64,000 nucleotides of DNA from NCBI GenBank assembly GCA_910584255.1, contig CAJTXV010000001.1:81318-145317 (forward strand), given 5' to 3'. The notes beneath the pieces are model-generated. The model did no database searches. It was not told where the DNA came from and worked only from the letters and a program-made list of their open reading frames with translations. This document shows, in pieces, positions 1 through 64,000 of the stretch; positions within the stretch are counted from its first letter, which is position 1, and each line of letters opens with the position of its first letter. Both the position numbers and the translations under genes were made by a program. This stretch comes from an uncultured Bacilli bacterium (GTDB taxonomy: Bacteria; Bacillota_I; Bacilli_A; RF39; UBA660).

Positions 1-1103
1 GATGCTCTGCTAATCCATTCTTTTTCATTTTCTTTGTTGAACATACCCAAGTAACCAAATCATGCTTATCTTTTCCAAGAACTCTTTTCCATCTATAAAA
101 CTTTTGACCACAATATCCACATTCGATTTTGCTGCTAAAAGCATATTGAGTGCTGTACTTATTAGGAGCATAAGCACCATTATACTGTTGTCTTCTTTTA
201 TTCATAATTTCTTTTGCTTTATTAAAAGTTTTCCTATCTATAATCGCAGGATGATGATCTTTAGCGTAATACATTTCTCTCTCCCCACGATTTTGCTTTC
301 TAATATGAGCAATCGGATCTACAGTATAATTTTGACCACTCAATAAATCTCCAGCATACTTAACATTATTTATCATATCACATACAGTAGTATCTCTCCA
401 TTTCTTCCCTGTTGGTGTAACATATCCTTGTTCATTCATCATTTTTGCAATTGTAGGAGATCCTAAACCACTTACATATAAATCAAAAACTTTTCTAACA
501 ATTACTGCTTCTTCTTCGACAATTTCGAGATTTTCTATCTCCTCATTATATCGATAACCAAAGCATTCATATCTCCCAACAAGTTCTCCTCTTTTCATTT
601 TCATTTTATTTCCTAAGATTACACTTGATGAAATTGTAGAACTTCCTTGTTGAGCAAGTGCTGCAAGAACTGAAATTAAAATCTCACCTTGCATTTTTAA
701 TGTATTAATATTCTCTTCTTCAAAATATACTGCTATATTTAATGCTTTTAATTTCCGAATATAATTTAAAATATCTACTGTATTACGTCCGAATCTGGAG
801 ATAGACTTAACTAATATTAAATCTATCTTTCCAGCTTCTGCATCTTTAATCATTCGCAAAAATTCTGTTCTTTTATCTACCTTAGTTCCTGTGATTCCTT
901 CATCAGCATATATTCCTGCGAATTCCCACTCAGGATTTTCTTGAATTTTAGCTGTATAATAACTTATTTGCGATTCATAACTATTTAATTGTTCTTCCTC
1001 TTCTGTACTTACACGGCAGTAAGCAGCTACTTTTAGCTTAATAATATTTAATTGTTGATTGTTTTGTAGGATTTTCGGTGAAATGACTTCAACTTTACCC
1101 ATT
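1..1103 (-). CDS. Large serine recombinase (integrase/transposase), N-terminal about 367 aa; C-terminus runs off the window start
   Basis: Not in the ORF track because it is edge-truncated. Manual minus-strand translation from ATG at 1103-1101 (RBS GGAGG) reads MGKVEVISP...KLKVAAYCRVSTEEEEQLNSYESQISYY...GITGTKVDKRTEF...RFGRNTVDIL, the catalytic-domain signature of TndX/CcrB-like large serine recombinases, followed by a Cys-rich zinc-beta-ribbon region. Confidence 0.8.
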
Positions 1104-1151
1104 GTCCTCCTTCCAATTTGAAATTCATTCACCAACGTTTCTACAACAACA

Positions 1152-1337
1152 TTATACCATAACATTGGTATTTTTTTTAGTAGAATTCAAATAATTATCC
1201 TCTATTATTGATTTTAATTTTCGATACTCTTCTTCACTTATTTCTTTTTTCTTATATAATAAATTTACTAATAAAATTTCAAAACTATAATTTATTAATT
1301 CTTGATCTTCACTACGTATTTCAGTTTTCTGTTGCAT
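1152..1337 (-). CDS. Small hypothetical protein upstream of the recombinase
   Basis: 61-aa ORF co-oriented with and immediately upstream of the recombinase; no recognisable domain. Confidence 0.35.
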   Translation of the reverse strand: MQQKTEIRSEDQELINYSFEILLVNLLYKKKEISEEEYRKLKSIIEDNYLNSTKKNTNVMV

Positions 1338-1389
1338 ATTTCTCCTTTACAAATATGAATTTTTACTCACCGAAATCCTGGAATCAAAA

Positions 1390-2124
1390 TTAAATTTTAG
1401 TTAATTTGCCATGTATAAAGTATCTATCTCTTTTACTATGATTTGCTTCTTTAGAACAGGAATATAATGTAATTATTCTATCACTACTATAATCGACACT
1501 TATATTTGTTTGATATTTACTTTTAGAAATTATTGTATCTAAATAGTCCTTATATTTTTCCCAAGATGAAAAAATCTGATTATATGAATCAGATTCAGTA
1601 TCATCTACATAAGCACTAAATATTTCTACTAAATAATTTGCAGAAGGAGTATATAGATAAAATTTAGGATGATCATTAAAAAAATTAACATCCATAAACT
1701 TATATAATTCTCCAAACATTGTTCCATTTTTGGTGCTATGACCATATACAAAAGTATTAAAATCAGAAAAATCTAAGGAAGAGTTACAATCCATAAATAT
1801 ACTCCCATATCCACTCCACTTTTTGTCATAAGAATGATTTAAATAATAAGAATTATTATTTCCACGAACAACTGGATAATTAACCTGTGTTCCTTCTATC
1901 ACAATCCATCCAACAACATCAGGATTTATTTTTCTTAATTCATCAAAATCAATTTTAAATTCTGGTTCTTCAGATAGAATATCAGGTATATTTACAATAT
2001 CAACCAATTCTTTTTTTAAATCTTCTTCATTTTTATCTTCTTTATAAAAATTCAAAACTTTATAAGTACAAAAAATGAAAGATAAAACAAATAGTATTAA
2101 TAAAAAAATATTTAATTTTTTCAT
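1390..2124 (-). CDS. Class B-type sortase
   Basis: N-terminal signal/TM segment; DVVGWIVIEGTQVNYPVVRGNNNSYYLNH; YGHSTKNGTMF (His); ITLYSCS (TLxxC Cys); downstream conserved Arg (RYFIHGKL). Confidence 0.75.
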   Translation of the reverse strand: MKKLNIFLLILFVLSFIFCTYKVLNFYKEDKNEEDLKKELVDIVNIPDILSEEPEFKIDFDELRKINPDVVGWIVIEGTQVNYPVVRGNNNSYYLNHSYDKKWSGYGSIFMDCNSSLDFSDFNTFVYGHSTKNGTMFGELYKFMDVNFFNDHPKFYLYTPSANYLVEIFSAYVDDTESDSYNQIFSSWEKYKDYLDTIISKSKYQTNISVDYSSDRIITLYSCSKEANHSKRDRYFIHGKLTKI

Positions 2125-2126
2125 AT

Positions 2127-2672
2127 TTATTTTTCTATTTCCTCCATCTCTTCATTCTTGAGACTATCCTTATTGATTTCATACTTTTTTCTAAATTCAT
2201 CTAATTTTTTTAAATCTTCATCAACTACTAAATCCAATGTACCATTGTCATTAAAATTAAAAACCTCATTATATAAAAAATCATAAAATTCTTTTCCTAC
2301 CCAGACATTACTATCATCTTTTGCAACAACATTATTGTCTTTATCATATTCTAACTCAATATCATATATTTTATGCCTATACAAAATTCGATCAATTAAA
2401 TCTAATTCATTATTTTTCCATGGCATCTTTTCCATTTCAATTTCTTTTTCGATATCCATTATTTTTTTTCTAAATTCTTCATTAAAGATTTTATTTGATT
2501 CAATTGCTTTTTCTATACAAGTTGAAACTTTTTCAAGTTTTTCATTATCAATCCAATCTATTGGAACATTCATAACTTCACTTATCATTATTGCAACATA
2601 AACTTCATGAAATGTACGATCATTATATTTTATATAATCAATATTTCTTTTTACCAAATCTTTATCAATCAT
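2127..2672 (-). CDS. Hypothetical acidic protein; C-terminal tail ...EEMEEIEK
   Basis: ORF tightly packed in a co-oriented array; no identifiable domain. Confidence 0.45.
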   Translation of the reverse strand: MIDKDLVKRNIDYIKYNDRTFHEVYVAIMISEVMNVPIDWIDNEKLEKVSTCIEKAIESNKIFNEEFRKKIMDIEKEIEMEKMPWKNNELDLIDRILYRHKIYDIELEYDKDNNVVAKDDSNVWVGKEFYDFLYNEVFNFNDNGTLDLVVDEDLKKLDEFRKKYEINKDSLKNEEMEEIEK

Positions 2673-2687
2673 AGTACGTATTCCTTT

Positions 2688-3239
2688 CTATCTTTCTATT
2701 TCTAATTCTTCTTCTCTATCATCCAAATTTATCCATTTATTGTAAACTACATCATAGTCTTGTTCAGTAATATCTGCTAGTCTCTCAAAGCACCTTTCTC
2801 TTACGATACTATCTGTATAACCAATAATGGTATATACATCACCAACTCCAGAATTTAATAAATTATTAAGATCCTTAAAAGAAAAATTAGAGAGATGCTC
2901 TCCAACTTCATCTTGTGGATAGTTTTCTTTATACCAATCTTTTATAGAAACATTCAAAAGCTTATTTTTAGTTCTTAAATATTCAGAGAATTCACTACTA
3001 ATGTTTTTTGACTGTTGTTTTAACTCATTATAATCAATTTTAAAAAAATAATCAGATAATCTAGCATTGTTAATCAAATCATTTATTTTCTTATTGACAA
3101 AATCTTCAATATTATTAATAGTATTTTCATCCCAATTCAAACGATGAAAAGTGGTGCTAGCTGGACATTTTCCTTTTTTACTTTCTAAATATAATGTTAT
3201 TGAACAATGATCATATTTATAACCTAATATATATTTCAT
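2688..3239 (-). CDS. Hypothetical protein; C-terminal tail ...EEELEIER
   Basis: ORF in the packed array; GAGGAGG RBS directly upstream of ATG. Confidence 0.45.
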   Translation of the reverse strand: MKYILGYKYDHCSITLYLESKKGKCPASTTFHRLNWDENTINNIEDFVNKKINDLINNARLSDYFFKIDYNELKQQSKNISSEFSEYLRTKNKLLNVSIKDWYKENYPQDEVGEHLSNFSFKDLNNLLNSGVGDVYTIIGYTDSIVRERCFERLADITEQDYDVVYNKWINLDDREEELEIER

Positions 3240-3516
3240 ATAGTTAATTCCTCCTCTTTTTCTATTTCTTGTTCCTCTTCTTTTTCGTAATCAAAATCAT
3301 TTAAAAGTCTATCTCTCATATCCTCATTATAAATCGAATCATAGGCATCACTTATTTCAAATGCTTTATTTATAATATCGCTATTTAAATCTCCAACAGT
3401 TAATCCTTTAACATCATGAAGTAATATGCTACATAAAACTCTCGATCATACTTATCTTCTTGTAAATATTTCATGTGTCTTTCTATTGCTTCTCTATTCA
3501 TAATATTTCCCCCTTC

Positions 3517-4389
3517 TTAATACATTCCATCTGTAATATCAATATCTTCTACTGATTTATCTAAACTATATTCTTTATCAATTTTATTTTTTAATTCTAC
3601 TAAATAATCAGAAAATGTTGGGCTATTATATTTTCCATAGTAACGATAACTATTTGAACCAAAATCATAAGAATATAATTTATTATTAATATATCCTTGA
3701 GTTTTCAAAGGAACATCAATTTTATATTCTTTTAATAGATATAAAAATACATTTTGTGATGTTTGTTTATAATAATCATCATTTTTATAAAAACTTAATA
3801 TTTCAGATAAAACATTTTTTCCTTCAAAGATTGCAATTTTAGCATTTGTTATTTTGTCTTTAAATATTTGATTCTTTTCCTTCACCTCTTTATTTCTTCT
3901 TTCTTTCATATCTTCTTCTGCTTTTCTTCGCATTTCATCTTTTATTGCAATATATTGCTCTCTAGATTTTTTTGCATTTTCATAAAGATCAGGATGATTC
4001 TTTTCTATATAAGCAAGTTCAATATAATTAAAAAAGCCACTATAATTAAGTCTAGTATTAATTGATTCTAAATAATTGTCAAATATGGGTTTCACTTTTT
4101 CTTTAATATAATTACAATATCTCAGGCAATCATCTTTCTCATATTCATTTTTACAAATATCATTAATCAATGAGTTGAATCTGTTAAAAGATATATATTG
4201 ATTGTAGAACATCCAATATTCTCCATCTTCACCTTTAAAAAGAAGATTAGCACCATTTGAACTTTTATCCTCATCTAAAATATAAAAATCATAATTATCA
4301 TAATTAATAACAGTAATTTTTTTATTTCTTACTATTGGATTATCATTTGAACTTAAATAATGAACTTTTGCTTCTTTAGTTTCTATCAT
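3517..4389 (-). CDS. Hypothetical protein
   Basis: 290-aa ORF with a lysine-rich coiled-coil C-half. Confidence 0.45.
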   Translation of the reverse strand: MIETKEAKVHYLSSNDNPIVRNKKITVINYDNYDFYILDEDKSSNGANLLFKGEDGEYWMFYNQYISFNRFNSLINDICKNEYEKDDCLRYCNYIKEKVKPIFDNYLESINTRLNYSGFFNYIELAYIEKNHPDLYENAKKSREQYIAIKDEMRRKAEEDMKERRNKEVKEKNQIFKDKITNAKIAIFEGKNVLSEILSFYKNDDYYKQTSQNVFLYLLKEYKIDVPLKTQGYINNKLYSYDFGSNSYRYYGKYNSPTFSDYLVELKNKIDKEYSLDKSVEDIDITDGMY

Positions 4390-4392
4390 TAT

Positions 4393-4689
4393 CTATCTCT
4401 CCACTTCCTCTTGCTCATGCAAGATTTCGTTTGCTCTATCAAAAGTTTCCTTATCTATAATTGGTTTATGCGTTTTTCCTATATCTTTATAATCTTTTTC
4501 CATTTGTTTCAGTTCATCAATCAAATCTGGAGCTTTCCATCCCAGGTGTTCTTTTACTTCATATAAATAACCACTTAAAGTATGCGTTTTTAAATATTCA
4601 AAAGAATACATTCGATCTTTTACATCATTTATAACAAGCCACTCTTCAACTTTAAGCATAAAATCTATATCTTTATCATTGTTATTCAT
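4393..4689 (-). CDS. Hypothetical protein; tail ...EQEEVER
   Basis: 98-aa ORF, 3-nt spacing to the neighbouring ORF. Confidence 0.4.
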   Translation of the reverse strand: MNNNDKDIDFMLKVEEWLVINDVKDRMYSFEYLKTHTLSGYLYEVKEHLGWKAPDLIDELKQMEKDYKDIGKTHKPIIDKETFDRANEILHEQEEVER

Positions 4690-4690
4690 C

Positions 4691-5425
4691 TTAATATTCC
4701 ATCTCCTCTTCTATTTCGTTTTTGTCTATCTGTTTTTCTTCTTCACAACAATTCTTTCTATCCTCATTTATAACTAGATCCAGTTGGTTATCCATAAATA
4801 AATTCATAAGAGCAGGTAATCCATTTTCTTTTTGAAATAAATATTCTTCTTTATATAAAGGAACTAATTGATAAAAATTAATTTTTTCTTTTGTACCTAA
4901 TTTTAAATCTAATTCCTTTCTATCTATATTCATAGCAGGTACTAAAAGATTAGATACAAATTTCACTTTAGGATCAAGTGGAATATTTCCATCTTCACTA
5001 TGAGAAATTGTATGTCCTATTCCTATCCAAGAATTATCCTCTATTGCTAGTCTACCTATCATCTTTAATTGGCTTATTACCCAACCATGTTTTTTTGGTA
5101 TATCTTTCATATCACAATCGGCTGGAATATAAGCAACCAGCTCAGTTCTCTCATATTCTCCTTTTGGTAAAACATCTGGAACATTCATTTTATAAGCACC
5201 AACACCTTCAGTAATTAATTTATAATAGTAACAATCTTCAGTTGGAGGTATTACTAAAATATCTACATGTATATCTGGAGAATATAGTTCATGATAAACC
5301 ATAAATTTTCCAAAATTATCTTCAATATAATTTTCAAATTGTTTCATCTCTTCCTGTGTATAAATGTACTTTGGCTTTTCCTTAAATCCCTTATAAGCAA
5401 ATTTAGCTTTCTTAATAATACTCAA
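4691..5425 (-). CDS. Hypothetical protein (possibly SUFU-like/immunity-type fold, unverified); tail ...EIEEEMEY
   Basis: 244-aa ORF; no confident motif identified by eye. Confidence 0.4.
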   Translation of the reverse strand: MSIIKKAKFAYKGFKEKPKYIYTQEEMKQFENYIEDNFGKFMVYHELYSPDIHVDILVIPPTEDCYYYKLITEGVGAYKMNVPDVLPKGEYERTELVAYIPADCDMKDIPKKHGWVISQLKMIGRLAIEDNSWIGIGHTISHSEDGNIPLDPKVKFVSNLLVPAMNIDRKELDLKLGTKEKINFYQLVPLYKEEYLFQKENGLPALMNLFMDNQLDLVINEDRKNCCEEEKQIDKNEIEEEMEY

Positions 5426-5461
5426 ACTATCATCTCCTATTCATTATTGTTTTTAAAATTA

Positions 5462-5773
5462 TTACTTATTCAATAAAAATAACAATTTCTCATAACCAGC
5501 AGCATTTAGTAATTTGATTATAGAAATATCTAATTCTTCAGAAATATTCATCAGCATTTCTATACTTGGTTTCTGAATTCTACCTCTTTCAAGATCATTT
5601 ATTGATGTATTACTTACTCCAATTCTTCTTGATAATTCTCTTTGAGATATTTTTTTAATTCTTCTTCCATTTTCAATTAAGTCCTTTAAAGCAAATGTGT
5701 TGCATTTTGGTTTATGATATGAATTTAATTTTTCCTCTTTTAAGTTACTCATATTCTGACTCACTTTCATCAT
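5462..5773 (-). CDS. XRE-family helix-turn-helix transcriptional regulator
   Basis: ISQRELSRRIGVSNTSINDLERGRIQKPSIEMLMNISEELDISIIKLL, a classic HTH_3 pattern. Confidence 0.65.
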   Translation of the reverse strand: MMKVSQNMSNLKEEKLNSYHKPKCNTFALKDLIENGRRIKKISQRELSRRIGVSNTSINDLERGRIQKPSIEMLMNISEELDISIIKLLNAAGYEKLLFLLNK

Positions 5774-5960
5774 CTTCTAAATCAAAGCATATATACTTTT
5801 CACAATAATCATTAAATATATTTAAAAAATGTTGTTTATTTTTATATCCACCAGACATAAATCCACCATTACTCTCATAATTAAAGTCAATCACTTTAAA
5901 AAATTTTTCTTCTAGATCAATTTCTATCTTAATTTCAAGTTTTTTCTTTTTCTTTCTCAT
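5745..5960 (-). CDS. Small hypothetical protein
   Basis: 71-aa ORF overlapping the HTH gene start. Confidence 0.3.
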   Translation of the reverse strand: MRKKKKKLEIKIEIDLEEKFFKVIDFNYESNGGFMSGGYKNKQHFLNIFNDYCEKYICFDLEDDESESEYE

Positions 5961-5969
5961 ATTATCTCC

Positions 5970-7655
5970 TTATTTTGTTTTATAATAATTACTCACTTTT
6001 TGTTTTTCATTTTTTGAAATAGCTTCAATATCTTCACCATTAGCTTTTCCTATTTCTTGATTATTTCTATCATATAGGACATACTCTTTGTCATCGACTA
6101 AATATACAATTCCTCTGTTATCAAAACTAATCCAAGCAACGCTATTTTTCGGAACATAAAAAAAGTATTCGCTATAAGGTATACGAATACAATACTTATC
6201 CTCTGTAGTTCTTTTTTCATCAATCATATTTTTACTAATTGAAACACTTTTGATATATCCTTTTTCAGTTTCTAAAGAAATGCCTCTTATTTTTTCTAAC
6301 TCACTAGCTTTATTTTTTAGATAAGTTAAATAAGCATATTTTTGATTCATATCTATTTTCATCTTATTAGCTGTTGATATAATTTCTTCAACCTCTTCAG
6401 TTGTTTCTACATTTAATTCTTTTTTTAAATCTAAAAATGCTTGAACTTCATTAGGCAGTTCAGTATCAGCATGATAAATATCTTGCTGTTCTAAATATAA
6501 ATCATAATTATCCAAATATTTTAAATAAAGATTACACAAGGGAACTCTTAACTGAAGTGTCTCATGTTCTGAAAGCAATGATTGATACTCTGTTTCTCTT
6601 GATTCTATATCATTTTTGATCTCTTGAAGTTGGATTTCTAAAGCATCATAATTATATATCTCATGATTATTTAAAAAATTAATTGTATCCACTAACTTAT
6701 GATACCTTCTTACTTCCATATATCTAGAATTATAATATTTAAAATATTCAGAGTTAGCATCTAAGTCCTCCATTGTATATAAAACAGAATGTTTTGATAA
6801 TTTTGCAAGTTGATCATAAATATTTAAAATAACACTATCTCTTACATTTAATTCATATTTTTCAAAAAAGATATTTTTCTGATTTTTTCTTTTATCTTTA
6901 AAAAATTTTTTTAAGGAATCTTCACTATATTCATCTCCTAAAGTTTTCATAGTAACAAATCTATCTTTACCGTAAGGACGAATTTTAATATTTTTCCCTA
7001 ATTTTATTTGATAACCTTCAAATGAAAGTTGCTCTAATAGTTCATCAAAAGAAAAGCATCTTTCTTTCAATGATTCTAACATTTCTATTATTTGAGTTTT
7101 CCAATTTTTATTAGCCATAGCATATAAATATTTATTTTTGTGATAATGTCCAATTTTAGGAGCATCTTGGATAATCTTCAGTCCATGTTGCAATGATATT
7201 TCATCACTAGCATCTCTTAAACCATAAAGTCCTTCAATTGGATTAGATAGTCTGTCTTCTAGTTTTCTTCCTTTCAAATTTAATGATGATAAGCAGAAAT
7301 GATTATGAATATGCAATCTATCGACATGCGTACACACTACTACCTGAAAGTCTGGATATAACTTTTTAACAAGTTCAACCCCAATTTGGTGGGCTTCTTC
7401 TGGTGTTAGATTCTTTTCCTTAGGATCAAATGACTGATAACCATGATAACATGTTCGACTATCATTATTTTCCTCAACATGAAATTTTTGACTATTTACT
7501 TGCATTTCATAAGCAGCAAACTCTGAAGAACAATTTATTCCTGTTACTAATGTTCCTCCTTTTGTTTTTTTGGGATTTTTAATATAGTCAATACAGTCTA
7601 CTCGTCCTTGAATTCCGTGTACACTCCATCTAGCTGTTGTTGGCAGAAATATCAC
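5970..7655 (-). CDS. Conjugative relaxase, MobA/VirD2 (MOB-P type, PF03432-like)
   Basis: Histidine triad VVCTHVDRLHIHNHFCLSS (HxDxxHxHxH-like relaxase motif III); 561 aa; directly downstream of a MobC-like gene. Confidence 0.7.
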   Translation of the reverse strand: MIFLPTTARWSVHGIQGRVDCIDYIKNPKKTKGGTLVTGINCSSEFAAYEMQVNSQKFHVEENNDSRTCYHGYQSFDPKEKNLTPEEAHQIGVELVKKLYPDFQVVVCTHVDRLHIHNHFCLSSLNLKGRKLEDRLSNPIEGLYGLRDASDEISLQHGLKIIQDAPKIGHYHKNKYLYAMANKNWKTQIIEMLESLKERCFSFDELLEQLSFEGYQIKLGKNIKIRPYGKDRFVTMKTLGDEYSEDSLKKFFKDKRKNQKNIFFEKYELNVRDSVILNIYDQLAKLSKHSVLYTMEDLDANSEYFKYYNSRYMEVRRYHKLVDTINFLNNHEIYNYDALEIQLQEIKNDIESRETEYQSLLSEHETLQLRVPLCNLYLKYLDNYDLYLEQQDIYHADTELPNEVQAFLDLKKELNVETTEEVEEIISTANKMKIDMNQKYAYLTYLKNKASELEKIRGISLETEKGYIKSVSISKNMIDEKRTTEDKYCIRIPYSEYFFYVPKNSVAWISFDNRGIVYLVDDKEYVLYDRNNQEIGKANGEDIEAISKNEKQKVSNYYKTK

Positions 7656-8427
7656 CGACCAATCCTATATCCTTTATAGTTATACTATAAACTTTTTGTT
7701 TTTCTTTTATAGCATACTTTTGAGCATCTTCATAACGTTCAAATGGCATTACAATACCAAACTTTAAATTTTTATCCCAACTATAAAAACAAAGAAGCAA
7801 ATTCTTTTTCATAGCGACATCTCGAAGTAAATTTACAAGTCCTATAAAATCTTCTGCTTTCATATTATTTATTTCAAAATCATATTCATACATTTTCAAG
7901 TAAACTACATATCCATATTTTTGTACTGGAGACTTTAAATTAGAAGGTCTTAATATAGTTATCTTTTTATCATATTCTGTTACTCTTTTTAAAAGTTTAA
8001 CATCTGTTCTATGGTTATCTATCATTTTTGCACGATGTTGAATCTTCTTTTCAGTATTAACAGATAAGTTAGTAATTACTGTTTTTTGAAGAGAATCTAC
8101 TTCTTCAATTATTTTTTTATTCTGATCTATAATCTTTTTTATATTTTGAGATGATATACCAGGATTCATCAGCAACTTTTTTTGTTCATTTAATAGTTCT
8201 CTTAAAACTTCAATACATTTACTAACTGCCTCACACACTTCATTTTTTCCTACTACATCCTCAACCCAAATATTTTCATATATAGCAGCAGCTCGAATAT
8301 ACTCAGCAAGACAATCACCATAGCCATAACTTATTGCTTTCTCAGTTATTAATTTTCGTTCATCTTCATTAAGCATCAAATTTATTTTCTGTCTTCTTAA
8401 CTTTTTATCACTATTTCTTTTCTGCAT
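7630..8427 (-). CDS. MobC-like relaxosome accessory protein
   Basis: N-terminal RRQKINLMLNEDERKLITEKAISYGYGDCLAEYIRAAAIYE resembles the MobC/RHH mobilisation-protein motif; overlaps the relaxase start. Confidence 0.55.
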   Translation of the reverse strand: MQKRNSDKKLRRQKINLMLNEDERKLITEKAISYGYGDCLAEYIRAAAIYENIWVEDVVGKNEVCEAVSKCIEVLRELLNEQKKLLMNPGISSQNIKKIIDQNKKIIEEVDSLQKTVITNLSVNTEKKIQHRAKMIDNHRTDVKLLKRVTEYDKKITILRPSNLKSPVQKYGYVVYLKMYEYDFEINNMKAEDFIGLVNLLRDVAMKKNLLLCFYSWDKNLKFGIVMPFERYEDAQKYAIKEKQKVYSITIKDIGLVGDISANNS

Positions 8428-8962
8428 AAGCTTTCCTCTTCTGCTTCTGCAATTCTAATTTGTAAAGTTCTATTTTTTCTAAATAAGACGAACGAAAATA
8501 ATTTTTACTTAACCATTGAACTCCTTCTGCTGGTATTAATATTCTGCCATCTTCTAATGTAATGGTATCAATATTATTTTTTCTCATACGAGTTAGTCCA
8601 CTATATAACGTATTAATACATTTTTCAAAATGATTACATGCTTCTCTGACTGTCATAGCTTGATGATCAAATTCTTTATGAGGTAAATTCAATTCATTTT
8701 CTAATCTAACTATTTGTTTTTCAAAGAAATTAATTTCTGCATCTAAATAAAATACTTTTCTATTATAATAAACATCTTTTAACCACTCAATAAATTCTAA
8801 TTTCAAATATACAACTTCTTCTCCGTTATTAGCTAATTTCTCATTAACCCATTTTTCCAGAGGATGTCTCTTTTGCATTTTTTTAATTGCTACATCTAAT
8901 TGCTTTTCTGTGATAGAAAAATTTTGTTGTACTCTCCATTTTTCTTGAGCTTTAAATTCCAT
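8411..8962 (-). CDS. Hypothetical protein, first gene of the mob operon
   Basis: 183-aa ORF overlapping the mobC-like start; position suggests an oriT-binding accessory role. Confidence 0.4.
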   Translation of the reverse strand: MEFKAQEKWRVQQNFSITEKQLDVAIKKMQKRHPLEKWVNEKLANNGEEVVYLKLEFIEWLKDVYYNRKVFYLDAEINFFEKQIVRLENELNLPHKEFDHQAMTVREACNHFEKCINTLYSGLTRMRKNNIDTITLEDGRILIPAEGVQWLSKNYFRSSYLEKIELYKLELQKQKRKAYAEKK

Positions 8963-9030
8963 TTTTTCTCCTTTCTCACTCTAATAGAAAATACCCCTTT
9001 CAGAGTATAGAAATTTAATCTATCAAGCAT

Positions 9031-9075
9031 GGTGTTTACACACCCTAAAGCTTGTTAGGGAAAACCCTAAAACCC
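9031..9075 (-). promoter_or_regulatory. Candidate oriT/nic region upstream of the mob operon
   Basis: Intergenic 8963-9076 contains IR GGTGTTTACACACC (9031-9044) overlapping IR CCCTAAAGCTTGTTAGGG (9043-9060), then AAAACCCTAAAACCC. Confidence 0.35.
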
Positions 9076-9076
9076 T

Positions 9077-9475
9077 TTATGTAGTCTCCGACAGTTTAGA
9101 ATTTTTTTTAAAAATTTTATTGAATTTTTTTTGCTTCTTTTGATATAAATTTTCTTGAATTCTTATATCTAAAAATTTAATAATTTCTTTAGATGTACCA
9201 TTTTGGTACTCTAAATCTTCAATATATTCATTAATGATTTTTTTATGAATATCACAAAAATAATTATTAGAAATTTCTCTTTTTAATTGATTTATTAATT
9301 TATTATTGTATTTTATTTTATCAATTACTGCTTCTCTATTACTACTAATTTGATCTTCTTTTAGCGATAAATAATAATGTTTTATAAAAGGATTAAGTGG
9401 TGAATTATCCAATTCTCTTATTAACTTTTTAATTATTCTTTTAGTGTTTTTTCTTTCTATTTTATTAGTAGTCAT
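9077..9475 (-). CDS. Hypothetical protein
   Basis: 132-aa K/E-rich ORF. Confidence 0.4.
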   Translation of the reverse strand: MTTNKIERKNTKRIIKKLIRELDNSPLNPFIKHYYLSLKEDQISSNREAVIDKIKYNNKLINQLKREISNNYFCDIHKKIINEYIEDLEYQNGTSKEIIKFLDIRIQENLYQKKQKKFNKIFKKNSKLSETT

Positions 9476-10365
9476 TTTGTTATATCCTCCTCTATTTCTT
9501 CTTCTAAATTTGATAATAAGTTAGATTTTATATTATCAATAAAATCATCAAAATCTTTTTCTATATAGTTTTTAGAATCTTGATTTTTGCATTCAACATC
9601 AAATATTCGTTCATTAATTATATCGTATTTAAACCTAAAATCATCAATGCTACTTTCGGAAGAGGTATTATATTCTTCTTCTGTATTGTAATAATAAACA
9701 TAACCTTCTCCTATAACAATGCTTCCATCTTTTATACATGATGGATAGTCAAAGCCAATTTTAATTTTATATGGTTTGTTAGATATTTCTAATGGTAAAC
9801 TAAGACATCTTTCATTATTATACCAAGAAAAAAAGTCATCCATTGAAATAGATTTTACTTGCTCTAATGTAATATTATTGTTCTCATATATTTCTCTAGC
9901 AAGAGATTGTCCAACCTCAATTGGATTTAAAAATTCACTGTAAAATTCTGAACATTTATCTATTAGTGTTATTAAATCTTCATCTGATATAAGTGGTTTT
10001 TCATTTGTAATCCCAATAAAATATAAATATTCATATATATTGCTATGCAAATCAAAAGATTCAAAATGTTCTTTAATAGATCTAAAATTACTTATCCTTG
10101 TGTCCAATATTTTATAGTTTAAAATACGTAATAATTCTTTTTTTGTATCTTCTGTAGTAAAAAGATATGGGAATCCATATTCATAATTATTATCTACTTG
10201 TACATTTTTTCCAAAATATATTTGATAGTAGTCTTTAGTATCCTCTTTAGAAATAGTCTTTAATAATTCCCATTTGTTTTCTGAAAAGAATTTATCTATT
10301 TTTTCTATATAATTTATATCTTTAAACTCCTCTAAAATATTTACTTTTCTATATTCCTGTGTCAT
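9472..10365 (-). CDS. Hypothetical protein; tail ...EEEIEEDITK
   Basis: 297-aa ORF. Confidence 0.45.
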   Translation of the reverse strand: MTQEYRKVNILEEFKDINYIEKIDKFFSENKWELLKTISKEDTKDYYQIYFGKNVQVDNNYEYGFPYLFTTEDTKKELLRILNYKILDTRISNFRSIKEHFESFDLHSNIYEYLYFIGITNEKPLISDEDLITLIDKCSEFYSEFLNPIEVGQSLAREIYENNNITLEQVKSISMDDFFSWYNNERCLSLPLEISNKPYKIKIGFDYPSCIKDGSIVIGEGYVYYYNTEEEYNTSSESSIDDFRFKYDIINERIFDVECKNQDSKNYIEKDFDDFIDNIKSNLLSNLEEEIEEDITK

Positions 10366-10395
10366 TATGAAATCTCCATTCTGGTTTTAAAATTT

Positions 10396-11805
10396 TTACT
10401 CATATTCTATTTCATCTATTTCTTCTTCCAACTCTTCATGAGGAAGAACGTCTTGCAAACCCTTTAAGATAAGCAGTTCATGAGATAAATCTTTAACAAG
10501 ATATTTATTTTCATCAATTAAATATATATCCGAATTATTTGCTTTTAATGTTTGCATCATATCAAGTAATACATCCATATCCCTAGTTATTCTAGTTAAT
10601 GATAATGTAAATATATCTTTAATTTTTTTATTTTTTACATCATCCAAAAGAACTCCTAAAGCTGCATTAGAGCTTATTTTACTTGGTGAATGATCAATAT
10701 AAATTTTTATTAATTCAGAATCTCTAGATACTTTACTATTGAGAGCTTTCAAACAATAATCCTCATTATTTTTAAAATATAATTCTGGATTATCCTTAAA
10801 ACCACTTAATCTACAATAGATTGCATACTTTTTTAAGTCCTTATTTTGATCCCAAATTAATTCTTTTGTTTCTTCAATAGCATCAGTTAATGTCGATGAA
10901 TCTAAAATATTGTCATCATATTCTAATTCACCTTCTTTGTTATAAAATTCCAATTCAAACCAATTATTATTTTCAATATTTAATTCATATTTTTCATGTT
11001 CATATTCTAGTATTGAATTTAATTCATAATCATTTTTAATGAATGGAATCATTACATTTTTAAACAATCCATCTTGATTTTTATCAATTACTGTTGCGAT
11101 TATATCTCCTTTTTTTACTTTATTTCCATCTTTATCAATATAATCCTCTTTGGCAATTAGATTACACCTAACTTGCCCCCTAGCAACAATTTTATATTCA
11201 CCAGAGGATGTTTTAATACTTGCAGCTTCCCCACCATACCAAAATACATTATCATGTTCAAAATCGCTATTCCCATAATCATTAACTTCAATATTTAATA
11301 TCTCTTTTATACTTCCAACTTTTTTCTTAAATCGTCTGCCATCTTTTACACTTGAACTTACTATAGAAGTAGTATTATTTATCATTTTTTTAACATATTT
11401 ACCATGTCTTATACTTTTTAACAGACTATTTTGTATATGATTGGTAAAAGATAATTTTAAATTAACATATTCTTTAGTTAATGGTTCTTTAGAATATCCA
11501 AAAATAACTTCACAATTATTATTAATTAATTCGTTACAAACTTCTGCAATAGTATTCATATCACGTGCAAAAATATTAATATCATCTACATATATTTTTG
11601 TTATATTTTTGGACTTAACTTCATTTAATAACAAATTTAATTCCTTTTTAGATTTAAATGATGGAGAAGATATATCTTTAAAGATCAATGCTTTTTCAGC
11701 TGTATCTTTATCATAATCTAAATGGATTCTATTTCTACAAAAATCAATTTGATCCTTTATATTTCTTTCTGTTCCACCATGTGCATATATTGCTATTTTA
11801 CTCAT
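10396..11805 (-). CDS. Resolvase-like protein with tandem, apparently degenerate serine-recombinase catalytic-like domains
   Basis: N-terminal IAIYAHGGTE (cf. YARVST; catalytic Ser replaced) ...KIYVDDINIFARDMNTIAEV; second domain IYIDHSPSK...LSLTRITRDMDVLLDMMQTL; tail ...EEEIDEIEYE. Confidence 0.45.
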   Translation of the reverse strand: MSKIAIYAHGGTERNIKDQIDFCRNRIHLDYDKDTAEKALIFKDISSPSFKSKKELNLLLNEVKSKNITKIYVDDINIFARDMNTIAEVCNELINNNCEVIFGYSKEPLTKEYVNLKLSFTNHIQNSLLKSIRHGKYVKKMINNTTSIVSSSVKDGRRFKKKVGSIKEILNIEVNDYGNSDFEHDNVFWYGGEAASIKTSSGEYKIVARGQVRCNLIAKEDYIDKDGNKVKKGDIIATVIDKNQDGLFKNVMIPFIKNDYELNSILEYEHEKYELNIENNNWFELEFYNKEGELEYDDNILDSSTLTDAIEETKELIWDQNKDLKKYAIYCRLSGFKDNPELYFKNNEDYCLKALNSKVSRDSELIKIYIDHSPSKISSNAALGVLLDDVKNKKIKDIFTLSLTRITRDMDVLLDMMQTLKANNSDIYLIDENKYLVKDLSHELLILKGLQDVLPHEELEEEIDEIEYE

Positions 11806-12019
11806 TGTTGTTACCCTGGATTTTTACATCCAAATCTTGTTGAAGTTGATATATCTTTTCTTGCTGTTTCTTATAATCATACAACACTTTTAATTGTTTA
11901 TCGTATCCTGCTATTACACCATTTATTGCTTTAATTTTTTCTAATTCCTTATTCTTTAATACTTCCAAACGTTCAATTTTCTTCTCTAATTGTTTATTCA
12001 ATGTGTTTTCTCCTTTCAT
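11798..12019 (-). CDS. Small coiled-coil protein
   Basis: 73-aa ORF, heptad-like K/E/L pattern. Confidence 0.35.
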   Translation of the reverse strand: MKGENTLNKQLEKKIERLEVLKNKELEKIKAINGVIAGYDKQLKVLYDYKKQQEKIYQLQQDLDVKIQGNNNE

Positions 12020-12567
12020 TCAAACATTTCATCAACAATATCCAATTCATAGTTTTTTTCTGCTTTATCAAGTATTTTTTTATCTAAAATAATTCCAATG
12101 TTTTTAGATATATCTTTATCTTCTTTTAACAATAATCCTTGCCATATCCCATTTAAATGATTAATCCCATTTAGAAATTTAATACCTGTTCCTCCTGCTT
12201 CTTTCCAATCTAATAAATTTTTTGTATAATCATCAATTAAATAATCGTTTGAAGTTATTTTGTTGGGAATATATTTGTATTTTATTTCACCATAAGGAAC
12301 AAATATTCTTTTATTGATAGGCAGTGTAGGTAAATATTTATCTAGCCATTTTTTCTTTTCTTCTAAAGCATAATTACTATCAATCAAAAAAGAAGAAAGA
12401 ATATAAATATCTTTCCCCTCTTGGATTAATTTTTTAGTTTCTTCCAGCAAATGTGGATTTGGTTTTAGTGATTCATAATATCCTTTTTGATATAATTCAT
12501 CATTGGATTTAACATTTTTCCATTCAGCTAAAGTTCCATCCATATCAATAAAAATTCTCATTTGCAT
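12016..12567 (-). CDS. HAD-superfamily 5'(3')-deoxyribonucleotidase-like protein
   Basis: IFIDMDGTLAEW (DxDGT HAD motif I); size and layout resemble the NT5C/YorS family. Confidence 0.6.
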   Translation of the reverse strand: MQMRIFIDMDGTLAEWKNVKSNDELYQKGYYESLKPNPHLLEETKKLIQEGKDIYILSSFLIDSNYALEEKKKWLDKYLPTLPINKRIFVPYGEIKYKYIPNKITSNDYLIDDYTKNLLDWKEAGGTGIKFLNGINHLNGIWQGLLLKEDKDISKNIGIILDKKILDKAEKNYELDIVDEMFE

Positions 12568-12573
12568 ATTAAA

Positions 12574-12969
12574 TTATCTATCCATATCAAGATCAAAATC
12601 ATCATGAGAAATTTCTGCTTTTTCATTATTTTGAAGTTGCCTTTGGATTTCTTTTTTGCTATGAGAAAGAAAATTCACATCCTTAATAACCAAATCTGTC
12701 TCTCTAATTTTTTCACCATTTTTCTCATAACTATTCACTTGAACTTTAGCATTTACTAATACTAAATCTCCCACTAGAAAATGTTCTAGCTTTTCTGCCT
12801 TATTATTCCATGCTGTGCAATCAATAAAATCTGATTCATAAACTCCATCTTTGTTTTGATAATCTCTAGGAACTGCCACCATAAAATTTGAAACTCTTTT
12901 ACCAGATTGAGTCTCTTTTACTTCAGGAACTTCAACAACTCTTCCAACAAGTAAAACTTGATTTAACAT
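12574..12969 (-). CDS. ssb: Single-stranded DNA-binding protein (SSB, OB fold) with a non-canonical C-terminal tail
   Basis: MLNQVLLVGRVVEVPEVKETQSGKRVSNFMVAVPRDYQNKDGVYESDFIDCTAWNNKAEKL...LVLVNAKVQ matches the SSB consensus; tail ends DDFDLDMDR, not DDDIPF. Confidence 0.8.
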   Translation of the reverse strand: MLNQVLLVGRVVEVPEVKETQSGKRVSNFMVAVPRDYQNKDGVYESDFIDCTAWNNKAEKLEHFLVGDLVLVNAKVQVNSYEKNGEKIRETDLVIKDVNFLSHSKKEIQRQLQNNEKAEISHDDFDLDMDR

Positions 12970-12988
12970 GAATTCATCTCTCCTTTTT

Positions 12989-13360
12989 CTATTTTTCTAA
13001 TTCAAAATCTTCTTCTAATGGCTTTACATCTTTATCAAATAAATTACTATTCTTATAAAAAGAAGCTAGTACATCAACAGTTAAAGGTTCTTGACCATAC
13101 CAATTTACAGATTCTTCTTTTGTATAGCCAAAAGTCATTCCTTTCCCTACTTGATACTCAAAAATAATACATTCTGGATTATGATTATTGATTATGGATA
13201 AGCGTTGCCAATCTGAAAACTCTCTATATTTTTTTAGTAATTTACCTAACCCAAGATTATCTAAAAAATCTCTAAATTTTGTAAATTCTTGCTCATTTCT
13301 AATCATCATAGTATTTAACCCTGCAAAAAAATCTAACCATTTAGTTTCTTCGGTTTTCAA
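12989..13360 (-). CDS. Hypothetical protein; tail ...EEDFELEK
   Basis: 123-aa ORF. Confidence 0.4.
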   Translation of the reverse strand: MKTEETKWLDFFAGLNTMMIRNEQEFTKFRDFLDNLGLGKLLKKYREFSDWQRLSIINNHNPECIIFEYQVGKGMTFGYTKEESVNWYGQEPLTVDVLASFYKNSNLFDKDVKPLEEDFELEK

Positions 13361-13400
13361 ATATATCCTCCTTTAATATCTAAAATGAATTAATATAAGT

Positions 13401-14447
13401 TCACATCTCCATTTCAATATCATCTTGTTCCATTTCTTTTTCTTGTGAGACAAAATCTTTATGATATAATTCTTTTTTTCCATAAGTGATTGATGTGATA
13501 TGAGAAAATAAAAAATCAACAGTCCATCTACCATGGTCATTTTCTGCATCATTTTCCTTTATAAAATCACTTACTTTTTCATAACCAACTCCATAACTTC
13601 CACTTTTTATTTCATCATTTAGAAGATCACGCTTAAACCTATCATATTCATATTTAAAAGTTAAATCTTTATTGCCATAATGAATAGTGATATTTAATGT
13701 TTTTGCATCAATATCTTTTATTGCAGAATATAGTGATTTATTAATATAAACATTTTCAAAAGCATTATCTTCATTCTTTTTTATTTTATTTAGATAGTCT
13801 ATTTTATCGTAATATAGCAATAATTCTAATCCAATTCCTTCTTTATTTTCTTGTTTTTCTAAAATAATATTTGAACATTTTTCTATAGTCTCTTTTGGAT
13901 TATTTAAGTATTCAACATAAACATCACTCCACGCATATTCACTTGAATTAGAATAACTATTAGTAAGTGAATAACCTCTTTGAAATTCTATTATAGTGTC
14001 ATCCTTCTCAATAAAAAGTTCTCTAACCTCCTTTTTATAATGTTCTATACTCCAATGCTCTTTATGATTATATTTTTCAATCGCACAATCTTTTAAGGCA
14101 TCTTCATTATTAAAAGCATACTCTTTCAAGTATGCTTCAATATCTTTAGTAATTTTTTCTGATAAATTATTAAATGAATCTGTTCTTATCAAATCATTAT
14201 CCTCTAAAATTCTATTGATTGTATATGAAGGATTATATATACAATGTTCTTTTACATCCAAGTACCCTGAAACTTCATATTTTTCTTGCATTAAATGTCC
14301 ATTAAAACTTTTTATATATATAATTTGAAATCTGTCATCATATTTTTCTTTATGAATTCTAATTGTTTTAGGATAACTGTCTGAATTATCAAAAACATAA
14401 TCATTTATTTGATCATTTAATAAGTATTTTATTAGTTCTTCTTTCAA
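13401..14447 (-). CDS. Hypothetical protein, paralog of 14672..15694
   Basis: Shared blocks HKEKYDDRF.IIY...QEKYEVSGY.D.K.HC.Y.P; ...GLELLL..DK..YL; NITI.YG.K..FKY.YD..KRDLLN; HITSITYGKKELY.KD. Confidence 0.5.
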   Translation of the reverse strand: MKEELIKYLLNDQINDYVFDNSDSYPKTIRIHKEKYDDRFQIIYIKSFNGHLMQEKYEVSGYLDVKEHCIYNPSYTINRILEDNDLIRTDSFNNLSEKITKDIEAYLKEYAFNNEDALKDCAIEKYNHKEHWSIEHYKKEVRELFIEKDDTIIEFQRGYSLTNSYSNSSEYAWSDVYVEYLNNPKETIEKCSNIILEKQENKEGIGLELLLYYDKIDYLNKIKKNEDNAFENVYINKSLYSAIKDIDAKTLNITIHYGNKDLTFKYEYDRFKRDLLNDEIKSGSYGVGYEKVSDFIKENDAENDHGRWTVDFLFSHITSITYGKKELYHKDFVSQEKEMEQDDIEMEM

Positions 14448-14478
14448 ATTATTAGTTCCTTTCTACTTAATTATTTTC

Positions 14479-14661
14479 CTAATTTATTTCATTAATTTGC
14501 TTTTCTCTTAAACTTTTTAACTCATTAGATAATTTAATGATTTCATCTATATATTTATCTAATTCATAACCATTGCCAACATTTTTCTTCCAAAAAAAAT
14601 AGTCTTTACATCTTTTATTAATCTTACATAATATCTTATAAAATCTTTCACTATACTCCAT
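14479..14661 (-). CDS. Small hypothetical protein
   Basis: 60-aa ORF between the two paralogs. Confidence 0.3.
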   Translation of the reverse strand: MEYSERFYKILCKINKRCKDYFFWKKNVGNGYELDKYIDEIIKLSNELKSLREKQINEIN

Positions 14662-14671
14662 AAATATTTAT

Positions 14672-15694
14672 CTACCTTTCTATTTCTAAATCTTCTTCAA
14701 CTTCCTTTTCAGTTTCTATATCTTTTGAATACAACTCATTTTTACCATGCGTAATTTTAGTTATATGAGAGAAATCAAAAGCAAGATGACCATATCTATC
14801 ATGGTTATCTTCTGGAGCATTTTCTCTTATAAAATCTGATACTACATCATAGCCACTACTATAAAGATGACTATTTTTTGTATTACCATTTAATAAATCT
14901 CTTTTTAAAGAATCATAATCATATTTAAAAGAGAAACTTTTTCCATTATATTCAATGGTAATGTTTAAATTATTAGCAGCAACGGATTTGATTGAATTTA
15001 ATATATTTTTATTTATATATAAATCACGAAAAGAATCGTCCTTATTTAATAAGATTTCTTGCAAATAATTTTTTTTATCATCAAGCAGTAATAATTCTAA
15101 TCCAAAATCTTCTTCTTTTTGATCAAGCAAATCTTTTGAAAGTTCTTCAACTATTTTATTAGAATCATTCAAATATGAAATTAATACACTATAATAATCT
15201 TTTGCATGAGTAAATTCACTTGAGGAAAAAGCAATTGAAAAATCTATATGTGGATTATCTTCACAGAGAAAAATTCCTCTTACCTCTTTTTTATAACTAT
15301 TAAATCTGTAATCATCTTTATCATTATATTTTTTTTGTGCAATTTTTTTTAATTTTTCTGCATTGTCTAAACAATATTTATTTAAATATTCATTTAAATC
15401 TAAAGTCATTTTTTTATCTATTTCACTAAAATGACTTGTTCGTATCACACTCTCTTCAGGTAATTTTTCTTCCATCCACCTATCTGGTTCATATAAGCAA
15501 TGGTCTTTGGTATCATAGTATCCACTTACTTCATATTTTTCTTGTTTAAGTGAATCAGTATATTTTTTTGAATAAATTATATCGAATCTATCATCATATT
15601 TTTCTTTGTGAATTTTTAATTGATATGCTGAACTTTCAAATACTTCATCATTATAATTACCGTTTAATAAAAATTTTTCTATTTTACTATTCAT
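14672..15694 (-). CDS. Hypothetical protein, paralog of 13401..14447; tail ...EVEEDLEIER
   Basis: See the paralog alignment blocks at 13401..14447. Confidence 0.5.
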   Translation of the reverse strand: MNSKIEKFLLNGNYNDEVFESSAYQLKIHKEKYDDRFDIIYSKKYTDSLKQEKYEVSGYYDTKDHCLYEPDRWMEEKLPEESVIRTSHFSEIDKKMTLDLNEYLNKYCLDNAEKLKKIAQKKYNDKDDYRFNSYKKEVRGIFLCEDNPHIDFSIAFSSSEFTHAKDYYSVLISYLNDSNKIVEELSKDLLDQKEEDFGLELLLLDDKKNYLQEILLNKDDSFRDLYINKNILNSIKSVAANNLNITIEYNGKSFSFKYDYDSLKRDLLNGNTKNSHLYSSGYDVVSDFIRENAPEDNHDRYGHLAFDFSHITKITHGKNELYSKDIETEKEVEEDLEIER

Positions 15695-15706
15695 ATATTC
15701 TCCTTT

Positions 15707-15940
15707 TCATTTTTCTATTTCTTCCATTTCATAATTTGATAATACTAATTCCATTCCTTTTTCCTGAAAGTAATCTAACATAAGTTCATATTGTTCTTCT
15801 ACAGAATCACCTTTATCTGCTTCAAAACTTCCTATTTTAATATCCTTATGAAATGTTTTTCTTCCAATATCACGCAAATTTTCTATTATTTCAAAAAACT
15901 TTTTTGCATCAGAAAATTCTTTTTTATAATTTTTATTCAC
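15707..15940 (-). CDS. Small hypothetical protein; tail ...EMEEIEK
   Basis: 77-aa ORF; AAAGGAGA RBS for the downstream gene overlaps its stop. Confidence 0.4.
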   Translation of the reverse strand: MNKNYKKEFSDAKKFFEIIENLRDIGRKTFHKDIKIGSFEADKGDSVEEQYELMLDYFQEKGMELVLSNYEMEEIEK

Positions 15941-15952
15941 TTAAAACACCTT

Positions 15953-16534
15953 CTAAAAATCTAAATCAGGTTCTTCTTCGTATTCATCATAGTTATTATC
16001 CTGTTGTTGATTATAGGTATTATCTCCTTGATTCTTAATGGCATTTAAATCTCTTGTTTCATTATTTTCAATAAAATTAGAGACTTCCATAGCTGTTGCT
16101 TGAATATTAGGATCTGTTATTGCTTTTTTATATTCATTTGAAATATCTTCACTAAAAAAGCGAAAATTCTTTCTCTCGTTTGCTTGTTTTTCTTCCATAT
16201 AAGCATAAGTATGGTTTAAAGCAATTTGATCAGAAATTCTTAAATCTTTAGGATTCAAATTATTATCAATACACAATAAAGCTTTATAGAAAAGCTCTTT
16301 GTTATCCTTCATTAATGAATTTAATTCTGTATACATAATTGTAAGAAATTTTTGATTTACTGCTTGATTAATCACTCTTTCAACTTCTAAACCAAGTTCT
16401 TTTTCAAAATGACTAGCTGGTACTTTTGTAGGTTGTTGCGTTTGAGGATTAATATATTTATAAGTCATATCCTCTAATGTTTTTGACATTTCTTTCTGCT
16501 TTTGTTGAATAAGATCATCATATACTGTTCTCAT
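15953..16534 (-). CDS. Hypothetical Q/N-rich protein with an SSB-tail-like C-terminus (...EEEPDLDF)
   Basis: 193-aa ORF; acidic tip ending in Phe. Confidence 0.4.
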   Translation of the reverse strand: MRTVYDDLIQQKQKEMSKTLEDMTYKYINPQTQQPTKVPASHFEKELGLEVERVINQAVNQKFLTIMYTELNSLMKDNKELFYKALLCIDNNLNPKDLRISDQIALNHTYAYMEEKQANERKNFRFFSEDISNEYKKAITDPNIQATAMEVSNFIENNETRDLNAIKNQGDNTYNQQQDNNYDEYEEEPDLDF

Positions 16535-16535
16535 A

Positions 16536-16892
16536 TTATTTCTCCCTTTCTATTTCATCATTTGATTTGTTACTATCTTCTTTTAAAGAAGACACATACA
16601 TTGGTACTTTTGATTGGATATTTCTTGATTCTTCAAACTCAATTAGTTCAAGTAAGTTTTCTGCTTTATCCCCTTTCAGAATGTGATATGGTGTTGAAAA
16701 AAGAAGACTTTTTTTATGTCTATTAAGAATCTCTTTTAATATCACATCATCAGTAGCATTCTCTGTTTCAATCACTAATACTCCACCATCTATTAAATGT
16801 CCTTTACAATCATAAAAACTATAATCTGCTTCATTTCCATCATTAAAAATATGAAGGATGTTATTTTCGTTACTAATAATTAATGTATCCAT
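16536..16892 (-). CDS. Hypothetical protein; tail ...DEIEREK
   Basis: 118-aa ORF. Confidence 0.4.
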   Translation of the reverse strand: MDTLIISNENNILHIFNDGNEADYSFYDCKGHLIDGGVLVIETENATDDVILKEILNRHKKSLLFSTPYHILKGDKAENLLELIEFEESRNIQSKVPMYVSSLKEDSNKSNDEIEREK

Positions 16893-16910
16893 ATTCTCCT
16901 TTCATTGCAT

Positions 16911-16934
16911 AAAAAAAATGCTTCAAAAAGCATT
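16911..16934 (-). terminator. Rho-independent terminator after 16956..17402
   Basis: Minus sense: stem AATGCTT, loop, AAGCATT, then TTTTTTTT. Confidence 0.5.
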
Positions 16935-16955
16935 AATTCATTTAAATTATACATA

Positions 16956-17402
16956 TTAGTCCTTATCTATTTCATCATACTCATCTTCGATTGAAATATC
17001 TATTTCCTCTTCCAATTCTTCCGAAAGTTTAGAAGACATTTCTTCAAAAGCATACCATGCCATTAGATTCTGATTATTATCCTCTAAAACTAAAGGATCT
17101 TCTTTATCAAATTTATCCCCAAATAATTCCTCCAAAGATAATCCTGTACCATCTTTCAATTCTGATAACATTTGGTTAATTTCTTCTTTGTAATCGTTAT
17201 AAAATTTTGTTGTGTCAGAATAATATATTAATGAACTTATCATTCCAGAAATACATCCATGTTGTGCTAAATCTGAAAATTCCTGCTGCAATTCTTCGTA
17301 AGAATCCAATTCTCTATCTATATAGTAATCAATGACTGCATTTTTTAACTTATTATGACCTTTTAATGATTCTAATGTTTCTTTTAGCTTTTCCTTATTC
17401 AT
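16956..17402 (-). CDS. Hypothetical acidic protein
   Basis: 148-aa ORF; tail ...DEYDEIDKD. Confidence 0.4.
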   Translation of the reverse strand: MNKEKLKETLESLKGHNKLKNAVIDYYIDRELDSYEELQQEFSDLAQHGCISGMISSLIYYSDTTKFYNDYKEEINQMLSELKDGTGLSLEELFGDKFDKEDPLVLEDNNQNLMAWYAFEEMSSKLSEELEEEIDISIEDEYDEIDKD

Positions 17403-17486
17403 AAATAGTTAGTCTCCTTTCGTATAACGCTTAAATATATTTTAACATAAAACACAATGAAATATATACTCTAAACTATAATTCAC

Positions 17487-18062
17487 TTACTTTTCTATCT
17501 CCTCAACTTCTTGTTCTATTTCTTGTGTTTTATAATACTCATATAAATCCTTACAAACATCATTAAAACATCTAGTAATAGAGTGTATTTCTATTACATC
17601 ATTAGAAAAAATATTTGAATCAATTTCTTCTTTTAAATCTAAGGTTATTGATTCATCCACTATTTTATTATACACTTCTTCACTATCAGTATCTAAACCC
17701 TGTTTAGAATAAAATTTAGTAAGTTCATCTTCAGCACGTTCTTCTAAAATTTCTTGTAAACCATCACTAACTTTAATGTATTTCATAATTTCATCTTCCT
17801 TAGAAGAAAAAATTTTAATAAGATTTTCAACAATATCACCCTTTAATAATCGCCAAGGAGCATAATCTTTTTCATACATTTCATTTATTGCTTTGAAAAT
17901 ACTTAATGCTATTTCTTGTTCAACTTTTGATTGGAATTCAGGTTTTTCCTTTATAAATCCTATAAATTGTTCTTCTGTATTTTTAAAGTGCTTTTCGTAT
18001 TTTAATATTGCTTTATAATAATCTTTAGCTAACATTTCTACCGATTTCATTTCTATTATCAC
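17487..18062 (-). CDS. Hypothetical protein; tail ...EVEEIEK
   Basis: 191-aa ORF. Confidence 0.4.
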   Translation of the reverse strand: MIIEMKSVEMLAKDYYKAILKYEKHFKNTEEQFIGFIKEKPEFQSKVEQEIALSIFKAINEMYEKDYAPWRLLKGDIVENLIKIFSSKEDEIMKYIKVSDGLQEILEERAEDELTKFYSKQGLDTDSEEVYNKIVDESITLDLKEEIDSNIFSNDVIEIHSITRCFNDVCKDLYEYYKTQEIEQEVEEIEK

Positions 18063-18421
18063 CTTTTCAAAAAATCATCCATAAAAAAAGCAATCACACA
18101 ATAGTTATCATTCTCACTTACTGGTTTTGCCTTTTTATCTTTTTGAAATTCATTAATAAAATTTAAAGTATCTCTATCAATATCTCCTTTTTTGCATGGT
18201 AGATAGCCACAAATCTTTAATAGTTTAATAAAATCAATATGCAACACGTTACACATATTAATAAGTGTTACAATATTATAGTTTTCTCTTTCACAATTTT
18301 CAATTCTAGATAACTCACTATGACTAATACCTACTGCTCTTGCTAATTCTCTTTTACTATATCCATAAAAAGATCTATACCATTTAAAAATTTCTGCCAT
18401 AAGACAATAATTATTTCTCAT
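18059..18421 (-). CDS. XRE-family HTH regulator
   Basis: YSKRELARAVGISHSELSRIENCERENYNIVTLINMCNVLHIDFIKLL. Confidence 0.6.
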   Translation of the reverse strand: MRNNYCLMAEIFKWYRSFYGYSKRELARAVGISHSELSRIENCERENYNIVTLINMCNVLHIDFIKLLKICGYLPCKKGDIDRDTLNFINEFQKDKKAKPVSENDNYCVIAFFMDDFLKR

Positions 18422-18467
18422 ACCAATTTTATCCTTTCTTCTAGTTCATAATTGTGAACATTAAAAT

Positions 18468-18683
18468 TTATTTTTCTATTTCTGGTTCTTCTAATTCAAT
18501 GCTTTTATCATTAGCAAAAAGTTTATTAACATCAATTTCTAAATCAAAATCATATTGCATATTAGATGTAATATAAGACTTTATTTGATCTTCTAAATCT
18601 GCTGGAGAATTTAGTTCTTCTTCCCTATTTTGAAATTTATCTTTATTTTTATTATATAATTCCTTTAAATATTCTTTATTCAT
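18468..18683 (-). CDS. Small hypothetical protein; tail ...ELEEPEIEK
   Basis: 71-aa ORF; final 9 aa identical to 18983..19384. Confidence 0.4.
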   Translation of the reverse strand: MNKEYLKELYNKNKDKFQNREEELNSPADLEDQIKSYITSNMQYDFDLEIDVNKLFANDKSIELEEPEIEK

Positions 18684-18970
18684 GCTAATCTTCCTGTTTT
18701 AAAGTAATTTAAATACAATGCCTTAATTTCATTATAGAAATTAGAACAATCAGCAAAAGTCATATTTTCTAAATAATCAAACGTAAATAATAAATCTTGG
18801 CATCTCCATAACAATTTGAAATCATCATCAGAAAGATGAAAATTTCTTAGATCTGCATATCCATCATAAGTAGAATAATTTTTAATATCACTATAAAAAT
18901 TAATTTTCATTTGTTCATTAAATTTTTTTACTGCTTCATCGTATTCTTCTTCTGTAAAAATTTCTTTCAT
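18680..18970 (-). CDS. Hypothetical protein, partial paralog of 18983..19384
   Basis: NYSTYDGYADLRNFHLSDDDFKLLWRCQDLLF versus NYNSYSGFHDLRDYKLSEQEFKDLWITQDFLYY. Confidence 0.4.
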   Translation of the reverse strand: MKEIFTEEEYDEAVKKFNEQMKINFYSDIKNYSTYDGYADLRNFHLSDDDFKLLWRCQDLLFTFDYLENMTFADCSNFYNEIKALYLNYFKTGRLA

Positions 18971-18982
18971 TTCTTCTCCTTT

Positions 18983-19384
18983 TCATTTTTCTATTTCTGG
19001 TTCTTCTAATTCAATTTTTTTATCAATTTTTTCATGTTTAAATAATTCTTGCTGATAATCTGCTGACAATTCTTTTAAACTTTCAAATAATTCAGGCATA
19101 CTGTTTTTAATTATTTCTTTATTTGACTCACAGTAATATAAAAAATCCTGGGTAATCCATAGATCTTTAAATTCTTGTTCGCTTAACTTATAGTCTCTTA
19201 AATCATGAAAACCACTATATGAATTATAATTATCAATATTTTTAAATTTCTTTTGTAATTCATTTGTCATCTGATTCAATTTGTTTTTATTTTTGTTGTC
19301 TATTTCACAACTAACTCGGCAATACATTTTAACTTTTCCTTTTGAAAAATCAGATAATAATTTTCCCATTTTCTCTCCTTTCAA
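18983..19384 (-). CDS. Hypothetical protein; tail ...ELEEPEIEK
   Basis: 133-aa ORF. Confidence 0.4.
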   Translation of the reverse strand: MKGEKMGKLLSDFSKGKVKMYCRVSCEIDNKNKNKLNQMTNELQKKFKNIDNYNSYSGFHDLRDYKLSEQEFKDLWITQDFLYYCESNKEIIKNSMPELFESLKELSADYQQELFKHEKIDKKIELEEPEIEK

Positions 19385-20139
19385 TTTGTTTCAAGTTTCA
19401 TTCCAAGATAGATTCCATTTTCATCCTGGATAGGACTACATATTCCTGTTTTATTTGTTTTTCTCAATTCAGTTGCACACACTTCAGCAACATTTTTCAT
19501 TGTATATCCATCAGAAAATAAAAAATATTTTATAATCTTACCTGAAGTATTATCAATTTTAGGTGATGTTTCTTGAATTGATGGAGATGGTATTTCTTCG
19601 TTTTTTGGAGGTGTTGGAGCTGGTTCGTTTTTTTGAATAGGTTTTGCATTTTCACTTTGTTGGGGAAGTGAAGAACTATTTTCTTCTTGCTTTGTTTCTT
19701 CTTTTATTAGAACGGAAAGAATTGTTTGACTACTATTACCAGATTTATCTGAAACAGTATAAACTATTGAACTTTCCCCTATAACTGAAGTATCTATTTT
19801 TTCATATTGAACTTGCTCAATTAAATCACCATCTACCTCATCAATAGCACTTTCTACGTAATCTAAATAATGAATATCATCCCCTTTCGTTATTTCTAAA
19901 TAATTTATTTTTAATTTAATGATCGGAGCATCTTCATCTTTTATAACTAATTCTTCCTGTTTCTTTTCTATTATTTCAGGAGATGAAGTGTTATTAAAAT
20001 GAAAATATAAGTATGATATCATTACTAATAAAAAAATAAGAATAAGACCAAATATGATAATCATTCTTTTCTTTTTATATTTACGATATTTTATTAATAA
20101 TTCTTCATCACTCATAATTATTTCTCCTCTCTCAAACAT
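19381..20139 (-). CDS. Membrane-anchored protein with an Ig-like (DUF5011-type) domain; T4SS accessory candidate
   Basis: N-terminal TM (IIIFGLILIFLLVMISYLYF); domain ...ITKGDDIHYLDYVESAIDEVDGDLIEQVQYEKIDTSVIGESSIVYTVSDKSGNSSQTILSVLIKEE. Confidence 0.45.
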   Translation of the reverse strand: MFERGEIIMSDEELLIKYRKYKKKRMIIIFGLILIFLLVMISYLYFHFNNTSSPEIIEKKQEELVIKDEDAPIIKLKINYLEITKGDDIHYLDYVESAIDEVDGDLIEQVQYEKIDTSVIGESSIVYTVSDKSGNSSQTILSVLIKEETKQEENSSSLPQQSENAKPIQKNEPAPTPPKNEEIPSPSIQETSPKIDNTSGKIIKYFLFSDGYTMKNVAEVCATELRKTNKTGICSPIQDENGIYLGMKLETN

Positions 20140-20555
20140 TAATACTTGAAGTTTGGCTGTTCTTTAACAATAATTTGAATTCTTGCTTTTGTAATATTAG
20201 AAGCAGTATCGCTTACTTCATACTCAAGAAAATATTCCCCCACTTTTGATGTATCTATTTTCTCATAAGTAACCTTTTCTGTTAAATCACCTTCTAAATT
20301 GTCAGATGCTTCTTTGATAAATGAAGTATAATTAATTTCATCCCCTTGATATACTGTTATTTTATCTTGTTTAAGGATTAATATAGGAGCTACTTCATCA
20401 TTTTTTAATATTTCAATTTGTTTTTCTTGCTCTGCTTTTGCTTCTTTTTCAGCTTTTAATTCTCGATTCCATACATTTTGTTTTAAAATGAATGGTACTA
20501 AACTACATAAAATAATGACTGCAATAAAAATTGCAATTGTTTTCTTATTTTTCAT
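20139..20555 (-). CDS. Membrane-anchored protein with the same Ig-like domain (paralog of the upstream gene)
   Basis: TM IAIFIAVIILCSLVPFIL; VYQGDEINYTSFIKEASDNLEGDLTEKVTYEKIDTSKVGEYFLEYEVSDTASNITKARIQIIVKE. Confidence 0.45.
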   Translation of the reverse strand: MKNKKTIAIFIAVIILCSLVPFILKQNVWNRELKAEKEAKAEQEKQIEILKNDEVAPILILKQDKITVYQGDEINYTSFIKEASDNLEGDLTEKVTYEKIDTSKVGEYFLEYEVSDTASNITKARIQIIVKEQPNFKY

Positions 20556-20569
20556 ATAATTTTCCTTTC

Positions 20570-21712
20570 CTAATCTAAATAAATAAAACCTATAATATTT
20601 AACCCACTACTTTTACTTTCTATTCTATACTCATCGAAAGATGAATAAGTTTTAGTTCTCACCATTTCTTCTGCATGTTCATTTGCATATTCTACCTGAC
20701 TGCATGAACCATCACTACACTTATTTCCAACATTTCCTTCGCTTATTGTAATGCTCTTTCCATCATAAGACTCTACAAATGCAACATGACCAAATTTTCT
20801 TCCTGCTAATACAACAACAGACTTTGCAGAAGGTTGTGTACCAGTTTGATATCCCATGGCAATAGCTTTAGATAACCACGTTTGTGCATTACCTGTAGGC
20901 ATCTTTTTATTTGTTAGTTCTAATGCTCTTCCAAATGAATACCAAGTGCATTGACCTTTATATCCAGATGTTGTTAAAGTATTTTTGGAATTATAGAAAT
21001 CACTTTTTAAATTTGCTTGAGTTTTTGTTGTATCAAATACAGGAACATGAGTTTTAAATCCATTGCCCAATCCTTCAGCATAATCTGGAGAACTATATAC
21101 CATGTCCAATATTTCTAACTGATCATTAGAGAACCACGTATCTTTACCATCTGTTACTTTCTTTTTTTTGTTGTATTCTGCTATATAGGAATAATTATAT
21201 CTACACCACTCCATATAGTCTTGATACATCCCATTTGTAATAATTAGTACAGGAATTTCTTCTTCGATTATTTCACCAGATTCATTTGTTTTTTCTATTT
21301 TTTGTTTTGTTTCCTCGTGTTTTTCATATAATCCTGCTGCCTTAAATTTCTCAAGTAAATCTTTTTCTGCTTGATCATAATTTAACTCTGACAATGTAGA
21401 ATGAATAATAGCAAGTGGAATTCTCCAATCAACTCTTCCATAATCTCCATCAACACCTATAACAATTCCCTTTGGATTATTATTAACCCACTCATCCACT
21501 TGCCTGTTATATTCATTTTGAACAGAAATCATATATTCATTATATTTTGATAGTACACTATCATTAGAACTGCCACTACCAAAAATAGACCCTAAAGCAA
21601 CTATAATTAGAATAACAAGTGCAGCTGGAATCATAATTTCAGCAAGCGATATAAATAAACTCATTAACATTTTTAACATTTTTAGCAACATTTGTTTTGC
21701 AACCTGAGCCAA
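20570..21712 (-). CDS. T4SS-associated CHAP-domain peptidoglycan hydrolase (VirB1 functional analog) with N-terminal TM; in-frame open extension up to about 22426
   Basis: GQCTWYSFGRA (Cys) ... GHVAFVESYDG (His) is a CHAP domain; TTG start at 21712; the same frame stays open for about 238 more codons upstream with no ATG/GTG/TTG. Confidence 0.7.
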   Translation of the reverse strand: MAQVAKQMLLKMLKMLMSLFISLAEIMIPAALVILIIVALGSIFGSGSSNDSVLSKYNEYMISVQNEYNRQVDEWVNNNPKGIVIGVDGDYGRVDWRIPLAIIHSTLSELNYDQAEKDLLEKFKAAGLYEKHEETKQKIEKTNESGEIIEEEIPVLIITNGMYQDYMEWCRYNYSYIAEYNKKKKVTDGKDTWFSNDQLEILDMVYSSPDYAEGLGNGFKTHVPVFDTTKTQANLKSDFYNSKNTLTTSGYKGQCTWYSFGRALELTNKKMPTGNAQTWLSKAIAMGYQTGTQPSAKSVVVLAGRKFGHVAFVESYDGKSITISEGNVGNKCSDGSCSQVEYANEHAEEMVRTKTYSSFDEYRIESKSSGLNIIGFIYLD

Positions 21713-22462
21713 TTTTTTTCCTATAGTCTGTTTAAATTTATTCTTAATTGGCGTTGTAATTTTTTTTGTAACTTTTTTTGCTGTTTTTCCAGTTTTTGTT
21801 TTAAGTTTTCTTCCTATCTTATCACTTATATATTCAGAACCTGTACCATCATTACTAATTGCTTTATTTAATTCTCTAGACGTTTTAGTTATTGTCTTGC
21901 CAAATTTAGAAATTTTTTCTCCACTTTTACTAACAACTGTAACCGTTTTAGATAATTTTCCTTGATTATCATTAAACTTAAAGGTCTTTTTTGCAACCTT
22001 ATTAATTCCAGTCTTTAATCTGCTTTTTTTAGGAACATCTTTATCATTATCTTCAGAAGATATATTTTCAATATTTTCTTCACTATTACTAGCATTAGTT
22101 TTTAACCTGCTAGATGAACCTTCAGTTGAATATTGATCTGCATTTTCCTTTTCTTGATTATTTGCCGAAGTTTTTAATCTTGTACAGGAATTCTCTTTAT
22201 TGGAATTACTTTCAACTTCATTGGAATCATTTGTTTTTTCCTCTTCTTCTTTCTTTTTTTGTTCTTCTTCTAAAATTTTTATTTCCCTATTTTCTTTAAT
22301 ATCTGATAATTTTTTTGCCCCTTTATCTACTAAATCAAAAGAATGAGATGATAATGAAGAAGAAAAGGTTGATAATCTATCTATGGATTTCTTGGTATCT
22401 TTTTCTGAATTATTATTCAGTATGAATCACCTATCCTTTCAATAATTTAAAATCATTAAAAA

Positions 22463-24886
22463 TCATCTTGCTTGTACTTGATTGTCTGTATTATTAATCT
22501 TATATAATAAGTAATCTTTAGGAATTTTATTTGAAAAAGGAATAACATCAGAACCAAATACTAATAACCCCTGACCAGTTGGGGCATCTCCTTCTACATA
22601 TCTACTTTCTTCTTCACTTATCCCAAAGATATTACATATTGCTGGAAGATCTAATGTTTTTTGTTTTAATATAACAGCAAATTCTGAATTAGAAAGCATT
22701 TTTCTACCCTGTTCATTGTTTAGCATGTCTGCTATATTTTGTGTTATTATTGTATTCATTCCTAATAGTTTTCTTCCTACCTTATAAGTAGTTGCTAAAT
22801 ATTGTGCAGAATAAGGGTTTGCAAGTAAAATGTGAGCTTCATCAGTAAAATTCCAAGTATATTTTCCTAAAGTCTTGTTATATGCTAATCTATTTTGAAT
22901 ATAATCAAGAACTACTAAATACCCTGTTGTCTGTAATGATGCTGAAAGCTCACTAATATCAAAGCAAACAAGCCTTTTCTTGATATTAACATTAGTTTGT
23001 TTAGCAAATAAGTCCATCGACCCTTTTACAAATCTCTCAATTATTAGAGCCAAATCTTTTGACTCTTGCTCTGGTTGTTTAAGAAGCATATTGTAAAAAT
23101 CTGGCAGTGTTGGAAGCAATGTTTTATCTTGATAATTACTTTTTTCATATTCCTCGAATACAAGTTTAGTACATCTATCAATAATCGTTTTTTGACCACC
23201 ACTAAGTCCATTTGCACCAACTATACTTTCAAGGAATGCTATAATGTACTCCGTTTTTGATTTTATGGGATTATTTCTACCACTCTCATTAAATCCATAA
23301 TTTAAATCTAAATCAAAAGGATTTATATAGGTGTTAGATGTTGCAGAAATAGTTATCTTTTGACTTTCTTCCTTAAAAGCATCTAATAATGAGCCATACT
23401 CATTTTGTGGATCAATAATGAAGATATCATCATTAGGATAACGAATCATTATCTGCTCTATAATTGTTTTTACATTAAATGATTTTCCAGCACCACTTGT
23501 AGCTAATACACACCCATTTCCATTAATTAATTTTTTTCTATCACAGAATATAGAATTCTTACTTACTAAATTCACTCCATAATATAGCGACTTTTCATGC
23601 AAGAAGTCTTTTGAGTTGAAAGGTACATTAACAGCTGTTGCCTCACTTGTAAGTGTTCTTTGAAATTGAATAGAATTATGACCTAAAGGAAGAAGATTTT
23701 GTAATCCTTCTAATTGTTGCCATAAAAGTGAACGAACCTCAACCAACATTTCAGCTGCAACCTCCTGAACTTTTATAGTTTGATCTTCCAAATCTTCAAA
23801 ACTATTGGCAGAAATACAAATCAATGTATTATTTTGAAATATTTTTTGATTATTTTTTTGAAGATCATATTGAAGCTGTTCTGCATTTAAAATCTTTGTC
23901 TCTAATTTTTTATCCTTTACCCATTCATAATCTAGATGACTTTTACCAGCACGCTTAATTTTTTCAAGACGTTCGGTTTCCATTGCCGACAAGGATTTAT
24001 CTACTTGTTTCATCATCTTAGCAGCATTTGTCGGAGTTATATTTAGTGTTGTTATTAAATTTACTTCTTCTAAAGTAGTAATGCGATTATAAAATCTTGG
24101 AGTTAGACTTTTTGGTAATTTAGAAACATATAATACTCTTAAAAATTTTTTATCATCTATTTCTATAAAATCAGATTCTCTCATAGAAATTTTTTTAGGT
24201 GCAATAGCATCAAAAATTGTCATATTATTTTCTTGAGCATAAGTAATTATATTATCTATATTTCTAGTTTCTAAAGTTTCTACATTGAAGAAGTTATATA
24301 AAAACTTTAATCTTTCTTTCATACTAACTAACGTAATCTTTGACTTTAATTCTTTAAATTTCTGTTCGGTTTTTAAAAAGATATTTAAAAACAAAGCATT
24401 TGCTTCAATAAAGTCCTTTGCTTTCAAAGACACTACAATAAATCTTTTTGTCTGTAATATTTCTTCATTAGACCCTAGTGAATTTACAATGATTGTATTT
24501 AATTCATCTGCTATCTTTTTTTGCTTATCATCTATTAACTGTTCAGTATCAAATATAAACTTTTCTTTATACTTTTCAGTTTTAATAGGAGTTCCTGCAT
24601 TAATAACTGCAATATGATTATCCTCTCTAAATGAATGAAGATATTCAAGCCATTTAAAGAAAATATTTTCTGCTTCTTCATCGTTTGCTTTAGCAAATGA
24701 TACATCAGTATATTCAATACAAATAGAGTATTCATCATCTCCTATTTTTAAAATATTAGTTTTTTCATCAAAGTCCTGAAACATATAAGAAATTACCTCT
24801 TGACTTGTTTTTGGGGTAAAGACTTTTGGAATAACTCTAATTTTTGGTTTATTCTTTTGACGATTCTTCTTCAACTTTTGCTTCAT
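22463..24886 (-). CDS. VirB4/TrbE-family conjugative ATPase
   Basis: 807 aa; Walker A CVLATSGAGKSFNVK; Walker B-like DEAH; typical Gram-positive VirB4 size. Confidence 0.85.
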   Translation of the reverse strand: MKQKLKKNRQKNKPKIRVIPKVFTPKTSQEVISYMFQDFDEKTNILKIGDDEYSICIEYTDVSFAKANDEEAENIFFKWLEYLHSFREDNHIAVINAGTPIKTEKYKEKFIFDTEQLIDDKQKKIADELNTIIVNSLGSNEEILQTKRFIVVSLKAKDFIEANALFLNIFLKTEQKFKELKSKITLVSMKERLKFLYNFFNVETLETRNIDNIITYAQENNMTIFDAIAPKKISMRESDFIEIDDKKFLRVLYVSKLPKSLTPRFYNRITTLEEVNLITTLNITPTNAAKMMKQVDKSLSAMETERLEKIKRAGKSHLDYEWVKDKKLETKILNAEQLQYDLQKNNQKIFQNNTLICISANSFEDLEDQTIKVQEVAAEMLVEVRSLLWQQLEGLQNLLPLGHNSIQFQRTLTSEATAVNVPFNSKDFLHEKSLYYGVNLVSKNSIFCDRKKLINGNGCVLATSGAGKSFNVKTIIEQIMIRYPNDDIFIIDPQNEYGSLLDAFKEESQKITISATSNTYINPFDLDLNYGFNESGRNNPIKSKTEYIIAFLESIVGANGLSGGQKTIIDRCTKLVFEEYEKSNYQDKTLLPTLPDFYNMLLKQPEQESKDLALIIERFVKGSMDLFAKQTNVNIKKRLVCFDISELSASLQTTGYLVVLDYIQNRLAYNKTLGKYTWNFTDEAHILLANPYSAQYLATTYKVGRKLLGMNTIITQNIADMLNNEQGRKMLSNSEFAVILKQKTLDLPAICNIFGISEEESRYVEGDAPTGQGLLVFGSDVIPFSNKIPKDYLLYKINNTDNQVQAR

Positions 24887-25457
24887 TTATTATATTTTCC
24901 TCCCCTCCGATAACTTGTTTAGCAACTTTTAGAAGAACTTGGGCTTCTTCTGGACTTAAAGAAAAATTACTTGTAGATTTTTCTAAAGCATTTATATTAA
25001 ATTTTTTCTTAGCTCTAGCAATTTCTCTTTGCTTTTTTCGTTCCTTTTGAAGCTCTTTTTGCTTTTGTTTTTCTATCTTTTTAGCATTTTTCAAATCTTT
25101 TTTATTTAATACTGATTTCTCTATTGTTTTTTTTCCCTTTTCTTGTTGTAATTCTTCTTCAGTTTTATATAAAAGGGGCTTAGCAAAGTTAATATAATTT
25201 CTTTTCCAAAAGAAAATTATTTTTTCGGCATTTAATCCTTGTATTGGAATGAATCCAAAAAAACCTATTGGAATTGCTACTATAACTACCACCCATCCAG
25301 CCATATCACTTCCAATTTTAGGTGATAAAATTAAATACAAAGGAATTGTAGTAATTAAAATTAGAATTCCAAAAATCCACTGCCTTAATGTGAAATTATA
25401 AAATTTTTCTTTGTAATCACGAATCTCATCGTGTATTCTTGGTTCAATTCTATCCAT
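24849..25457 (-). CDS. VirB3-like small membrane protein (two TM segments plus a K/E-rich coiled-coil tail)
   Basis: Two hydrophobic helices near the N-terminus; located immediately upstream of VirB4. Confidence 0.4.
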   Translation of the reverse strand: MDRIEPRIHDEIRDYKEKFYNFTLRQWIFGILILITTIPLYLILSPKIGSDMAGWVVVIVAIPIGFFGFIPIQGLNAEKIIFFWKRNYINFAKPLLYKTEEELQQEKGKKTIEKSVLNKKDLKNAKKIEKQKQKELQKERKKQREIARAKKKFNINALEKSTSNFSLSPEEAQVLLKVAKQVIGGEENIINEAKVEEESSKE

Positions 25458-25458
25458 T

Positions 25459-26277
25459 TTAACCTCCAGTCCATTTCTCTGCCATCGAACTTGTCATTGA
25501 AATCATTGCCATTAAGAATCCGTTTAAGAACATGATCCCAATCATAGAACTTATTGAACTAGCATCTGTTAGAGTAGATAATGATAAAGAATATATAGCA
25601 GTTGCTACTACAATCATTGATGATTCAATTCCAAGTGAAATAGTTGACATAATAAATCGCTTACAGACATTTTGCCCATCTTCCCATGTTCCAATCGAAA
25701 TTGGGATTGGAGAAAATGCAAAACATAGGATTAATTTTCCTATTCTTAGGAAAACTTGTACTAATACTCCTATCATCGTTCCCATGAAAGGGATATATAA
25801 AATTAAAATAATAACACTCATCAAACCTCTGTCGATAATTCCACCTGCATTCCTAACAAGATCACCCATTTGTTGTGCTAGGTTAGGTACAGAAGCAGTT
25901 GAAGACATAGATGACATTACTTTGGATAATATATCATTTGTAATTGTCATAATTGAAGACAATAACTCAAAAGAATTCTCTATTAACATTTTAAATATAA
26001 AGAAGCGAATACATGTAAACACGATTCGCTCCCAAGACATACGCTCATAATCCATGACTTTTTTAGTCAAATCTATTAAGAAAAACAATGTTAAAAGAGA
26101 AAGACCAACAGGAACAATGATTGAATGAATACTGGATGCTAAACTCCATACTTTTGTACCAGTAATTGTATTCCAATTACATAGTTTACGGATAGTACCA
26201 ACAAAATCACCTATATCTATTTTAAAACCCAATATTTTAAAGGATATTTTAAATAGATTTTCAATCAATTTTGCCAT
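25459..26277 (-). CDS. VirB6/TrbL-like polytopic membrane protein
   Basis: 272 aa with five or more predicted TM helices between the pilin-like and VirB3-like genes. Confidence 0.45.
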   Translation of the reverse strand: MAKLIENLFKISFKILGFKIDIGDFVGTIRKLCNWNTITGTKVWSLASSIHSIIVPVGLSLLTLFFLIDLTKKVMDYERMSWERIVFTCIRFFIFKMLIENSFELLSSIMTITNDILSKVMSSMSSTASVPNLAQQMGDLVRNAGGIIDRGLMSVIILILYIPFMGTMIGVLVQVFLRIGKLILCFAFSPIPISIGTWEDGQNVCKRFIMSTISLGIESSMIVVATAIYSLSLSTLTDASSISSMIGIMFLNGFLMAMISMTSSMAEKWTGG

Positions 26278-26303
26278 TTAATCCTCCTTCTTAAATTTAT
26301 TGA

Positions 26304-26672
26304 TTATAATCCAAATAAACCTTTAGATTGACTAATAGCCACTACCATAAAACCAGCCATCATTGTCATAAGTCCACGAGATTTTCCTTCTGCATCATCT
26401 CTTTGCCAACCTAATGCAAACATGACTGCTCCAATCAAAGCAACTACTCCTCCTATCTTGAGTAACCAATCGCAAATGAAAGTGATAAATCCATCAATGC
26501 TAGATGTATTGCTTCCTGCTGCATGAACATTAGTAACACCTAAAATTACACTACATAAGACAATATTTAAACTACTAACTACTTTTTTAAATAAATTTTT
26601 AGTTTTTACTACCAGATTATTTTTTTTCATAATTTCTCCTTTTCTATCATTTTCGTTTCCAATAGGAAACAT
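26304..26672 (-). CDS. Small membrane protein, VirB2/TrbC pilin-like candidate
   Basis: Signal-like segment ...NVHAAG, then two hydrophobic helices (IGGVVALIGAVMFALGW; MMAGFMVVAISQ). Confidence 0.3.
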   Translation of the reverse strand: MFPIGNENDRKGEIMKKNNLVVKTKNLFKKVVSSLNIVLCSVILGVTNVHAAGSNTSSIDGFITFICDWLLKIGGVVALIGAVMFALGWQRDDAEGKSRGLMTMMAGFMVVAISQSKGLFGL

Positions 26673-26708
26673 CTAATTAAAAAAAATAAACTGCAAACTT
26701 CAACTACT

Positions 26709-28652
26709 TCAAATTGTATCTAATAGTTCATCTGTAAGATTCTTAGTTGTTAATAAAATTTCACCATTATCAAGTTTTTTTTCTTCTTCAAGAGTTATTT
26801 TTCTTGCCCTGAATTCTGGTTCTATCTTTACAAAACCTAATCCTAATTCTTTAAATAGTTGCTGCTTTCTTCTGGTCTCTTTAGTTTTCCTCCTTTCTAT
26901 CTCATGCACATATTTATTTTGAATTGTTCCTTTTTCATCCCATGCTTCAAACAATTCTCCATATCTAGGATGTTTTGACAAGTCAAACATTTTTGAATAA
27001 AAAGGTCGAAGACCTGATACTAATAAAATACAATATCCTTTTTCCATTCTGGCAATTTCATCAATAAAAGCTAATTCTCTACCAACTACATCCCAATTAG
27101 TAGAAGAAGAACCTTGTTTTGAATAAGTTCTACCAGATGACTTTTTATACCATGTTTTTTTTCCAAGCATTGATGACATGTATTCTAATGTTTCCTTAGA
27201 TCTTGATCCCATAAACAAAACGTAATCACAACAATCTAATGCTGTTTCCCAGTTATCTTTATATACTTTCTTTAACTGACTTAAACTTTGTAAACATGTT
27301 GTTATACCACAATTAAGTCCACGAACGTATGCTAAGTTTTCCAGGTATCTTGGTATAACTCCTAGCTGACTCCATTCTTCGCAGTAGACCTGACAAGGAG
27401 TTGCTAAAGAACCATTGTTATGGTTAGCATTATAATCTATAATAGAAAATATCTGAGTATACATAATACTAGCAATAAAATTAAATGTACTGTCATTAGG
27501 ACTATTAATTATAAAATAGGCAATTTTTCCTTTATCTCCTTTAGCTCCAATACGATTTAATTCCATAGTATCATCAACAGTAATTGATTCTAATTCAGCT
27601 ATATTAAATGGAGATAATCTTGCTGATGCAGTAATAATAATGGTACTCATCATTTTAGTTGATGAAGCTGAGACTTTAAAATGTTTCCATTGTTTAATCC
27701 CTATATTATTAGGGTCTTTTGTTTCCCAAACCTTAAACATATTACCTAAAACTGAATCGCCATTTTTATCAGGTTCAGCTAACCTTATTAATTCAAGTAC
27801 AGTTTTAAAATTTCTATCCTTTTCTTCATAATTAAAAATTACATAATAAATAATGCTTTGAAGAAACATAGATTCACAACGTTCCCAAAAAGGATCTCCT
27901 GTGTTTGACTCAATCGTTTCACTTTTTGTATTTAACATTAAAGTGTTAATCAATGTCATAACATCATCTTCTGCTATCCACTCTTCCCCTTCAGAATTTT
28001 CATCTACATATCTATTTACTTTTTTTATATAAAGTAAAGGATTAAAATGATCAGACTTATATTTTTCTACTAAATTTAAAACTCGAATATCATAACCTTT
28101 ATTTACTAAAGACATACCACAATCACGAAGTAATTCTCCCTTTGGATCAGTCATTACAATTGTTTCGCCATTAGCACTCAGTAAATTTGGCTTAAAATAA
28201 TATCTAGATTTTCCAGTACCAGGTCTACCAATCAAAATAACATTACGATTTCTTTGAGATACTTTCATATTTTTTGAAAAAAGTTCAGTAGAAGTAAAGA
28301 TTTGATTGTTTTCAAAATCGCTATCACGATATTTTAGCGTGGCTTTAGGTTCTTCCCACTCTGAGCTGCCATGAGTATCTTCTTGTATATTTTTCTTATT
28401 TTGTATTATATAACTATAAATAATCATTACTACAAACATTCCAACAAATAAAGAAGTTGAAATAGTTTTAGCATTTAAAATAACTGGAGTTGTAATCACA
28501 TGAAGTTTATCTAATGCTTCAGTAAGATATTCAAATTTAAACTCGCCATTTATTTCAGAGAGACTACTAACTCTAAGAGCATAATATGAGGCAATTAAAA
28601 AAATTATAAAAATAATCCATTTACTACCTTTATGAACTCTTTTAATGAGCAA
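26709..28652 (-). CDS. Type IV coupling protein (VirD4/TraG family)
   Basis: N-terminal TM helices; Walker A ILIGRPGTGKSRYYF; TDPKGELLRD motif typical of TraG/VirD4. Confidence 0.8.
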   Translation of the reverse strand: MLIKRVHKGSKWIIFIIFLIASYYALRVSSLSEINGEFKFEYLTEALDKLHVITTPVILNAKTISTSLFVGMFVVMIIYSYIIQNKKNIQEDTHGSSEWEEPKATLKYRDSDFENNQIFTSTELFSKNMKVSQRNRNVILIGRPGTGKSRYYFKPNLLSANGETIVMTDPKGELLRDCGMSLVNKGYDIRVLNLVEKYKSDHFNPLLYIKKVNRYVDENSEGEEWIAEDDVMTLINTLMLNTKSETIESNTGDPFWERCESMFLQSIIYYVIFNYEEKDRNFKTVLELIRLAEPDKNGDSVLGNMFKVWETKDPNNIGIKQWKHFKVSASSTKMMSTIIITASARLSPFNIAELESITVDDTMELNRIGAKGDKGKIAYFIINSPNDSTFNFIASIMYTQIFSIIDYNANHNNGSLATPCQVYCEEWSQLGVIPRYLENLAYVRGLNCGITTCLQSLSQLKKVYKDNWETALDCCDYVLFMGSRSKETLEYMSSMLGKKTWYKKSSGRTYSKQGSSSTNWDVVGRELAFIDEIARMEKGYCILLVSGLRPFYSKMFDLSKHPRYGELFEAWDEKGTIQNKYVHEIERRKTKETRRKQQLFKELGLGFVKIEPEFRARKITLEEEKKLDNGEILLTTKNLTDELLDTI

Positions 28653-29850
28653 TTTCTAATTCCTCTTCCTTATCTATAACTTTTTCTATTGGATTATTTT
28701 TTTCAGCAAATTCATCTGCCTCTTTGACTAAATCTGCTGTTTTGGATTTTTTTTTACTATTTTCATCAACTAATTTCTTTGTATCAGTTTCTTTAACAAT
28801 TGCAATAATTTTTCCATCTGGTTGATGAACTGCTGCATAATCCTTACTTTTATATTTTTCTTTAAATAATTTGTAATCATTAAAATCATCTAATTCTAGT
28901 TGAATAATATCATTAATATTGCTTTCTGATTCAATATCTCTAGCACCATTTATACCACATTCTTTAATTGGACTATCAAGTGGAGCAAATGACTTATATT
29001 CTTCTAAATCATCTGAAGAAATTGCAATAATCATTTCTTTATCATTATAAACCACTGCTCCATGACTTCGTAAATCAAAGAGTTGTTCTCTTATCTCACA
29101 ATATTGTTCTTTTGTGATAACTTGACTACAATAATTTTTTTGATAATCTTTAACTGCACATGATCCAAAATCCTCACCTATTTTATTTAAAGCATCAACA
29201 CTTAAATTCATTCCACGAGGAACTAAAGGTTCATAATCTTTTTCATCAATAACTCCATCTTTATTTATATCTACAAGTTCACTTTTTGAATATTGTTTTA
29301 CTCTATTTGGTGGTATTTTCTCTAGTTGCTCATTTAAAAAAGATAGCTTACTTTTATTAAAAATTAATACATATCTATCATCTAAATTCTTTTGTTCATC
29401 TTCTATAGATAACTTTTTATATTTTTCAGCTTGTGCTTTACATATATTATGAAGAAAAGAAATTTTTTGAAATGTTTTTTTTCTTTCATTCCATTTTTGA
29501 TATTTAATTTCGTTTTTAGCTAACTTTTCTTGTTTATGAAGTGATTGATTTTTCCCTTCTTCTCCACTTGGGTCCATTTTTCTGATTCCCATTAATACAT
29601 TATTTTCTCGACATGCTGTAATAATTTGTTTCGCCTCAGCTTTCGTAAGTGGTGGTGTTACATAAAGTTCTTTTGTAGGACCATCGTTACGAAGGGCTTT
29701 CATAGAAGAAGAAAAATGCTTCTGATAATATCTTTTTATTCGCTTTATGAATTTACCAAAAAATTTTGCAAATATTTTAGTAGATTTTCCAGATACTGTA
29801 ACAGTTTTCTCGGCTGTGTGTTCTAGGTCATGTTTCGCATTACCATCCAT
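28642..29850 (-). CDS. Hypothetical protein upstream of the T4CP (PcfB/DUF3801-type position); tail ...EEELEIAH
   Basis: 402-aa ORF; positional analogy only. Confidence 0.4.
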   Translation of the reverse strand: MDGNAKHDLEHTAEKTVTVSGKSTKIFAKFFGKFIKRIKRYYQKHFSSSMKALRNDGPTKELYVTPPLTKAEAKQIITACRENNVLMGIRKMDPSGEEGKNQSLHKQEKLAKNEIKYQKWNERKKTFQKISFLHNICKAQAEKYKKLSIEDEQKNLDDRYVLIFNKSKLSFLNEQLEKIPPNRVKQYSKSELVDINKDGVIDEKDYEPLVPRGMNLSVDALNKIGEDFGSCAVKDYQKNYCSQVITKEQYCEIREQLFDLRSHGAVVYNDKEMIIAISSDDLEEYKSFAPLDSPIKECGINGARDIESESNINDIIQLELDDFNDYKLFKEKYKSKDYAAVHQPDGKIIAIVKETDTKKLVDENSKKKSKTADLVKEADEFAEKNNPIEKVIDKEEELEIAH

Positions 29851-29852
29851 TA

Positions 29853-32800
29853 TTATGCTGCCTCCTTTTCTATCATTGGAATTTCTTGTATAACACTTTC
29901 TTCTACAGAAGAATTAGCAATAGTATTTTCAAGTAACATATTATTATATGATTCATAAATTTTACTTCCATCATAATGATCGATATATTCGCCACTTGTA
30001 TTTCTGAATCCTATTTGCTCTTGTTTTGAAAGTTCTACAATTACAGATTCCTGATCAATTTTAGTTTTTACTATATTTACATTTAAATATCCTGAAATAT
30101 TGTCTATCGTTAAAGGTATTTCAACAAAATTAGAATCAATTTTACACTTATATTTTGGAATAGTTATAGAAAGTGATTCTTTCTTTTTTTGCCCCTTTGG
30201 ATAAAATAGTTTTAAATATTTAGTGATTTCATTAAAAGATAACTTCTTTTCAAATGTTTTCTTAAATCCTTCCAACTTATATTGAGATATGCCATAATTT
30301 CCAAAGAAATTTTTCCTTGGATAAACAATCAAATAGCTTTTATCATCGGTCCAAACACAATTCTTTTTGATAACAAACAATAAAGTTGAAGGATTATCTG
30401 TTTTAATATAGAACCCTTTTTCAGTTTCTAAATATATTTTTGAACTATATACCCTACTAATTATTTCATTATATTTTGAAGTATAATTATTATCATAAAC
30501 AATACTATCTGTTGGATTTTCTTTTACTTCCTGGATTATTTCATTACTGGGAATTTCTTCTTTTTTTGTCTTATCTTCCCATTTGCTTTTCAAATTATAA
30601 AATGATTTATCATAGATATATTTACCATTTATATCATATATCTTATAAGTTTCACCATATTTTAATTTGGTATAAAATATTTCATCGCTATCTTTCCAAT
30701 CACATTCATTTTTAGGAATATACATGTATTCTTTTGCACCTGTATTTGGAATTCTAACAAAATAATGAGTATCAGTATCAAGATCAGGACGTAATAGCAC
30801 CTGATTTACTGAAAATTCAAAATCTTTTTTTAACTCTTTGATTTGCTCTATATCTTTGTTAATTGTAGATGCTTCTTTTTGTTCTTCTTCATTCGTAATA
30901 ACATTACTTTTATCCAAATTAAGTTTATTATCTAGGTTATTAAAAAAAAGAACTGTCTTATAATTTCCAGTCTTTCCTTTAAATTTATCATCTATGAAAT
31001 CTTTATCGATATTTAAAAATAAATTACCATACTTAAAAAATTGCATTTTATTTTTATTTAAAAATAATCTTTGTTTAATATTACCTTTAATTATATCTAA
31101 AGTTTTATTGTTGTAAGAAAGAATTCCATCAATATCACTTTCATTATTAATAATATAAAGTTCCTCAACCTCTTCTAAAGCAAGTTTTTCTTCATCGCTC
31201 AAGCTATCTTCAAATTGTTTAATAACCATTTGAATTTGATTTTCTTTTAGATTAATTTTAGCACTACCATTGGAATTCTTAATATAAGTTTGTTGAAAAA
31301 TATCAACATATTTAAAACGATTTAATGTCTCATAATCATTATATTCCTTATTATCTTTTAAAAATTCAGCTAGTAATACTTCAGTATTTAAAGAAGCAGA
31401 ACTTGGATCTAAATAATAATCAGGATTACTATTGAATAATGACACTAATCTTTTTTCAATAGTTTCCTTATGGTTATTAAAATAAACAGATAATACCTTA
31501 TCATCCATTCTTGAAATCTTAGATAATAACTCTGTATATAAAAAATTAGTCATAGCTTTTGCAGTTAAATTATCAATTACATTTGCTTTGTTTTCAATTT
31601 TCTTAGGATACATAATTTCATCAAGCTCTTGCTTATTAAATTCAGTATAATCCATGATATATTCTTTAAACAAAGCATCATCATAAGTATTAGTAATTAA
31701 TTTATCTTTTTTTAATGTTTTATATATTTCATAGATATTCTCTACTTTAAACTCAATATCTTTAAAATATTTATGATCTAATAAGAATCTAAACCCAGAA
31801 ACTTTTGACTTTTGTATATCCATAAAAGCGATATTTTTTTCAGATAAGTTTCCAAAATCCTTATAATCACCTATTTTAGAAAAATCTAATACATCTACTT
31901 TAATTCCTTTTTGCAATAACTCAGGGATTACTTTTATCATAGCATCATGACCTGCTTTGTCATTATCTAAAGCTAAAGTAATAGTGGAATGATTCTTTTG
32001 GATTAAGTTTAAATGTTCATCAGAAAGAGCAACACCCATAGTAGCTACTACATTCTCAAATCCAATTCTTTTTGCTCCTGCAACATCTAAAAAACCTTCA
32101 ACAATAATTATTTCATTATTATAAGCTAATGGTTTTGCATTAACAAAATTATATAATAATTCTCTCTTCTTAAAAATATCAGTTTCCTCAGTATGCAAAT
32201 ACTTAATTTCCTCATTTTTGATACCTCTTCCAGCAAAAGAAACAATATTACCTTTTTCATCTTGAATTGGAAACATAATTCGATTAGTAAAAGATTCTTG
32301 GATATTTCCATAGGAATCATATCTTAAATAACCTAGTTTCAATAAATCTTCTCTTTTAATTTTATCATTTTTCTCAGCAATTTTTAGTAATTGTCCTTTT
32401 TCGGAATAACCTAAGTTAAGTTCTTCTATTTGCTTATCCTCAACATTTCTGCCATGAAGATAATCTAAGGGTTCTTTATCAATAACAGTTAAATTATAAT
32501 TAAACAAACGTGCTAAATATTTATTAATTTCTAGCAATCTTTTTTCTTCTTCCGAATATTTTCTTGCTGAAATTTTATACTGATTATCATAATTTTTCTT
32601 GTTTAATCGTGATACATCAATATTTAAATTACAAATTTCTACTACTTTAGCAAGAGTTTGATTATAAGATAAATCCACATTATTCACTTGTTTTTCATAC
32701 TTTTGAACAAATGATATAACATTTCCTGTTACTCCACACGAAAAACAAGTTGCAATATTTTTTTTGGGTTTTACACTTAAACTAGCATGAGTATCATTAT

Positions 32801-32867
32801 GAAAAGGACACAAAGCTTTATTATTATGATTTAATTGAAGACCATAATAATTAAATACGTCTACCAT
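29853..32867 (-). CDS. Conjugative DNA primase (zf-CHC2 + TOPRIM) with a large C-terminal extension
   Basis: CPFHNDTHASLSV...CFSCGVTGNVISFV (CHC2 zinc finger); EIIIVEGFLDVAGAKRIG...ITLALDNDKAGHDAM (TOPRIM E...DxD). Confidence 0.75.
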   Translation of the reverse strand: MVDVFNYYGLQLNHNNKALCPFHNDTHASLSVKPKKNIATCFSCGVTGNVISFVQKYEKQVNNVDLSYNQTLAKVVEICNLNIDVSRLNKKNYDNQYKISARKYSEEEKRLLEINKYLARLFNYNLTVIDKEPLDYLHGRNVEDKQIEELNLGYSEKGQLLKIAEKNDKIKREDLLKLGYLRYDSYGNIQESFTNRIMFPIQDEKGNIVSFAGRGIKNEEIKYLHTEETDIFKKRELLYNFVNAKPLAYNNEIIIVEGFLDVAGAKRIGFENVVATMGVALSDEHLNLIQKNHSTITLALDNDKAGHDAMIKVIPELLQKGIKVDVLDFSKIGDYKDFGNLSEKNIAFMDIQKSKVSGFRFLLDHKYFKDIEFKVENIYEIYKTLKKDKLITNTYDDALFKEYIMDYTEFNKQELDEIMYPKKIENKANVIDNLTAKAMTNFLYTELLSKISRMDDKVLSVYFNNHKETIEKRLVSLFNSNPDYYLDPSSASLNTEVLLAEFLKDNKEYNDYETLNRFKYVDIFQQTYIKNSNGSAKINLKENQIQMVIKQFEDSLSDEEKLALEEVEELYIINNESDIDGILSYNNKTLDIIKGNIKQRLFLNKNKMQFFKYGNLFLNIDKDFIDDKFKGKTGNYKTVLFFNNLDNKLNLDKSNVITNEEEQKEASTINKDIEQIKELKKDFEFSVNQVLLRPDLDTDTHYFVRIPNTGAKEYMYIPKNECDWKDSDEIFYTKLKYGETYKIYDINGKYIYDKSFYNLKSKWEDKTKKEEIPSNEIIQEVKENPTDSIVYDNNYTSKYNEIISRVYSSKIYLETEKGFYIKTDNPSTLLFVIKKNCVWTDDKSYLIVYPRKNFFGNYGISQYKLEGFKKTFEKKLSFNEITKYLKLFYPKGQKKKESLSITIPKYKCKIDSNFVEIPLTIDNISGYLNVNIVKTKIDQESVIVELSKQEQIGFRNTSGEYIDHYDGSKIYESYNNMLLENTIANSSVEESVIQEIPMIEKEAA

Positions 32868-32924
32868 CTTTGCTTGATCTAAAATATCTCGATATAGACT
32901 TATTTTTATCCCCTACCTTTCTTT

Positions 32925-33803
32925 CTACATCCCTAGTTCTAATTCCAAATCATACTCTTCATTTTCTTTGCAAGGAATAGATTCTAATAATAATTCAGCT
33001 TCATTTCGACATTTGTATAATAATTCATTATTTAAATCAGATAATAAATGAACAAAAAAATCAGCATTATATACAATTTTACTTATTGGTAATGAAGTGT
33101 TAGAATCCTTAGTTGATTCATATAGATTTTCTATATATTTGTCTTTATCAAATTCTCGATAATATTTTTGTATTGCTCTAATTATAGTAGAAGGTTTATT
33201 TTCATCAACATGAATTGTAAATGAAAATTCTCTAAGGAATGAATCGAAGTTCCATATATTATTATCCACTTTAGTATCAAATCCATAGTCTTTTATAATT
33301 TTTTGAAATGTTTTTAAAGGCACTACATCAATATCTATATTTTCTCGTTCTTTATAATATCTACCAATTTTAAGTTTTTTAAAGATATTATCTCTATCTG
33401 AAAATCTATCACTCGTTGAGTATCTTAATAAATTTTCTTCTAGTTTTTTTAAATCATAATTGTAATAATCTTTATATCCCTCAATATTATAATGGGCAAT
33501 ATCCCCACATGCCAAAGTAAAAAAGTTATACAATGTTTTACTTAGATTTTCCAAAGTTCCAGTTTTTTGTAATTTTCTATACTCTTTAACTATTTTATTC
33601 AATGAATATACATTATTTCCATTGTATAATATATCAGATTTAAACTTTTTGGTATCCATACATTGCTGAATTATAATTCTATCCTTGGATTCAATTCCAG
33701 TCAAATCTAATCCTTCCAAAATATTTTTTTCTGATTCGATTACAGAACTATTACCAGACAAAGTAATTATACTTCCATTTTTATTTATTTTAATATTATT
33801 CAA
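32925..33803 (-). CDS. Hypothetical protein
   Basis: 292-aa ORF. Confidence 0.4.
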   Translation of the reverse strand: MNNIKINKNGSIITLSGNSSVIESEKNILEGLDLTGIESKDRIIIQQCMDTKKFKSDILYNGNNVYSLNKIVKEYRKLQKTGTLENLSKTLYNFFTLACGDIAHYNIEGYKDYYNYDLKKLEENLLRYSTSDRFSDRDNIFKKLKIGRYYKERENIDIDVVPLKTFQKIIKDYGFDTKVDNNIWNFDSFLREFSFTIHVDENKPSTIIRAIQKYYREFDKDKYIENLYESTKDSNTSLPISKIVYNADFFVHLLSDLNNELLYKCRNEAELLLESIPCKENEEYDLELELGM

Positions 33804-33812
33804 TTAGCCCTC

Positions 33813-34223
33813 CTATTTTTCAATTTCTATTTCTTCAACTTCATTCTTGATATTTTTTTCTATTTCTTTTTGTTTGTTTCTTTCAATCATATTTCTGGCA
33901 TCTCTTGCAATATTATTCCAATTTGTATAATGTGTTATTGATCTTCCAATTATTTTAGGATTTTTCATAATATTAAGTGCAACATTATTATAATTTCTAT
34001 ATTTAAAAGCTGCTAAATCATTTATCATAAGACTAATATATCTGTCTTCTTCTTTATCCTTTAATATTGCTGAAAATACATAATGATCTTTGTGATAAGA
34101 ATAAACTTCTAAATTATATTTAGACACTTGCTGCTTTAAATCTCTTATCATTTGATTTGGATAATCTTCATATATTTCTTTTGTTTTAAGGATTCTCGTT
34201 TCTAGCCATTCTTGATAATTCAT
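33813..34223 (-). CDS. Hypothetical protein; tail ...EVEEIEIEK
   Basis: 136-aa ORF. Confidence 0.4.
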   Translation of the reverse strand: MNYQEWLETRILKTKEIYEDYPNQMIRDLKQQVSKYNLEVYSYHKDHYVFSAILKDKEEDRYISLMINDLAAFKYRNYNNVALNIMKNPKIIGRSITHYTNWNNIARDARNMIERNKQKEIEKNIKNEVEEIEIEK

Positions 34224-34341
34224 AATTTTCCTCCTCTATAGCACATTTTCCTGATACAACACAACATGAATATAATACTAAGATAATAAAAGCAACTACT
34301 AATACTACCAAAGATATAATTATAAAATTAATCATTTAAAT

Positions 34342-35373
34342 TCACCTTTCTATTTCATAATCTTCTGTATTTACTTGGGATTCGATATTATGACACATCT
34401 TATCAAATATTTCTTTATCCTTTTCAATGGCAATACTATTTCTTTTTGTATTAAAACAGGCAATAACAAAGTTTCCACTACCAGCAAACTGATCAAGTAA
34501 TGTTTCATAAGGTTTAGAAATGTACTCAATAATATTTTCTAAAAGACTTACTGGTTTTTCAGCTTCCATTACTTTCTCTTTTTTGCCTCTAGGTTGATAG
34601 TCAAAAGAAGTGGGAAGCATACCAGAAGTTCCTTTCATATAACAAACTTCTAATTCATTTTCTACCAATAGATCTCTAACTTCATAAGAATTTTTACCTT
34701 TAATATCAATATTATTTTTTAAGGCAGTTTCAATATTTTTTTTGGCATCCAATTTTAATGCTCTTGGTTCACCTTTAGAAAAAATCATAACATCTTCTGA
34801 GTTTTTTGATTTTCTACCAGTATTTGCAATAAAAGTTCCTTTTATCCAAGGAACTTTTGCAAAATACTTAAAGCCACTTTTAATTGCCATCTCTTTTATT
34901 TTATAAAGATACTCAAAATTTATTTCAGATTCTTCAGGAAGAAACTCTACCATAAATGAACCATTTTTTAAAACTCGTTGTTTTTCATCAAAATCTTTTT
35001 GATTATATTTAAACAATTCATAAGTTGCGAATTTTCTATTTCCTCCTGTAAGAGCTTTGTTTAAATCATAAGGATGATCAGTTATAATGCCATCTATCGA
35101 ATTAGATTCAATCATAGATAAGTCTCTTCCATCACCGTTAATTAATAAACAATTGTTTTGATTTCCATCAATTTGAGATGAAACTTTATAAACACCTCTT
35201 GATATTTTTTGAAACAATCCTTTATCTACACCCTCGTATATTCTTGCCCTAATTGATTCATTATTTACATTCAATTTATTCACCTTTTTAACCAATGTTG
35301 TAGCTTCTTGAATTGTAAATTGTTCTTCATCTAAAAAGTATTGAAACAAATTCATTTGGATACTATTATTCAT
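34342..35373 (-). CDS. Orphan beta-class DNA N6-adenine/N4-cytosine methyltransferase; tail ...EDYEIER
   Basis: Motif IV variant ITDHPYDL (DPPY-like) precedes motif I LLDQFAGSGNFVIA; AEKPVSLLENII matches the HPTQKP-type block. Confidence 0.75.
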   Translation of the reverse strand: MNNSIQMNLFQYFLDEEQFTIQEATTLVKKVNKLNVNNESIRARIYEGVDKGLFQKISRGVYKVSSQIDGNQNNCLLINGDGRDLSMIESNSIDGIITDHPYDLNKALTGGNRKFATYELFKYNQKDFDEKQRVLKNGSFMVEFLPEESEINFEYLYKIKEMAIKSGFKYFAKVPWIKGTFIANTGRKSKNSEDVMIFSKGEPRALKLDAKKNIETALKNNIDIKGKNSYEVRDLLVENELEVCYMKGTSGMLPTSFDYQPRGKKEKVMEAEKPVSLLENIIEYISKPYETLLDQFAGSGNFVIACFNTKRNSIAIEKDKEIFDKMCHNIESQVNTEDYEIER

Positions 35374-36244
35374 TTGACATATCCCATTTCTTTGTATCTA
35401 TTCCCAACACAATATAGCTTTCCTTAAAATAATTGCATACAAATTTTCTTTGATTTTCATTTATTAAAGACAATTCTTTTTCTGTATCTCCTTTATAACT
35501 ACCATAAGGGCAGCCCATACATCCAGTACGTTCAATATATTTATATACTTTAGGAATTTCTATTTTGTATTTTTCATATATCTCATCTAGCAATTCATTA
35601 GTCAAATCATGAATTGGAGTAAACTTTTTATCTTTCGTAAAACAAGTAGTATACTGAGTTTTTCGTAACGCTCCTTCTGATTGTCTAACTCCCAAAATAG
35701 CTTTTTTGCCTGTTTCTTTTTCATATCTATGAAAAGGATCTTTTTTTAAATATTGACAGCATTTTGGACTAACTTTGTGCAATTTATCATTTAGTAATAA
35801 AGTTCTTGCTTTTTTATTCAAAGAAAAAGAGCTAGAATGTATTTTTCCATCTCTTCCAATAAATTTTCTTGAATTAACTCTTTCCATTAATGATCTAGTT
35901 CTACATCCTCTCTGATACCTATCTATAAAATCATCCTGAATTTTACTAAAACATGGTATTCCATACTTTGCCTTTATTTCTAATGGCTTTATTCTTGGAA
36001 ATAAAACTTTATCACTATTTTTAATTATTCTTTGTAAGATTTCATGATGCTCCATGTAGGTATTACACCCTACAATTTCTATACTGCTAAACTCTGGTGC
36101 ATATTCTTTGATAAACCAATATAAAAAATGACTATCTTTCCCTCCACTATAGGATAAATAATATTTTTCTAATCCTATTTTCTTAATTTTGTTAAATTTG
36201 GATTTTAAATCTTCTAAATAAAAATCAACATTATCTATATAAAT
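35366..36244 (-). CDS. PAPS-reductase-like PP-loop protein (DndC/DUF3440-like); 5' end extended beyond the tracked ORF, probable ATT/ATA start
   Basis: Frame continuous upstream of the tracked ATG (36055) encodes ...LEKYYLSYSGGKDSHFLYWF, a PP-loop SGGKDS; no ATG/GTG/TTG upstream; ATT at 36244-36242 lies 4 nt after GGAGG; 8-nt overlap with the MTase. Confidence 0.55.
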   Translation of the reverse strand: MYIDNVDFYLEDLKSKFNKIKKIGLEKYYLSYSGGKDSHFLYWFIKEYAPEFSSIEIVGCNTYMEHHEILQRIIKNSDKVLFPRIKPLEIKAKYGIPCFSKIQDDFIDRYQRGCRTRSLMERVNSRKFIGRDGKIHSSSFSLNKKARTLLLNDKLHKVSPKCCQYLKKDPFHRYEKETGKKAILGVRQSEGALRKTQYTTCFTKDKKFTPIHDLTNELLDEIYEKYKIEIPKVYKYIERTGCMGCPYGSYKGDTEKELSLINENQRKFVCNYFKESYIVLGIDTKKWDMSNE

Positions 36245-36301
36245 TTCCCCTCCTTTTTTTACTTCATATAGTTCATGTATGAGTAATCCAAATCTTTATT
36301 T

Positions 36302-36916
36302 TTATTCTTCTAACTTTCTAAAAAAACGTTGTAGAGTATACTGTTTCATCTTCGGGTGTTGGAGAGTATCTGTATGCAAAGCTTGATTCAATGAAAATAC
36401 AAAGGAACTATTATATAAATTATTTTCTTGTGTGCTACAATTCCATAGTTCACAAGTGGCTTCTTGAAATGACTTTACTAGATTGTAATTTCGATTAGAT
36501 GTCATTGCATCAAAAGAATCAGCAACTGCCAAAATCTGTGCAAAGCAAGGAATAGTAGATCCTAATAATTGATAAGGATATCCACTACCATCTAACCTTT
36601 CATGATGAGTAACAATAACTTCTAACAACTTAGAATCATAATCTTGTAATATTTTTTTTGCATACAAAGGGTGATTTTTGATTTTTTCATATTCTTGCTC
36701 TGTTAGTTTACTAGGTTTTTTTAAAATAGAGTCTGGAATATATAACTTTCCGATATCATGCAACAATGCAGAAACTACTAAAAATGATAACTGTTCATTC
36801 GTATATTCTAATGTTTTTCCAATAAGATAGGAATATTGAGCAACACGAATTGAATGATAATAAGTATTCAAATCTTTCTTTTTTAATAGTTCTAAATAGT
36901 GTTCTACATCCTTCAT
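36302..36916 (-). CDS. Stand-alone HD-GYP domain phosphohydrolase
   Basis: LHDIGK (HD) and HHERLDGSGYP (HD-GYP signature); no sensor domain. Confidence 0.75.
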   Translation of the reverse strand: MKDVEHYLELLKKKDLNTYYHSIRVAQYSYLIGKTLEYTNEQLSFLVVSALLHDIGKLYIPDSILKKPSKLTEQEYEKIKNHPLYAKKILQDYDSKLLEVIVTHHERLDGSGYPYQLLGSTIPCFAQILAVADSFDAMTSNRNYNLVKSFQEATCELWNCSTQENNLYNSSFVFSLNQALHTDTLQHPKMKQYTLQRFFRKLEE

Positions 36917-36975
36917 AAAATTTTTTCATCTACATTCATTTTGCTTATTTGAATTTTCAGTTTTATCATTCCCTT

Positions 36976-39900
36976 CTAATTAAAATTAATTTGTCCTAAA
37001 GACCTTGTCCATGATTCACCATACCCATTTGTACAACTAACACCAACCCAATACAAATATGGAAAACTATAATTAGTATAATTTGTATGAGCTGCTATAT
37101 AGTTTTTCTGAACTTCTGCTTGATATCTAGTTAAATTATAATCAGTAATAACCAGATAATTTCCTGGAAAATTTGGTGCTTCTATAATATTTCCTGTCCA
37201 ACCTGCACTTTGAAATACGCTTAATAATCCAGAAGCATTTCCATAAGGACCATGTCCAGTGATTAAATTACAATATGCCTCTGTAACATTAGCATTTAAA
37301 GTCACAGCATGTGAAGGCATACGATCTACCCAACCATTCCAACCATGGAAAGTATGGTATCCATCAAGTGCTGATTGTCCATCTAAATTTTCTAAAGCAT
37401 CATTATAACCAACAGACCTTGTAGTCCATAAATTACCATTTATATAATAATTTACATTATAGTAGTTTTTAGACCAAGTAGCAGTATAGTTTCTATTTCC
37501 AATACTCTTATTAATAGTTACTGTTTTACTTGCTGAGGATAGATCAGTTCCTGTCCATCCTTGAAAACTATATCCCTCTTTTGTAGGTATTGGAAGTGTA
37601 AAAGCTGGTGTCTCAATATTATAGCTTGTAAGTGATGAAGACATATTTCCTCCATCAAGGTTATAATTAATTGTATAGTTAATCACTTGCCAATTTGCTT
37701 CATAATTTTTGTTTCCTATGCTTCCTTTTGAAATTACAACATTTTTCTGAGGAATTGTACCATTTGATCCTGTCCAACCTAAAAATTCATATCCTTTTTT
37801 AGTAGGTGTTGGTATTATAATTTGCTCGGATTCAATATTATATTTTGATATCGGAGAATTCAAAGTTCCACCATTTAGATTATATACAATGTCATAATCA
37901 ATTACTTGCCAATCAGCAGTCAATTCATGATTATAGTTCTTTTTCATAACAGTAGAATCAGAAATCTTGTCATTTCCACTATACCAACCTTCAAAAGAAT
38001 ATCCTAATCTTGATGGTTCTGGAATAATTCCATATACACTATCATAAGAAACATTAATATCTGTAGGATTTACAGTTCCCTTATTTGGATTTAATTTTAC
38101 ATTATAAATATTTGCAGTCCAATTTGCTTTATAGGATTTATTTCCAGTTGTTCCTCTAGTGTGAGTTATTGTTTTCTGTGGATTTAATCCATTTGATCCT
38201 GTCCAACCTAAAAATTCATAACCCTCTCTTTTAGGATTTGGTAATGTGATTGATTCTGTTTCAACATTATATCGAATTGTTTTTACATCATCTTTTTCGC
38301 CTTTATTTAAATCATAATTTATTACATAATTTTCAATTTCATATTCGGCTTTGCAAGTTGTATCATCTTTAATAATATTGGATGTACAATTCCACCTTGT
38401 AAATGTATAACCATCAATGAATGGATCTTCAGGATAATTTGGATTACTTCCATAATCAATCTTTTCTTCTTTTAAAATTACACCAAATAAATCAACATAC
38501 TTTATTTTTAATTGAATTATCTCCCATTTTGCATACAAATCAATAACAGCAGTATCTTTAGAAGCTAGATTATATATTTCACTTTCATCAGTATATATAA
38601 CATCACCATCTATTTCAGTTGACCAACCTTTAAAAACATATCCCTCTTTTTCAAAAGAATTTTTTCTTAATTTTGCTTTAGTATTGTATTTTACTTTGGT
38701 ATCTTCCATTATTCCTTTAGCATCTTGAGAATGATAAGAAATATAGTAGGAAATTGGTTTGTAATTTGCTGTTAATTCAACATTACCTGTACTTCCTTTT
38801 GGTATTTCATAATCTTTTACAAAATTATCAGATTCATCAGTTGACCAACCTAAGAAAATATATCCCTCTTTTATTGGATTAGGAACTGTAATAGAATCAC
38901 TTTCAATATTATAAGATAAGGGATTATTTTCTATACTTCCTCCTACTAAATTATAAATAATATCATAGGATACAAACTGCCAGTTTGCAGATAATGTTAT
39001 ATCATTTGCTTCTTTAAAAATTGTATCACTACTTACTTCTTTATTTTCGTTATCTGCCCAATTAACAAATGTATAACCATTTTTCGTTACTTTTGGTAAT
39101 TCTCCAAAATTAGAATTGTATTTTACCATTTTTGGAGAAATGTTTTCTTTTGCACCATTTGTATTGAATATCAAATTATAAATATTAGGTTCATAATTTG
39201 CTATTAATTCAATATTGCCTGTACTTCCTTTTGGTATTTCATAATCTTTAATAGGTTCTTCATCTTTATCAACGGTCCATCCTACAAAATTGTATCCCAA
39301 TTTTTGTGGATTAGCGATTGTTAAAGAATCATGTTCAACAGTATAGTTCTGTGGTGCATCTTCTAATATTCCTCCATTTAATTCGTAAAAAATGTTATAA
39401 GTATTAATAATATAAGTTGCTTTAATAACAATATCTTCTTTTACTATTTTAGATTCTTTATCCCAACCATTAAATTGATAACCATTTCTTTTAGGAATTT
39501 GTGGTTCAACAATTTCTTGACCATAATCATATTTATTTTTAGATATAATAGAATCATCATAATCTAAAAAGGTTATTTCAAAGGTATTAATTTCCCAAAT
39601 TGCATATAAAATAATATTTTCTTTTGCTTTATCTGAAAGATTACTTACATCAACACCATCTTTATAAATTGGTGTATCATTAGAATTTGTTGACCATCCT
39701 ACAAAACTATATCCTTCTCTTTCAAATATTCCATTGGGTAATTTACAACTTTTATTTTCTTCACAAATAATAGAGTCCATCTTACCATTTCCACCATTAG
39801 CATCAAACTCAATAGTATAAGTAAATACTTCGTCATTACTTACTATTGGTTTTGTATTATTAGAAATCGGCATATCCTTATCCTTTTCTACCAATTTAGA

Positions 39901-40329
39901 ATCGTCTTTTGAATTATTATTAGGAATATTATCTGGAGTTTTCACTTCTTCTTGAATTGGTGTTGGAATCGTTGGATTATCTAAAATATCTTTTTTAGGT
40001 CTTAACATACATAGTAAAAACAAAAGTAAAAGTAAAAAAAGGAATAGAAGAAAAAGAAAAGGAATACGTTTCTTCAAAAGAATAAACATGTTATTCCCTA
40101 CATCCACATATCCCTTTTTAAATCCCCACAATTTTTCCTTTACCTCATAATCTTTATCACCAAAATTTAATAAAGCTACATCTTTATTAGAATTTGATTT
40201 CCATTTTTTTAGTCTAGTTTTTCCAACAACAACATTGTCATTTTTGTCTTTAAACTCTTTTTTAGAAATATAAGGAATGTCTTTATAATACTTTGAATTC
40301 TTATGATCAATTGCAATATATTTTTTCAT
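36976..40329 (-). CDS. Giant type-II membrane-anchored surface protein with about 10 Listeria-Bacteroides (Flg_new) repeats and a distinct C-terminal domain
   Basis: About 90-aa N-terminal cytoplasmic segment then TM (FLFLLFLFLLLLLFLLCML); repeats GYSFVGWSTN...ILYAIWE, EGYVFKGWSTEIDGDVIYTDESEIYNLASKDTAVIDLYAKWE, and others. Confidence 0.7.
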   Translation of the reverse strand: MKKYIAIDHKNSKYYKDIPYISKKEFKDKNDNVVVGKTRLKKWKSNSNKDVALLNFGDKDYEVKEKLWGFKKGYVDVGNNMFILLKKRIPFLFLLFLFLLLLLFLLCMLRPKKDILDNPTIPTPIQEEVKTPDNIPNNNSKDDSKLVEKDKDMPISNNTKPIVSNDEVFTYTIEFDANGGNGKMDSIICEENKSCKLPNGIFEREGYSFVGWSTNSNDTPIYKDGVDVSNLSDKAKENIILYAIWEINTFEITFLDYDDSIISKNKYDYGQEIVEPQIPKRNGYQFNGWDKESKIVKEDIVIKATYIINTYNIFYELNGGILEDAPQNYTVEHDSLTIANPQKLGYNFVGWTVDKDEEPIKDYEIPKGSTGNIELIANYEPNIYNLIFNTNGAKENISPKMVKYNSNFGELPKVTKNGYTFVNWADNENKEVSSDTIFKEANDITLSANWQFVSYDIIYNLVGGSIENNPLSYNIESDSITVPNPIKEGYIFLGWSTDESDNFVKDYEIPKGSTGNVELTANYKPISYYISYHSQDAKGIMEDTKVKYNTKAKLRKNSFEKEGYVFKGWSTEIDGDVIYTDESEIYNLASKDTAVIDLYAKWEIIQLKIKYVDLFGVILKEEKIDYGSNPNYPEDPFIDGYTFTRWNCTSNIIKDDTTCKAEYEIENYVINYDLNKGEKDDVKTIRYNVETESITLPNPKREGYEFLGWTGSNGLNPQKTITHTRGTTGNKSYKANWTANIYNVKLNPNKGTVNPTDINVSYDSVYGIIPEPSRLGYSFEGWYSGNDKISDSTVMKKNYNHELTADWQVIDYDIVYNLNGGTLNSPISKYNIESEQIIIPTPTKKGYEFLGWTGSNGTIPQKNVVISKGSIGNKNYEANWQVINYTINYNLDGGNMSSSLTSYNIETPAFTLPIPTKEGYSFQGWTGTDLSSASKTVTINKSIGNRNYTATWSKNYYNVNYYINGNLWTTRSVGYNDALENLDGQSALDGYHTFHGWNGWVDRMPSHAVTLNANVTEAYCNLITGHGPYGNASGLLSVFQSAGWTGNIIEAPNFPGNYLVITDYNLTRYQAEVQKNYIAAHTNYTNYSFPYLYWVGVSCTNGYGESWTRSLGQINFN

Positions 40330-40358
40330 TAATTTGCCCCTTTCAAGTATTTAAAGAC

Positions 40359-43300
40359 TTACTTTCTCTTCTTTTTTTTACATAAGATAATAATAACTGT
40401 CGCTAAACCTGCTAGAGATAACCCACCAAGTGCTAAATATAAAGTCATGCCATTATCATATCCTGTTTGAACACCAGGATTTTCTTGAATAACTGGAAGC
40501 AATGTATTTTGATATTTAATACTATAAAGTAAATCTTCATCAGTCTCTACTTTTTCATCATTAACAAATAACCCATCACTATTCAATTCTATTTTTACAA
40601 TTTCAGATGAAATTCCGTATCCTTCTGGTGCTTCATATTCACTAGCATATAGAACTGAGCCATAATAAACTGGAATTAAGGCAGTTCCATCCTCTATATT
40701 TGCTTTATAAATTCCCACAATTTCGTTACAATCCTTATCTTTACATACTCTAAAAGAAAAATCCTTACTTTTAATATTTTCTAATGTTTTATCATCCACT
40801 TTATTAATTAAAATAAAATTTTTAATTGGTTCATTATAGACATTATAAGTATTTGATATTTTCTCAATATTTTGTCCTTTATATTTTGTATCCACTAATA
40901 ATACTTCCTTATTTTCATAATATCCTTCTAATGGCTCTTCTATAATTTCAAAATATGGTTCATCATCAAATGAAATAGGTAAATCTGCATTAAACACATA
41001 TCCACCATTAGAATCAGTTTTTGCTACTTCAATAATGTTTCCTGCCTCTACTAGCAATTCACCATTATAAGATAAAATATCTTTAGTTGCTTTCAAATTA
41101 AAAATAACACCTTTAAGTGCTATATCACGATCTAAATCTTTTTTTGTTAAATCTACTTCTACTTTTTGTCTTTCATTTGTAATAGAAAGGGTGTCAAATA
41201 CAAGTTCAGTTTCATTATCTTTAAACTCAAGAGAAATATCATATTTTTTCGTATCAACTAACATTCCATTTGGTGCTGAATATTCATACCCAACATAATG
41301 CCCTAGTGGAAGCTTTTTAGACAATGTCTCTTCTTTGTCTGTAGTAGTGACTATATCTGCTATTTCACCTTCTTTATAAATAATACTTCCATCTGCTGGA
41401 TCAATAATATCCTCAGCTGCTTGAATATAAACTGTCATACCTGGCAAATATTTTTCTTCATAAATAAACTGTATATTTCCGTTTTCATCTTTCTCTACAC
41501 CAGTTAATACTTCTCCTTTTTTTGATACTTTAACTTGTCCTTTTACTGCTTGATCATACATAGTTACAGTTAAAATTGGATCTCCATCTTTATCAACTTC
41601 AACAATATTAGAATTTGTGACTTTAAATTCTAATCCCTCTTTATTAATAACATAAAGATCTGGACTTTCAATTTCTTCTAAAAGCCAATTTCCTGCTTTT
41701 ACTTCCAATGGTAATTGAAAATAACCTTTATCAGATGTTTTCCAGGTATCATAAGTTTTATCTGCTACTTTTTGAGTTAAATATTCTTTAGTATCTGCAT
41801 TTTTAATTTTAAAAGATGTATTAGTCATAGTAATTAATTTACCTGTTTCACTATCTTTTTTTTGTAATTTCACATAAGAAGTAAAATTACGATTATTAAT
41901 AATATATTTTATAGTATCTTGATTTTCTTTTGACACTACAAACTCCCAAGAATCCTTTACTTTATCTGTATCTATTTTACCCTTAACCTGTTTTACCATA
42001 AAAGTACCGTATGCCAGCTTTCTGCTTTTCGCCCAGCCTTTGTTCGATGTCACCAATTTATCATATTCTTTTTCAGTAAATTCATCACGATGCTCCCATG
42101 CTTCTTCTATGCTTCCATACTTATCAACATATTTTTTAGCAATTACTAAAAATTCTGCACCTTCTTCTTTTTCTACAATTTCAGAATTTTCACCTGAAGT
42201 TATTACTTTTTCTAATTCAAAATCACCCACAATTACTTCTTCAACTGAAGTTGTTTTTGCAATTACTGTTTTTACATTTTGATCCGAATAAGATAATGTG
42301 AAATTTCTATGCGTTTTATCTATACTATAACCAATTCCAGGAGTAAGTTCAACCCACTCATAAGACCCAAGATAGAGATTATCTACTTGTGCCATTGAGT
42401 TTTCAATACGAACTCTAGTCACCTCATCTCCAGCATTATATATAATACTTCCATCTGCTGGGTCTAAGATGTTTTCTTTTGCCTTCAAGGCATATAATGC
42501 TCCATCAATTTCAGCTTCATTCTGACTATGCTTAACATCTGCATCTTCTTTATAAAGAATGGCTGTACCTTTTACTCTTTCATTCGATAATGTCAAATGA
42601 ATACTTCCACTACCAGTTGCTGAATCACTATCGGTAGTATTATCTGGATTTAACCAATATTTCGTTTTTGTCTTTGTTTCAATTACTGTAAATTGATGAG
42701 TTTTTGATGCCATCTCAGTAGCTTTAATTTGTGCTTCCGAATCAGCAGCTGCTCTTGCCTCTAGTTCGCTATGATAAGCTCCTCTCTCATCAACTTTCGC
42801 TCTACCTTCACTACCTAAATCATCCCAATTTGTTACATAAGTTTTTGGAGATGAAGTTGCTGTAAAAGTAACAACAGATGTAGAAGTAGCATTTCCTTGT
42901 TCATTAGTTACTCCAGATGAAAACTTTACTCCATCACGATAAAAATCCACTTCTACTCCAGAAAGTGGTTTCTTTGATTCAATATCATCTTTATAAAATG
43001 AAATATCTACTACTTCATTGGCTGTTTTAGTAGAATCTAATGTTGCATATATTGGTTGTGCATCAGTTAACCTAAATACTGTAATATAGTCCATAGAATT
43101 AACGTTTGTAGACATACCAAAAAGTGAAATATTAGAAGCTAATATGGCATCTCCTACTCCATAAGTATATCCATTAGCTCCGTACATTGAAATAGTGCTT
43201 CCATAAACACGAATAAATCCAACATGACCTGAACCTGTGTAATTTGCTTTATCTTCAGGTCTTTGAATTACTAGATCTCCATTTTTAAATAATTTGGCAT

Positions 43301-43691
43301 TTGCTTTAACATCTTTTATATAACCAGCCCAAATTAATTTTGCATCCTCTGGGTGATTCATAGCATTACGATACATACCATCTGGTGCATATCTTGCCCC
43401 AGTACCATCTGCTTGTGGTGTATCAATATTATAGGGATGTGTTCCCACAATAGAAGTCCCAATTCCTAATTTGTTTAAAGTACGAGTTACTAATCCAGTA
43501 CAAGTACCTACTTCTCCATAACCCCAATCACTGTATGTCATTGCTGTCTCAATAATTTTATCTCCAGAGACATTTGCTAATGCACTTACTTTTGGTATAA
43601 ATGGCGTGATTGGAAATGACGTCATTAAAATTCCTACTGCTAAAACTACATTTAAAACTTTTTTAAACTTCATACCAATTTTTTTCTTCAC
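40359..43691 (-). CDS. Sortase-anchored giant adhesin: signal peptide, N-terminal CHAP/NlpC-like domain, CnaB/prealbumin-like repeats, C-terminal cell-wall sorting signal
   Basis: Signal peptide VLAVGILMTSF...ALA; GTCTGLVTRTL ... GSGHVGFIRV (Cys/His CHAP-like); C-terminus ...ENPGVQTGYDNG + hydrophobic LYLALGGLSLAGLATVIIIL + CKKKKRK. Confidence 0.7.
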   Translation of the reverse strand: MKKKIGMKFKKVLNVVLAVGILMTSFPITPFIPKVSALANVSGDKIIETAMTYSDWGYGEVGTCTGLVTRTLNKLGIGTSIVGTHPYNIDTPQADGTGARYAPDGMYRNAMNHPEDAKLIWAGYIKDVKANAKLFKNGDLVIQRPEDKANYTGSGHVGFIRVYGSTISMYGANGYTYGVGDAILASNISLFGMSTNVNSMDYITVFRLTDAQPIYATLDSTKTANEVVDISFYKDDIESKKPLSGVEVDFYRDGVKFSSGVTNEQGNATSTSVVTFTATSSPKTYVTNWDDLGSEGRAKVDERGAYHSELEARAAADSEAQIKATEMASKTHQFTVIETKTKTKYWLNPDNTTDSDSATGSGSIHLTLSNERVKGTAILYKEDADVKHSQNEAEIDGALYALKAKENILDPADGSIIYNAGDEVTRVRIENSMAQVDNLYLGSYEWVELTPGIGYSIDKTHRNFTLSYSDQNVKTVIAKTTSVEEVIVGDFELEKVITSGENSEIVEKEEGAEFLVIAKKYVDKYGSIEEAWEHRDEFTEKEYDKLVTSNKGWAKSRKLAYGTFMVKQVKGKIDTDKVKDSWEFVVSKENQDTIKYIINNRNFTSYVKLQKKDSETGKLITMTNTSFKIKNADTKEYLTQKVADKTYDTWKTSDKGYFQLPLEVKAGNWLLEEIESPDLYVINKEGLEFKVTNSNIVEVDKDGDPILTVTMYDQAVKGQVKVSKKGEVLTGVEKDENGNIQFIYEEKYLPGMTVYIQAAEDIIDPADGSIIYKEGEIADIVTTTDKEETLSKKLPLGHYVGYEYSAPNGMLVDTKKYDISLEFKDNETELVFDTLSITNERQKVEVDLTKKDLDRDIALKGVIFNLKATKDILSYNGELLVEAGNIIEVAKTDSNGGYVFNADLPISFDDEPYFEIIEEPLEGYYENKEVLLVDTKYKGQNIEKISNTYNVYNEPIKNFILINKVDDKTLENIKSKDFSFRVCKDKDCNEIVGIYKANIEDGTALIPVYYGSVLYASEYEAPEGYGISSEIVKIELNSDGLFVNDEKVETDEDLLYSIKYQNTLLPVIQENPGVQTGYDNGMTLYLALGGLSLAGLATVIIILCKKKKRK

Positions 43692-43787
43692 AATAATCTC
43701 CTCTCTTTAAAATATGGTACTGCTCATAAAAAGTTTTTAAATCCCTATCATCCCCTTTCTTTTCAATAAAAAATAGAGAAAAAAGGC

Positions 43788-43819
43788 ATAAAAAAATAGA
43801 CATAAAATCATGTCTATTT
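43788..43819 (-). terminator. Rho-independent terminator downstream of 43930..44820
   Basis: Minus sense: AAATAGACAT-gatttt-ATGTCTATTT followed by a T-run (A-run 43788-43796 on the plus strand). Confidence 0.45.
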
Positions 43820-43929
43820 GTATCTCTTTATATTTTCTCTATATTACCATAATAGCACATTTTTTTAGGACAGTCAACGGACATTTGAAAATTTTTTAAT
43901 TTTTTTTTATATAACTATAATTATAAATG

Positions 43930-44820
43930 CTACTTTATTCTAAAGCTCCATCCACCATAAAAATACATAACAGTATAGAATGATTCTTTGATTTCTTTCT
44001 TCAAGCTGTTACCCCAAATTACTTTTGCAGGTATTCCATACAAAGTAAGTTGAATCAAAGTCGCATATATTCTATCTAAATCTGTATCCCAAACTTCAAC
44101 ATACAATTCTTTTTGATAATTTACTCCTTTGTTTTTTAAAAAATGTGCTGCTGCTAAAGCTGTACTTCCTACTCCACAACTAGGATCATACACAGAAATA
44201 TATCCTTGTTCTTTAATGGCTTTTTCATAATCCACAAAAGTTGTTTCTGCAATAATTAAAGACTTTGCCCAATCTTGATAAAATTTTAATGTTTTATCAC
44301 TTGAAATATCTAACTTGCCAATCAATTCTCCTATTACATCAACTACTTCACTTTTTGCTTCTGCTATTAATGTTAAATCAGATAATAACTTAGCTAATTC
44401 ATTAAATTCTTCTTTTGTATATTTATCCTCTATAATTTTAAATTCTTTTTCTCTATTTTCTTTTTTATCACCATTTAATTCCATTGCCTGAATATAAGCT
44501 AATCCACCCATTCTTATAAAATCAATAAACAAATCATATTTATCATGCTTATTACCAGCAAGGGCATTGAAATCTGTTATAAATTCATTATAAATATCAT
44601 AATCTGAACCACTTAACAAAGAATCAACAGTTGTTTTAAGAACTTTTGCTAAATCACATAAATTATAAACTGATGGTATTGCACTTCCATTTTCCCAATT
44701 ACTTAATTGCTTTTTACTAAAACTAAGTGAATCCGATTTATTTTCTTTTACCTTATCTATAATATCATCCTGTGTATAATTCAATTCATTTCTTCTTTTC
44801 TTTATATTATCTCCTAACAT
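43930..44820 (-). CDS. XRE-type HTH domain fused to a truncated N6-adenine methyltransferase-like domain
   Basis: N-terminal QDDIIDKV...LSNWENGSAIPSVYNLCDLAKVL (HTH); C-terminal ISVYDPSCGVGSTALAAAHFL (MTase motif I) and VIWGNSL, but no NPPY/F before the stop. Confidence 0.55.
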   Translation of the reverse strand: MLGDNIKKRRNELNYTQDDIIDKVKENKSDSLSFSKKQLSNWENGSAIPSVYNLCDLAKVLKTTVDSLLSGSDYDIYNEFITDFNALAGNKHDKYDLFIDFIRMGGLAYIQAMELNGDKKENREKEFKIIEDKYTKEEFNELAKLLSDLTLIAEAKSEVVDVIGELIGKLDISSDKTLKFYQDWAKSLIIAETTFVDYEKAIKEQGYISVYDPSCGVGSTALAAAHFLKNKGVNYQKELYVEVWDTDLDRIYATLIQLTLYGIPAKVIWGNSLKKEIKESFYTVMYFYGGWSFRIK

Positions 44821-44904
44821 ATCTATTCCTCCTTGTTGATATATCTGTAATTATTATATATTAAGTTTACAGATATGTCAATATATATGATTTTAGAGAT
44901 TTTT

Positions 44905-44932
44905 AAAAGCAAGCTTTTTATAACTTGCTTTT
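44905..44932 (-). terminator. Palindromic hairpin downstream of the IleRS gene
   Basis: AAAGCAAG-cttttta/taa-CTTGCTTT; weak U-tract. Confidence 0.35.
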
Positions 44933-44949
44933 CTTTAATTAATTTAAAA

Positions 44950-47900
44950 CTATTTTTTTAATTGTAATAAAACTTTAGATTCTAACAACTCTACTTCTTT
45001 TTCATAATCAAAATCATCAGTTTTATCAAATGATAAAGTAGATAAAGTCTCTGATGCTATTTGTTCTTTATAACTATCTAACATAGCTTTGACTTTTTCA
45101 TCATCAGTAACGATATTTAATTTAATTCTATCAACAACATCATAGTCAGCTTCTTTTCTTGCAACTTGACATTGTCTCAATAATTTTCTATACATGAATT
45201 CCTCATATAATTGATCATCAATAGTAATATCAAGTGCTACAAATTTACCTTGTTCTTCAGCAACTTTAACACCATCATTATACTTATATTCGACTTTTAA
45301 TGTTTCAGGAACTATATTGATTCCATCAAGTACCATTTCTTCATTTTTAGAATATTTATTATATAAATCTTTCATATCTTCTTCATTCAAATTTAATAAT
45401 AATTCTTTAACATGATTTACTTTTTCCTTATAAGTCATACCTGCTACTTTAAAATCCAATGTAAGATAAGGGGTACATAATGAATCAGTATTATCAAGAT
45501 ATTCAATTTCCTTAACATTTAATTCATCCAATAAGATTTGTTCATATTCATCTAACGAAATATGTTTGAATCCACATAACGATAATTTTCTTAATGGTTG
45601 AGTTAATTTCAAATTATTTTCATTTTTAATTCTTAAAGCCATTGTTACAATATTTCTAACTTCATCTGTTTCCTCAAGTAACTTTTCATCATATTCTTTA
45701 ACTTCTGGAAAGTTAGATAAATGTACTGAGATGGCTTCTTTTGGTTCAACATGAAGAATTAAATCTTTCCAAATATGATCAGTCATAAATGGTATTATTG
45801 GAGCCATTACTTGAGTCATCTGTTTTAGTGCTTTATATAATGATTGATATGCTGAATATTTTTCATCATTCATTTCAGATTTCCAGAATTTTTTTCTGTT
45901 TATCTTAATATACCAATTTGATACTTCATCAACACATTCTTCAAAAATCTTAACAACATTATTTGGTTCAAAATTATCATAATATTTTTTTGCTTCAGCA
46001 ACAAATTTATTTATTCTTGTATCTAACCATTTATCACTTACACTATGTACTTTATATTCTTTTGTTAAATCTGGTTTATCAATTTCATAATATAAATCAA
46101 AGAATGCTGCAATATTATAAAAATTCATAAGTTTTCTTTTAGCTTCTTCTAACATTTTAAATCCAAATCTAATATCATTAACACGATTTGTTCCTAAATA
46201 ATTATATCTGATAGCATCTGCACCATGTATTTTAACAACATCATCAAACGTTAAATCATTCTTATTAGATTTACTAAATTTAGATCCATCTTCCTTTACA
46301 ACCATACCATAAGTACCACATTTTTCGTAAGGAATTTTATTTTCAAGTACAGTTGACATAAATAACATTGAATAGAACCATAATCTAATTTGTTCAGTAG
46401 CTTCAACTACAAGTTCTGCTGGGAAGTATTCCTTCCAATATTCTTTATCTTCAAAATACTTTAAAGTTGAATAAGGAACAATACCTGCATCTAACCAAAC
46501 ATCTCCAACTTGTTCTACTCTTTCCACTTCTTTTCCACATTCAGGGCATTTAATTTTAACTTCATCGATAAATGGACGATGTAATTCTTGTAGATTATCT
46601 ACTATCTTAGGATCAACAGCTAAATCTCTTAATTCTTCTTTAGAACCAATTACTGTTAAATGACCACACTCACATTTATAGAATGGCAATGGTAATCCAT
46701 AGAATCTTCTTCTAGAAATATTCCATGCTCCCATATTTGTAAGCCAATCTAACATTCTTTTTTCTTGATATTCTGGAGTATATTTAACTTTTTTCGCATT
46801 TTCGATTAATTGTTCTCTTATTGGGTCAACATCTATTGCCCACTCTTTAACAAGTCTAAACATAATATCTTGTTTACATCTCCAGCAATATGGATATGCG
46901 TGTTTATAATCATGCGTAAAGAATAATTTTCCTCTTTTATCTAGTTCTTCAAATACTAAATCTTGAACTTCCCTAGCATTTTTACCAGATAAGAATCCAA
47001 AGTTATCATATACATAACCAGATTCATCAATTGGAATTATTTTATCTAATCCTAAAGATTCTCCTAATTCAAAATCTTCTGCTCCACAACCTGGTGCTAT
47101 ATGAACTATACCTGATCCTTCCGAATTATCTACCATATCCCATAAAACTATGTTATGTTTTACACCATCTTGTGCTGGTATTTCTGGAAAGCAAGTTTCA
47201 AATTCTAATCCTTCTAATTCCTTACCTTTAACGATTTCTATAACTTTTGCTTTTTCTTTAAATTTTCTTTCAAATACATCTTTGCATAACAATAATTTTT
47301 CTCCATCAAAGTCAGCAATTACATAATCAAATTCTGGATTAACAGCTAAAGCAACATTGGCACATAATGTCCAAGGAGTTGTTGTCCATACAAGGGCTTT
47401 ATAATCTTTTCCTACAATTGGTAGTTTAAAGAATACTGCCTTACAAGTAACATCATGATAACTACCTGTCATTTCATGTTCAGATAAAGATGTTCCACAT
47501 CTTATACACCAAGGCATAGGTTTATAAGTCTCTTTTATTAATCCTTTTTCATTACATTTTTTTAAGAAATACCAAATACTTGTAATGTTATTATCTGCCA
47601 AAGTATAGTATGAATTATCCCAATCCATCCATTGACCAAGTCTTTTTGATTGTTCAGTAATAATTCCTGAGAATTTTTTTACACGATCAACACAGGCATT
47701 AGTAAAGTTTTCAAGACCAAAGTTTTCAACATCCTTTTTATTTTTAAATCCTAAATCTTTTTCTACTTCTACTTCTACCCAAAGTCCTTGACCATCAAAG
47801 CCATTTCTATAATGAGTAATATATCCATTCATTGCTTTATATCTAATAAAACAGTCTTTTAAACTTCTACCAAAAGCATGATGGACACCCATTTTATTAT

Positions 47901-48045
47901 TTGCTGTAATAGGACCATCTATGAAACGATACTTCTTACCATTTTTGTTTTTCTCTCTTAGCTTTTCAAAACAATTTTCTTCTTGCCAATATTGAATTAC
48001 TTCTTCTTCATTTTTGACAAAATCATAATTTTTCATATTTGCCAT
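44950..48045 (-). CDS. ileS: Isoleucyl-tRNA synthetase paralog (type-2/eukaryote-like class I aaRS) with a non-canonical HIGH region
   Basis: 1031 aa; GPITANNKMGVHHAFG where P-P-T-A-N-G-x-P-H-x-G-H-A is expected; editing-domain TTTPWTLCANVALAV; Zn motifs WCIRCGTSLSEHE and CPECGKEV; KMSKS as KFSKS; no T-box recognised in the 310-nt leader. Confidence 0.75.
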   Translation of the reverse strand: MANMKNYDFVKNEEEVIQYWQEENCFEKLREKNKNGKKYRFIDGPITANNKMGVHHAFGRSLKDCFIRYKAMNGYITHYRNGFDGQGLWVEVEVEKDLGFKNKKDVENFGLENFTNACVDRVKKFSGIITEQSKRLGQWMDWDNSYYTLADNNITSIWYFLKKCNEKGLIKETYKPMPWCIRCGTSLSEHEMTGSYHDVTCKAVFFKLPIVGKDYKALVWTTTPWTLCANVALAVNPEFDYVIADFDGEKLLLCKDVFERKFKEKAKVIEIVKGKELEGLEFETCFPEIPAQDGVKHNIVLWDMVDNSEGSGIVHIAPGCGAEDFELGESLGLDKIIPIDESGYVYDNFGFLSGKNAREVQDLVFEELDKRGKLFFTHDYKHAYPYCWRCKQDIMFRLVKEWAIDVDPIREQLIENAKKVKYTPEYQEKRMLDWLTNMGAWNISRRRFYGLPLPFYKCECGHLTVIGSKEELRDLAVDPKIVDNLQELHRPFIDEVKIKCPECGKEVERVEQVGDVWLDAGIVPYSTLKYFEDKEYWKEYFPAELVVEATEQIRLWFYSMLFMSTVLENKIPYEKCGTYGMVVKEDGSKFSKSNKNDLTFDDVVKIHGADAIRYNYLGTNRVNDIRFGFKMLEEAKRKLMNFYNIAAFFDLYYEIDKPDLTKEYKVHSVSDKWLDTRINKFVAEAKKYYDNFEPNNVVKIFEECVDEVSNWYIKINRKKFWKSEMNDEKYSAYQSLYKALKQMTQVMAPIIPFMTDHIWKDLILHVEPKEAISVHLSNFPEVKEYDEKLLEETDEVRNIVTMALRIKNENNLKLTQPLRKLSLCGFKHISLDEYEQILLDELNVKEIEYLDNTDSLCTPYLTLDFKVAGMTYKEKVNHVKELLLNLNEEDMKDLYNKYSKNEEMVLDGINIVPETLKVEYKYNDGVKVAEEQGKFVALDITIDDQLYEEFMYRKLLRQCQVARKEADYDVVDRIKLNIVTDDEKVKAMLDSYKEQIASETLSTLSFDKTDDFDYEKEVELLESKVLLQLKK

Positions 48046-48357
48046 GAATAATCATCCTTTCCTTTTTAAGCAATCCTATAATAAATAAAAGACTTCTTCT
48101 ATCATAAATAGAAAAAGTCTTGACTTTCTTTATACCACTATTTACAACAATCTAACAATTGCGTCTTTTTTAACGGAAAGAAACCGTTGATTCTTACTCT
48201 TTTGCAATTTCTGAATCACAACAATAGAGTGATATTCATAATATAACTACTCATATAGGGTTCTCACTATCTCCTACTCACTTTGACTTTTGTCATAATA
48301 CTACTGTCTCTATTATAGTCTTTGCTTGTTTCATGCAGAAATAATATACCACAATTA

Positions 48358-49041
48358 TTAATTAATGTCAATTTCGGAACTATTTTTTTCTAATAATTCT
48401 CTTAATTTTTTTGTATGAAACTGTATTGCATCTTCTTTGTTTGTAAATCGTTCTTGCAATAATATATCATTATCTGCATCTTCGCTATTATCAAATAACA
48501 TTGTTTCATAAGAAAATGTAAATGGAGCTGTTTTTCCTAAATATACTGTAGATAAAAAATATTTCTTTGATGAACTAAAAATATAATTTTGACATATAAA
48601 AGGATTCCTTTTTTGCTCGTAATCATTAGGATATGTTTCCTTTAATGTTTGCTCTTGTGTTATTGAATATAAACATACTGATGAAATTGGAAAAGTTATA
48701 ATATAATTTTTTGATCTTTTAATAAATTGAAACTCATTTATCATTCTAAAGGTATAATCAAAATCATGATACAAAACTATTTTCTTTTTTAAATTAATTT
48801 TATCATTGTCTATTGTTCCTTCTAATCCTAAAGATAAAGTTGAAAGAAAATTTTCTATTTCTCGTTCCATTTCTTCAAAAGTAGAATTAGTTTTTAAGAA
48901 ACCTTCTATTTTTGTATAAAATTCATCTTCATTTAATAAAATATTATTCTCAAAAAAATATGAATATGACATATTAAAATTCCTAATAAAATAAGAATCA
49001 TCTAATTTATTGCTCTGTTCTAGATATTCCAGTACATTCAT
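48358..49041 (-). CDS. Hypothetical protein
   Basis: 227-aa ORF. Confidence 0.4.
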   Translation of the reverse strand: MNVLEYLEQSNKLDDSYFIRNFNMSYSYFFENNILLNEDEFYTKIEGFLKTNSTFEEMEREIENFLSTLSLGLEGTIDNDKINLKKKIVLYHDFDYTFRMINEFQFIKRSKNYIITFPISSVCLYSITQEQTLKETYPNDYEQKRNPFICQNYIFSSSKKYFLSTVYLGKTAPFTFSYETMLFDNSEDADNDILLQERFTNKEDAIQFHTKKLRELLEKNSSEIDIN

Positions 49042-49295
49042 AAGAGTTCCTCCTGCATTGTTCTTTTTATAACATCTTTATTATAGCATAAATTCATTAA
49101 TTCTTTTATTTTTCCTTTTAATAAAGCACAAAAAAAGCAATCCTTTACAAGCGATTGCCTACTGCTAGGTACTACTTTACTTCCTACAGCATAAACACAC
49201 TGCATTACTTCATCAGTTGTACTTCATTACCTCTTCAACTGACAAATTTATTATATCACAATAAGTCGAATTTTGTCAATATATATTTTTACATT

Positions 49296-49400
49296 TACTA
49301 CTTATAAATTTACTATTTTTACCTATCTTAATTAATTGAATTTTTAAATATATAATTTATATATACACATTTTATAAGTTTACTATCTTTAAATGTATAT
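49296..49400 (+). promoter_or_regulatory. AT-rich promoter region with 3-4 direct repeats TTTACTAYYTTTA upstream of the HTH gene at 49453
   Basis: catTTACTACTTATAAATTTACTATTTTTACC ... AGTTTACTATCTTTAAA; candidate operator/iteron sites. Confidence 0.3.
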
Positions 49401-49452
49401 TTATTGAATCTATGGAGATTATATAATTACAACAAAATTGGAGGTGATATAA

Positions 49453-49713
49453 TTGGACTTACTTGAAATTGTTGGTCTAAACGTTAAATATTACAGATAT
49501 TTAAAACATTGGACACAAGAAGATTTATCCGATAATTGTGATTTTAAGATTTCATACATTAGCTTAATTGAAAGATGCGAAGCTAATATGACTCTCAAAA
49601 ACATCGAATATCTTGCTAAAATTTTAGGAGTTTCTCCTGATAAATTATTAGTGGAAGAAACTGCTGCCAAGGCAAAAAAGTTGCCAAATCGTGTTGATTT
49701 ATTTACTAATTAA
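49453..49713 (+). CDS. XRE-family HTH regulator (TTG start)
   Basis: LKHWTQEDLSDNCDFKISYISLIERCEANMTLKNIEYLAKILGVSPDKLL; GGAGGTGA RBS. Confidence 0.6.
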   Translation: MDLLEIVGLNVKYYRYLKHWTQEDLSDNCDFKISYISLIERCEANMTLKNIEYLAKILGVSPDKLLVEETAAKAKKLPNRVDLFTN

Positions 49714-49714
49714 A

Positions 49715-50851
49715 TTATTTAATTAGTTTTTTTATGGTTTGTAATGCCTTTTTCTTATCTAATGGTTTTTCAATATAACCATCAAATCCACAAGAGTTTA
49801 TAAAATAGTCAGCTTGTCCTCTATCACCTGTTACTATAACTACTGGAAGATCAAAGCCATCAATTCTTTTTAAATCTCTTATCAAGTCTGTTCCATTTTT
49901 TCCTGGCATTTGATTATCCGTTATTATTATATCATACTCATCAAAGGTGGTAAGTATTTCTTTCATACATTCATCAGCACTATATACTGCTTCTGAATCT
50001 ATACCAATTTCTTTTAAAACTTCTTGATTCATTTTTGCTGTCGGTTTATTGTCATCTACAACTAGAGCCATTATATTATTCCTTTTTCTTTTTAGATTTT
50101 CTGGCTCTAAAACTATTTTCACGATACTAATACTTATCTTAGATAAATTCACTTCAACTTGTACTTTCTTAGCAGAATGAAGAAAATATTGACGTATAAT
50201 CATAAAATCAGAATCAACTTGACAATCAACATAATCAAATGGATTTCCACTAATATTCAATAATGCACCTACAGGTTCAATATTATTTATATCATTTACT
50301 AAATTAACATTTTCTAAATCAATTTCAATTCTATTTTTTGAAATATTTCTTACAGCTATTGTTATTTCATTTTTTTTATCTATCTGAACTGATTTAGAAA
50401 GTAACATTTTTATTGCTTGTAATAATCTTTGATCATACGCTACTTCAATATCTATGTTTTTGGGAAATTCTAATTCAATTTTTCCATCAATGTTTTTAAT
50501 TATTTGATTTAATTCATCTTTTAAAGTTCCTTTTATAATTTGTTTTTTTGAATCATTATTTAATAGAGCATCAATATTATTAACTTGTTCCTCCAAATCG
50601 CAAATAATTTCTGAATTAAACAATTTTTCTTTTTTCATTTTTATTTTATCTAATTCTTCTATAGATTTTACCATGTTGCTATTAATTTTTGATAAAGCAT
50701 TTATTATAATCGTATGTTCTCTTTTTTCTTGTGTTAAAATTCTGTTTTTCTCTATCTCTTCCTCTGAGATTTTTTTTAACTTTAAGATATTAAGAATTCC
50801 TATTATACTAATTGTTAAAATGATTATTGTAAATATTATAAAACACCACAT
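49715..50851 (-). CDS. Membrane protein with a C-terminal response-regulator receiver (REC) domain
   Basis: N-terminal TM; C-terminal ALVVDDNKPTAKMNQEVLKEIG...IIITDNQMPGKNGTDLIRDLKR...PVVIVTGD. Confidence 0.55.
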   Translation of the reverse strand: MWCFIIFTIIILTISIIGILNILKLKKISEEEIEKNRILTQEKREHTIIINALSKINSNMVKSIEELDKIKMKKEKLFNSEIICDLEEQVNNIDALLNNDSKKQIIKGTLKDELNQIIKNIDGKIELEFPKNIDIEVAYDQRLLQAIKMLLSKSVQIDKKNEITIAVRNISKNRIEIDLENVNLVNDINNIEPVGALLNISGNPFDYVDCQVDSDFMIIRQYFLHSAKKVQVEVNLSKISISIVKIVLEPENLKRKRNNIMALVVDDNKPTAKMNQEVLKEIGIDSEAVYSADECMKEILTTFDEYDIIITDNQMPGKNGTDLIRDLKRIDGFDLPVVIVTGDRGQADYFINSCGFDGYIEKPLDKKKALQTIKKLIK

Positions 50852-50941
50852 TTTTATTCCTCCTTTTTATTTGCTCATATTTTACATTTACTATTTATAT
50901 TATTACTAGAATGGTTAAAAAAAATTGATTACTTTTTCTAT

Positions 50942-52429
50942 TCATGTTAACTGATATTTTTTTACTAATTCTTTTTCTTTTATATACCTATTAATTAGCT
51001 GAAGGACTCTTTCGACATCCTCTGCACAAACACACAACTCTCTAATTATTTTTTTACCATTATCAGTCGCATACCATATCAAATCCTTATTATGCTTTGA
51101 TATTTTTATTTCAAAATTGTTATTTTCAACACATAATTTAAAAGATAAAATATTAATATCTCGTCCTGTTTGATTTAGATTGTGCAAAGCTATATCTTTA
51201 AATATATTCTGATTCTTATCTAATCTTTCCATAATAGCTAAGATTAATTCTTTCTGTTCTTCCGTAATTTCTTGCTTTGTAACTGATATATCTTTTCTTT
51301 TTTGAATAATATCATTTATTAACGATTTCATTTGATTTTGATATTGTCCAACTTCGCTATCTTTAATATGGCTAATATTATATACTGTATATATACTTTG
51401 ATTTTCAAGTTCTGCAAAAAATTTTTTTACACAATCATGTTGATATGATCTTGTTGTTCCTCTAAAATTACCAAATACCGAATTATTATAATTAGAAAAT
51501 TCAACTAAATAATAGTTTTTCATGCGTAGCAATCCATCTTCAAACCCTCTTAAAATAATTCCAAAATTCTTTTCCGATATATGATTTATTTTTTTTTCAA
51601 AATCATCATCATCCAGCATTAAACATTGAATAAAATAATCCTTTAATTGAGTTTTGGGAAATAAATATATCTCTAACATTCTTATTAAAAATAAGTTATC
51701 ACGTTCAAATACTTCATCCAATTTATAAATCAATACGTTTAAATAATTCAAAATTGTTATTAGCCCATTTTCATTTCTTTTTATTCTTTTGATCTTATAA
51801 TCATTTCTAAATTTAAAAAAATATTCTAAATCTAATTCAATGAAAAATTTGGTTAATAAATCCGAATATGAAAGATTATTACTATTTATTAAATTAAGAA
51901 TTATTTTTTCTAATTCTTCAGTATTTTTAAAATCTATTTCTTCACTAGAAGCTGATTTTGAAATTATTAATGAATCTTCATATATTCTTGAATTTAATAG
52001 TTTAAAGTCTATTTTTTTCAGTTCTATATCTAATACTTTGTCCAATCCATTTTTTTCAATATCTATTTCATTTTTTTCTACACAATAAATAATCTTTTTT
52101 AATATTTCATCATTTTCTATTAATACTACATCAATCACACTTGATAAATTTAATAATTTAACGTGTGGCTTTCCTTTTAGCCAATGACATACATTTTCTA
52201 TAACATAAATTATTTTTTCAATCTTTATATTTATATCATTTTTTAAATATTCTTGGCATAGTTTACTACATAACACTTTTCTTATTGTATATGGATACCA
52301 TATATTCATTTGATATATTGTTTCCTCTACTATTTTTACTACATTGTTTACTTCTAAATCTTTTGCTTTAGTCATAGCATTTATTTTCCTCCATTTCTTT
52401 ACTACAACAACTACAAATAAATAATTCAC
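50942..52429 (-). CDS. Hypothetical protein
   Basis: 495-aa ORF. Confidence 0.4.
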   Translation of the reverse strand: MNYLFVVVVVKKWRKINAMTKAKDLEVNNVVKIVEETIYQMNIWYPYTIRKVLCSKLCQEYLKNDINIKIEKIIYVIENVCHWLKGKPHVKLLNLSSVIDVVLIENDEILKKIIYCVEKNEIDIEKNGLDKVLDIELKKIDFKLLNSRIYEDSLIISKSASSEEIDFKNTEELEKIILNLINSNNLSYSDLLTKFFIELDLEYFFKFRNDYKIKRIKRNENGLITILNYLNVLIYKLDEVFERDNLFLIRMLEIYLFPKTQLKDYFIQCLMLDDDDFEKKINHISEKNFGIILRGFEDGLLRMKNYYLVEFSNYNNSVFGNFRGTTRSYQHDCVKKFFAELENQSIYTVYNISHIKDSEVGQYQNQMKSLINDIIQKRKDISVTKQEITEEQKELILAIMERLDKNQNIFKDIALHNLNQTGRDINILSFKLCVENNNFEIKISKHNKDLIWYATDNGKKIIRELCVCAEDVERVLQLINRYIKEKELVKKYQLT

Positions 52430-52555
52430 TCTCCTTTCTTTTGGCAGTAAAAATCACTCTATTATTATAAATTTTATGCAGCAAACCTTTCCACCTGTTA
52501 TATGGACATAAATTGTCAAAAATCTTAACATTATAATAAGTGTGGAGGTGGGATT

Positions 52556-52807
52556 ATTAAGTATAAAACCAGAAAATTATTAGCAAACAACCTTATCTAT
52601 TTTAGACATAAATATAAATGGTCTCAAGAAACATTTGCTGAAAAATTGAAATCAAGCCCAGCTTACATTTCCCAATTAGAAAATGGTAAAAGAAATGTTA
52701 CAGCTGACTTTTTAGATAAAATTGCAGAAACTCTCAAAGTAGAACATTATGAATTGCTTGTTAAACGTGATGTTATAAATAATAAAAGAGTAGATCAAAA
52801 GAAATAA
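52556..52807 (+). CDS. XRE-family HTH regulator with an apparent non-canonical ATT start (absent from the ORF track)
   Basis: Frame open 52538-52807, encoding (I)IKYKTRKLLANNLIYFRHKYKWSQETFAEKLKSSPAYISQLENGKRNVTADFLDKIAETLKVEHYELL; SD GGAGGTGGG at 52544-52552; no in-frame ATG/GTG before the HTH. Confidence 0.45.
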   Translation: MKYKTRKLLANNLIYFRHKYKWSQETFAEKLKSSPAYISQLENGKRNVTADFLDKIAETLKVEHYELLVKRDVINNKRVDQKK

Positions 52808-52971
52808 TATAAATATTTCTTTTTTTTATATTCTTACTACTCTATCTATTTTAACATAATTTTTCATAATTTCATATATACTTTTGAATATTAATTCGAT
52901 TATTTAAGTATCTCTTAATTATTCGTGATAAATGTTAGAATTAATATGTAAGAAAGAAATAGGAGCGTGTT

Positions 52972-53226
52972 ATGAAAAATCAAAATTACATAATTTCTTA
53001 CGCAGACTATGGATCGATTCATTACGATATTAGTTCTATCATGAAGAAACGTAATCTTACACAAACCCAAATTGTTAAGAGAACTGGTCTTCATAATCAA
53101 ATCGTTGAAAGATACATAAATGGCTCTATAACTAGATATGATAAAGAAGTATTAGCCAAATTGTGTTATGTACTTAATTGTGAGTTGAATGAAATCATGT
53201 ACTACGTAAGACCAAAAGACAAATAA
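52972..53226 (+). CDS. XRE-family HTH regulator
   Basis: MKKRNLTQTQIVKRTGLHNQIVERYINGSITRYDKEVLAKLCYVLNCELNEI. Confidence 0.55.
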   Translation: MKNQNYIISYADYGSIHYDISSIMKKRNLTQTQIVKRTGLHNQIVERYINGSITRYDKEVLAKLCYVLNCELNEIMYYVRPKDK

Positions 53227-53293
53227 CTGCAATTATTGTCTTTTTTTTATTTTATAATTAATATTCAAAAAGGTCAATCTTTGAATATACACC

Positions 53294-54328
53294 CTAGTAA
53301 TTCATTCTAAAAGATACTACTGCATACCAGTAGTTATTATATTCATAAACACTCGCTGCAATGGCAACACTTCCCTCTCTCAGCATCGTTGCATTATGAG
53401 GTGGACTGTTTTTCCATGCTGTAATAAAATCGCTTCCTATACTTCCGTTTCCTATAATCTCTCCAAATCCATATCCAACACCATCATGTGAATAGTAACT
53501 GATTAATTCTTTTGATCTCCTATCTGCTTCGGATTGTGCTTCTGATGTAACTGGAAGTTCTGATAGTCCATTTGCCTTTCTGTAATCGTTAATTTGTCTT
53601 ACATAAGAATCAGCTAACTCTTTTTTATAACCAGAAAAAGATTGATTCGGTACACTAGGTGTAGGATTTTTAGGAATAACATTTGGTGATTGTTTATTGT
53701 TGTTATTACCGTTATTATTGTTTGATAAATTCTCTTCTACTTTTGGAACGATTTTTTGATTTACTTTCAAAATAAATTCTTTTTCAGCTTTATTATTACT
53801 TTCATCTTCAGCAATGATTTTTAAATTATACTCACCAACCTTAGATAAATCATAATCGCCATCTATTGAAAGTTTTATTTTAGAATAATCTTTTGCTTCA
53901 AAGAAAGTAGTTAGATCTATATTCTCAACATTTTCTTCTATTTCTATTACTTCTTGTGTAACTATAAATTCAGGTGCAATTGTATCCAATACTTTTACTA
54001 AAAAATGTTTTTTTTCTTTCCTATAAGTGATATTTAATTTGTATTCTCCAACTGGTAAAAAAGTCAGATCTCCTTTCATAAATTTCTTTTCTTTAACCAT
54101 TAAAGAATCCGAAAGCAAAGAATAATCTTTTATATTTTTAGTAGTATCAGCATCTTTAAGATAATCAGATACATCAGCACTAACCTCTTCCCCTAATTCA
54201 TAAACAAACTCAGTTTGCTTCAATTCTATTTTATCCTTATTTTTATTTGAACTTAATAATACTACTAAAAATACAATTATTGTTAATATTAGTATTATTG
54301 GTATTATTATCTTTACTATTTTTTTCAT
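53294..54328 (-). CDS. Membrane-anchored CAP/SCP (YkwD-like) domain protein with Ig-like (DUF5011-type) domains
   Basis: N-terminal TM; Ig-like block similar to 20139..20555; C-terminal YRKANGLSELPV...SHDGVGYGFGEIIG...AWKNSPPHNATML...YWYAVVSF. Confidence 0.6.
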   Translation of the reverse strand: MKKIVKIIIPIILILTIIVFLVVLLSSNKNKDKIELKQTEFVYELGEEVSADVSDYLKDADTTKNIKDYSLLSDSLMVKEKKFMKGDLTFLPVGEYKLNITYRKEKKHFLVKVLDTIAPEFIVTQEVIEIEENVENIDLTTFFEAKDYSKIKLSIDGDYDLSKVGEYNLKIIAEDESNNKAEKEFILKVNQKIVPKVEENLSNNNNGNNNNKQSPNVIPKNPTPSVPNQSFSGYKKELADSYVRQINDYRKANGLSELPVTSEAQSEADRRSKELISYYSHDGVGYGFGEIIGNGSIGSDFITAWKNSPPHNATMLREGSVAIAASVYEYNNYWYAVVSFRMNY

Positions 54329-54385
54329 TTTACTCCTCCAACTTCTATGTTAATGTGGCATCTAACGCCACATTCGATAATTCTA

Positions 54386-54847
54386 TTAATCTAAGTAGAA
54401 ATGATAACTTTTTTCATATATGAATTCTACTTGGTTTGAATAAACAGCTAAATAGAAATAAGCTTTCGCTTTGTGTCTTCTCACTTGTCTTTCTGAAAGT
54501 TCAAGTTTTTCTGCAATTTCTCGATCTTTATATCCATAAAAACATTTTAGTCTTAAAAACTCTGCTATTGTTTTATCAAAATCCTGTAATTTTAAAATTG
54601 TTTTAATATAAATTGCTATTTGATCATCATTCCAGGATAAATGTTTTAGCAGCTTATCTGATGCTGGAGAACCTGTTGATTTTCCAGAAAACACAACAAT
54701 ACTTGCTGAATTAAATGCACCTGTGCCTAATTGTCTTAAACGTTTTTCCACTAACGGTTGATACAATTCACATATTTCCTTTCCATTATTTGCTGTTTTT
54801 TCCATGTCAATTTTTGATATTACTTCTTTATCAAAAATATTAATCAT
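54386..54847 (-). CDS. Sigma-70 region-4-like / ArpU-family transcriptional regulator
   Basis: C-terminal YKDREIAEKLELSERQVRRHKAKAYFYL, a region-4 HTH pattern. Confidence 0.45.
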   Translation of the reverse strand: MINIFDKEVISKIDMEKTANNGKEICELYQPLVEKRLRQLGTGAFNSASIVVFSGKSTGSPASDKLLKHLSWNDDQIAIYIKTILKLQDFDKTIAEFLRLKCFYGYKDREIAEKLELSERQVRRHKAKAYFYLAVYSNQVEFIYEKSYHFYLD

Positions 54848-55101
54848 TATTCAGAATCCGAATCATTTTCTACATTAGATTCTTCATCTGTTATTTTACG
54901 AACATTAACTGCTTTTTTCTTTTCGGCATCATAATCAAAAATAACTTTATCGTCTTGATCTAAACTTTTAAACCCTTTCATTTGAATATCAGAAAAGTGA
55001 ATATAAATATCATTTTCTATTTCCTCACTTGTTATAAATCCAAATCCCTTTTCACTACTAAACCATTTTACACTACCTTTTAAATTCATTTTTTCTTGCA
55101 T
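54847..55101 (-). CDS. Cold-shock domain protein (CspA family)
   Basis: GSVKWFSSEKGFGFITSEE... Confidence 0.8.
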   Translation of the reverse strand: MQEKMNLKGSVKWFSSEKGFGFITSEEIENDIYIHFSDIQMKGFKSLDQDDKVIFDYDAEKKKAVNVRKITDEESNVENDSDSE

Positions 55102-55601
55102 TTTTTATTTTCTCCTTTTCTATTCTTATATACATCATTTACTTCTTCATTACTACCTACTGCAACATTATATAACTTATCAATTCTATTTTTTATAAAA
55201 TCAATAATTAACACTACTACCAAGATAACTACAAATAAGTAAAAACTGCACATTAGACTTCCTAGAATCATAAAATTATAATTCAGCAAAGAGCTAATTG
55301 GTAAAAATAATAAACTTAAATTGATAATTGAAAACAATCTTTTTATTGATAATTTATTTTTTCTACCATAATAGAAAACTACAAATAGCATCATAACAAA
55401 GGTAATTATATAATTATTTATAATCATTTTTTTAAAGTTTAACAAATTTAATATTGCTATCTCATTCTTGCAACAATTGAGTCTATCAAATAAGCAAAAT
55501 ATTGTATCTGTAGATAGATATAAGCAATAACCTATAACAATTAATAATAATAAACTCTTAATAATTTTTAAAACAAATGATAATTTATGATAATTACGCA
55601 T
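55086..55601 (-). CDS. Polytopic membrane protein
   Basis: 171 aa with four hydrophobic helices. Confidence 0.4.
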   Translation of the reverse strand: MRNYHKLSFVLKIIKSLLLLIVIGYCLYLSTDTIFCLFDRLNCCKNEIAILNLLNFKKMIINNYIITFVMMLFVVFYYGRKNKLSIKRLFSIINLSLLFLPISSLLNYNFMILGSLMCSFYLFVVILVVVLIIDFIKNRIDKLYNVAVGSNEEVNDVYKNRKGENKKCKKK

Positions 55602-55672
55602 TCTTTTGTTATTACCTTCATCACACCAATACTGCTCAGCATTACTACCAAATAAATCCTCATAAAACTGCT

Positions 55673-56023
55673 TTACCTTTTTAATAAACTTTCCTCCTTT
55701 TTGATCTCCAATGATATGGATAAAGCATCATCAATTTTATTCATAGCTTCTGAATCCAATGTTTTAATGTAATAAACTATTTGTTCTTTTGAAATAGTCA
55801 AAATACTTTCACATAATGCCATTACATTTGGTTCTAAAACCACGTGAGTTGGCATATATATTTTTTTGAGTTTAGTTGTAAGAGGTACAACGATTATGTT
55901 TGGCGAAAAAGTATTTCCTACATTGTTTTGAACAACTATACAAGGTCTTACACCATTTTGCACATGATCATATTTACTCTCTAAATTTACAACATAAATG
56001 TCTCCTTTTCTAATATTTCTCAT
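55673..56023 (-). CDS. MazF/PemK-family endoribonuclease toxin
   Basis: RKGDIYVVNLESKYDHVQNGVRPCIVVQNN...IIVVPLTTK matches the PemK/MazF core. Confidence 0.7.
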   Translation of the reverse strand: MRNIRKGDIYVVNLESKYDHVQNGVRPCIVVQNNVGNTFSPNIIVVPLTTKLKKIYMPTHVVLEPNVMALCESILTISKEQIVYYIKTLDSEAMNKIDDALSISLEIKKEESLLKR

Positions 56024-56280
56024 ACAAAGTAACTTTTAACCACACTAACTTCTAAAATATAATAAGCATCTACTGGATATTTTATTTTTCTTTTGTAATG
56101 ACGTATATCATCTGGAACAACTTTTAATACGCATGGGTATCCTTTCTTCTTTAATACTTCTACTATTTTTTCTCTACCTATTTTTTTAACTATTTCTCGT
56201 CCACAGCAACAATTTCCGAATCTCTTCAGGTGATACAGTATCCAATCAGGGATCTCGTTTTTTTCTTTTGAAAACTCCAT
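56020..56280 (-). CDS. Putative cognate antitoxin (atypical, Cys-rich), 4-nt overlap with the toxin
   Basis: Upstream overlapping 86-aa ORF; not MazE-like by eye. Confidence 0.3.
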   Translation of the reverse strand: MEFSKEKNEIPDWILYHLKRFGNCCCGREIVKKIGREKIVEVLKKKGYPCVLKVVPDDIRHYKRKIKYPVDAYYILEVSVVKSYFV

Positions 56281-56744
56281 TTTAATCCCCTCTCAAATCC
56301 TTAAAATATTTTTATTAAATCAAATTCAAAATTACTACCCACTTCAAAATATTTAATTTCATCATCTCCATCAAATAAATAATAAACAATATTATCAATT
56401 ACTTTAATGATTGTGAGAAAATATCCATTATTATCAGATAAGGCATTATAAATCTTATATCTACCTTTTTCTTGAAATTCTAATTTCATCACCTCTTTCT
56501 GTTTCTAATAAGAAACACTTTGTTTCAAAAAATAAAACATCTATTCTTGCTTTATACTACTAAGCAACTATTTTTTTCTATAGTTTCTTCTTATCACCTC
56601 CAAAATATTCTTTAAGTGTTTCCTATTGTGAACACTTTCACTAAAATAATAAACTTTTCTAGTCAGAAAGTCAATACCTTTTTTTAAATTTAAATTTTCT
56701 AAATAAAACTGTATAGAAATAATTCTATACAGTTGATACATATT

Positions 56745-57074
56745 TCAGTCTTTCATGGAATCAATACCTTCTTTTAAAATGGTGTTTAATTTATCTAAGT
56801 TATCTTCTTCCTCTACTGAAATAGTACCAATAGTACCAATCATTTCAAATAATTGTTCAAATTTTAACAATAAAGAATTACTTAATAAAAGCTCGTTAAT
56901 AGTTTTATTATAATCTTCTTCTATTACTATCAATTTTTGATCTATATCAATTAATTTATTTTTTATTTCTTCCAATGCTTCATAAGGCATACTTTTCTTT
57001 GAATCAACATACTCTTTTAATACTTCTAAAACTACTTCTACTTCTTTTACTACCAAATTCTTTTTCTTTGTCAT
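56745..57074 (-). CDS. Hypothetical protein
   Basis: 109-aa ORF. Confidence 0.35.
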   Translation of the reverse strand: MTKKKNLVVKEVEVVLEVLKEYVDSKKSMPYEALEEIKNKLIDIDQKLIVIEEDYNKTINELLLSNSLLLKFEQLFEMIGTIGTISVEEEDNLDKLNTILKEGIDSMKD

Positions 57075-57405
57075 ACTATTTTTCCTTTCTTATTGGTACT
57101 ACGTTTTGTGATGCTTCATTCCTTAACTGTTTTAAACAGCATTCTAAGATATGAATCATCTCATCTTTCTCAACTGAAGGAATAGTATTGCAAACGATTT
57201 CATTATTACAAATCACTATCTTTATACATCTTGTTTGAGTTGAAGACTGCTTTTTATTCAAAATTTCACCTGCCTTTCAAATAAGTCAGGATGAAAGCAT
57301 CACCCATATTCTTATTTTTTTCATAGACTACCTCCTACTTCATAAACTTCTTAATAAATATATAGCATGTGCTATATACCTAATATTTTAACAAAAAGAT
57401 TTCAA

Positions 57406-57471
57406 TTTGTCTACTATTGGAAACACTTAAATCGTTTTATAAAATAAAATTTGTTTCCAATAGTAGACAAA
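57406..57471. repeat. Perfect 20-bp inverted repeat with 26-nt spacer between divergent genes
   Basis: TTTGTCTACTATTGGAAACA (57406-57425) ... TGTTTCCAATAGTAGACAAA (57452-57471). Confidence 0.7.
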
Positions 57472-57526
57472 ATAGTAAAAAAATAGTAAAATGGTAATAC
57501 AGTTTTAGGAATGAGAGGCGATTATT

Positions 57527-57925
57527 ATGAATAGTGATGAAGCTTTAGGACAGATAATTCTTAATTATTGTAGAATTAACGGAATGAGTATTGGTGATTT
57601 CTCTAAGAAATCTGGAGTTAGTAAAGGATATATTAGTAAAATTACTAAGAATAAAATAGGAAAATATGGTCCTTCATCAACAATTAAGGAATTAATAGCA
57701 GATGGAATGGGAATTACTACAGTAGAATTAGAAAAACAAATAGAGAATTATCAAAATAACGATTTTAATCCACTTGATATTCCAGATAATGTTTTCATGG
57801 CGAAAATCAATAGTAAATTGAAAACATTGAATAATACAGATGCTGAAAAAATTTATAATATTATATCTAATGCAAATTCTGATCAATTGGAATTATTATG
57901 TAATTTATTAAAAAATATGAAGTAG
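57527..57925 (+). CDS. HTH regulator (XRE-like)
   Basis: INGMSIGDFSKKSGVSKGYISKITKNKIG. Confidence 0.5.
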   Translation: MNSDEALGQIILNYCRINGMSIGDFSKKSGVSKGYISKITKNKIGKYGPSSTIKELIADGMGITTVELEKQIENYQNNDFNPLDIPDNVFMAKINSKLKTLNNTDAEKIYNIISNANSDQLELLCNLLKNMK

Positions 57926-58013
57926 CCATATTTTTTATTTTATCATTTATAAAAGTGATTTATTTTTTTATATACACTATAAAAAAGAACCTACTAATGT
58001 AAGGCTCTATAAA

Positions 58014-58790
58014 TTATGATCCTGAATATTTATCAATTAAAGGTTTATGGTATTTTTCAACCATTTCTTTTCTCCAATTTATACATCTATCTTTACCCTC
58101 TTCGCCTGCTCCACCATAAAAAAATATTCTTTCTCTACAAACAGTTATAATAGCATGCCAGTAGCCTTTTTTATCTTGCCATACACCTTTAATACCACTT
58201 TTGCTATTTGGATATGCCTCTTCTCTTTTAATCATATCGATTTTTGTATTTTCTACATATCCCTTATTACACCCACATGAAGTTGATTCTCCATATATTA
58301 AATTTGAACCAAGTATTACTTTTTCTTTGCCACAATCGCATTTGCATAAAAATTGTCTTTGAGATTGAACAGTTTTTTCAACCTCTTTTATAACCTTTAA
58401 TTTATTAAATTTTTTCCCTATCAAATTATCATATTTGTCTTGATGAAGCAAACACCCACATGATCTAGTTCCAGCATGTAAAGATGCAGATGAGATTTCT
58501 TTCTCATTACCACATTCACATCTGCATAAATATATTACTCTTCCATGACTATTTCTCTTTTTTGTATCTTTAATAACTGTTAACATACCAAAATGACTTC
58601 CAGTTAAATCATTATAGCATCCACATGATTTTGTTATGCCTTTTTTTATTTCATATTTTCTTATAATTTTTTTATTACCACAATCACATAGGCATTCACA
58701 ATAAAGTTCATTGTTTTTCTTTATTTCACTCAAAATTAAAAGCTTATTAAATTTTTTTCCAATTAAATTTTCATATTTTCCCTTTGGCAT
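58014..58790 (-). CDS. Cys-rich protein with three CxCxCG...SCGC zinc-ribbon-like repeats and a C-terminal AP2-like domain
   Basis: CECLCDCGNKK...SCGCY; CRCECGNEK...SCGCL; CKCDCGKEK...SCGCN; C-terminal SGIKGVWQDKKGYWHAIITV... Confidence 0.45.
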   Translation of the reverse strand: MPKGKYENLIGKKFNKLLILSEIKKNNELYCECLCDCGNKKIIRKYEIKKGITKSCGCYNDLTGSHFGMLTVIKDTKKRNSHGRVIYLCRCECGNEKEISSASLHAGTRSCGCLLHQDKYDNLIGKKFNKLKVIKEVEKTVQSQRQFLCKCDCGKEKVILGSNLIYGESTSCGCNKGYVENTKIDMIKREEAYPNSKSGIKGVWQDKKGYWHAIITVCRERIFFYGGAGEEGKDRCINWRKEMVEKYHKPLIDKYSGS

Positions 58791-58988
58791 AATATCTCCC
58801 CTAGATAAATTAAACTCATCGATATAAATATTTGTTTTCTGGTGATGTATTATAGCACAAAAAATGCAAATATTCTATATGATTAGATTCACTTTAAATA
58901 TAAGTTGTCTTTAAACTTCATCTTTGCATCTTTTTTAAATTGTATAATTTTCTCTTTCATAATTCACATTCCAAATTGTAATTTGTGA

Positions 58989-59192
58989 TTATATCTTATT
59001 AAAGATTACAGTCTTTTCTTTCATTGATATTTTTCCAACTTCATATCCATATTCTTTGGATTCCTTCTTGTAGGTTAAAAATGAATGATCTATATCAAAT
59101 CCTAAAATATTTTTAATTTCCTCATAAGATAATTTATAACTTTCTTTATTATTCTCTTTTAAATACTTCCATAGTGGCTTATACTTACTCAT
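58989..59192 (-). CDS. Small hypothetical protein
   Basis: 67-aa ORF. Confidence 0.3.
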   Translation of the reverse strand: MSKYKPLWKYLKENNKESYKLSYEEIKNILGFDIDHSFLTYKKESKEYGYEVGKISMKEKTVIFNKI

Positions 59193-59224
59193 TCTAACAC
59201 CTCTTTAAATTGTAACTTGTCATT

Positions 59225-60112
59225 TTAAAACAACGCTATCTGTTCGTTATTTTTTATTTCTTTTTTATACGCCTTAACGATGTCTTTCATATCATATAAG
59301 ATTCCATATCTAACACATTCATCAGTAAATACTTTATATAATTTTTTATAATTTGGTACTATGCAATTATATTTATCTCCATAATATTTAATATATTTTT
59401 CTTTAATTCCAACAAAATGCTGATCCAGTTTATCCAAGTAGTAATCTCTCTGATTTTCTCTTAATGTCATACCCATATAAGTATGAATGAATTTAGCACC
59501 ATTTTCGTATGCAAGTCTAACTAACTCTTTTATATCTTCTTCTTTGTCAGTAATAAAAGGTAACATTGGATTCATCATAATACCAGCAAAAATACCATTA
59601 TCACTTAATGTTTTAATTGTTTGGAATCTTTTTGAAGATATACACACATTTGGCTCTATTATTTTTGATAATTCATCATTTGGAGTTGTTATAGTAAACT
59701 TAATAATAACATTATTCTTTGAATTTATTTCTTTTAGTAAATCTATATCTCTCAAAATCAAATCACTTTTAGTATCAATAGAAACACCAAAGCCATACTT
59801 TGATATAAGTTTTAATGCACCTCTTGTCTGTTCATACTCTTTTTCTAATGGATTATAGGTATCAGACATAGCACCAATACCAACAATACCTTTTTCTCGC
59901 TTTTTAGATAATTCATGCTCTAAAATATACAGGGCATTTTCTTTTCCTCTAACTAGATCAAAATTATCTATGTGATAACAGTTACTTCTACTATCACAAT
60001 AAATACATCTATGAGAACATCCTCTATATAAATTTATATTATAATCAATACCATACCATTCATTACCATATTTTACTTTTGAAAGTATAGTTTTTGCTTT
60101 TATAAATTCCAT
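59225..60112 (-). CDS. Radical-SAM protein of the SplB/DNA-repair-photolyase family
   Basis: LYRGCSHRCIYCDSRS (CxxxCxxC). Confidence 0.65.
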   Translation of the reverse strand: MEFIKAKTILSKVKYGNEWYGIDYNINLYRGCSHRCIYCDSRSNCYHIDNFDLVRGKENALYILEHELSKKREKGIVGIGAMSDTYNPLEKEYEQTRGALKLISKYGFGVSIDTKSDLILRDIDLLKEINSKNNVIIKFTITTPNDELSKIIEPNVCISSKRFQTIKTLSDNGIFAGIMMNPMLPFITDKEEDIKELVRLAYENGAKFIHTYMGMTLRENQRDYYLDKLDQHFVGIKEKYIKYYGDKYNCIVPNYKKLYKVFTDECVRYGILYDMKDIVKAYKKEIKNNEQIALF

Positions 60113-60113
60113 T

Positions 60114-60860
60114 TTAATCCTTTATCAATTTCTCAAATGAGTTTGCATTTAATATAGTATTTGAAACGAATTCTCCATTATAAAAATTTGCCCAATTATT
60201 AAATATACAAGGTGCGTTTTTTGCTTTCTCTAAAGAATCAATTTTGATAAAATTTATTTTAATATTATGTTCTTTTGCGTAATCTGATAGTTCTTTTACT
60301 TCATATTCTACATAAGGACATTCATTACTATAAAAGATAGTAAAATCTTTATTATCTATTTTCATATTTCTTGCACTATCATTAAATCTAGGTGTTTCAT
60401 TATCATCAAACTGTAATGCTAATAATTCATAATCTCCAATAGTATCCACAACTTTAAAACCATAATGCTCAAAGAATTTCTTTTCCCCAATAAATGGTTT
60501 CTTCTTTTTTGAAGTTAAAGTACATATACCACTCATCCCTTTTTCTTTAGAATCAGTTATTGCATATTCCAACAATTCTTTTGCAATACCTTTCCCCTTA
60601 AAACTACCTGCTACCCATAAACAATAAATATACTCATAATTCTTTCCAATAATTGGAATCCAAGCTGTTTCTATTGGTTCATACTCAATAAAAATTTTAC
60701 CTCTGGCATTTAATTTTCTAAATACATGTCCATCTTTAAGTTTACTTTTAATCCATTCTTTTTTACTATCAACACCAATTTGATGTTTAGGATCACCAAT
60801 AGCACAACATATATGTTCCTTATCTATATTTTCTAATGTTAAATTTACATATTCATTCAT
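60114..60860 (-). CDS. GNAT-family N-acetyltransferase (YoaP-like two-domain)
   Basis: WVAGSFKGKGIAKELLEYAI, the acetyl-CoA binding motif. Confidence 0.6.
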   Translation of the reverse strand: MNEYVNLTLENIDKEHICCAIGDPKHQIGVDSKKEWIKSKLKDGHVFRKLNARGKIFIEYEPIETAWIPIIGKNYEYIYCLWVAGSFKGKGIAKELLEYAITDSKEKGMSGICTLTSKKKKPFIGEKKFFEHYGFKVVDTIGDYELLALQFDDNETPRFNDSARNMKIDNKDFTIFYSNECPYVEYEVKELSDYAKEHNIKINFIKIDSLEKAKNAPCIFNNWANFYNGEFVSNTILNANSFEKLIKD

Positions 60861-60861
60861 T

Positions 60862-61434
60862 TTATTTTACTCCTTCTAATGATTTTATGCCATTCATAAT
60901 TATTTCTAATGATAAATCAAAACTTTCCTTAATTGATATAGGATTTCCAAAAGCATTATTATTTACAAGTAAAGAAAATCCCTCTAAAAAACCTCTTAAT
61001 GTTCTTATAATATGATTTATATTATATTCACTAATATCTAAAGACTGCATTACTTTAAATAACATATTAAATAATCTTGTAGTAGCATTTTCTTTTTGGA
61101 CGTTTTCATATTTGTTATACCAAAGCATAGCAGTAAAAACGCCTTTGTTATTTGTAGAATAATCATAAAAAGCATAACACATATTCTTCAAAGCCTCGTA
61201 TCCAGACACACCAACGGCAGAATCAAGCATTTTTTCTTCCATTTGCTTCCAACCATAAATCATAAGCCTTTGTTTTATTTCATCAAGACTTGTTATATGA
61301 TTATACAAAGATGGTGATTTAATATTTAATTCTTCAGCAATGATTTTAAGTGACAAATTATCTAGCCCAACTTTGTTTGCAATACAAGCAGAAGTTTCAA
61401 TAATAAGTTCATCACTAATATTATTTTTTGCCAT
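60862..61434 (-). CDS. TetR-family transcriptional regulator
   Basis: LSLKIIAEELNIKSPSLYNHITSLDEIK. Confidence 0.75.
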   Translation of the reverse strand: MAKNNISDELIIETSACIANKVGLDNLSLKIIAEELNIKSPSLYNHITSLDEIKQRLMIYGWKQMEEKMLDSAVGVSGYEALKNMCYAFYDYSTNNKGVFTAMLWYNKYENVQKENATTRLFNMLFKVMQSLDISEYNINHIIRTLRGFLEGFSLLVNNNAFGNPISIKESFDLSLEIIMNGIKSLEGVK

Positions 61435-61552
61435 ACTTTCCTCCTAAACTAATTATATTATTATATTAACTAATTAGATTAGTTTTGTCAATAGTAAAAA
61501 AGAAATTATAAAAATAATCTCTTTTTACCTATTGAATTTACATTATTTATGA

Positions 61553-62416
61553 TTATTTTTTCTTAATTGGAATCCATATTTCACAATAATATTTTTCATC
61601 ATCTACTCCATTTTTATAATCTTTAGGATCAGAATACATTTCAATATTATAACCTGCTGCAATTTCAAAGTCATTTGAGTTTGGTAACCATTCTTTAAAT
61701 ATTTTTTCATTTGTTTCTTTAATTGTTATACTTGATTTTCCCACACAAGGAAAAATTATCCAAGTAAATTTTGGTATTTCTATAACTTCAAAATCTTTAG
61801 GAACTTCTAATTCAAAATTATAATCATCTCCAACAATATAATCAAATGAATCACATCCCATGTTTGTATCAATATTAACTGCGTATTTAGCATTAATTTT
61901 ATTAAATGCACTTTTCATAAAAAACTTCTTCCAAATTTTTGGCACATCTTGATATGCAGTTTCATATTTGAAACTATCTCTTAACCCAACAACTTTAAAT
62001 GCTTCTTTTTCCACAATTTTATACTCCATAGTATAACCACCTTTCAATGTTACATTTATTTTTAAAGGTGCAAATTCTTTTATGTTTCCACCTTTACGAA
62101 CTGATGTTGGAGTTGAACCATGAAATCTAGTGAAAGCCTTTGTAAAACTATCTGGAGAATCATATCCATACTTAATTGCTATATCAATAATTCTTTCATT
62201 AGTTGATAATAAATCACTTGCTGCAAGTGATAATCTTCTATTTCTAATATATTCACTTATAGAATAACCACAAATAATCGCAAATCCCTTTTGAAAATAA
62301 AATGGTGATATATAAGCATAGTTTGATATATCTTCAATAGTAATATCATTTGTTAAATTATTTTCTATAAACTCAATAGCCCTACTAATAGATTCACTCC
62401 AATTCACTATTTTCAC
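61553..62416 (-). CDS. AraC-family regulator with a GyrI-like effector-binding domain
   Basis: Two AraC HTH repeats (ISNYAYISPFYFQKGF...; IAIKYGYDSPDSFTKAFTRFHGSTP) plus an about 150-aa C-terminal domain. Confidence 0.65.
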   Translation of the reverse strand: MKIVNWSESISRAIEFIENNLTNDITIEDISNYAYISPFYFQKGFAIICGYSISEYIRNRRLSLAASDLLSTNERIIDIAIKYGYDSPDSFTKAFTRFHGSTPTSVRKGGNIKEFAPLKINVTLKGGYTMEYKIVEKEAFKVVGLRDSFKYETAYQDVPKIWKKFFMKSAFNKINAKYAVNIDTNMGCDSFDYIVGDDYNFELEVPKDFEVIEIPKFTWIIFPCVGKSSITIKETNEKIFKEWLPNSNDFEIAAGYNIEMYSDPKDYKNGVDDEKYYCEIWIPIKKK

Positions 62417-62540
62417 TCCTTTCAGTTCATAAATAAATTGTAACTTAAAAAGTTTTATTATACCCGATTTTTCTTGCTAAGATCTGTCCATATAATTAAA
62501 AAGCAAATTCAATAATCTGCTCTTTAAATTATAATTTGTG

Positions 62541-63170
62541 CTACTGATTATCTTTCCAGAATCCATAAATTATATTAGAAAGTTCTTTTGGATTATCAAT
62601 GTTAACTTCGTGTGATGAACTACTTATTATTTTAAATTCACTATTTTTTATACTATTATTTAATAATTTAGCACTTTCCATATTCACATTATCCTTAGAT
62701 CCACATACAATTAAACACTTACAGTTTATTTTTTCCAAATCTTTTGCAATATTAAGATTGCTCATTGAATTAACTAAAGTAATAAATTCTCTTTTAGAAC
62801 ATCCCATCTTTTTAAATGTTGCCTTGGGCATTACATGAAATATTATACTTTGCATTTTAAATAGTGCTTTTGGTATTTTATATGGAGTACCAATCAAGAT
62901 AATGGAATTTACTTTTTCAGGATAATCTTTTACAAAGTTTAACGCTAATATTCCACCTAATGATAATCCACATAGATTTACTTTTTCTTTTTGACTATTA
63001 CAAAAATCAGAAAAAGCATTATACATATTTTTATAATTTACTGAAGTATTATCTGTTATTTCAAATAAACTAGGACATATTGTATCAATTCCATTTTTCT
63101 TTAAATAAATAACCGTATTATCCCAACTTTGATTATTCTGTCCTAATCCATGAATTAAAATATTTTTCAT
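62541..63170 (-). CDS. Alpha/beta hydrolase
   Basis: Nucleophile elbow CGLSLGG; HGLGQN near the N-terminus. Confidence 0.6.
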   Translation of the reverse strand: MKNILIHGLGQNNQSWDNTVIYLKKNGIDTICPSLFEITDNTSVNYKNMYNAFSDFCNSQKEKVNLCGLSLGGILALNFVKDYPEKVNSIILIGTPYKIPKALFKMQSIIFHVMPKATFKKMGCSKREFITLVNSMSNLNIAKDLEKINCKCLIVCGSKDNVNMESAKLLNNSIKNSEFKIISSSSHEVNIDNPKELSNIIYGFWKDNQ

Positions 63171-63174
63171 ACTA

Positions 63175-63966
63175 TCAATCCTTTTTATTAAAAAATTGTT
63201 TTAATGCCATATAAGATGCAATTACTATCATAATTACAGAACAAATTACATTAGGTACATTACTATCATTATTAGGAATATCTAATACTTTTGCACAAAA
63301 ATGATTCGTAAATATTGTAACAAACGATAACATAAATAAACTAATAGAAATCTTATAATAAAGGGCAATTTTAGTAAAAGTACATATTAAAATGGAAATC
63401 CACAAAAAGATAAAAACAAATGAGGCAATTAGATAACTCTCTAATAACCAGTTTCCATTATTAACATAATTTATAATAAACAATAATATATAAACTAAAA
63501 TTGTAACAATAGCAGATATTTTACAAAATTTATATTTATTATTTTTAAGATAAACAGGAAGACTTGTTATAGAAAAAGAAATTAAAATTCCTAGCAAAAC
63601 TATTAAAAACCAAGATATTTTATGATCTATTACTAAATTACAAATCAAGCAAGTAATAATTCCTATCAAATAACCAAAGTTTGTTATGTTAAATAACCAT
63701 TTTTTAATAGTTCTATATTTTTGAACTTCTCTTTTTTCTTTAGTCATAGCCTCATCATCACAGGCAGTAAAAAATTCGTGTTCTGATATATTTAATTCCT
63801 TACATAAATTAGTTATAACTGTTATATCTGGATAAGATACTCCTCGTTCCCATTTTGATATTGTTGTGGGAATTACATATAACTTGTTCGCAAGTTCTTC
63901 TTGAGTTAAACCTTTTTCTTTTCTTTTTTCGGCAATATATTTACCAAAATTTCTTTTATCTTGCAT
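63175..63966 (-). CDS. Membrane-anchored XRE-family HTH regulator
   Basis: KGLTQEELANKLYVIPTTISKWERGVSYPDITVITNLCKELNISEHEF followed by five or more TM helices. Confidence 0.6.
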   Translation of the reverse strand: MQDKRNFGKYIAEKRKEKGLTQEELANKLYVIPTTISKWERGVSYPDITVITNLCKELNISEHEFFTACDDEAMTKEKREVQKYRTIKKWLFNITNFGYLIGIITCLICNLVIDHKISWFLIVLLGILISFSITSLPVYLKNNKYKFCKISAIVTILVYILLFIINYVNNGNWLLESYLIASFVFIFLWISILICTFTKIALYYKISISLFMLSFVTIFTNHFCAKVLDIPNNDSNVPNVICSVIMIVIASYMALKQFFNKKD

Positions 63967-64000
63967 AAAATACTTCTCCTTTCAAGAACTATTTTATTAT

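Follow-up and report, generated by a model that had tools for sequence, protein, structure and literature searches.

The window, by which we mean the whole 64,000-nt stretch analysed here, carries a complete ileS gene (hereafter the cargo ileS) amid genes of a conjugative element (Table 1). A relaxase, a coupling protein, a VirB4-type ATPase and an integrase, the gene set of an ICE, are present in one inserted segment. The recombinase gene at the start of the window runs past position 1. Its 591-aa product has the Resolvase, Recombinase and Zn_ribbon_recom architecture of a large serine recombinase (precomputed Pfam domains) and is 40–43% identical to annotated site-specific recombinases. Upstream of the cargo ileS, the inserted DNA encodes a MazF toxin, proteins of the response-regulator, CAP-domain, sigma-like, radical-SAM, GNAT, TetR and AraC/GyrI types, a 227-aa ORF, and an HTH plus hydrolase module. 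The domains of the neighbouring genes agree with the initial annotation, which had observed that they are neither division-cluster genes nor lspA.

Table 1. Features of the window, with positions counted from its first letter.
Feature	Position	Strand	Details
Large serine recombinase, 5' part	1..1102	-	codons 1-367 of 591 aa; Resolvase, Recombinase, Zn_ribbon_recom domains
Sortase	1390..2124	-	Pfam PF04203
MobA/VirD2-type relaxase	5970..7655	-	PF03432, E=1.8e-28
Second, smaller resolvase-domain protein	10396..11805	-	PF00239
CHAP-domain cell-wall hydrolase	20570..21712	-	PF05257
VirB4-like conjugation ATPase	22463..24886	-	DUF87 + TraG P-loop domains
Type IV coupling protein	26709..28652	-	PF02534, E=2.8e-45; TraG-D_C
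DnaG-type primase fusion	29853..32867	-	1004 aa; Zn_ribbon_DnaG, DNAG_N, Toprim
DNA methylase	34342..35373	-	PF01555
Two surface proteins (adhesins)	36976..43691	-	~1110 aa each; Listeria-Bacteroides repeats; SpaA fold
XRE-type HTH regulator	43930..44820	-	directly downstream of cargo ileS
Cargo ileS	44950..48045	-	1031 aa, complete type-2 IleRS, 'PITANN..G[IVM]HH' clade
KFSKS, KMSKS-type loop	46267..46281	-	residues 589-593 of cargo IleRS
GSGIVHIAPGCG	47083-47118		cargo IleRS, after TTTPWTLCANVALAV
Editing-domain TTTPWTLCANVALAV	47341..47385	-	residues 221-235 of cargo IleRS
GVHH signature	47878..47889	-	residues 53-56 of cargo IleRS; non-canonical HIGH-type form
PITANNKMGVHHA			residues 45-57 of cargo IleRS
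ileS leader	48046-48357	-	312 nt
T-box riboswitch leader	48075..48330	-	Rfam RF00230, consensus fold, covariation
T-box terminator	48121-48089	-	15 bp
UGGU bulge of T-box	48137-48134	-	within degenerate T-box AAAUAGUGGUAUA
AUC (Ile) specifier in Stem I	48233-48231	-	next base A at 48230
Sigma-70-type promoter	48343..48371	-	TTGACA-17-TATATT + extended TG; 11/12 consensus matches
Inserted DNA upstream of cargo ileS	48358..64000	-	may be nested element

The product of the cargo ileS had been described as a class I synthetase with IleRS hallmarks, and this description was borne out. Its score on the ileS equivalog model TIGR00392 was 714.2 bits (cutoff 621.4), both CP1 editing motifs are present (TTTPWTL at residues 221–227, GSGIVH at residues 310–315), and KFSKS and three CxxC knuckles are retained. 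The Pfam domains are tRNA-synt_1, Anticodon_1 and DUF5915 (PF19302, 98 bits), the last being the type-2 C-terminal domain. Structures of IleRS2 enzymes were matched at 605 bits (P. megaterium IleRS2, 8C8W, the best solved relative) and 547 bits (TtIleRS), whereas those of IleRS1 enzymes reached only 320 (PmIleRS1) and 299 bits (SaIleRS1); together with DUF5915, this closer match identifies the cargo enzyme as a type-2, or eukaryote-like, IleRS.

The altered signature region reported in the initial annotation is located within the segment PITANNKMGVHHA. With Gly at its first position and His at its third, the cargo signature has the G/AXHH form of IleRS2, a natural non-canonical variant in which the first and third positions are swapped (Brkic 2023, PMC10485003), and it pairs gap-free with the GVHH of the PmIleRS2 mutant structure 8C8W. 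That structure and the G/AXHH IleRS2 of Deinococcus radiodurans and Streptomyces griseus (PMC10485003) have the type-2 architecture and the DUF5915 C-terminus in common with the cargo enzyme. Unlike these, the latter is a member of a gut Bacillota PITANN subclade and lies on a conjugative element, and solved IleRS enzymes share only ~35% identity with it. GVHH had been taken as peculiar to this paralog, which does not hold: a GxHH signature was found in 88 of its 120 best homologues, and occurs also in the disrupted native gene described below. A non-catalytic role had also been considered; against it, no catalytic or editing motif has been lost, and no second intact copy was seen on the locus. 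Taken on their own, the features of the cargo enzyme are ordinary, since the GXHH variant of IleRS2 is already in the literature and ileS genes normally have a T-box ahead of them.

The leader of the cargo ileS had been noted as ~310 nt long and devoid of a T-box. Its length was right, and the literal GGGTGGNACCGCG string is indeed not present in it, but an RF00230 match, an AUC specifier, a terminator and covariation all contradict the absence of a T-box. The match to RF00230 (48156–48325, minus strand) scored 60.6 bits with E=1e-12, short of the gathering score of 93. For this reason an Rfam scan of the whole window at gathering thresholds gave no match, whereas a scan by E-value found one T-box. 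The leader contains a Stem I specifier followed by a purine, a UGGN bulge, and mutually exclusive terminator and antiterminator folds with predicted energies of −15.8 and −6.1 kcal/mol, respectively. Across 11 related leaders, 98.5% of cells were paired and compensatory changes occurred in 25 of 56 pairs, values reached by none of 500 shuffles. AUC-A is kept in the relatives' leaders, as read by eye, and one of these leaders (L023) scored 93.8 bits on RF00230. Judged from sequence and predicted folding, the cargo ileS has a T-box leader with an Ile specifier, which is AT-degenerate but supported by covariation. For annotators this is a caution, as the default Rfam T-box threshold overlooks AT-rich leaders.

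The recombinase gene leads to the first junction of the element. About 618 nt past window position 1, at attR, the element meets codon 49 of a second, unrelated ileS, whose product (PATANGMPGIHH) is 33% identical to the cargo IleRS. The order there is the recombinase gene, an IleRS ORF without its N-terminus, and then PASTA-rpsO-pnp, which identifies the split gene as the native ileS. This junction lies with the cargo ileS on one 145-kb contig. At the other junction, attL, a 57-aa ORF consists of the 48 native residues followed by PMALKRYII, and the native T-box and host genes lie upstream of it. The insertion leaves the host promoter, the T-box and the first 48 codons on one side and the other ~980 codons on the opposite side, in a gene that occupies the canonical divIVA-ileS position. 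Neither a 5' fragment of the native ileS nor a second T-box is found within the window. As one half of the native ileS lies beyond each end of the window, the cargo ileS is inside the inserted DNA. The initial annotation had placed it on mobile DNA, abutting a mobile element; it does more than adjoin one.

An empty site was also found, with the order sepF-divIVA-...-T-box-ileS-PASTA-rpsO-pnp and a full-length, native-type ileS (94% identical), in which homology to attR begins at codons 45–48. The junctions are precise and reciprocal and match this site, so that the element has defined attL and attR ends and an empty counterpart; its interior between the attL contigs and position 64,000 is unclosed. 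The attL contigs carry the left 1.7 kb of the element and do not overlap the window, and no contig seen joins these 1.7 kb to the window end. Exact look-ups past that end reached contigs that break at window positions 63896–64069. With the HTH protein at 63175–63966 as query, four metagenome contigs were retrieved, which have only the HTH plus hydrolase module in common (~87% identity) and otherwise differ in context. Because no contig joins the attL side to the window end, it is conceivable that the 16 kb upstream of the cargo ileS form a nested insertion distinct from the element.

Since every sequence derives from a MAG or a metagenome assembly and contig breaks recur near position 64,000, one might suspect that chimeric contigs fake the junction between ileS and the element. 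We consider such an artefact extremely improbable: three NCBI MAGs and one run assembly contain attR, two MAGs (one of which also has the attR contig) and one sequencing-run assembly contain attL, and the junctions are precise, reciprocal and in agreement with the empty site. The recoveries represent one element lineage: contig L089 matches the window at 100% identity over 12,124 nt, and L102, from the third MAG, is 100% identical to L089 and is not an independent variant. In a second host allele, whose ileS is only 75% identical, the junction falls at exactly the same nucleotide, and the element there differs by 1 mismatch in 12.7 kb. This presence in two host alleles is the sole, indirect evidence for the predicted excision and conjugative transfer of the element.

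Our initial hypothesis was that the cargo ileS is an ordinary housekeeping gene that merely sits beside an integrated element. A T-box leader and a clade-typical GxHH signature would be expected of such a gene, and in relatives L004 and L007 (83% identity) it lies among housekeeping genes such as rnr, smpB and metS. The hypothesis was dropped when the split native ileS was found past window position 1. With the halves of the divIVA...rpsO-pnp gene outside both window ends it has become very improbable, and comparison with 85 relatives' loci points the same way: apart from weak sortase, coupling-protein, MazF and GNAT matches, none has any neighbour in common with the cargo ileS. That the signature is typical of the clade and that no other intact ileS was found at the locus are both points which the initial annotation would have counted against a paralog; the gene is nonetheless accessory in origin.

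The att sites have GAAT in common. The deduced attP, which includes CAATAGGGAATCCTATGGC, contains the dyad ATAGG-GAAT-CCTAT, and the deduced attB includes AACAGCGAATGGAATGCC. The 35-nt attB stretch had no match at ≤9 mismatches anywhere in the window, cargo ileS included. Insertion takes place 12 nt upstream of the native G-I-H-H signature codons, which belong to a stretch, PATANGMPG[IV]HH, that is kept in all 120 orthologues examined.

The attR side itself could offer another way of sparing the host. SXT, as Hochhut and Waldor reportedly found in 1999, restores prfC through a new 5' end, and attR might similarly supply a start and an N-terminus that rebuild the native gene, leaving the cargo ileS redundant or conditional. 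At attR, an in-frame ORF does run from the element into the native gene, placing 21–41 residues encoded by the element (...KIMYLYQTIGN) in front of codon 49. A hydrophobic MYLY strand and G-N-G lie ahead of this codon, and there is a possible AGGAAA ribosome-binding site. The extension, however, is without the conserved DGP(P/A)TAN segment and overlaps the coding sequence of the recombinase in a different frame; the hybrid ORF is also devoid of a T-box, and the 3.4-kb T-box-ileS cassette would be left unexplained. A rebuilt native gene seems to us quite unlikely.

Alternatively, the cargo ileS may guard the host from a natural, mupirocin-like IleRS inhibitor, as mupA does on staphylococcal plasmids, and the insertion into the native gene may be incidental. 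Plasmid-borne IleRS genes are mostly mupA, and G/AXHH IleRS2 enzymes have a mupirocin Ki in the millimolar range (PMC10485003). The disrupted native gene is, however, itself GIHH, like its 120 orthologues; as both copies are GxHH, no gain in a resistance determinant is evident and resistance is not an obvious payload. Moreover, the insertion is site-specific. The initial annotation had invoked the mupA/mupB paradigm, of which the second IleRS gene on mobile DNA stands, but membership does not: the NCBIfam models NF000257 (MupA) and NF000258 (MupB) gave 555.4 and 576.8 bits, missing their cutoffs of 1900 by more than 1300, and identity to plasmid MupA was 31.8%. No IleRS more than 34% identical to the cargo enzyme was present in the plasmid collection. 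Overall, we regard resistance as an unlikely reason for the cargo. MupA and MupB resemble the cargo enzyme in being second, type-2 IleRS genes on conjugative DNA; in the mupA case the host ileS is intact and the gain is resistance, whereas here the host gene is split.

The reading that we consider probable is that an ICE of at least 66 kb has integrated in the native ileS, and that its cargo ileS supplies IleRS for as long as it is integrated. The large serine recombinase would insert the element between codons 48 and 49 of the T-box-controlled housekeeping ileS, leaving the split native gene presumably inactive. A complete ileS of a distant IleRS2 clade, driven by the element's own promoter and Ile-specific T-box, would then provide IleRS activity during integration, so that insertion in an essential gene is tolerated. 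The cargo enzyme would thus be active and, unless the genome has a third ileS such as an IleRS1, the sole functional IleRS, and we infer that it compensates for the disrupted gene. Excision would be expected to restore the native ileS, while imprecise loss of the element would be lethal. As to the more specific proposal, that the element has its attachment site immediately before the class I signature codons of the essential ileS and pays for it with a distant T-box-regulated ileS that takes the housekeeping role, we see the chances as evenly balanced.

Several known systems resemble parts of this arrangement. Like the present element, SXT is a conjugative element that hits the 5' coding region of a translation gene whose function must be preserved (PMC5122569); it uses a tyrosine integrase, in contrast to the serine recombinase and the whole xenologous gene with its own riboswitch found here. 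Among elements of Firmicutes inserted inside coding genes, the streptococcal '_rum' elements and Erysipelothrix phi1605 have recombinases 40–43% identical to that of the element. Passages of a survey by Durrant et al. 2022 (PMC10083194) describe site-specific insertion at a conserved site within coding sequence as common for large serine recombinases, and name Mg chelatase/ATP-dependent protease, prolyl isomerase and competence genes as targets. Our literature searches, which took in passages of the recombinase catalogue, returned no aminoacyl-tRNA synthetase as a target, no element carrying a replacement of its target, and no report of integration into ileS. Among viral contigs, relatives of the recombinase were at most 44% identical, and none lay beside an ileS. 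In bacteria, IleRS2 serves as a housekeeping enzyme, and few organisms have two IleRS (bioRxiv 10.64898/2026.02.03.703510). One of them, the Bacillaceae member Priestia megaterium (ileS1 and ileS2), has two intact genes of different types (same source); here, both genes are of type 2, and the element that delivers one of them interrupts the other.

If this reading is true, the host could not do without the element for as long as it is integrated, which would amount to addiction by essential-gene replacement. The element would also provide a route, open to direct observation, by which foreign homologues displace aminoacyl-tRNA synthetase genes, a process inferred from phylogenies. In related gut Bacilli, genes of the same ileS clade have scattered, island-like neighbourhoods, which could represent later stages of such displacement.

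Mobile elements mostly spare essential genes: they insert at gene ends or restore the part that is lost. In this case, an essential synthetase gene is cut near its catalytic signature, and a complete foreign substitute is brought in together with a riboswitch of its own that senses the amino acid. Provided that the substitute works, this would be a natural swap of an essential gene by a conjugative element. It would bear on synthetase replacement by horizontal transfer, on the stable upkeep of such elements and on the use of this recombinase, with its highly conserved coding-sequence target, and the 'ileS' annotated in such genomes may be cargo.

An exact look-up of the sortase gene led to contig L089, which shares 12,124 nt with the window at 100% identity and continues past window position 1. 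A large serine recombinase of 591 aa lies there, the first 367 codons of which are window 1-1102; it is 40-43% identical to those of the streptococcal '_rum' elements and Erysipelothrix phi1605. The end of its gene is overlapped by a 974-aa IleRS ORF, followed by PASTA, rpsO and pnp. This second IleRS (native) shares 33% identity with the one encoded in the window (cargo), and its in-frame upstream reading at the element-host junction attR gives ...QTIGN/GMPGIHHMLAKLLKD. Full-length native orthologues, of 1029-1031 aa and up to 94% identical, all start ...FVFYDGPATANGMPG[IV]HH. On the contig of the closest orthologue the locus is unbroken, in the order sepF, divIVA, three further genes, T-box, ileS, PASTA, rpsO, pnp. 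The initial annotation had stated that division-cluster neighbours are missing, which holds for the surroundings of the cargo ileS, but such neighbours (sepF, divIVA) are present at the native locus.

Comparison of the empty site (attB) with attR placed the start of homology at codons 45-48, and when native residues 1-49 were used as query, a 57-aa protein was retrieved that consists of native residues 1-48 and then PMALKRYII. Its contigs (L099 and L100 among them) carry the other junction, attL. On them, upstream host genes are followed by the canonical native T-box (AAGGUGGUACCACG, with AUC as specifier), 48 ileS codons and then unrelated DNA encoding proteins of 260, 53 and 119 aa. One attL contig and one attR contig belong to the same MAG, GCA_949105885.1. 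GAAT is common to attB, attL and attR, and the deduced attP dyad is ATAGG-GAAT-CCTAT. At attL (L100:1820-2300, L099:3520-4000) the native promoter and T-box face 48 ileS and nine element codons, then the left end of the element; the 260-aa gene starts some 270 nt farther along.

The native ileS 5' half was looked for in the window and is absent from it, and no overlap exists between the window and the attL contigs. The full 64 kb are therefore flanked by the two native ileS halves, which makes the insertion at least 66.3 kb long. The ileS of the window is therefore mobile cargo, as the idea of a mobile paralog had proposed. A search of the window for the 35-nt attB stretch, allowing up to 9 mismatches, found no matching site, and the cargo ileS shows no apparent relationship to attB over its homologous stretch. 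An assembly of run SRR27445797 contains the same element (1 mismatch in 12.7 kb) next to an ileS allele that is only 75% identical; the junction is at the same nucleotide, and divergence begins directly after GGGAATGG. This indicates that the element integrated site-specifically into two different hosts. A single element lineage was seen, a third MAG contig (L102) being identical to L089.

Part of the 16 kb upstream of the cargo ileS may be a nested insertion, since the pair of genes for an HTH protein (263 aa) and an alpha/beta hydrolase at window 62525-64000 is found again, about 87% identical, in four metagenome contigs (L095-L098) whose flanks are otherwise unrelated. In three assemblies, contigs end at window positions 63896-64069. 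Together these observations suggest that the window edge holds a module that is separately mobile or repeated. The left 1.7 kb of the element are not joined to the window by assembled contigs.

The inserted DNA is an integrative conjugative element equipped with a large serine recombinase. Downstream of the cargo ileS, in the direction of transcription, are also genes for an HD protein, a DNA methylase, a DnaG-type primase fusion, a type IV coupling protein, a VirB4-like ATPase, a MobA/VirD2 relaxase and a CHAP cell-wall hydrolase. The surface proteins and sortase are probably mating adhesins. The resolvase is a second recombinase of the element. ORFs of 62 and 86 aa are called directly upstream of the mazF-type gene (contig L001, identical to the window), which is probably part of a toxin-antitoxin pair within the inserted DNA. 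According to PMC10083194, large serine recombinases commonly insert at conserved sites within coding genes, and the present element is alike in this; for SXT/R391 elements, the target is the 5' end of prfC (PMC5122569).

Features of the element, of the cargo ileS leader and of the junctions (positions in the window; a slash marks the junction)
Feature	Position	Strand	Description
Sortase	1390-2124	minus	downstream of cargo ileS
Resolvase	10396-11805	minus	469 aa; catalytic domain C-terminal (residues 328-435), not N-terminal
Two surface proteins	36976-43691	minus	about 1110 aa each; ten Listeria-Bacteroides repeats; SpaA prealbumin folds
XRE-type regulator			directly downstream of cargo ileS
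Cargo ileS	44950..48045	minus	ORF, 1031 aa
Terminator	48121-48089	minus	15 bp, then U-run; direct reading and folding
T-box sequence	48137-48134 (UGGU)	minus	AAAUAGUGGUAUA, AT-degenerate; direct reading
Stem I 3' side	48233-48231 (Ile codon AUC)	minus	GAAU-AUC-A; direct reading
RF00230 match	48156-48325	minus	60.6 bits, E=1e-12
Promoter	48371-48343	minus	TTGACA-17-TATATT, extended TG; direct reading
MazF/PemK toxin gene	55673-56023	minus	E=8.7e-23
attB			...AACAGCGAAT/GGAATGCC...
attL			...AACAGCCAAT/CCTATGGC...
attR			...ATAGGGAAT/GGAATGCC...

The cargo enzyme passes the NCBIfam ileS equivalog model (714 bits, cutoff 621) and contains the tRNA-synt_1, Anticodon_1 and DUF5915 (type-2 C-terminal) domains. 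All the motifs listed initially were recovered: the signature region PITANNKMGVHHA at residues 45-57, the editing-domain TTTPWTLCANVALAV, KFSKS and three CxxC knuckles. The suggested kinship with MupA and MupB fails, the scores (555 and 577 bits) being far below cutoffs of 1900; the cargo IleRS belongs to neither, and is instead a member of the published GXHH IleRS2 group. Of the solved structures, the P. megaterium IleRS2 series comes nearest to it (top 8C8W, 605 bits, whose engineered GVHH aligns with that of the cargo enzyme without gaps), whereas IleRS1 structures score about 300-320 bits.

The swap of HXGH for G/AXHH in IleRS2 has been described (Brkic et al., Nat Commun 2023, PMC10485003): 86 of 163 bacterial IleRS2 sequences carry it, only IleRS2 enzymes tolerate it, and it raises the mupirocin Ki up to 1000-fold at small catalytic cost. 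Among the 120 best homologues of the cargo IleRS, 88 have G[IVM]HH in a PITANN.MG.HH context. The GVHH signature, first taken as a novelty of this enzyme, is thus typical of the clade and already explained. Nine of the 120 (P0018-P0025, P0030, P0039; 61-64% identical) have HVGH in the PITANN context and look like natural reversions, such as those reported for Deinococcus-Thermus. Because cargo and native copies are both GxHH, mupirocin-type resistance from the cargo gene is no evident gain.

The cargo ileS leader is a T-box by its features, though it scores under the Rfam cutoff. A default Rfam scan of the whole window gave no match, T-box included; an E-value scan found this one T-box in the window. 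The Rfam 15 gathering score of 93 bits rejects the AT-rich leaders of this clade: of 10 relatives' loci scanned, among L014-L026, only L023 exceeded it (93.8 bits), and leaders below it still had clear T-box features. The claim that the gene has no T-box leader was thus right as to the literal consensus string, but not as to the riboswitch. The final U of UGGU is predicted to pair with A73, the discriminator base of tRNA-Ile. Folding energies were -15.8 kcal/mol for the terminator versus -6.1 for the competing bulged antiterminator. By eye, relatives share the leader layout, with AUC-A invariant. In an 11-leader alignment 98.5% of cells were paired, versus only 43-53% in slid controls, and compensatory changes affected 25 of 56 pairs. 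Shuffles reached the observed values in 0/500 cases on four of five measures and in 14/500 for further pair types.

The nearest relatives of the cargo ileS (80-95% identical) come from uncultured gut Bacilli MAGs. They lie between rnr-smpB and metS (L004, L007), or between pheST and rlmN with a Bro-N protein and a coupling-protein-like gene in the flanks (L005); in L009-L013 the neighbours vary by genome and include Abi (AbiTii, Abi_2), CHAT, YhcG nuclease and Rha/ORF6N genes. Members of the L005, L009-L013 subclade, 80-95% identical to one another, occupy non-syntenic surroundings rich in defence or mobile genes, and the T-box-ileS cassette may travel more widely. The copies in these relatives may be either native or acquired earlier. 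In L011, tyrS lies two genes downstream of ileS.

In the native ileS, the element parts the promoter, the T-box and the first 48 codons from the rest of the gene; the cargo gene has a promoter and T-box of its own. Since ileS is essential and the disrupted copy is at the canonical housekeeping locus, the data are most simply read as the cargo gene supplying IleRS while the element is integrated. In principle, a hybrid protein could arise from an in-frame, element-encoded extension at attR (L089:12640-12800, about 520-680 nt past window position 1), which reads MELTRANPLSLKIMYLYQTIGN-GMPGIHH... with AGGAAA upstream. However, it is without the conserved DGPxTAN segment; it overlaps the 3' end of the recombinase gene in another frame, and could represent either a hybrid ORF or no more than the attP arm. 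Precise excision would recreate ...ATANGMPGIHH... in frame. As the native promoter and T-box read into the element, isoleucine starvation could, as a speculation, drive transcription into it.

A limited literature search, which is no proof of novelty, returned no report of an element integrating into an aminoacyl-tRNA synthetase gene, or of one carrying a complete substitute for its own target. The enzyme-centred novelty proposed initially is already known; the mobile-paralog idea was right and leads to an unusual element-host arrangement, which is what merits experimental follow-up.
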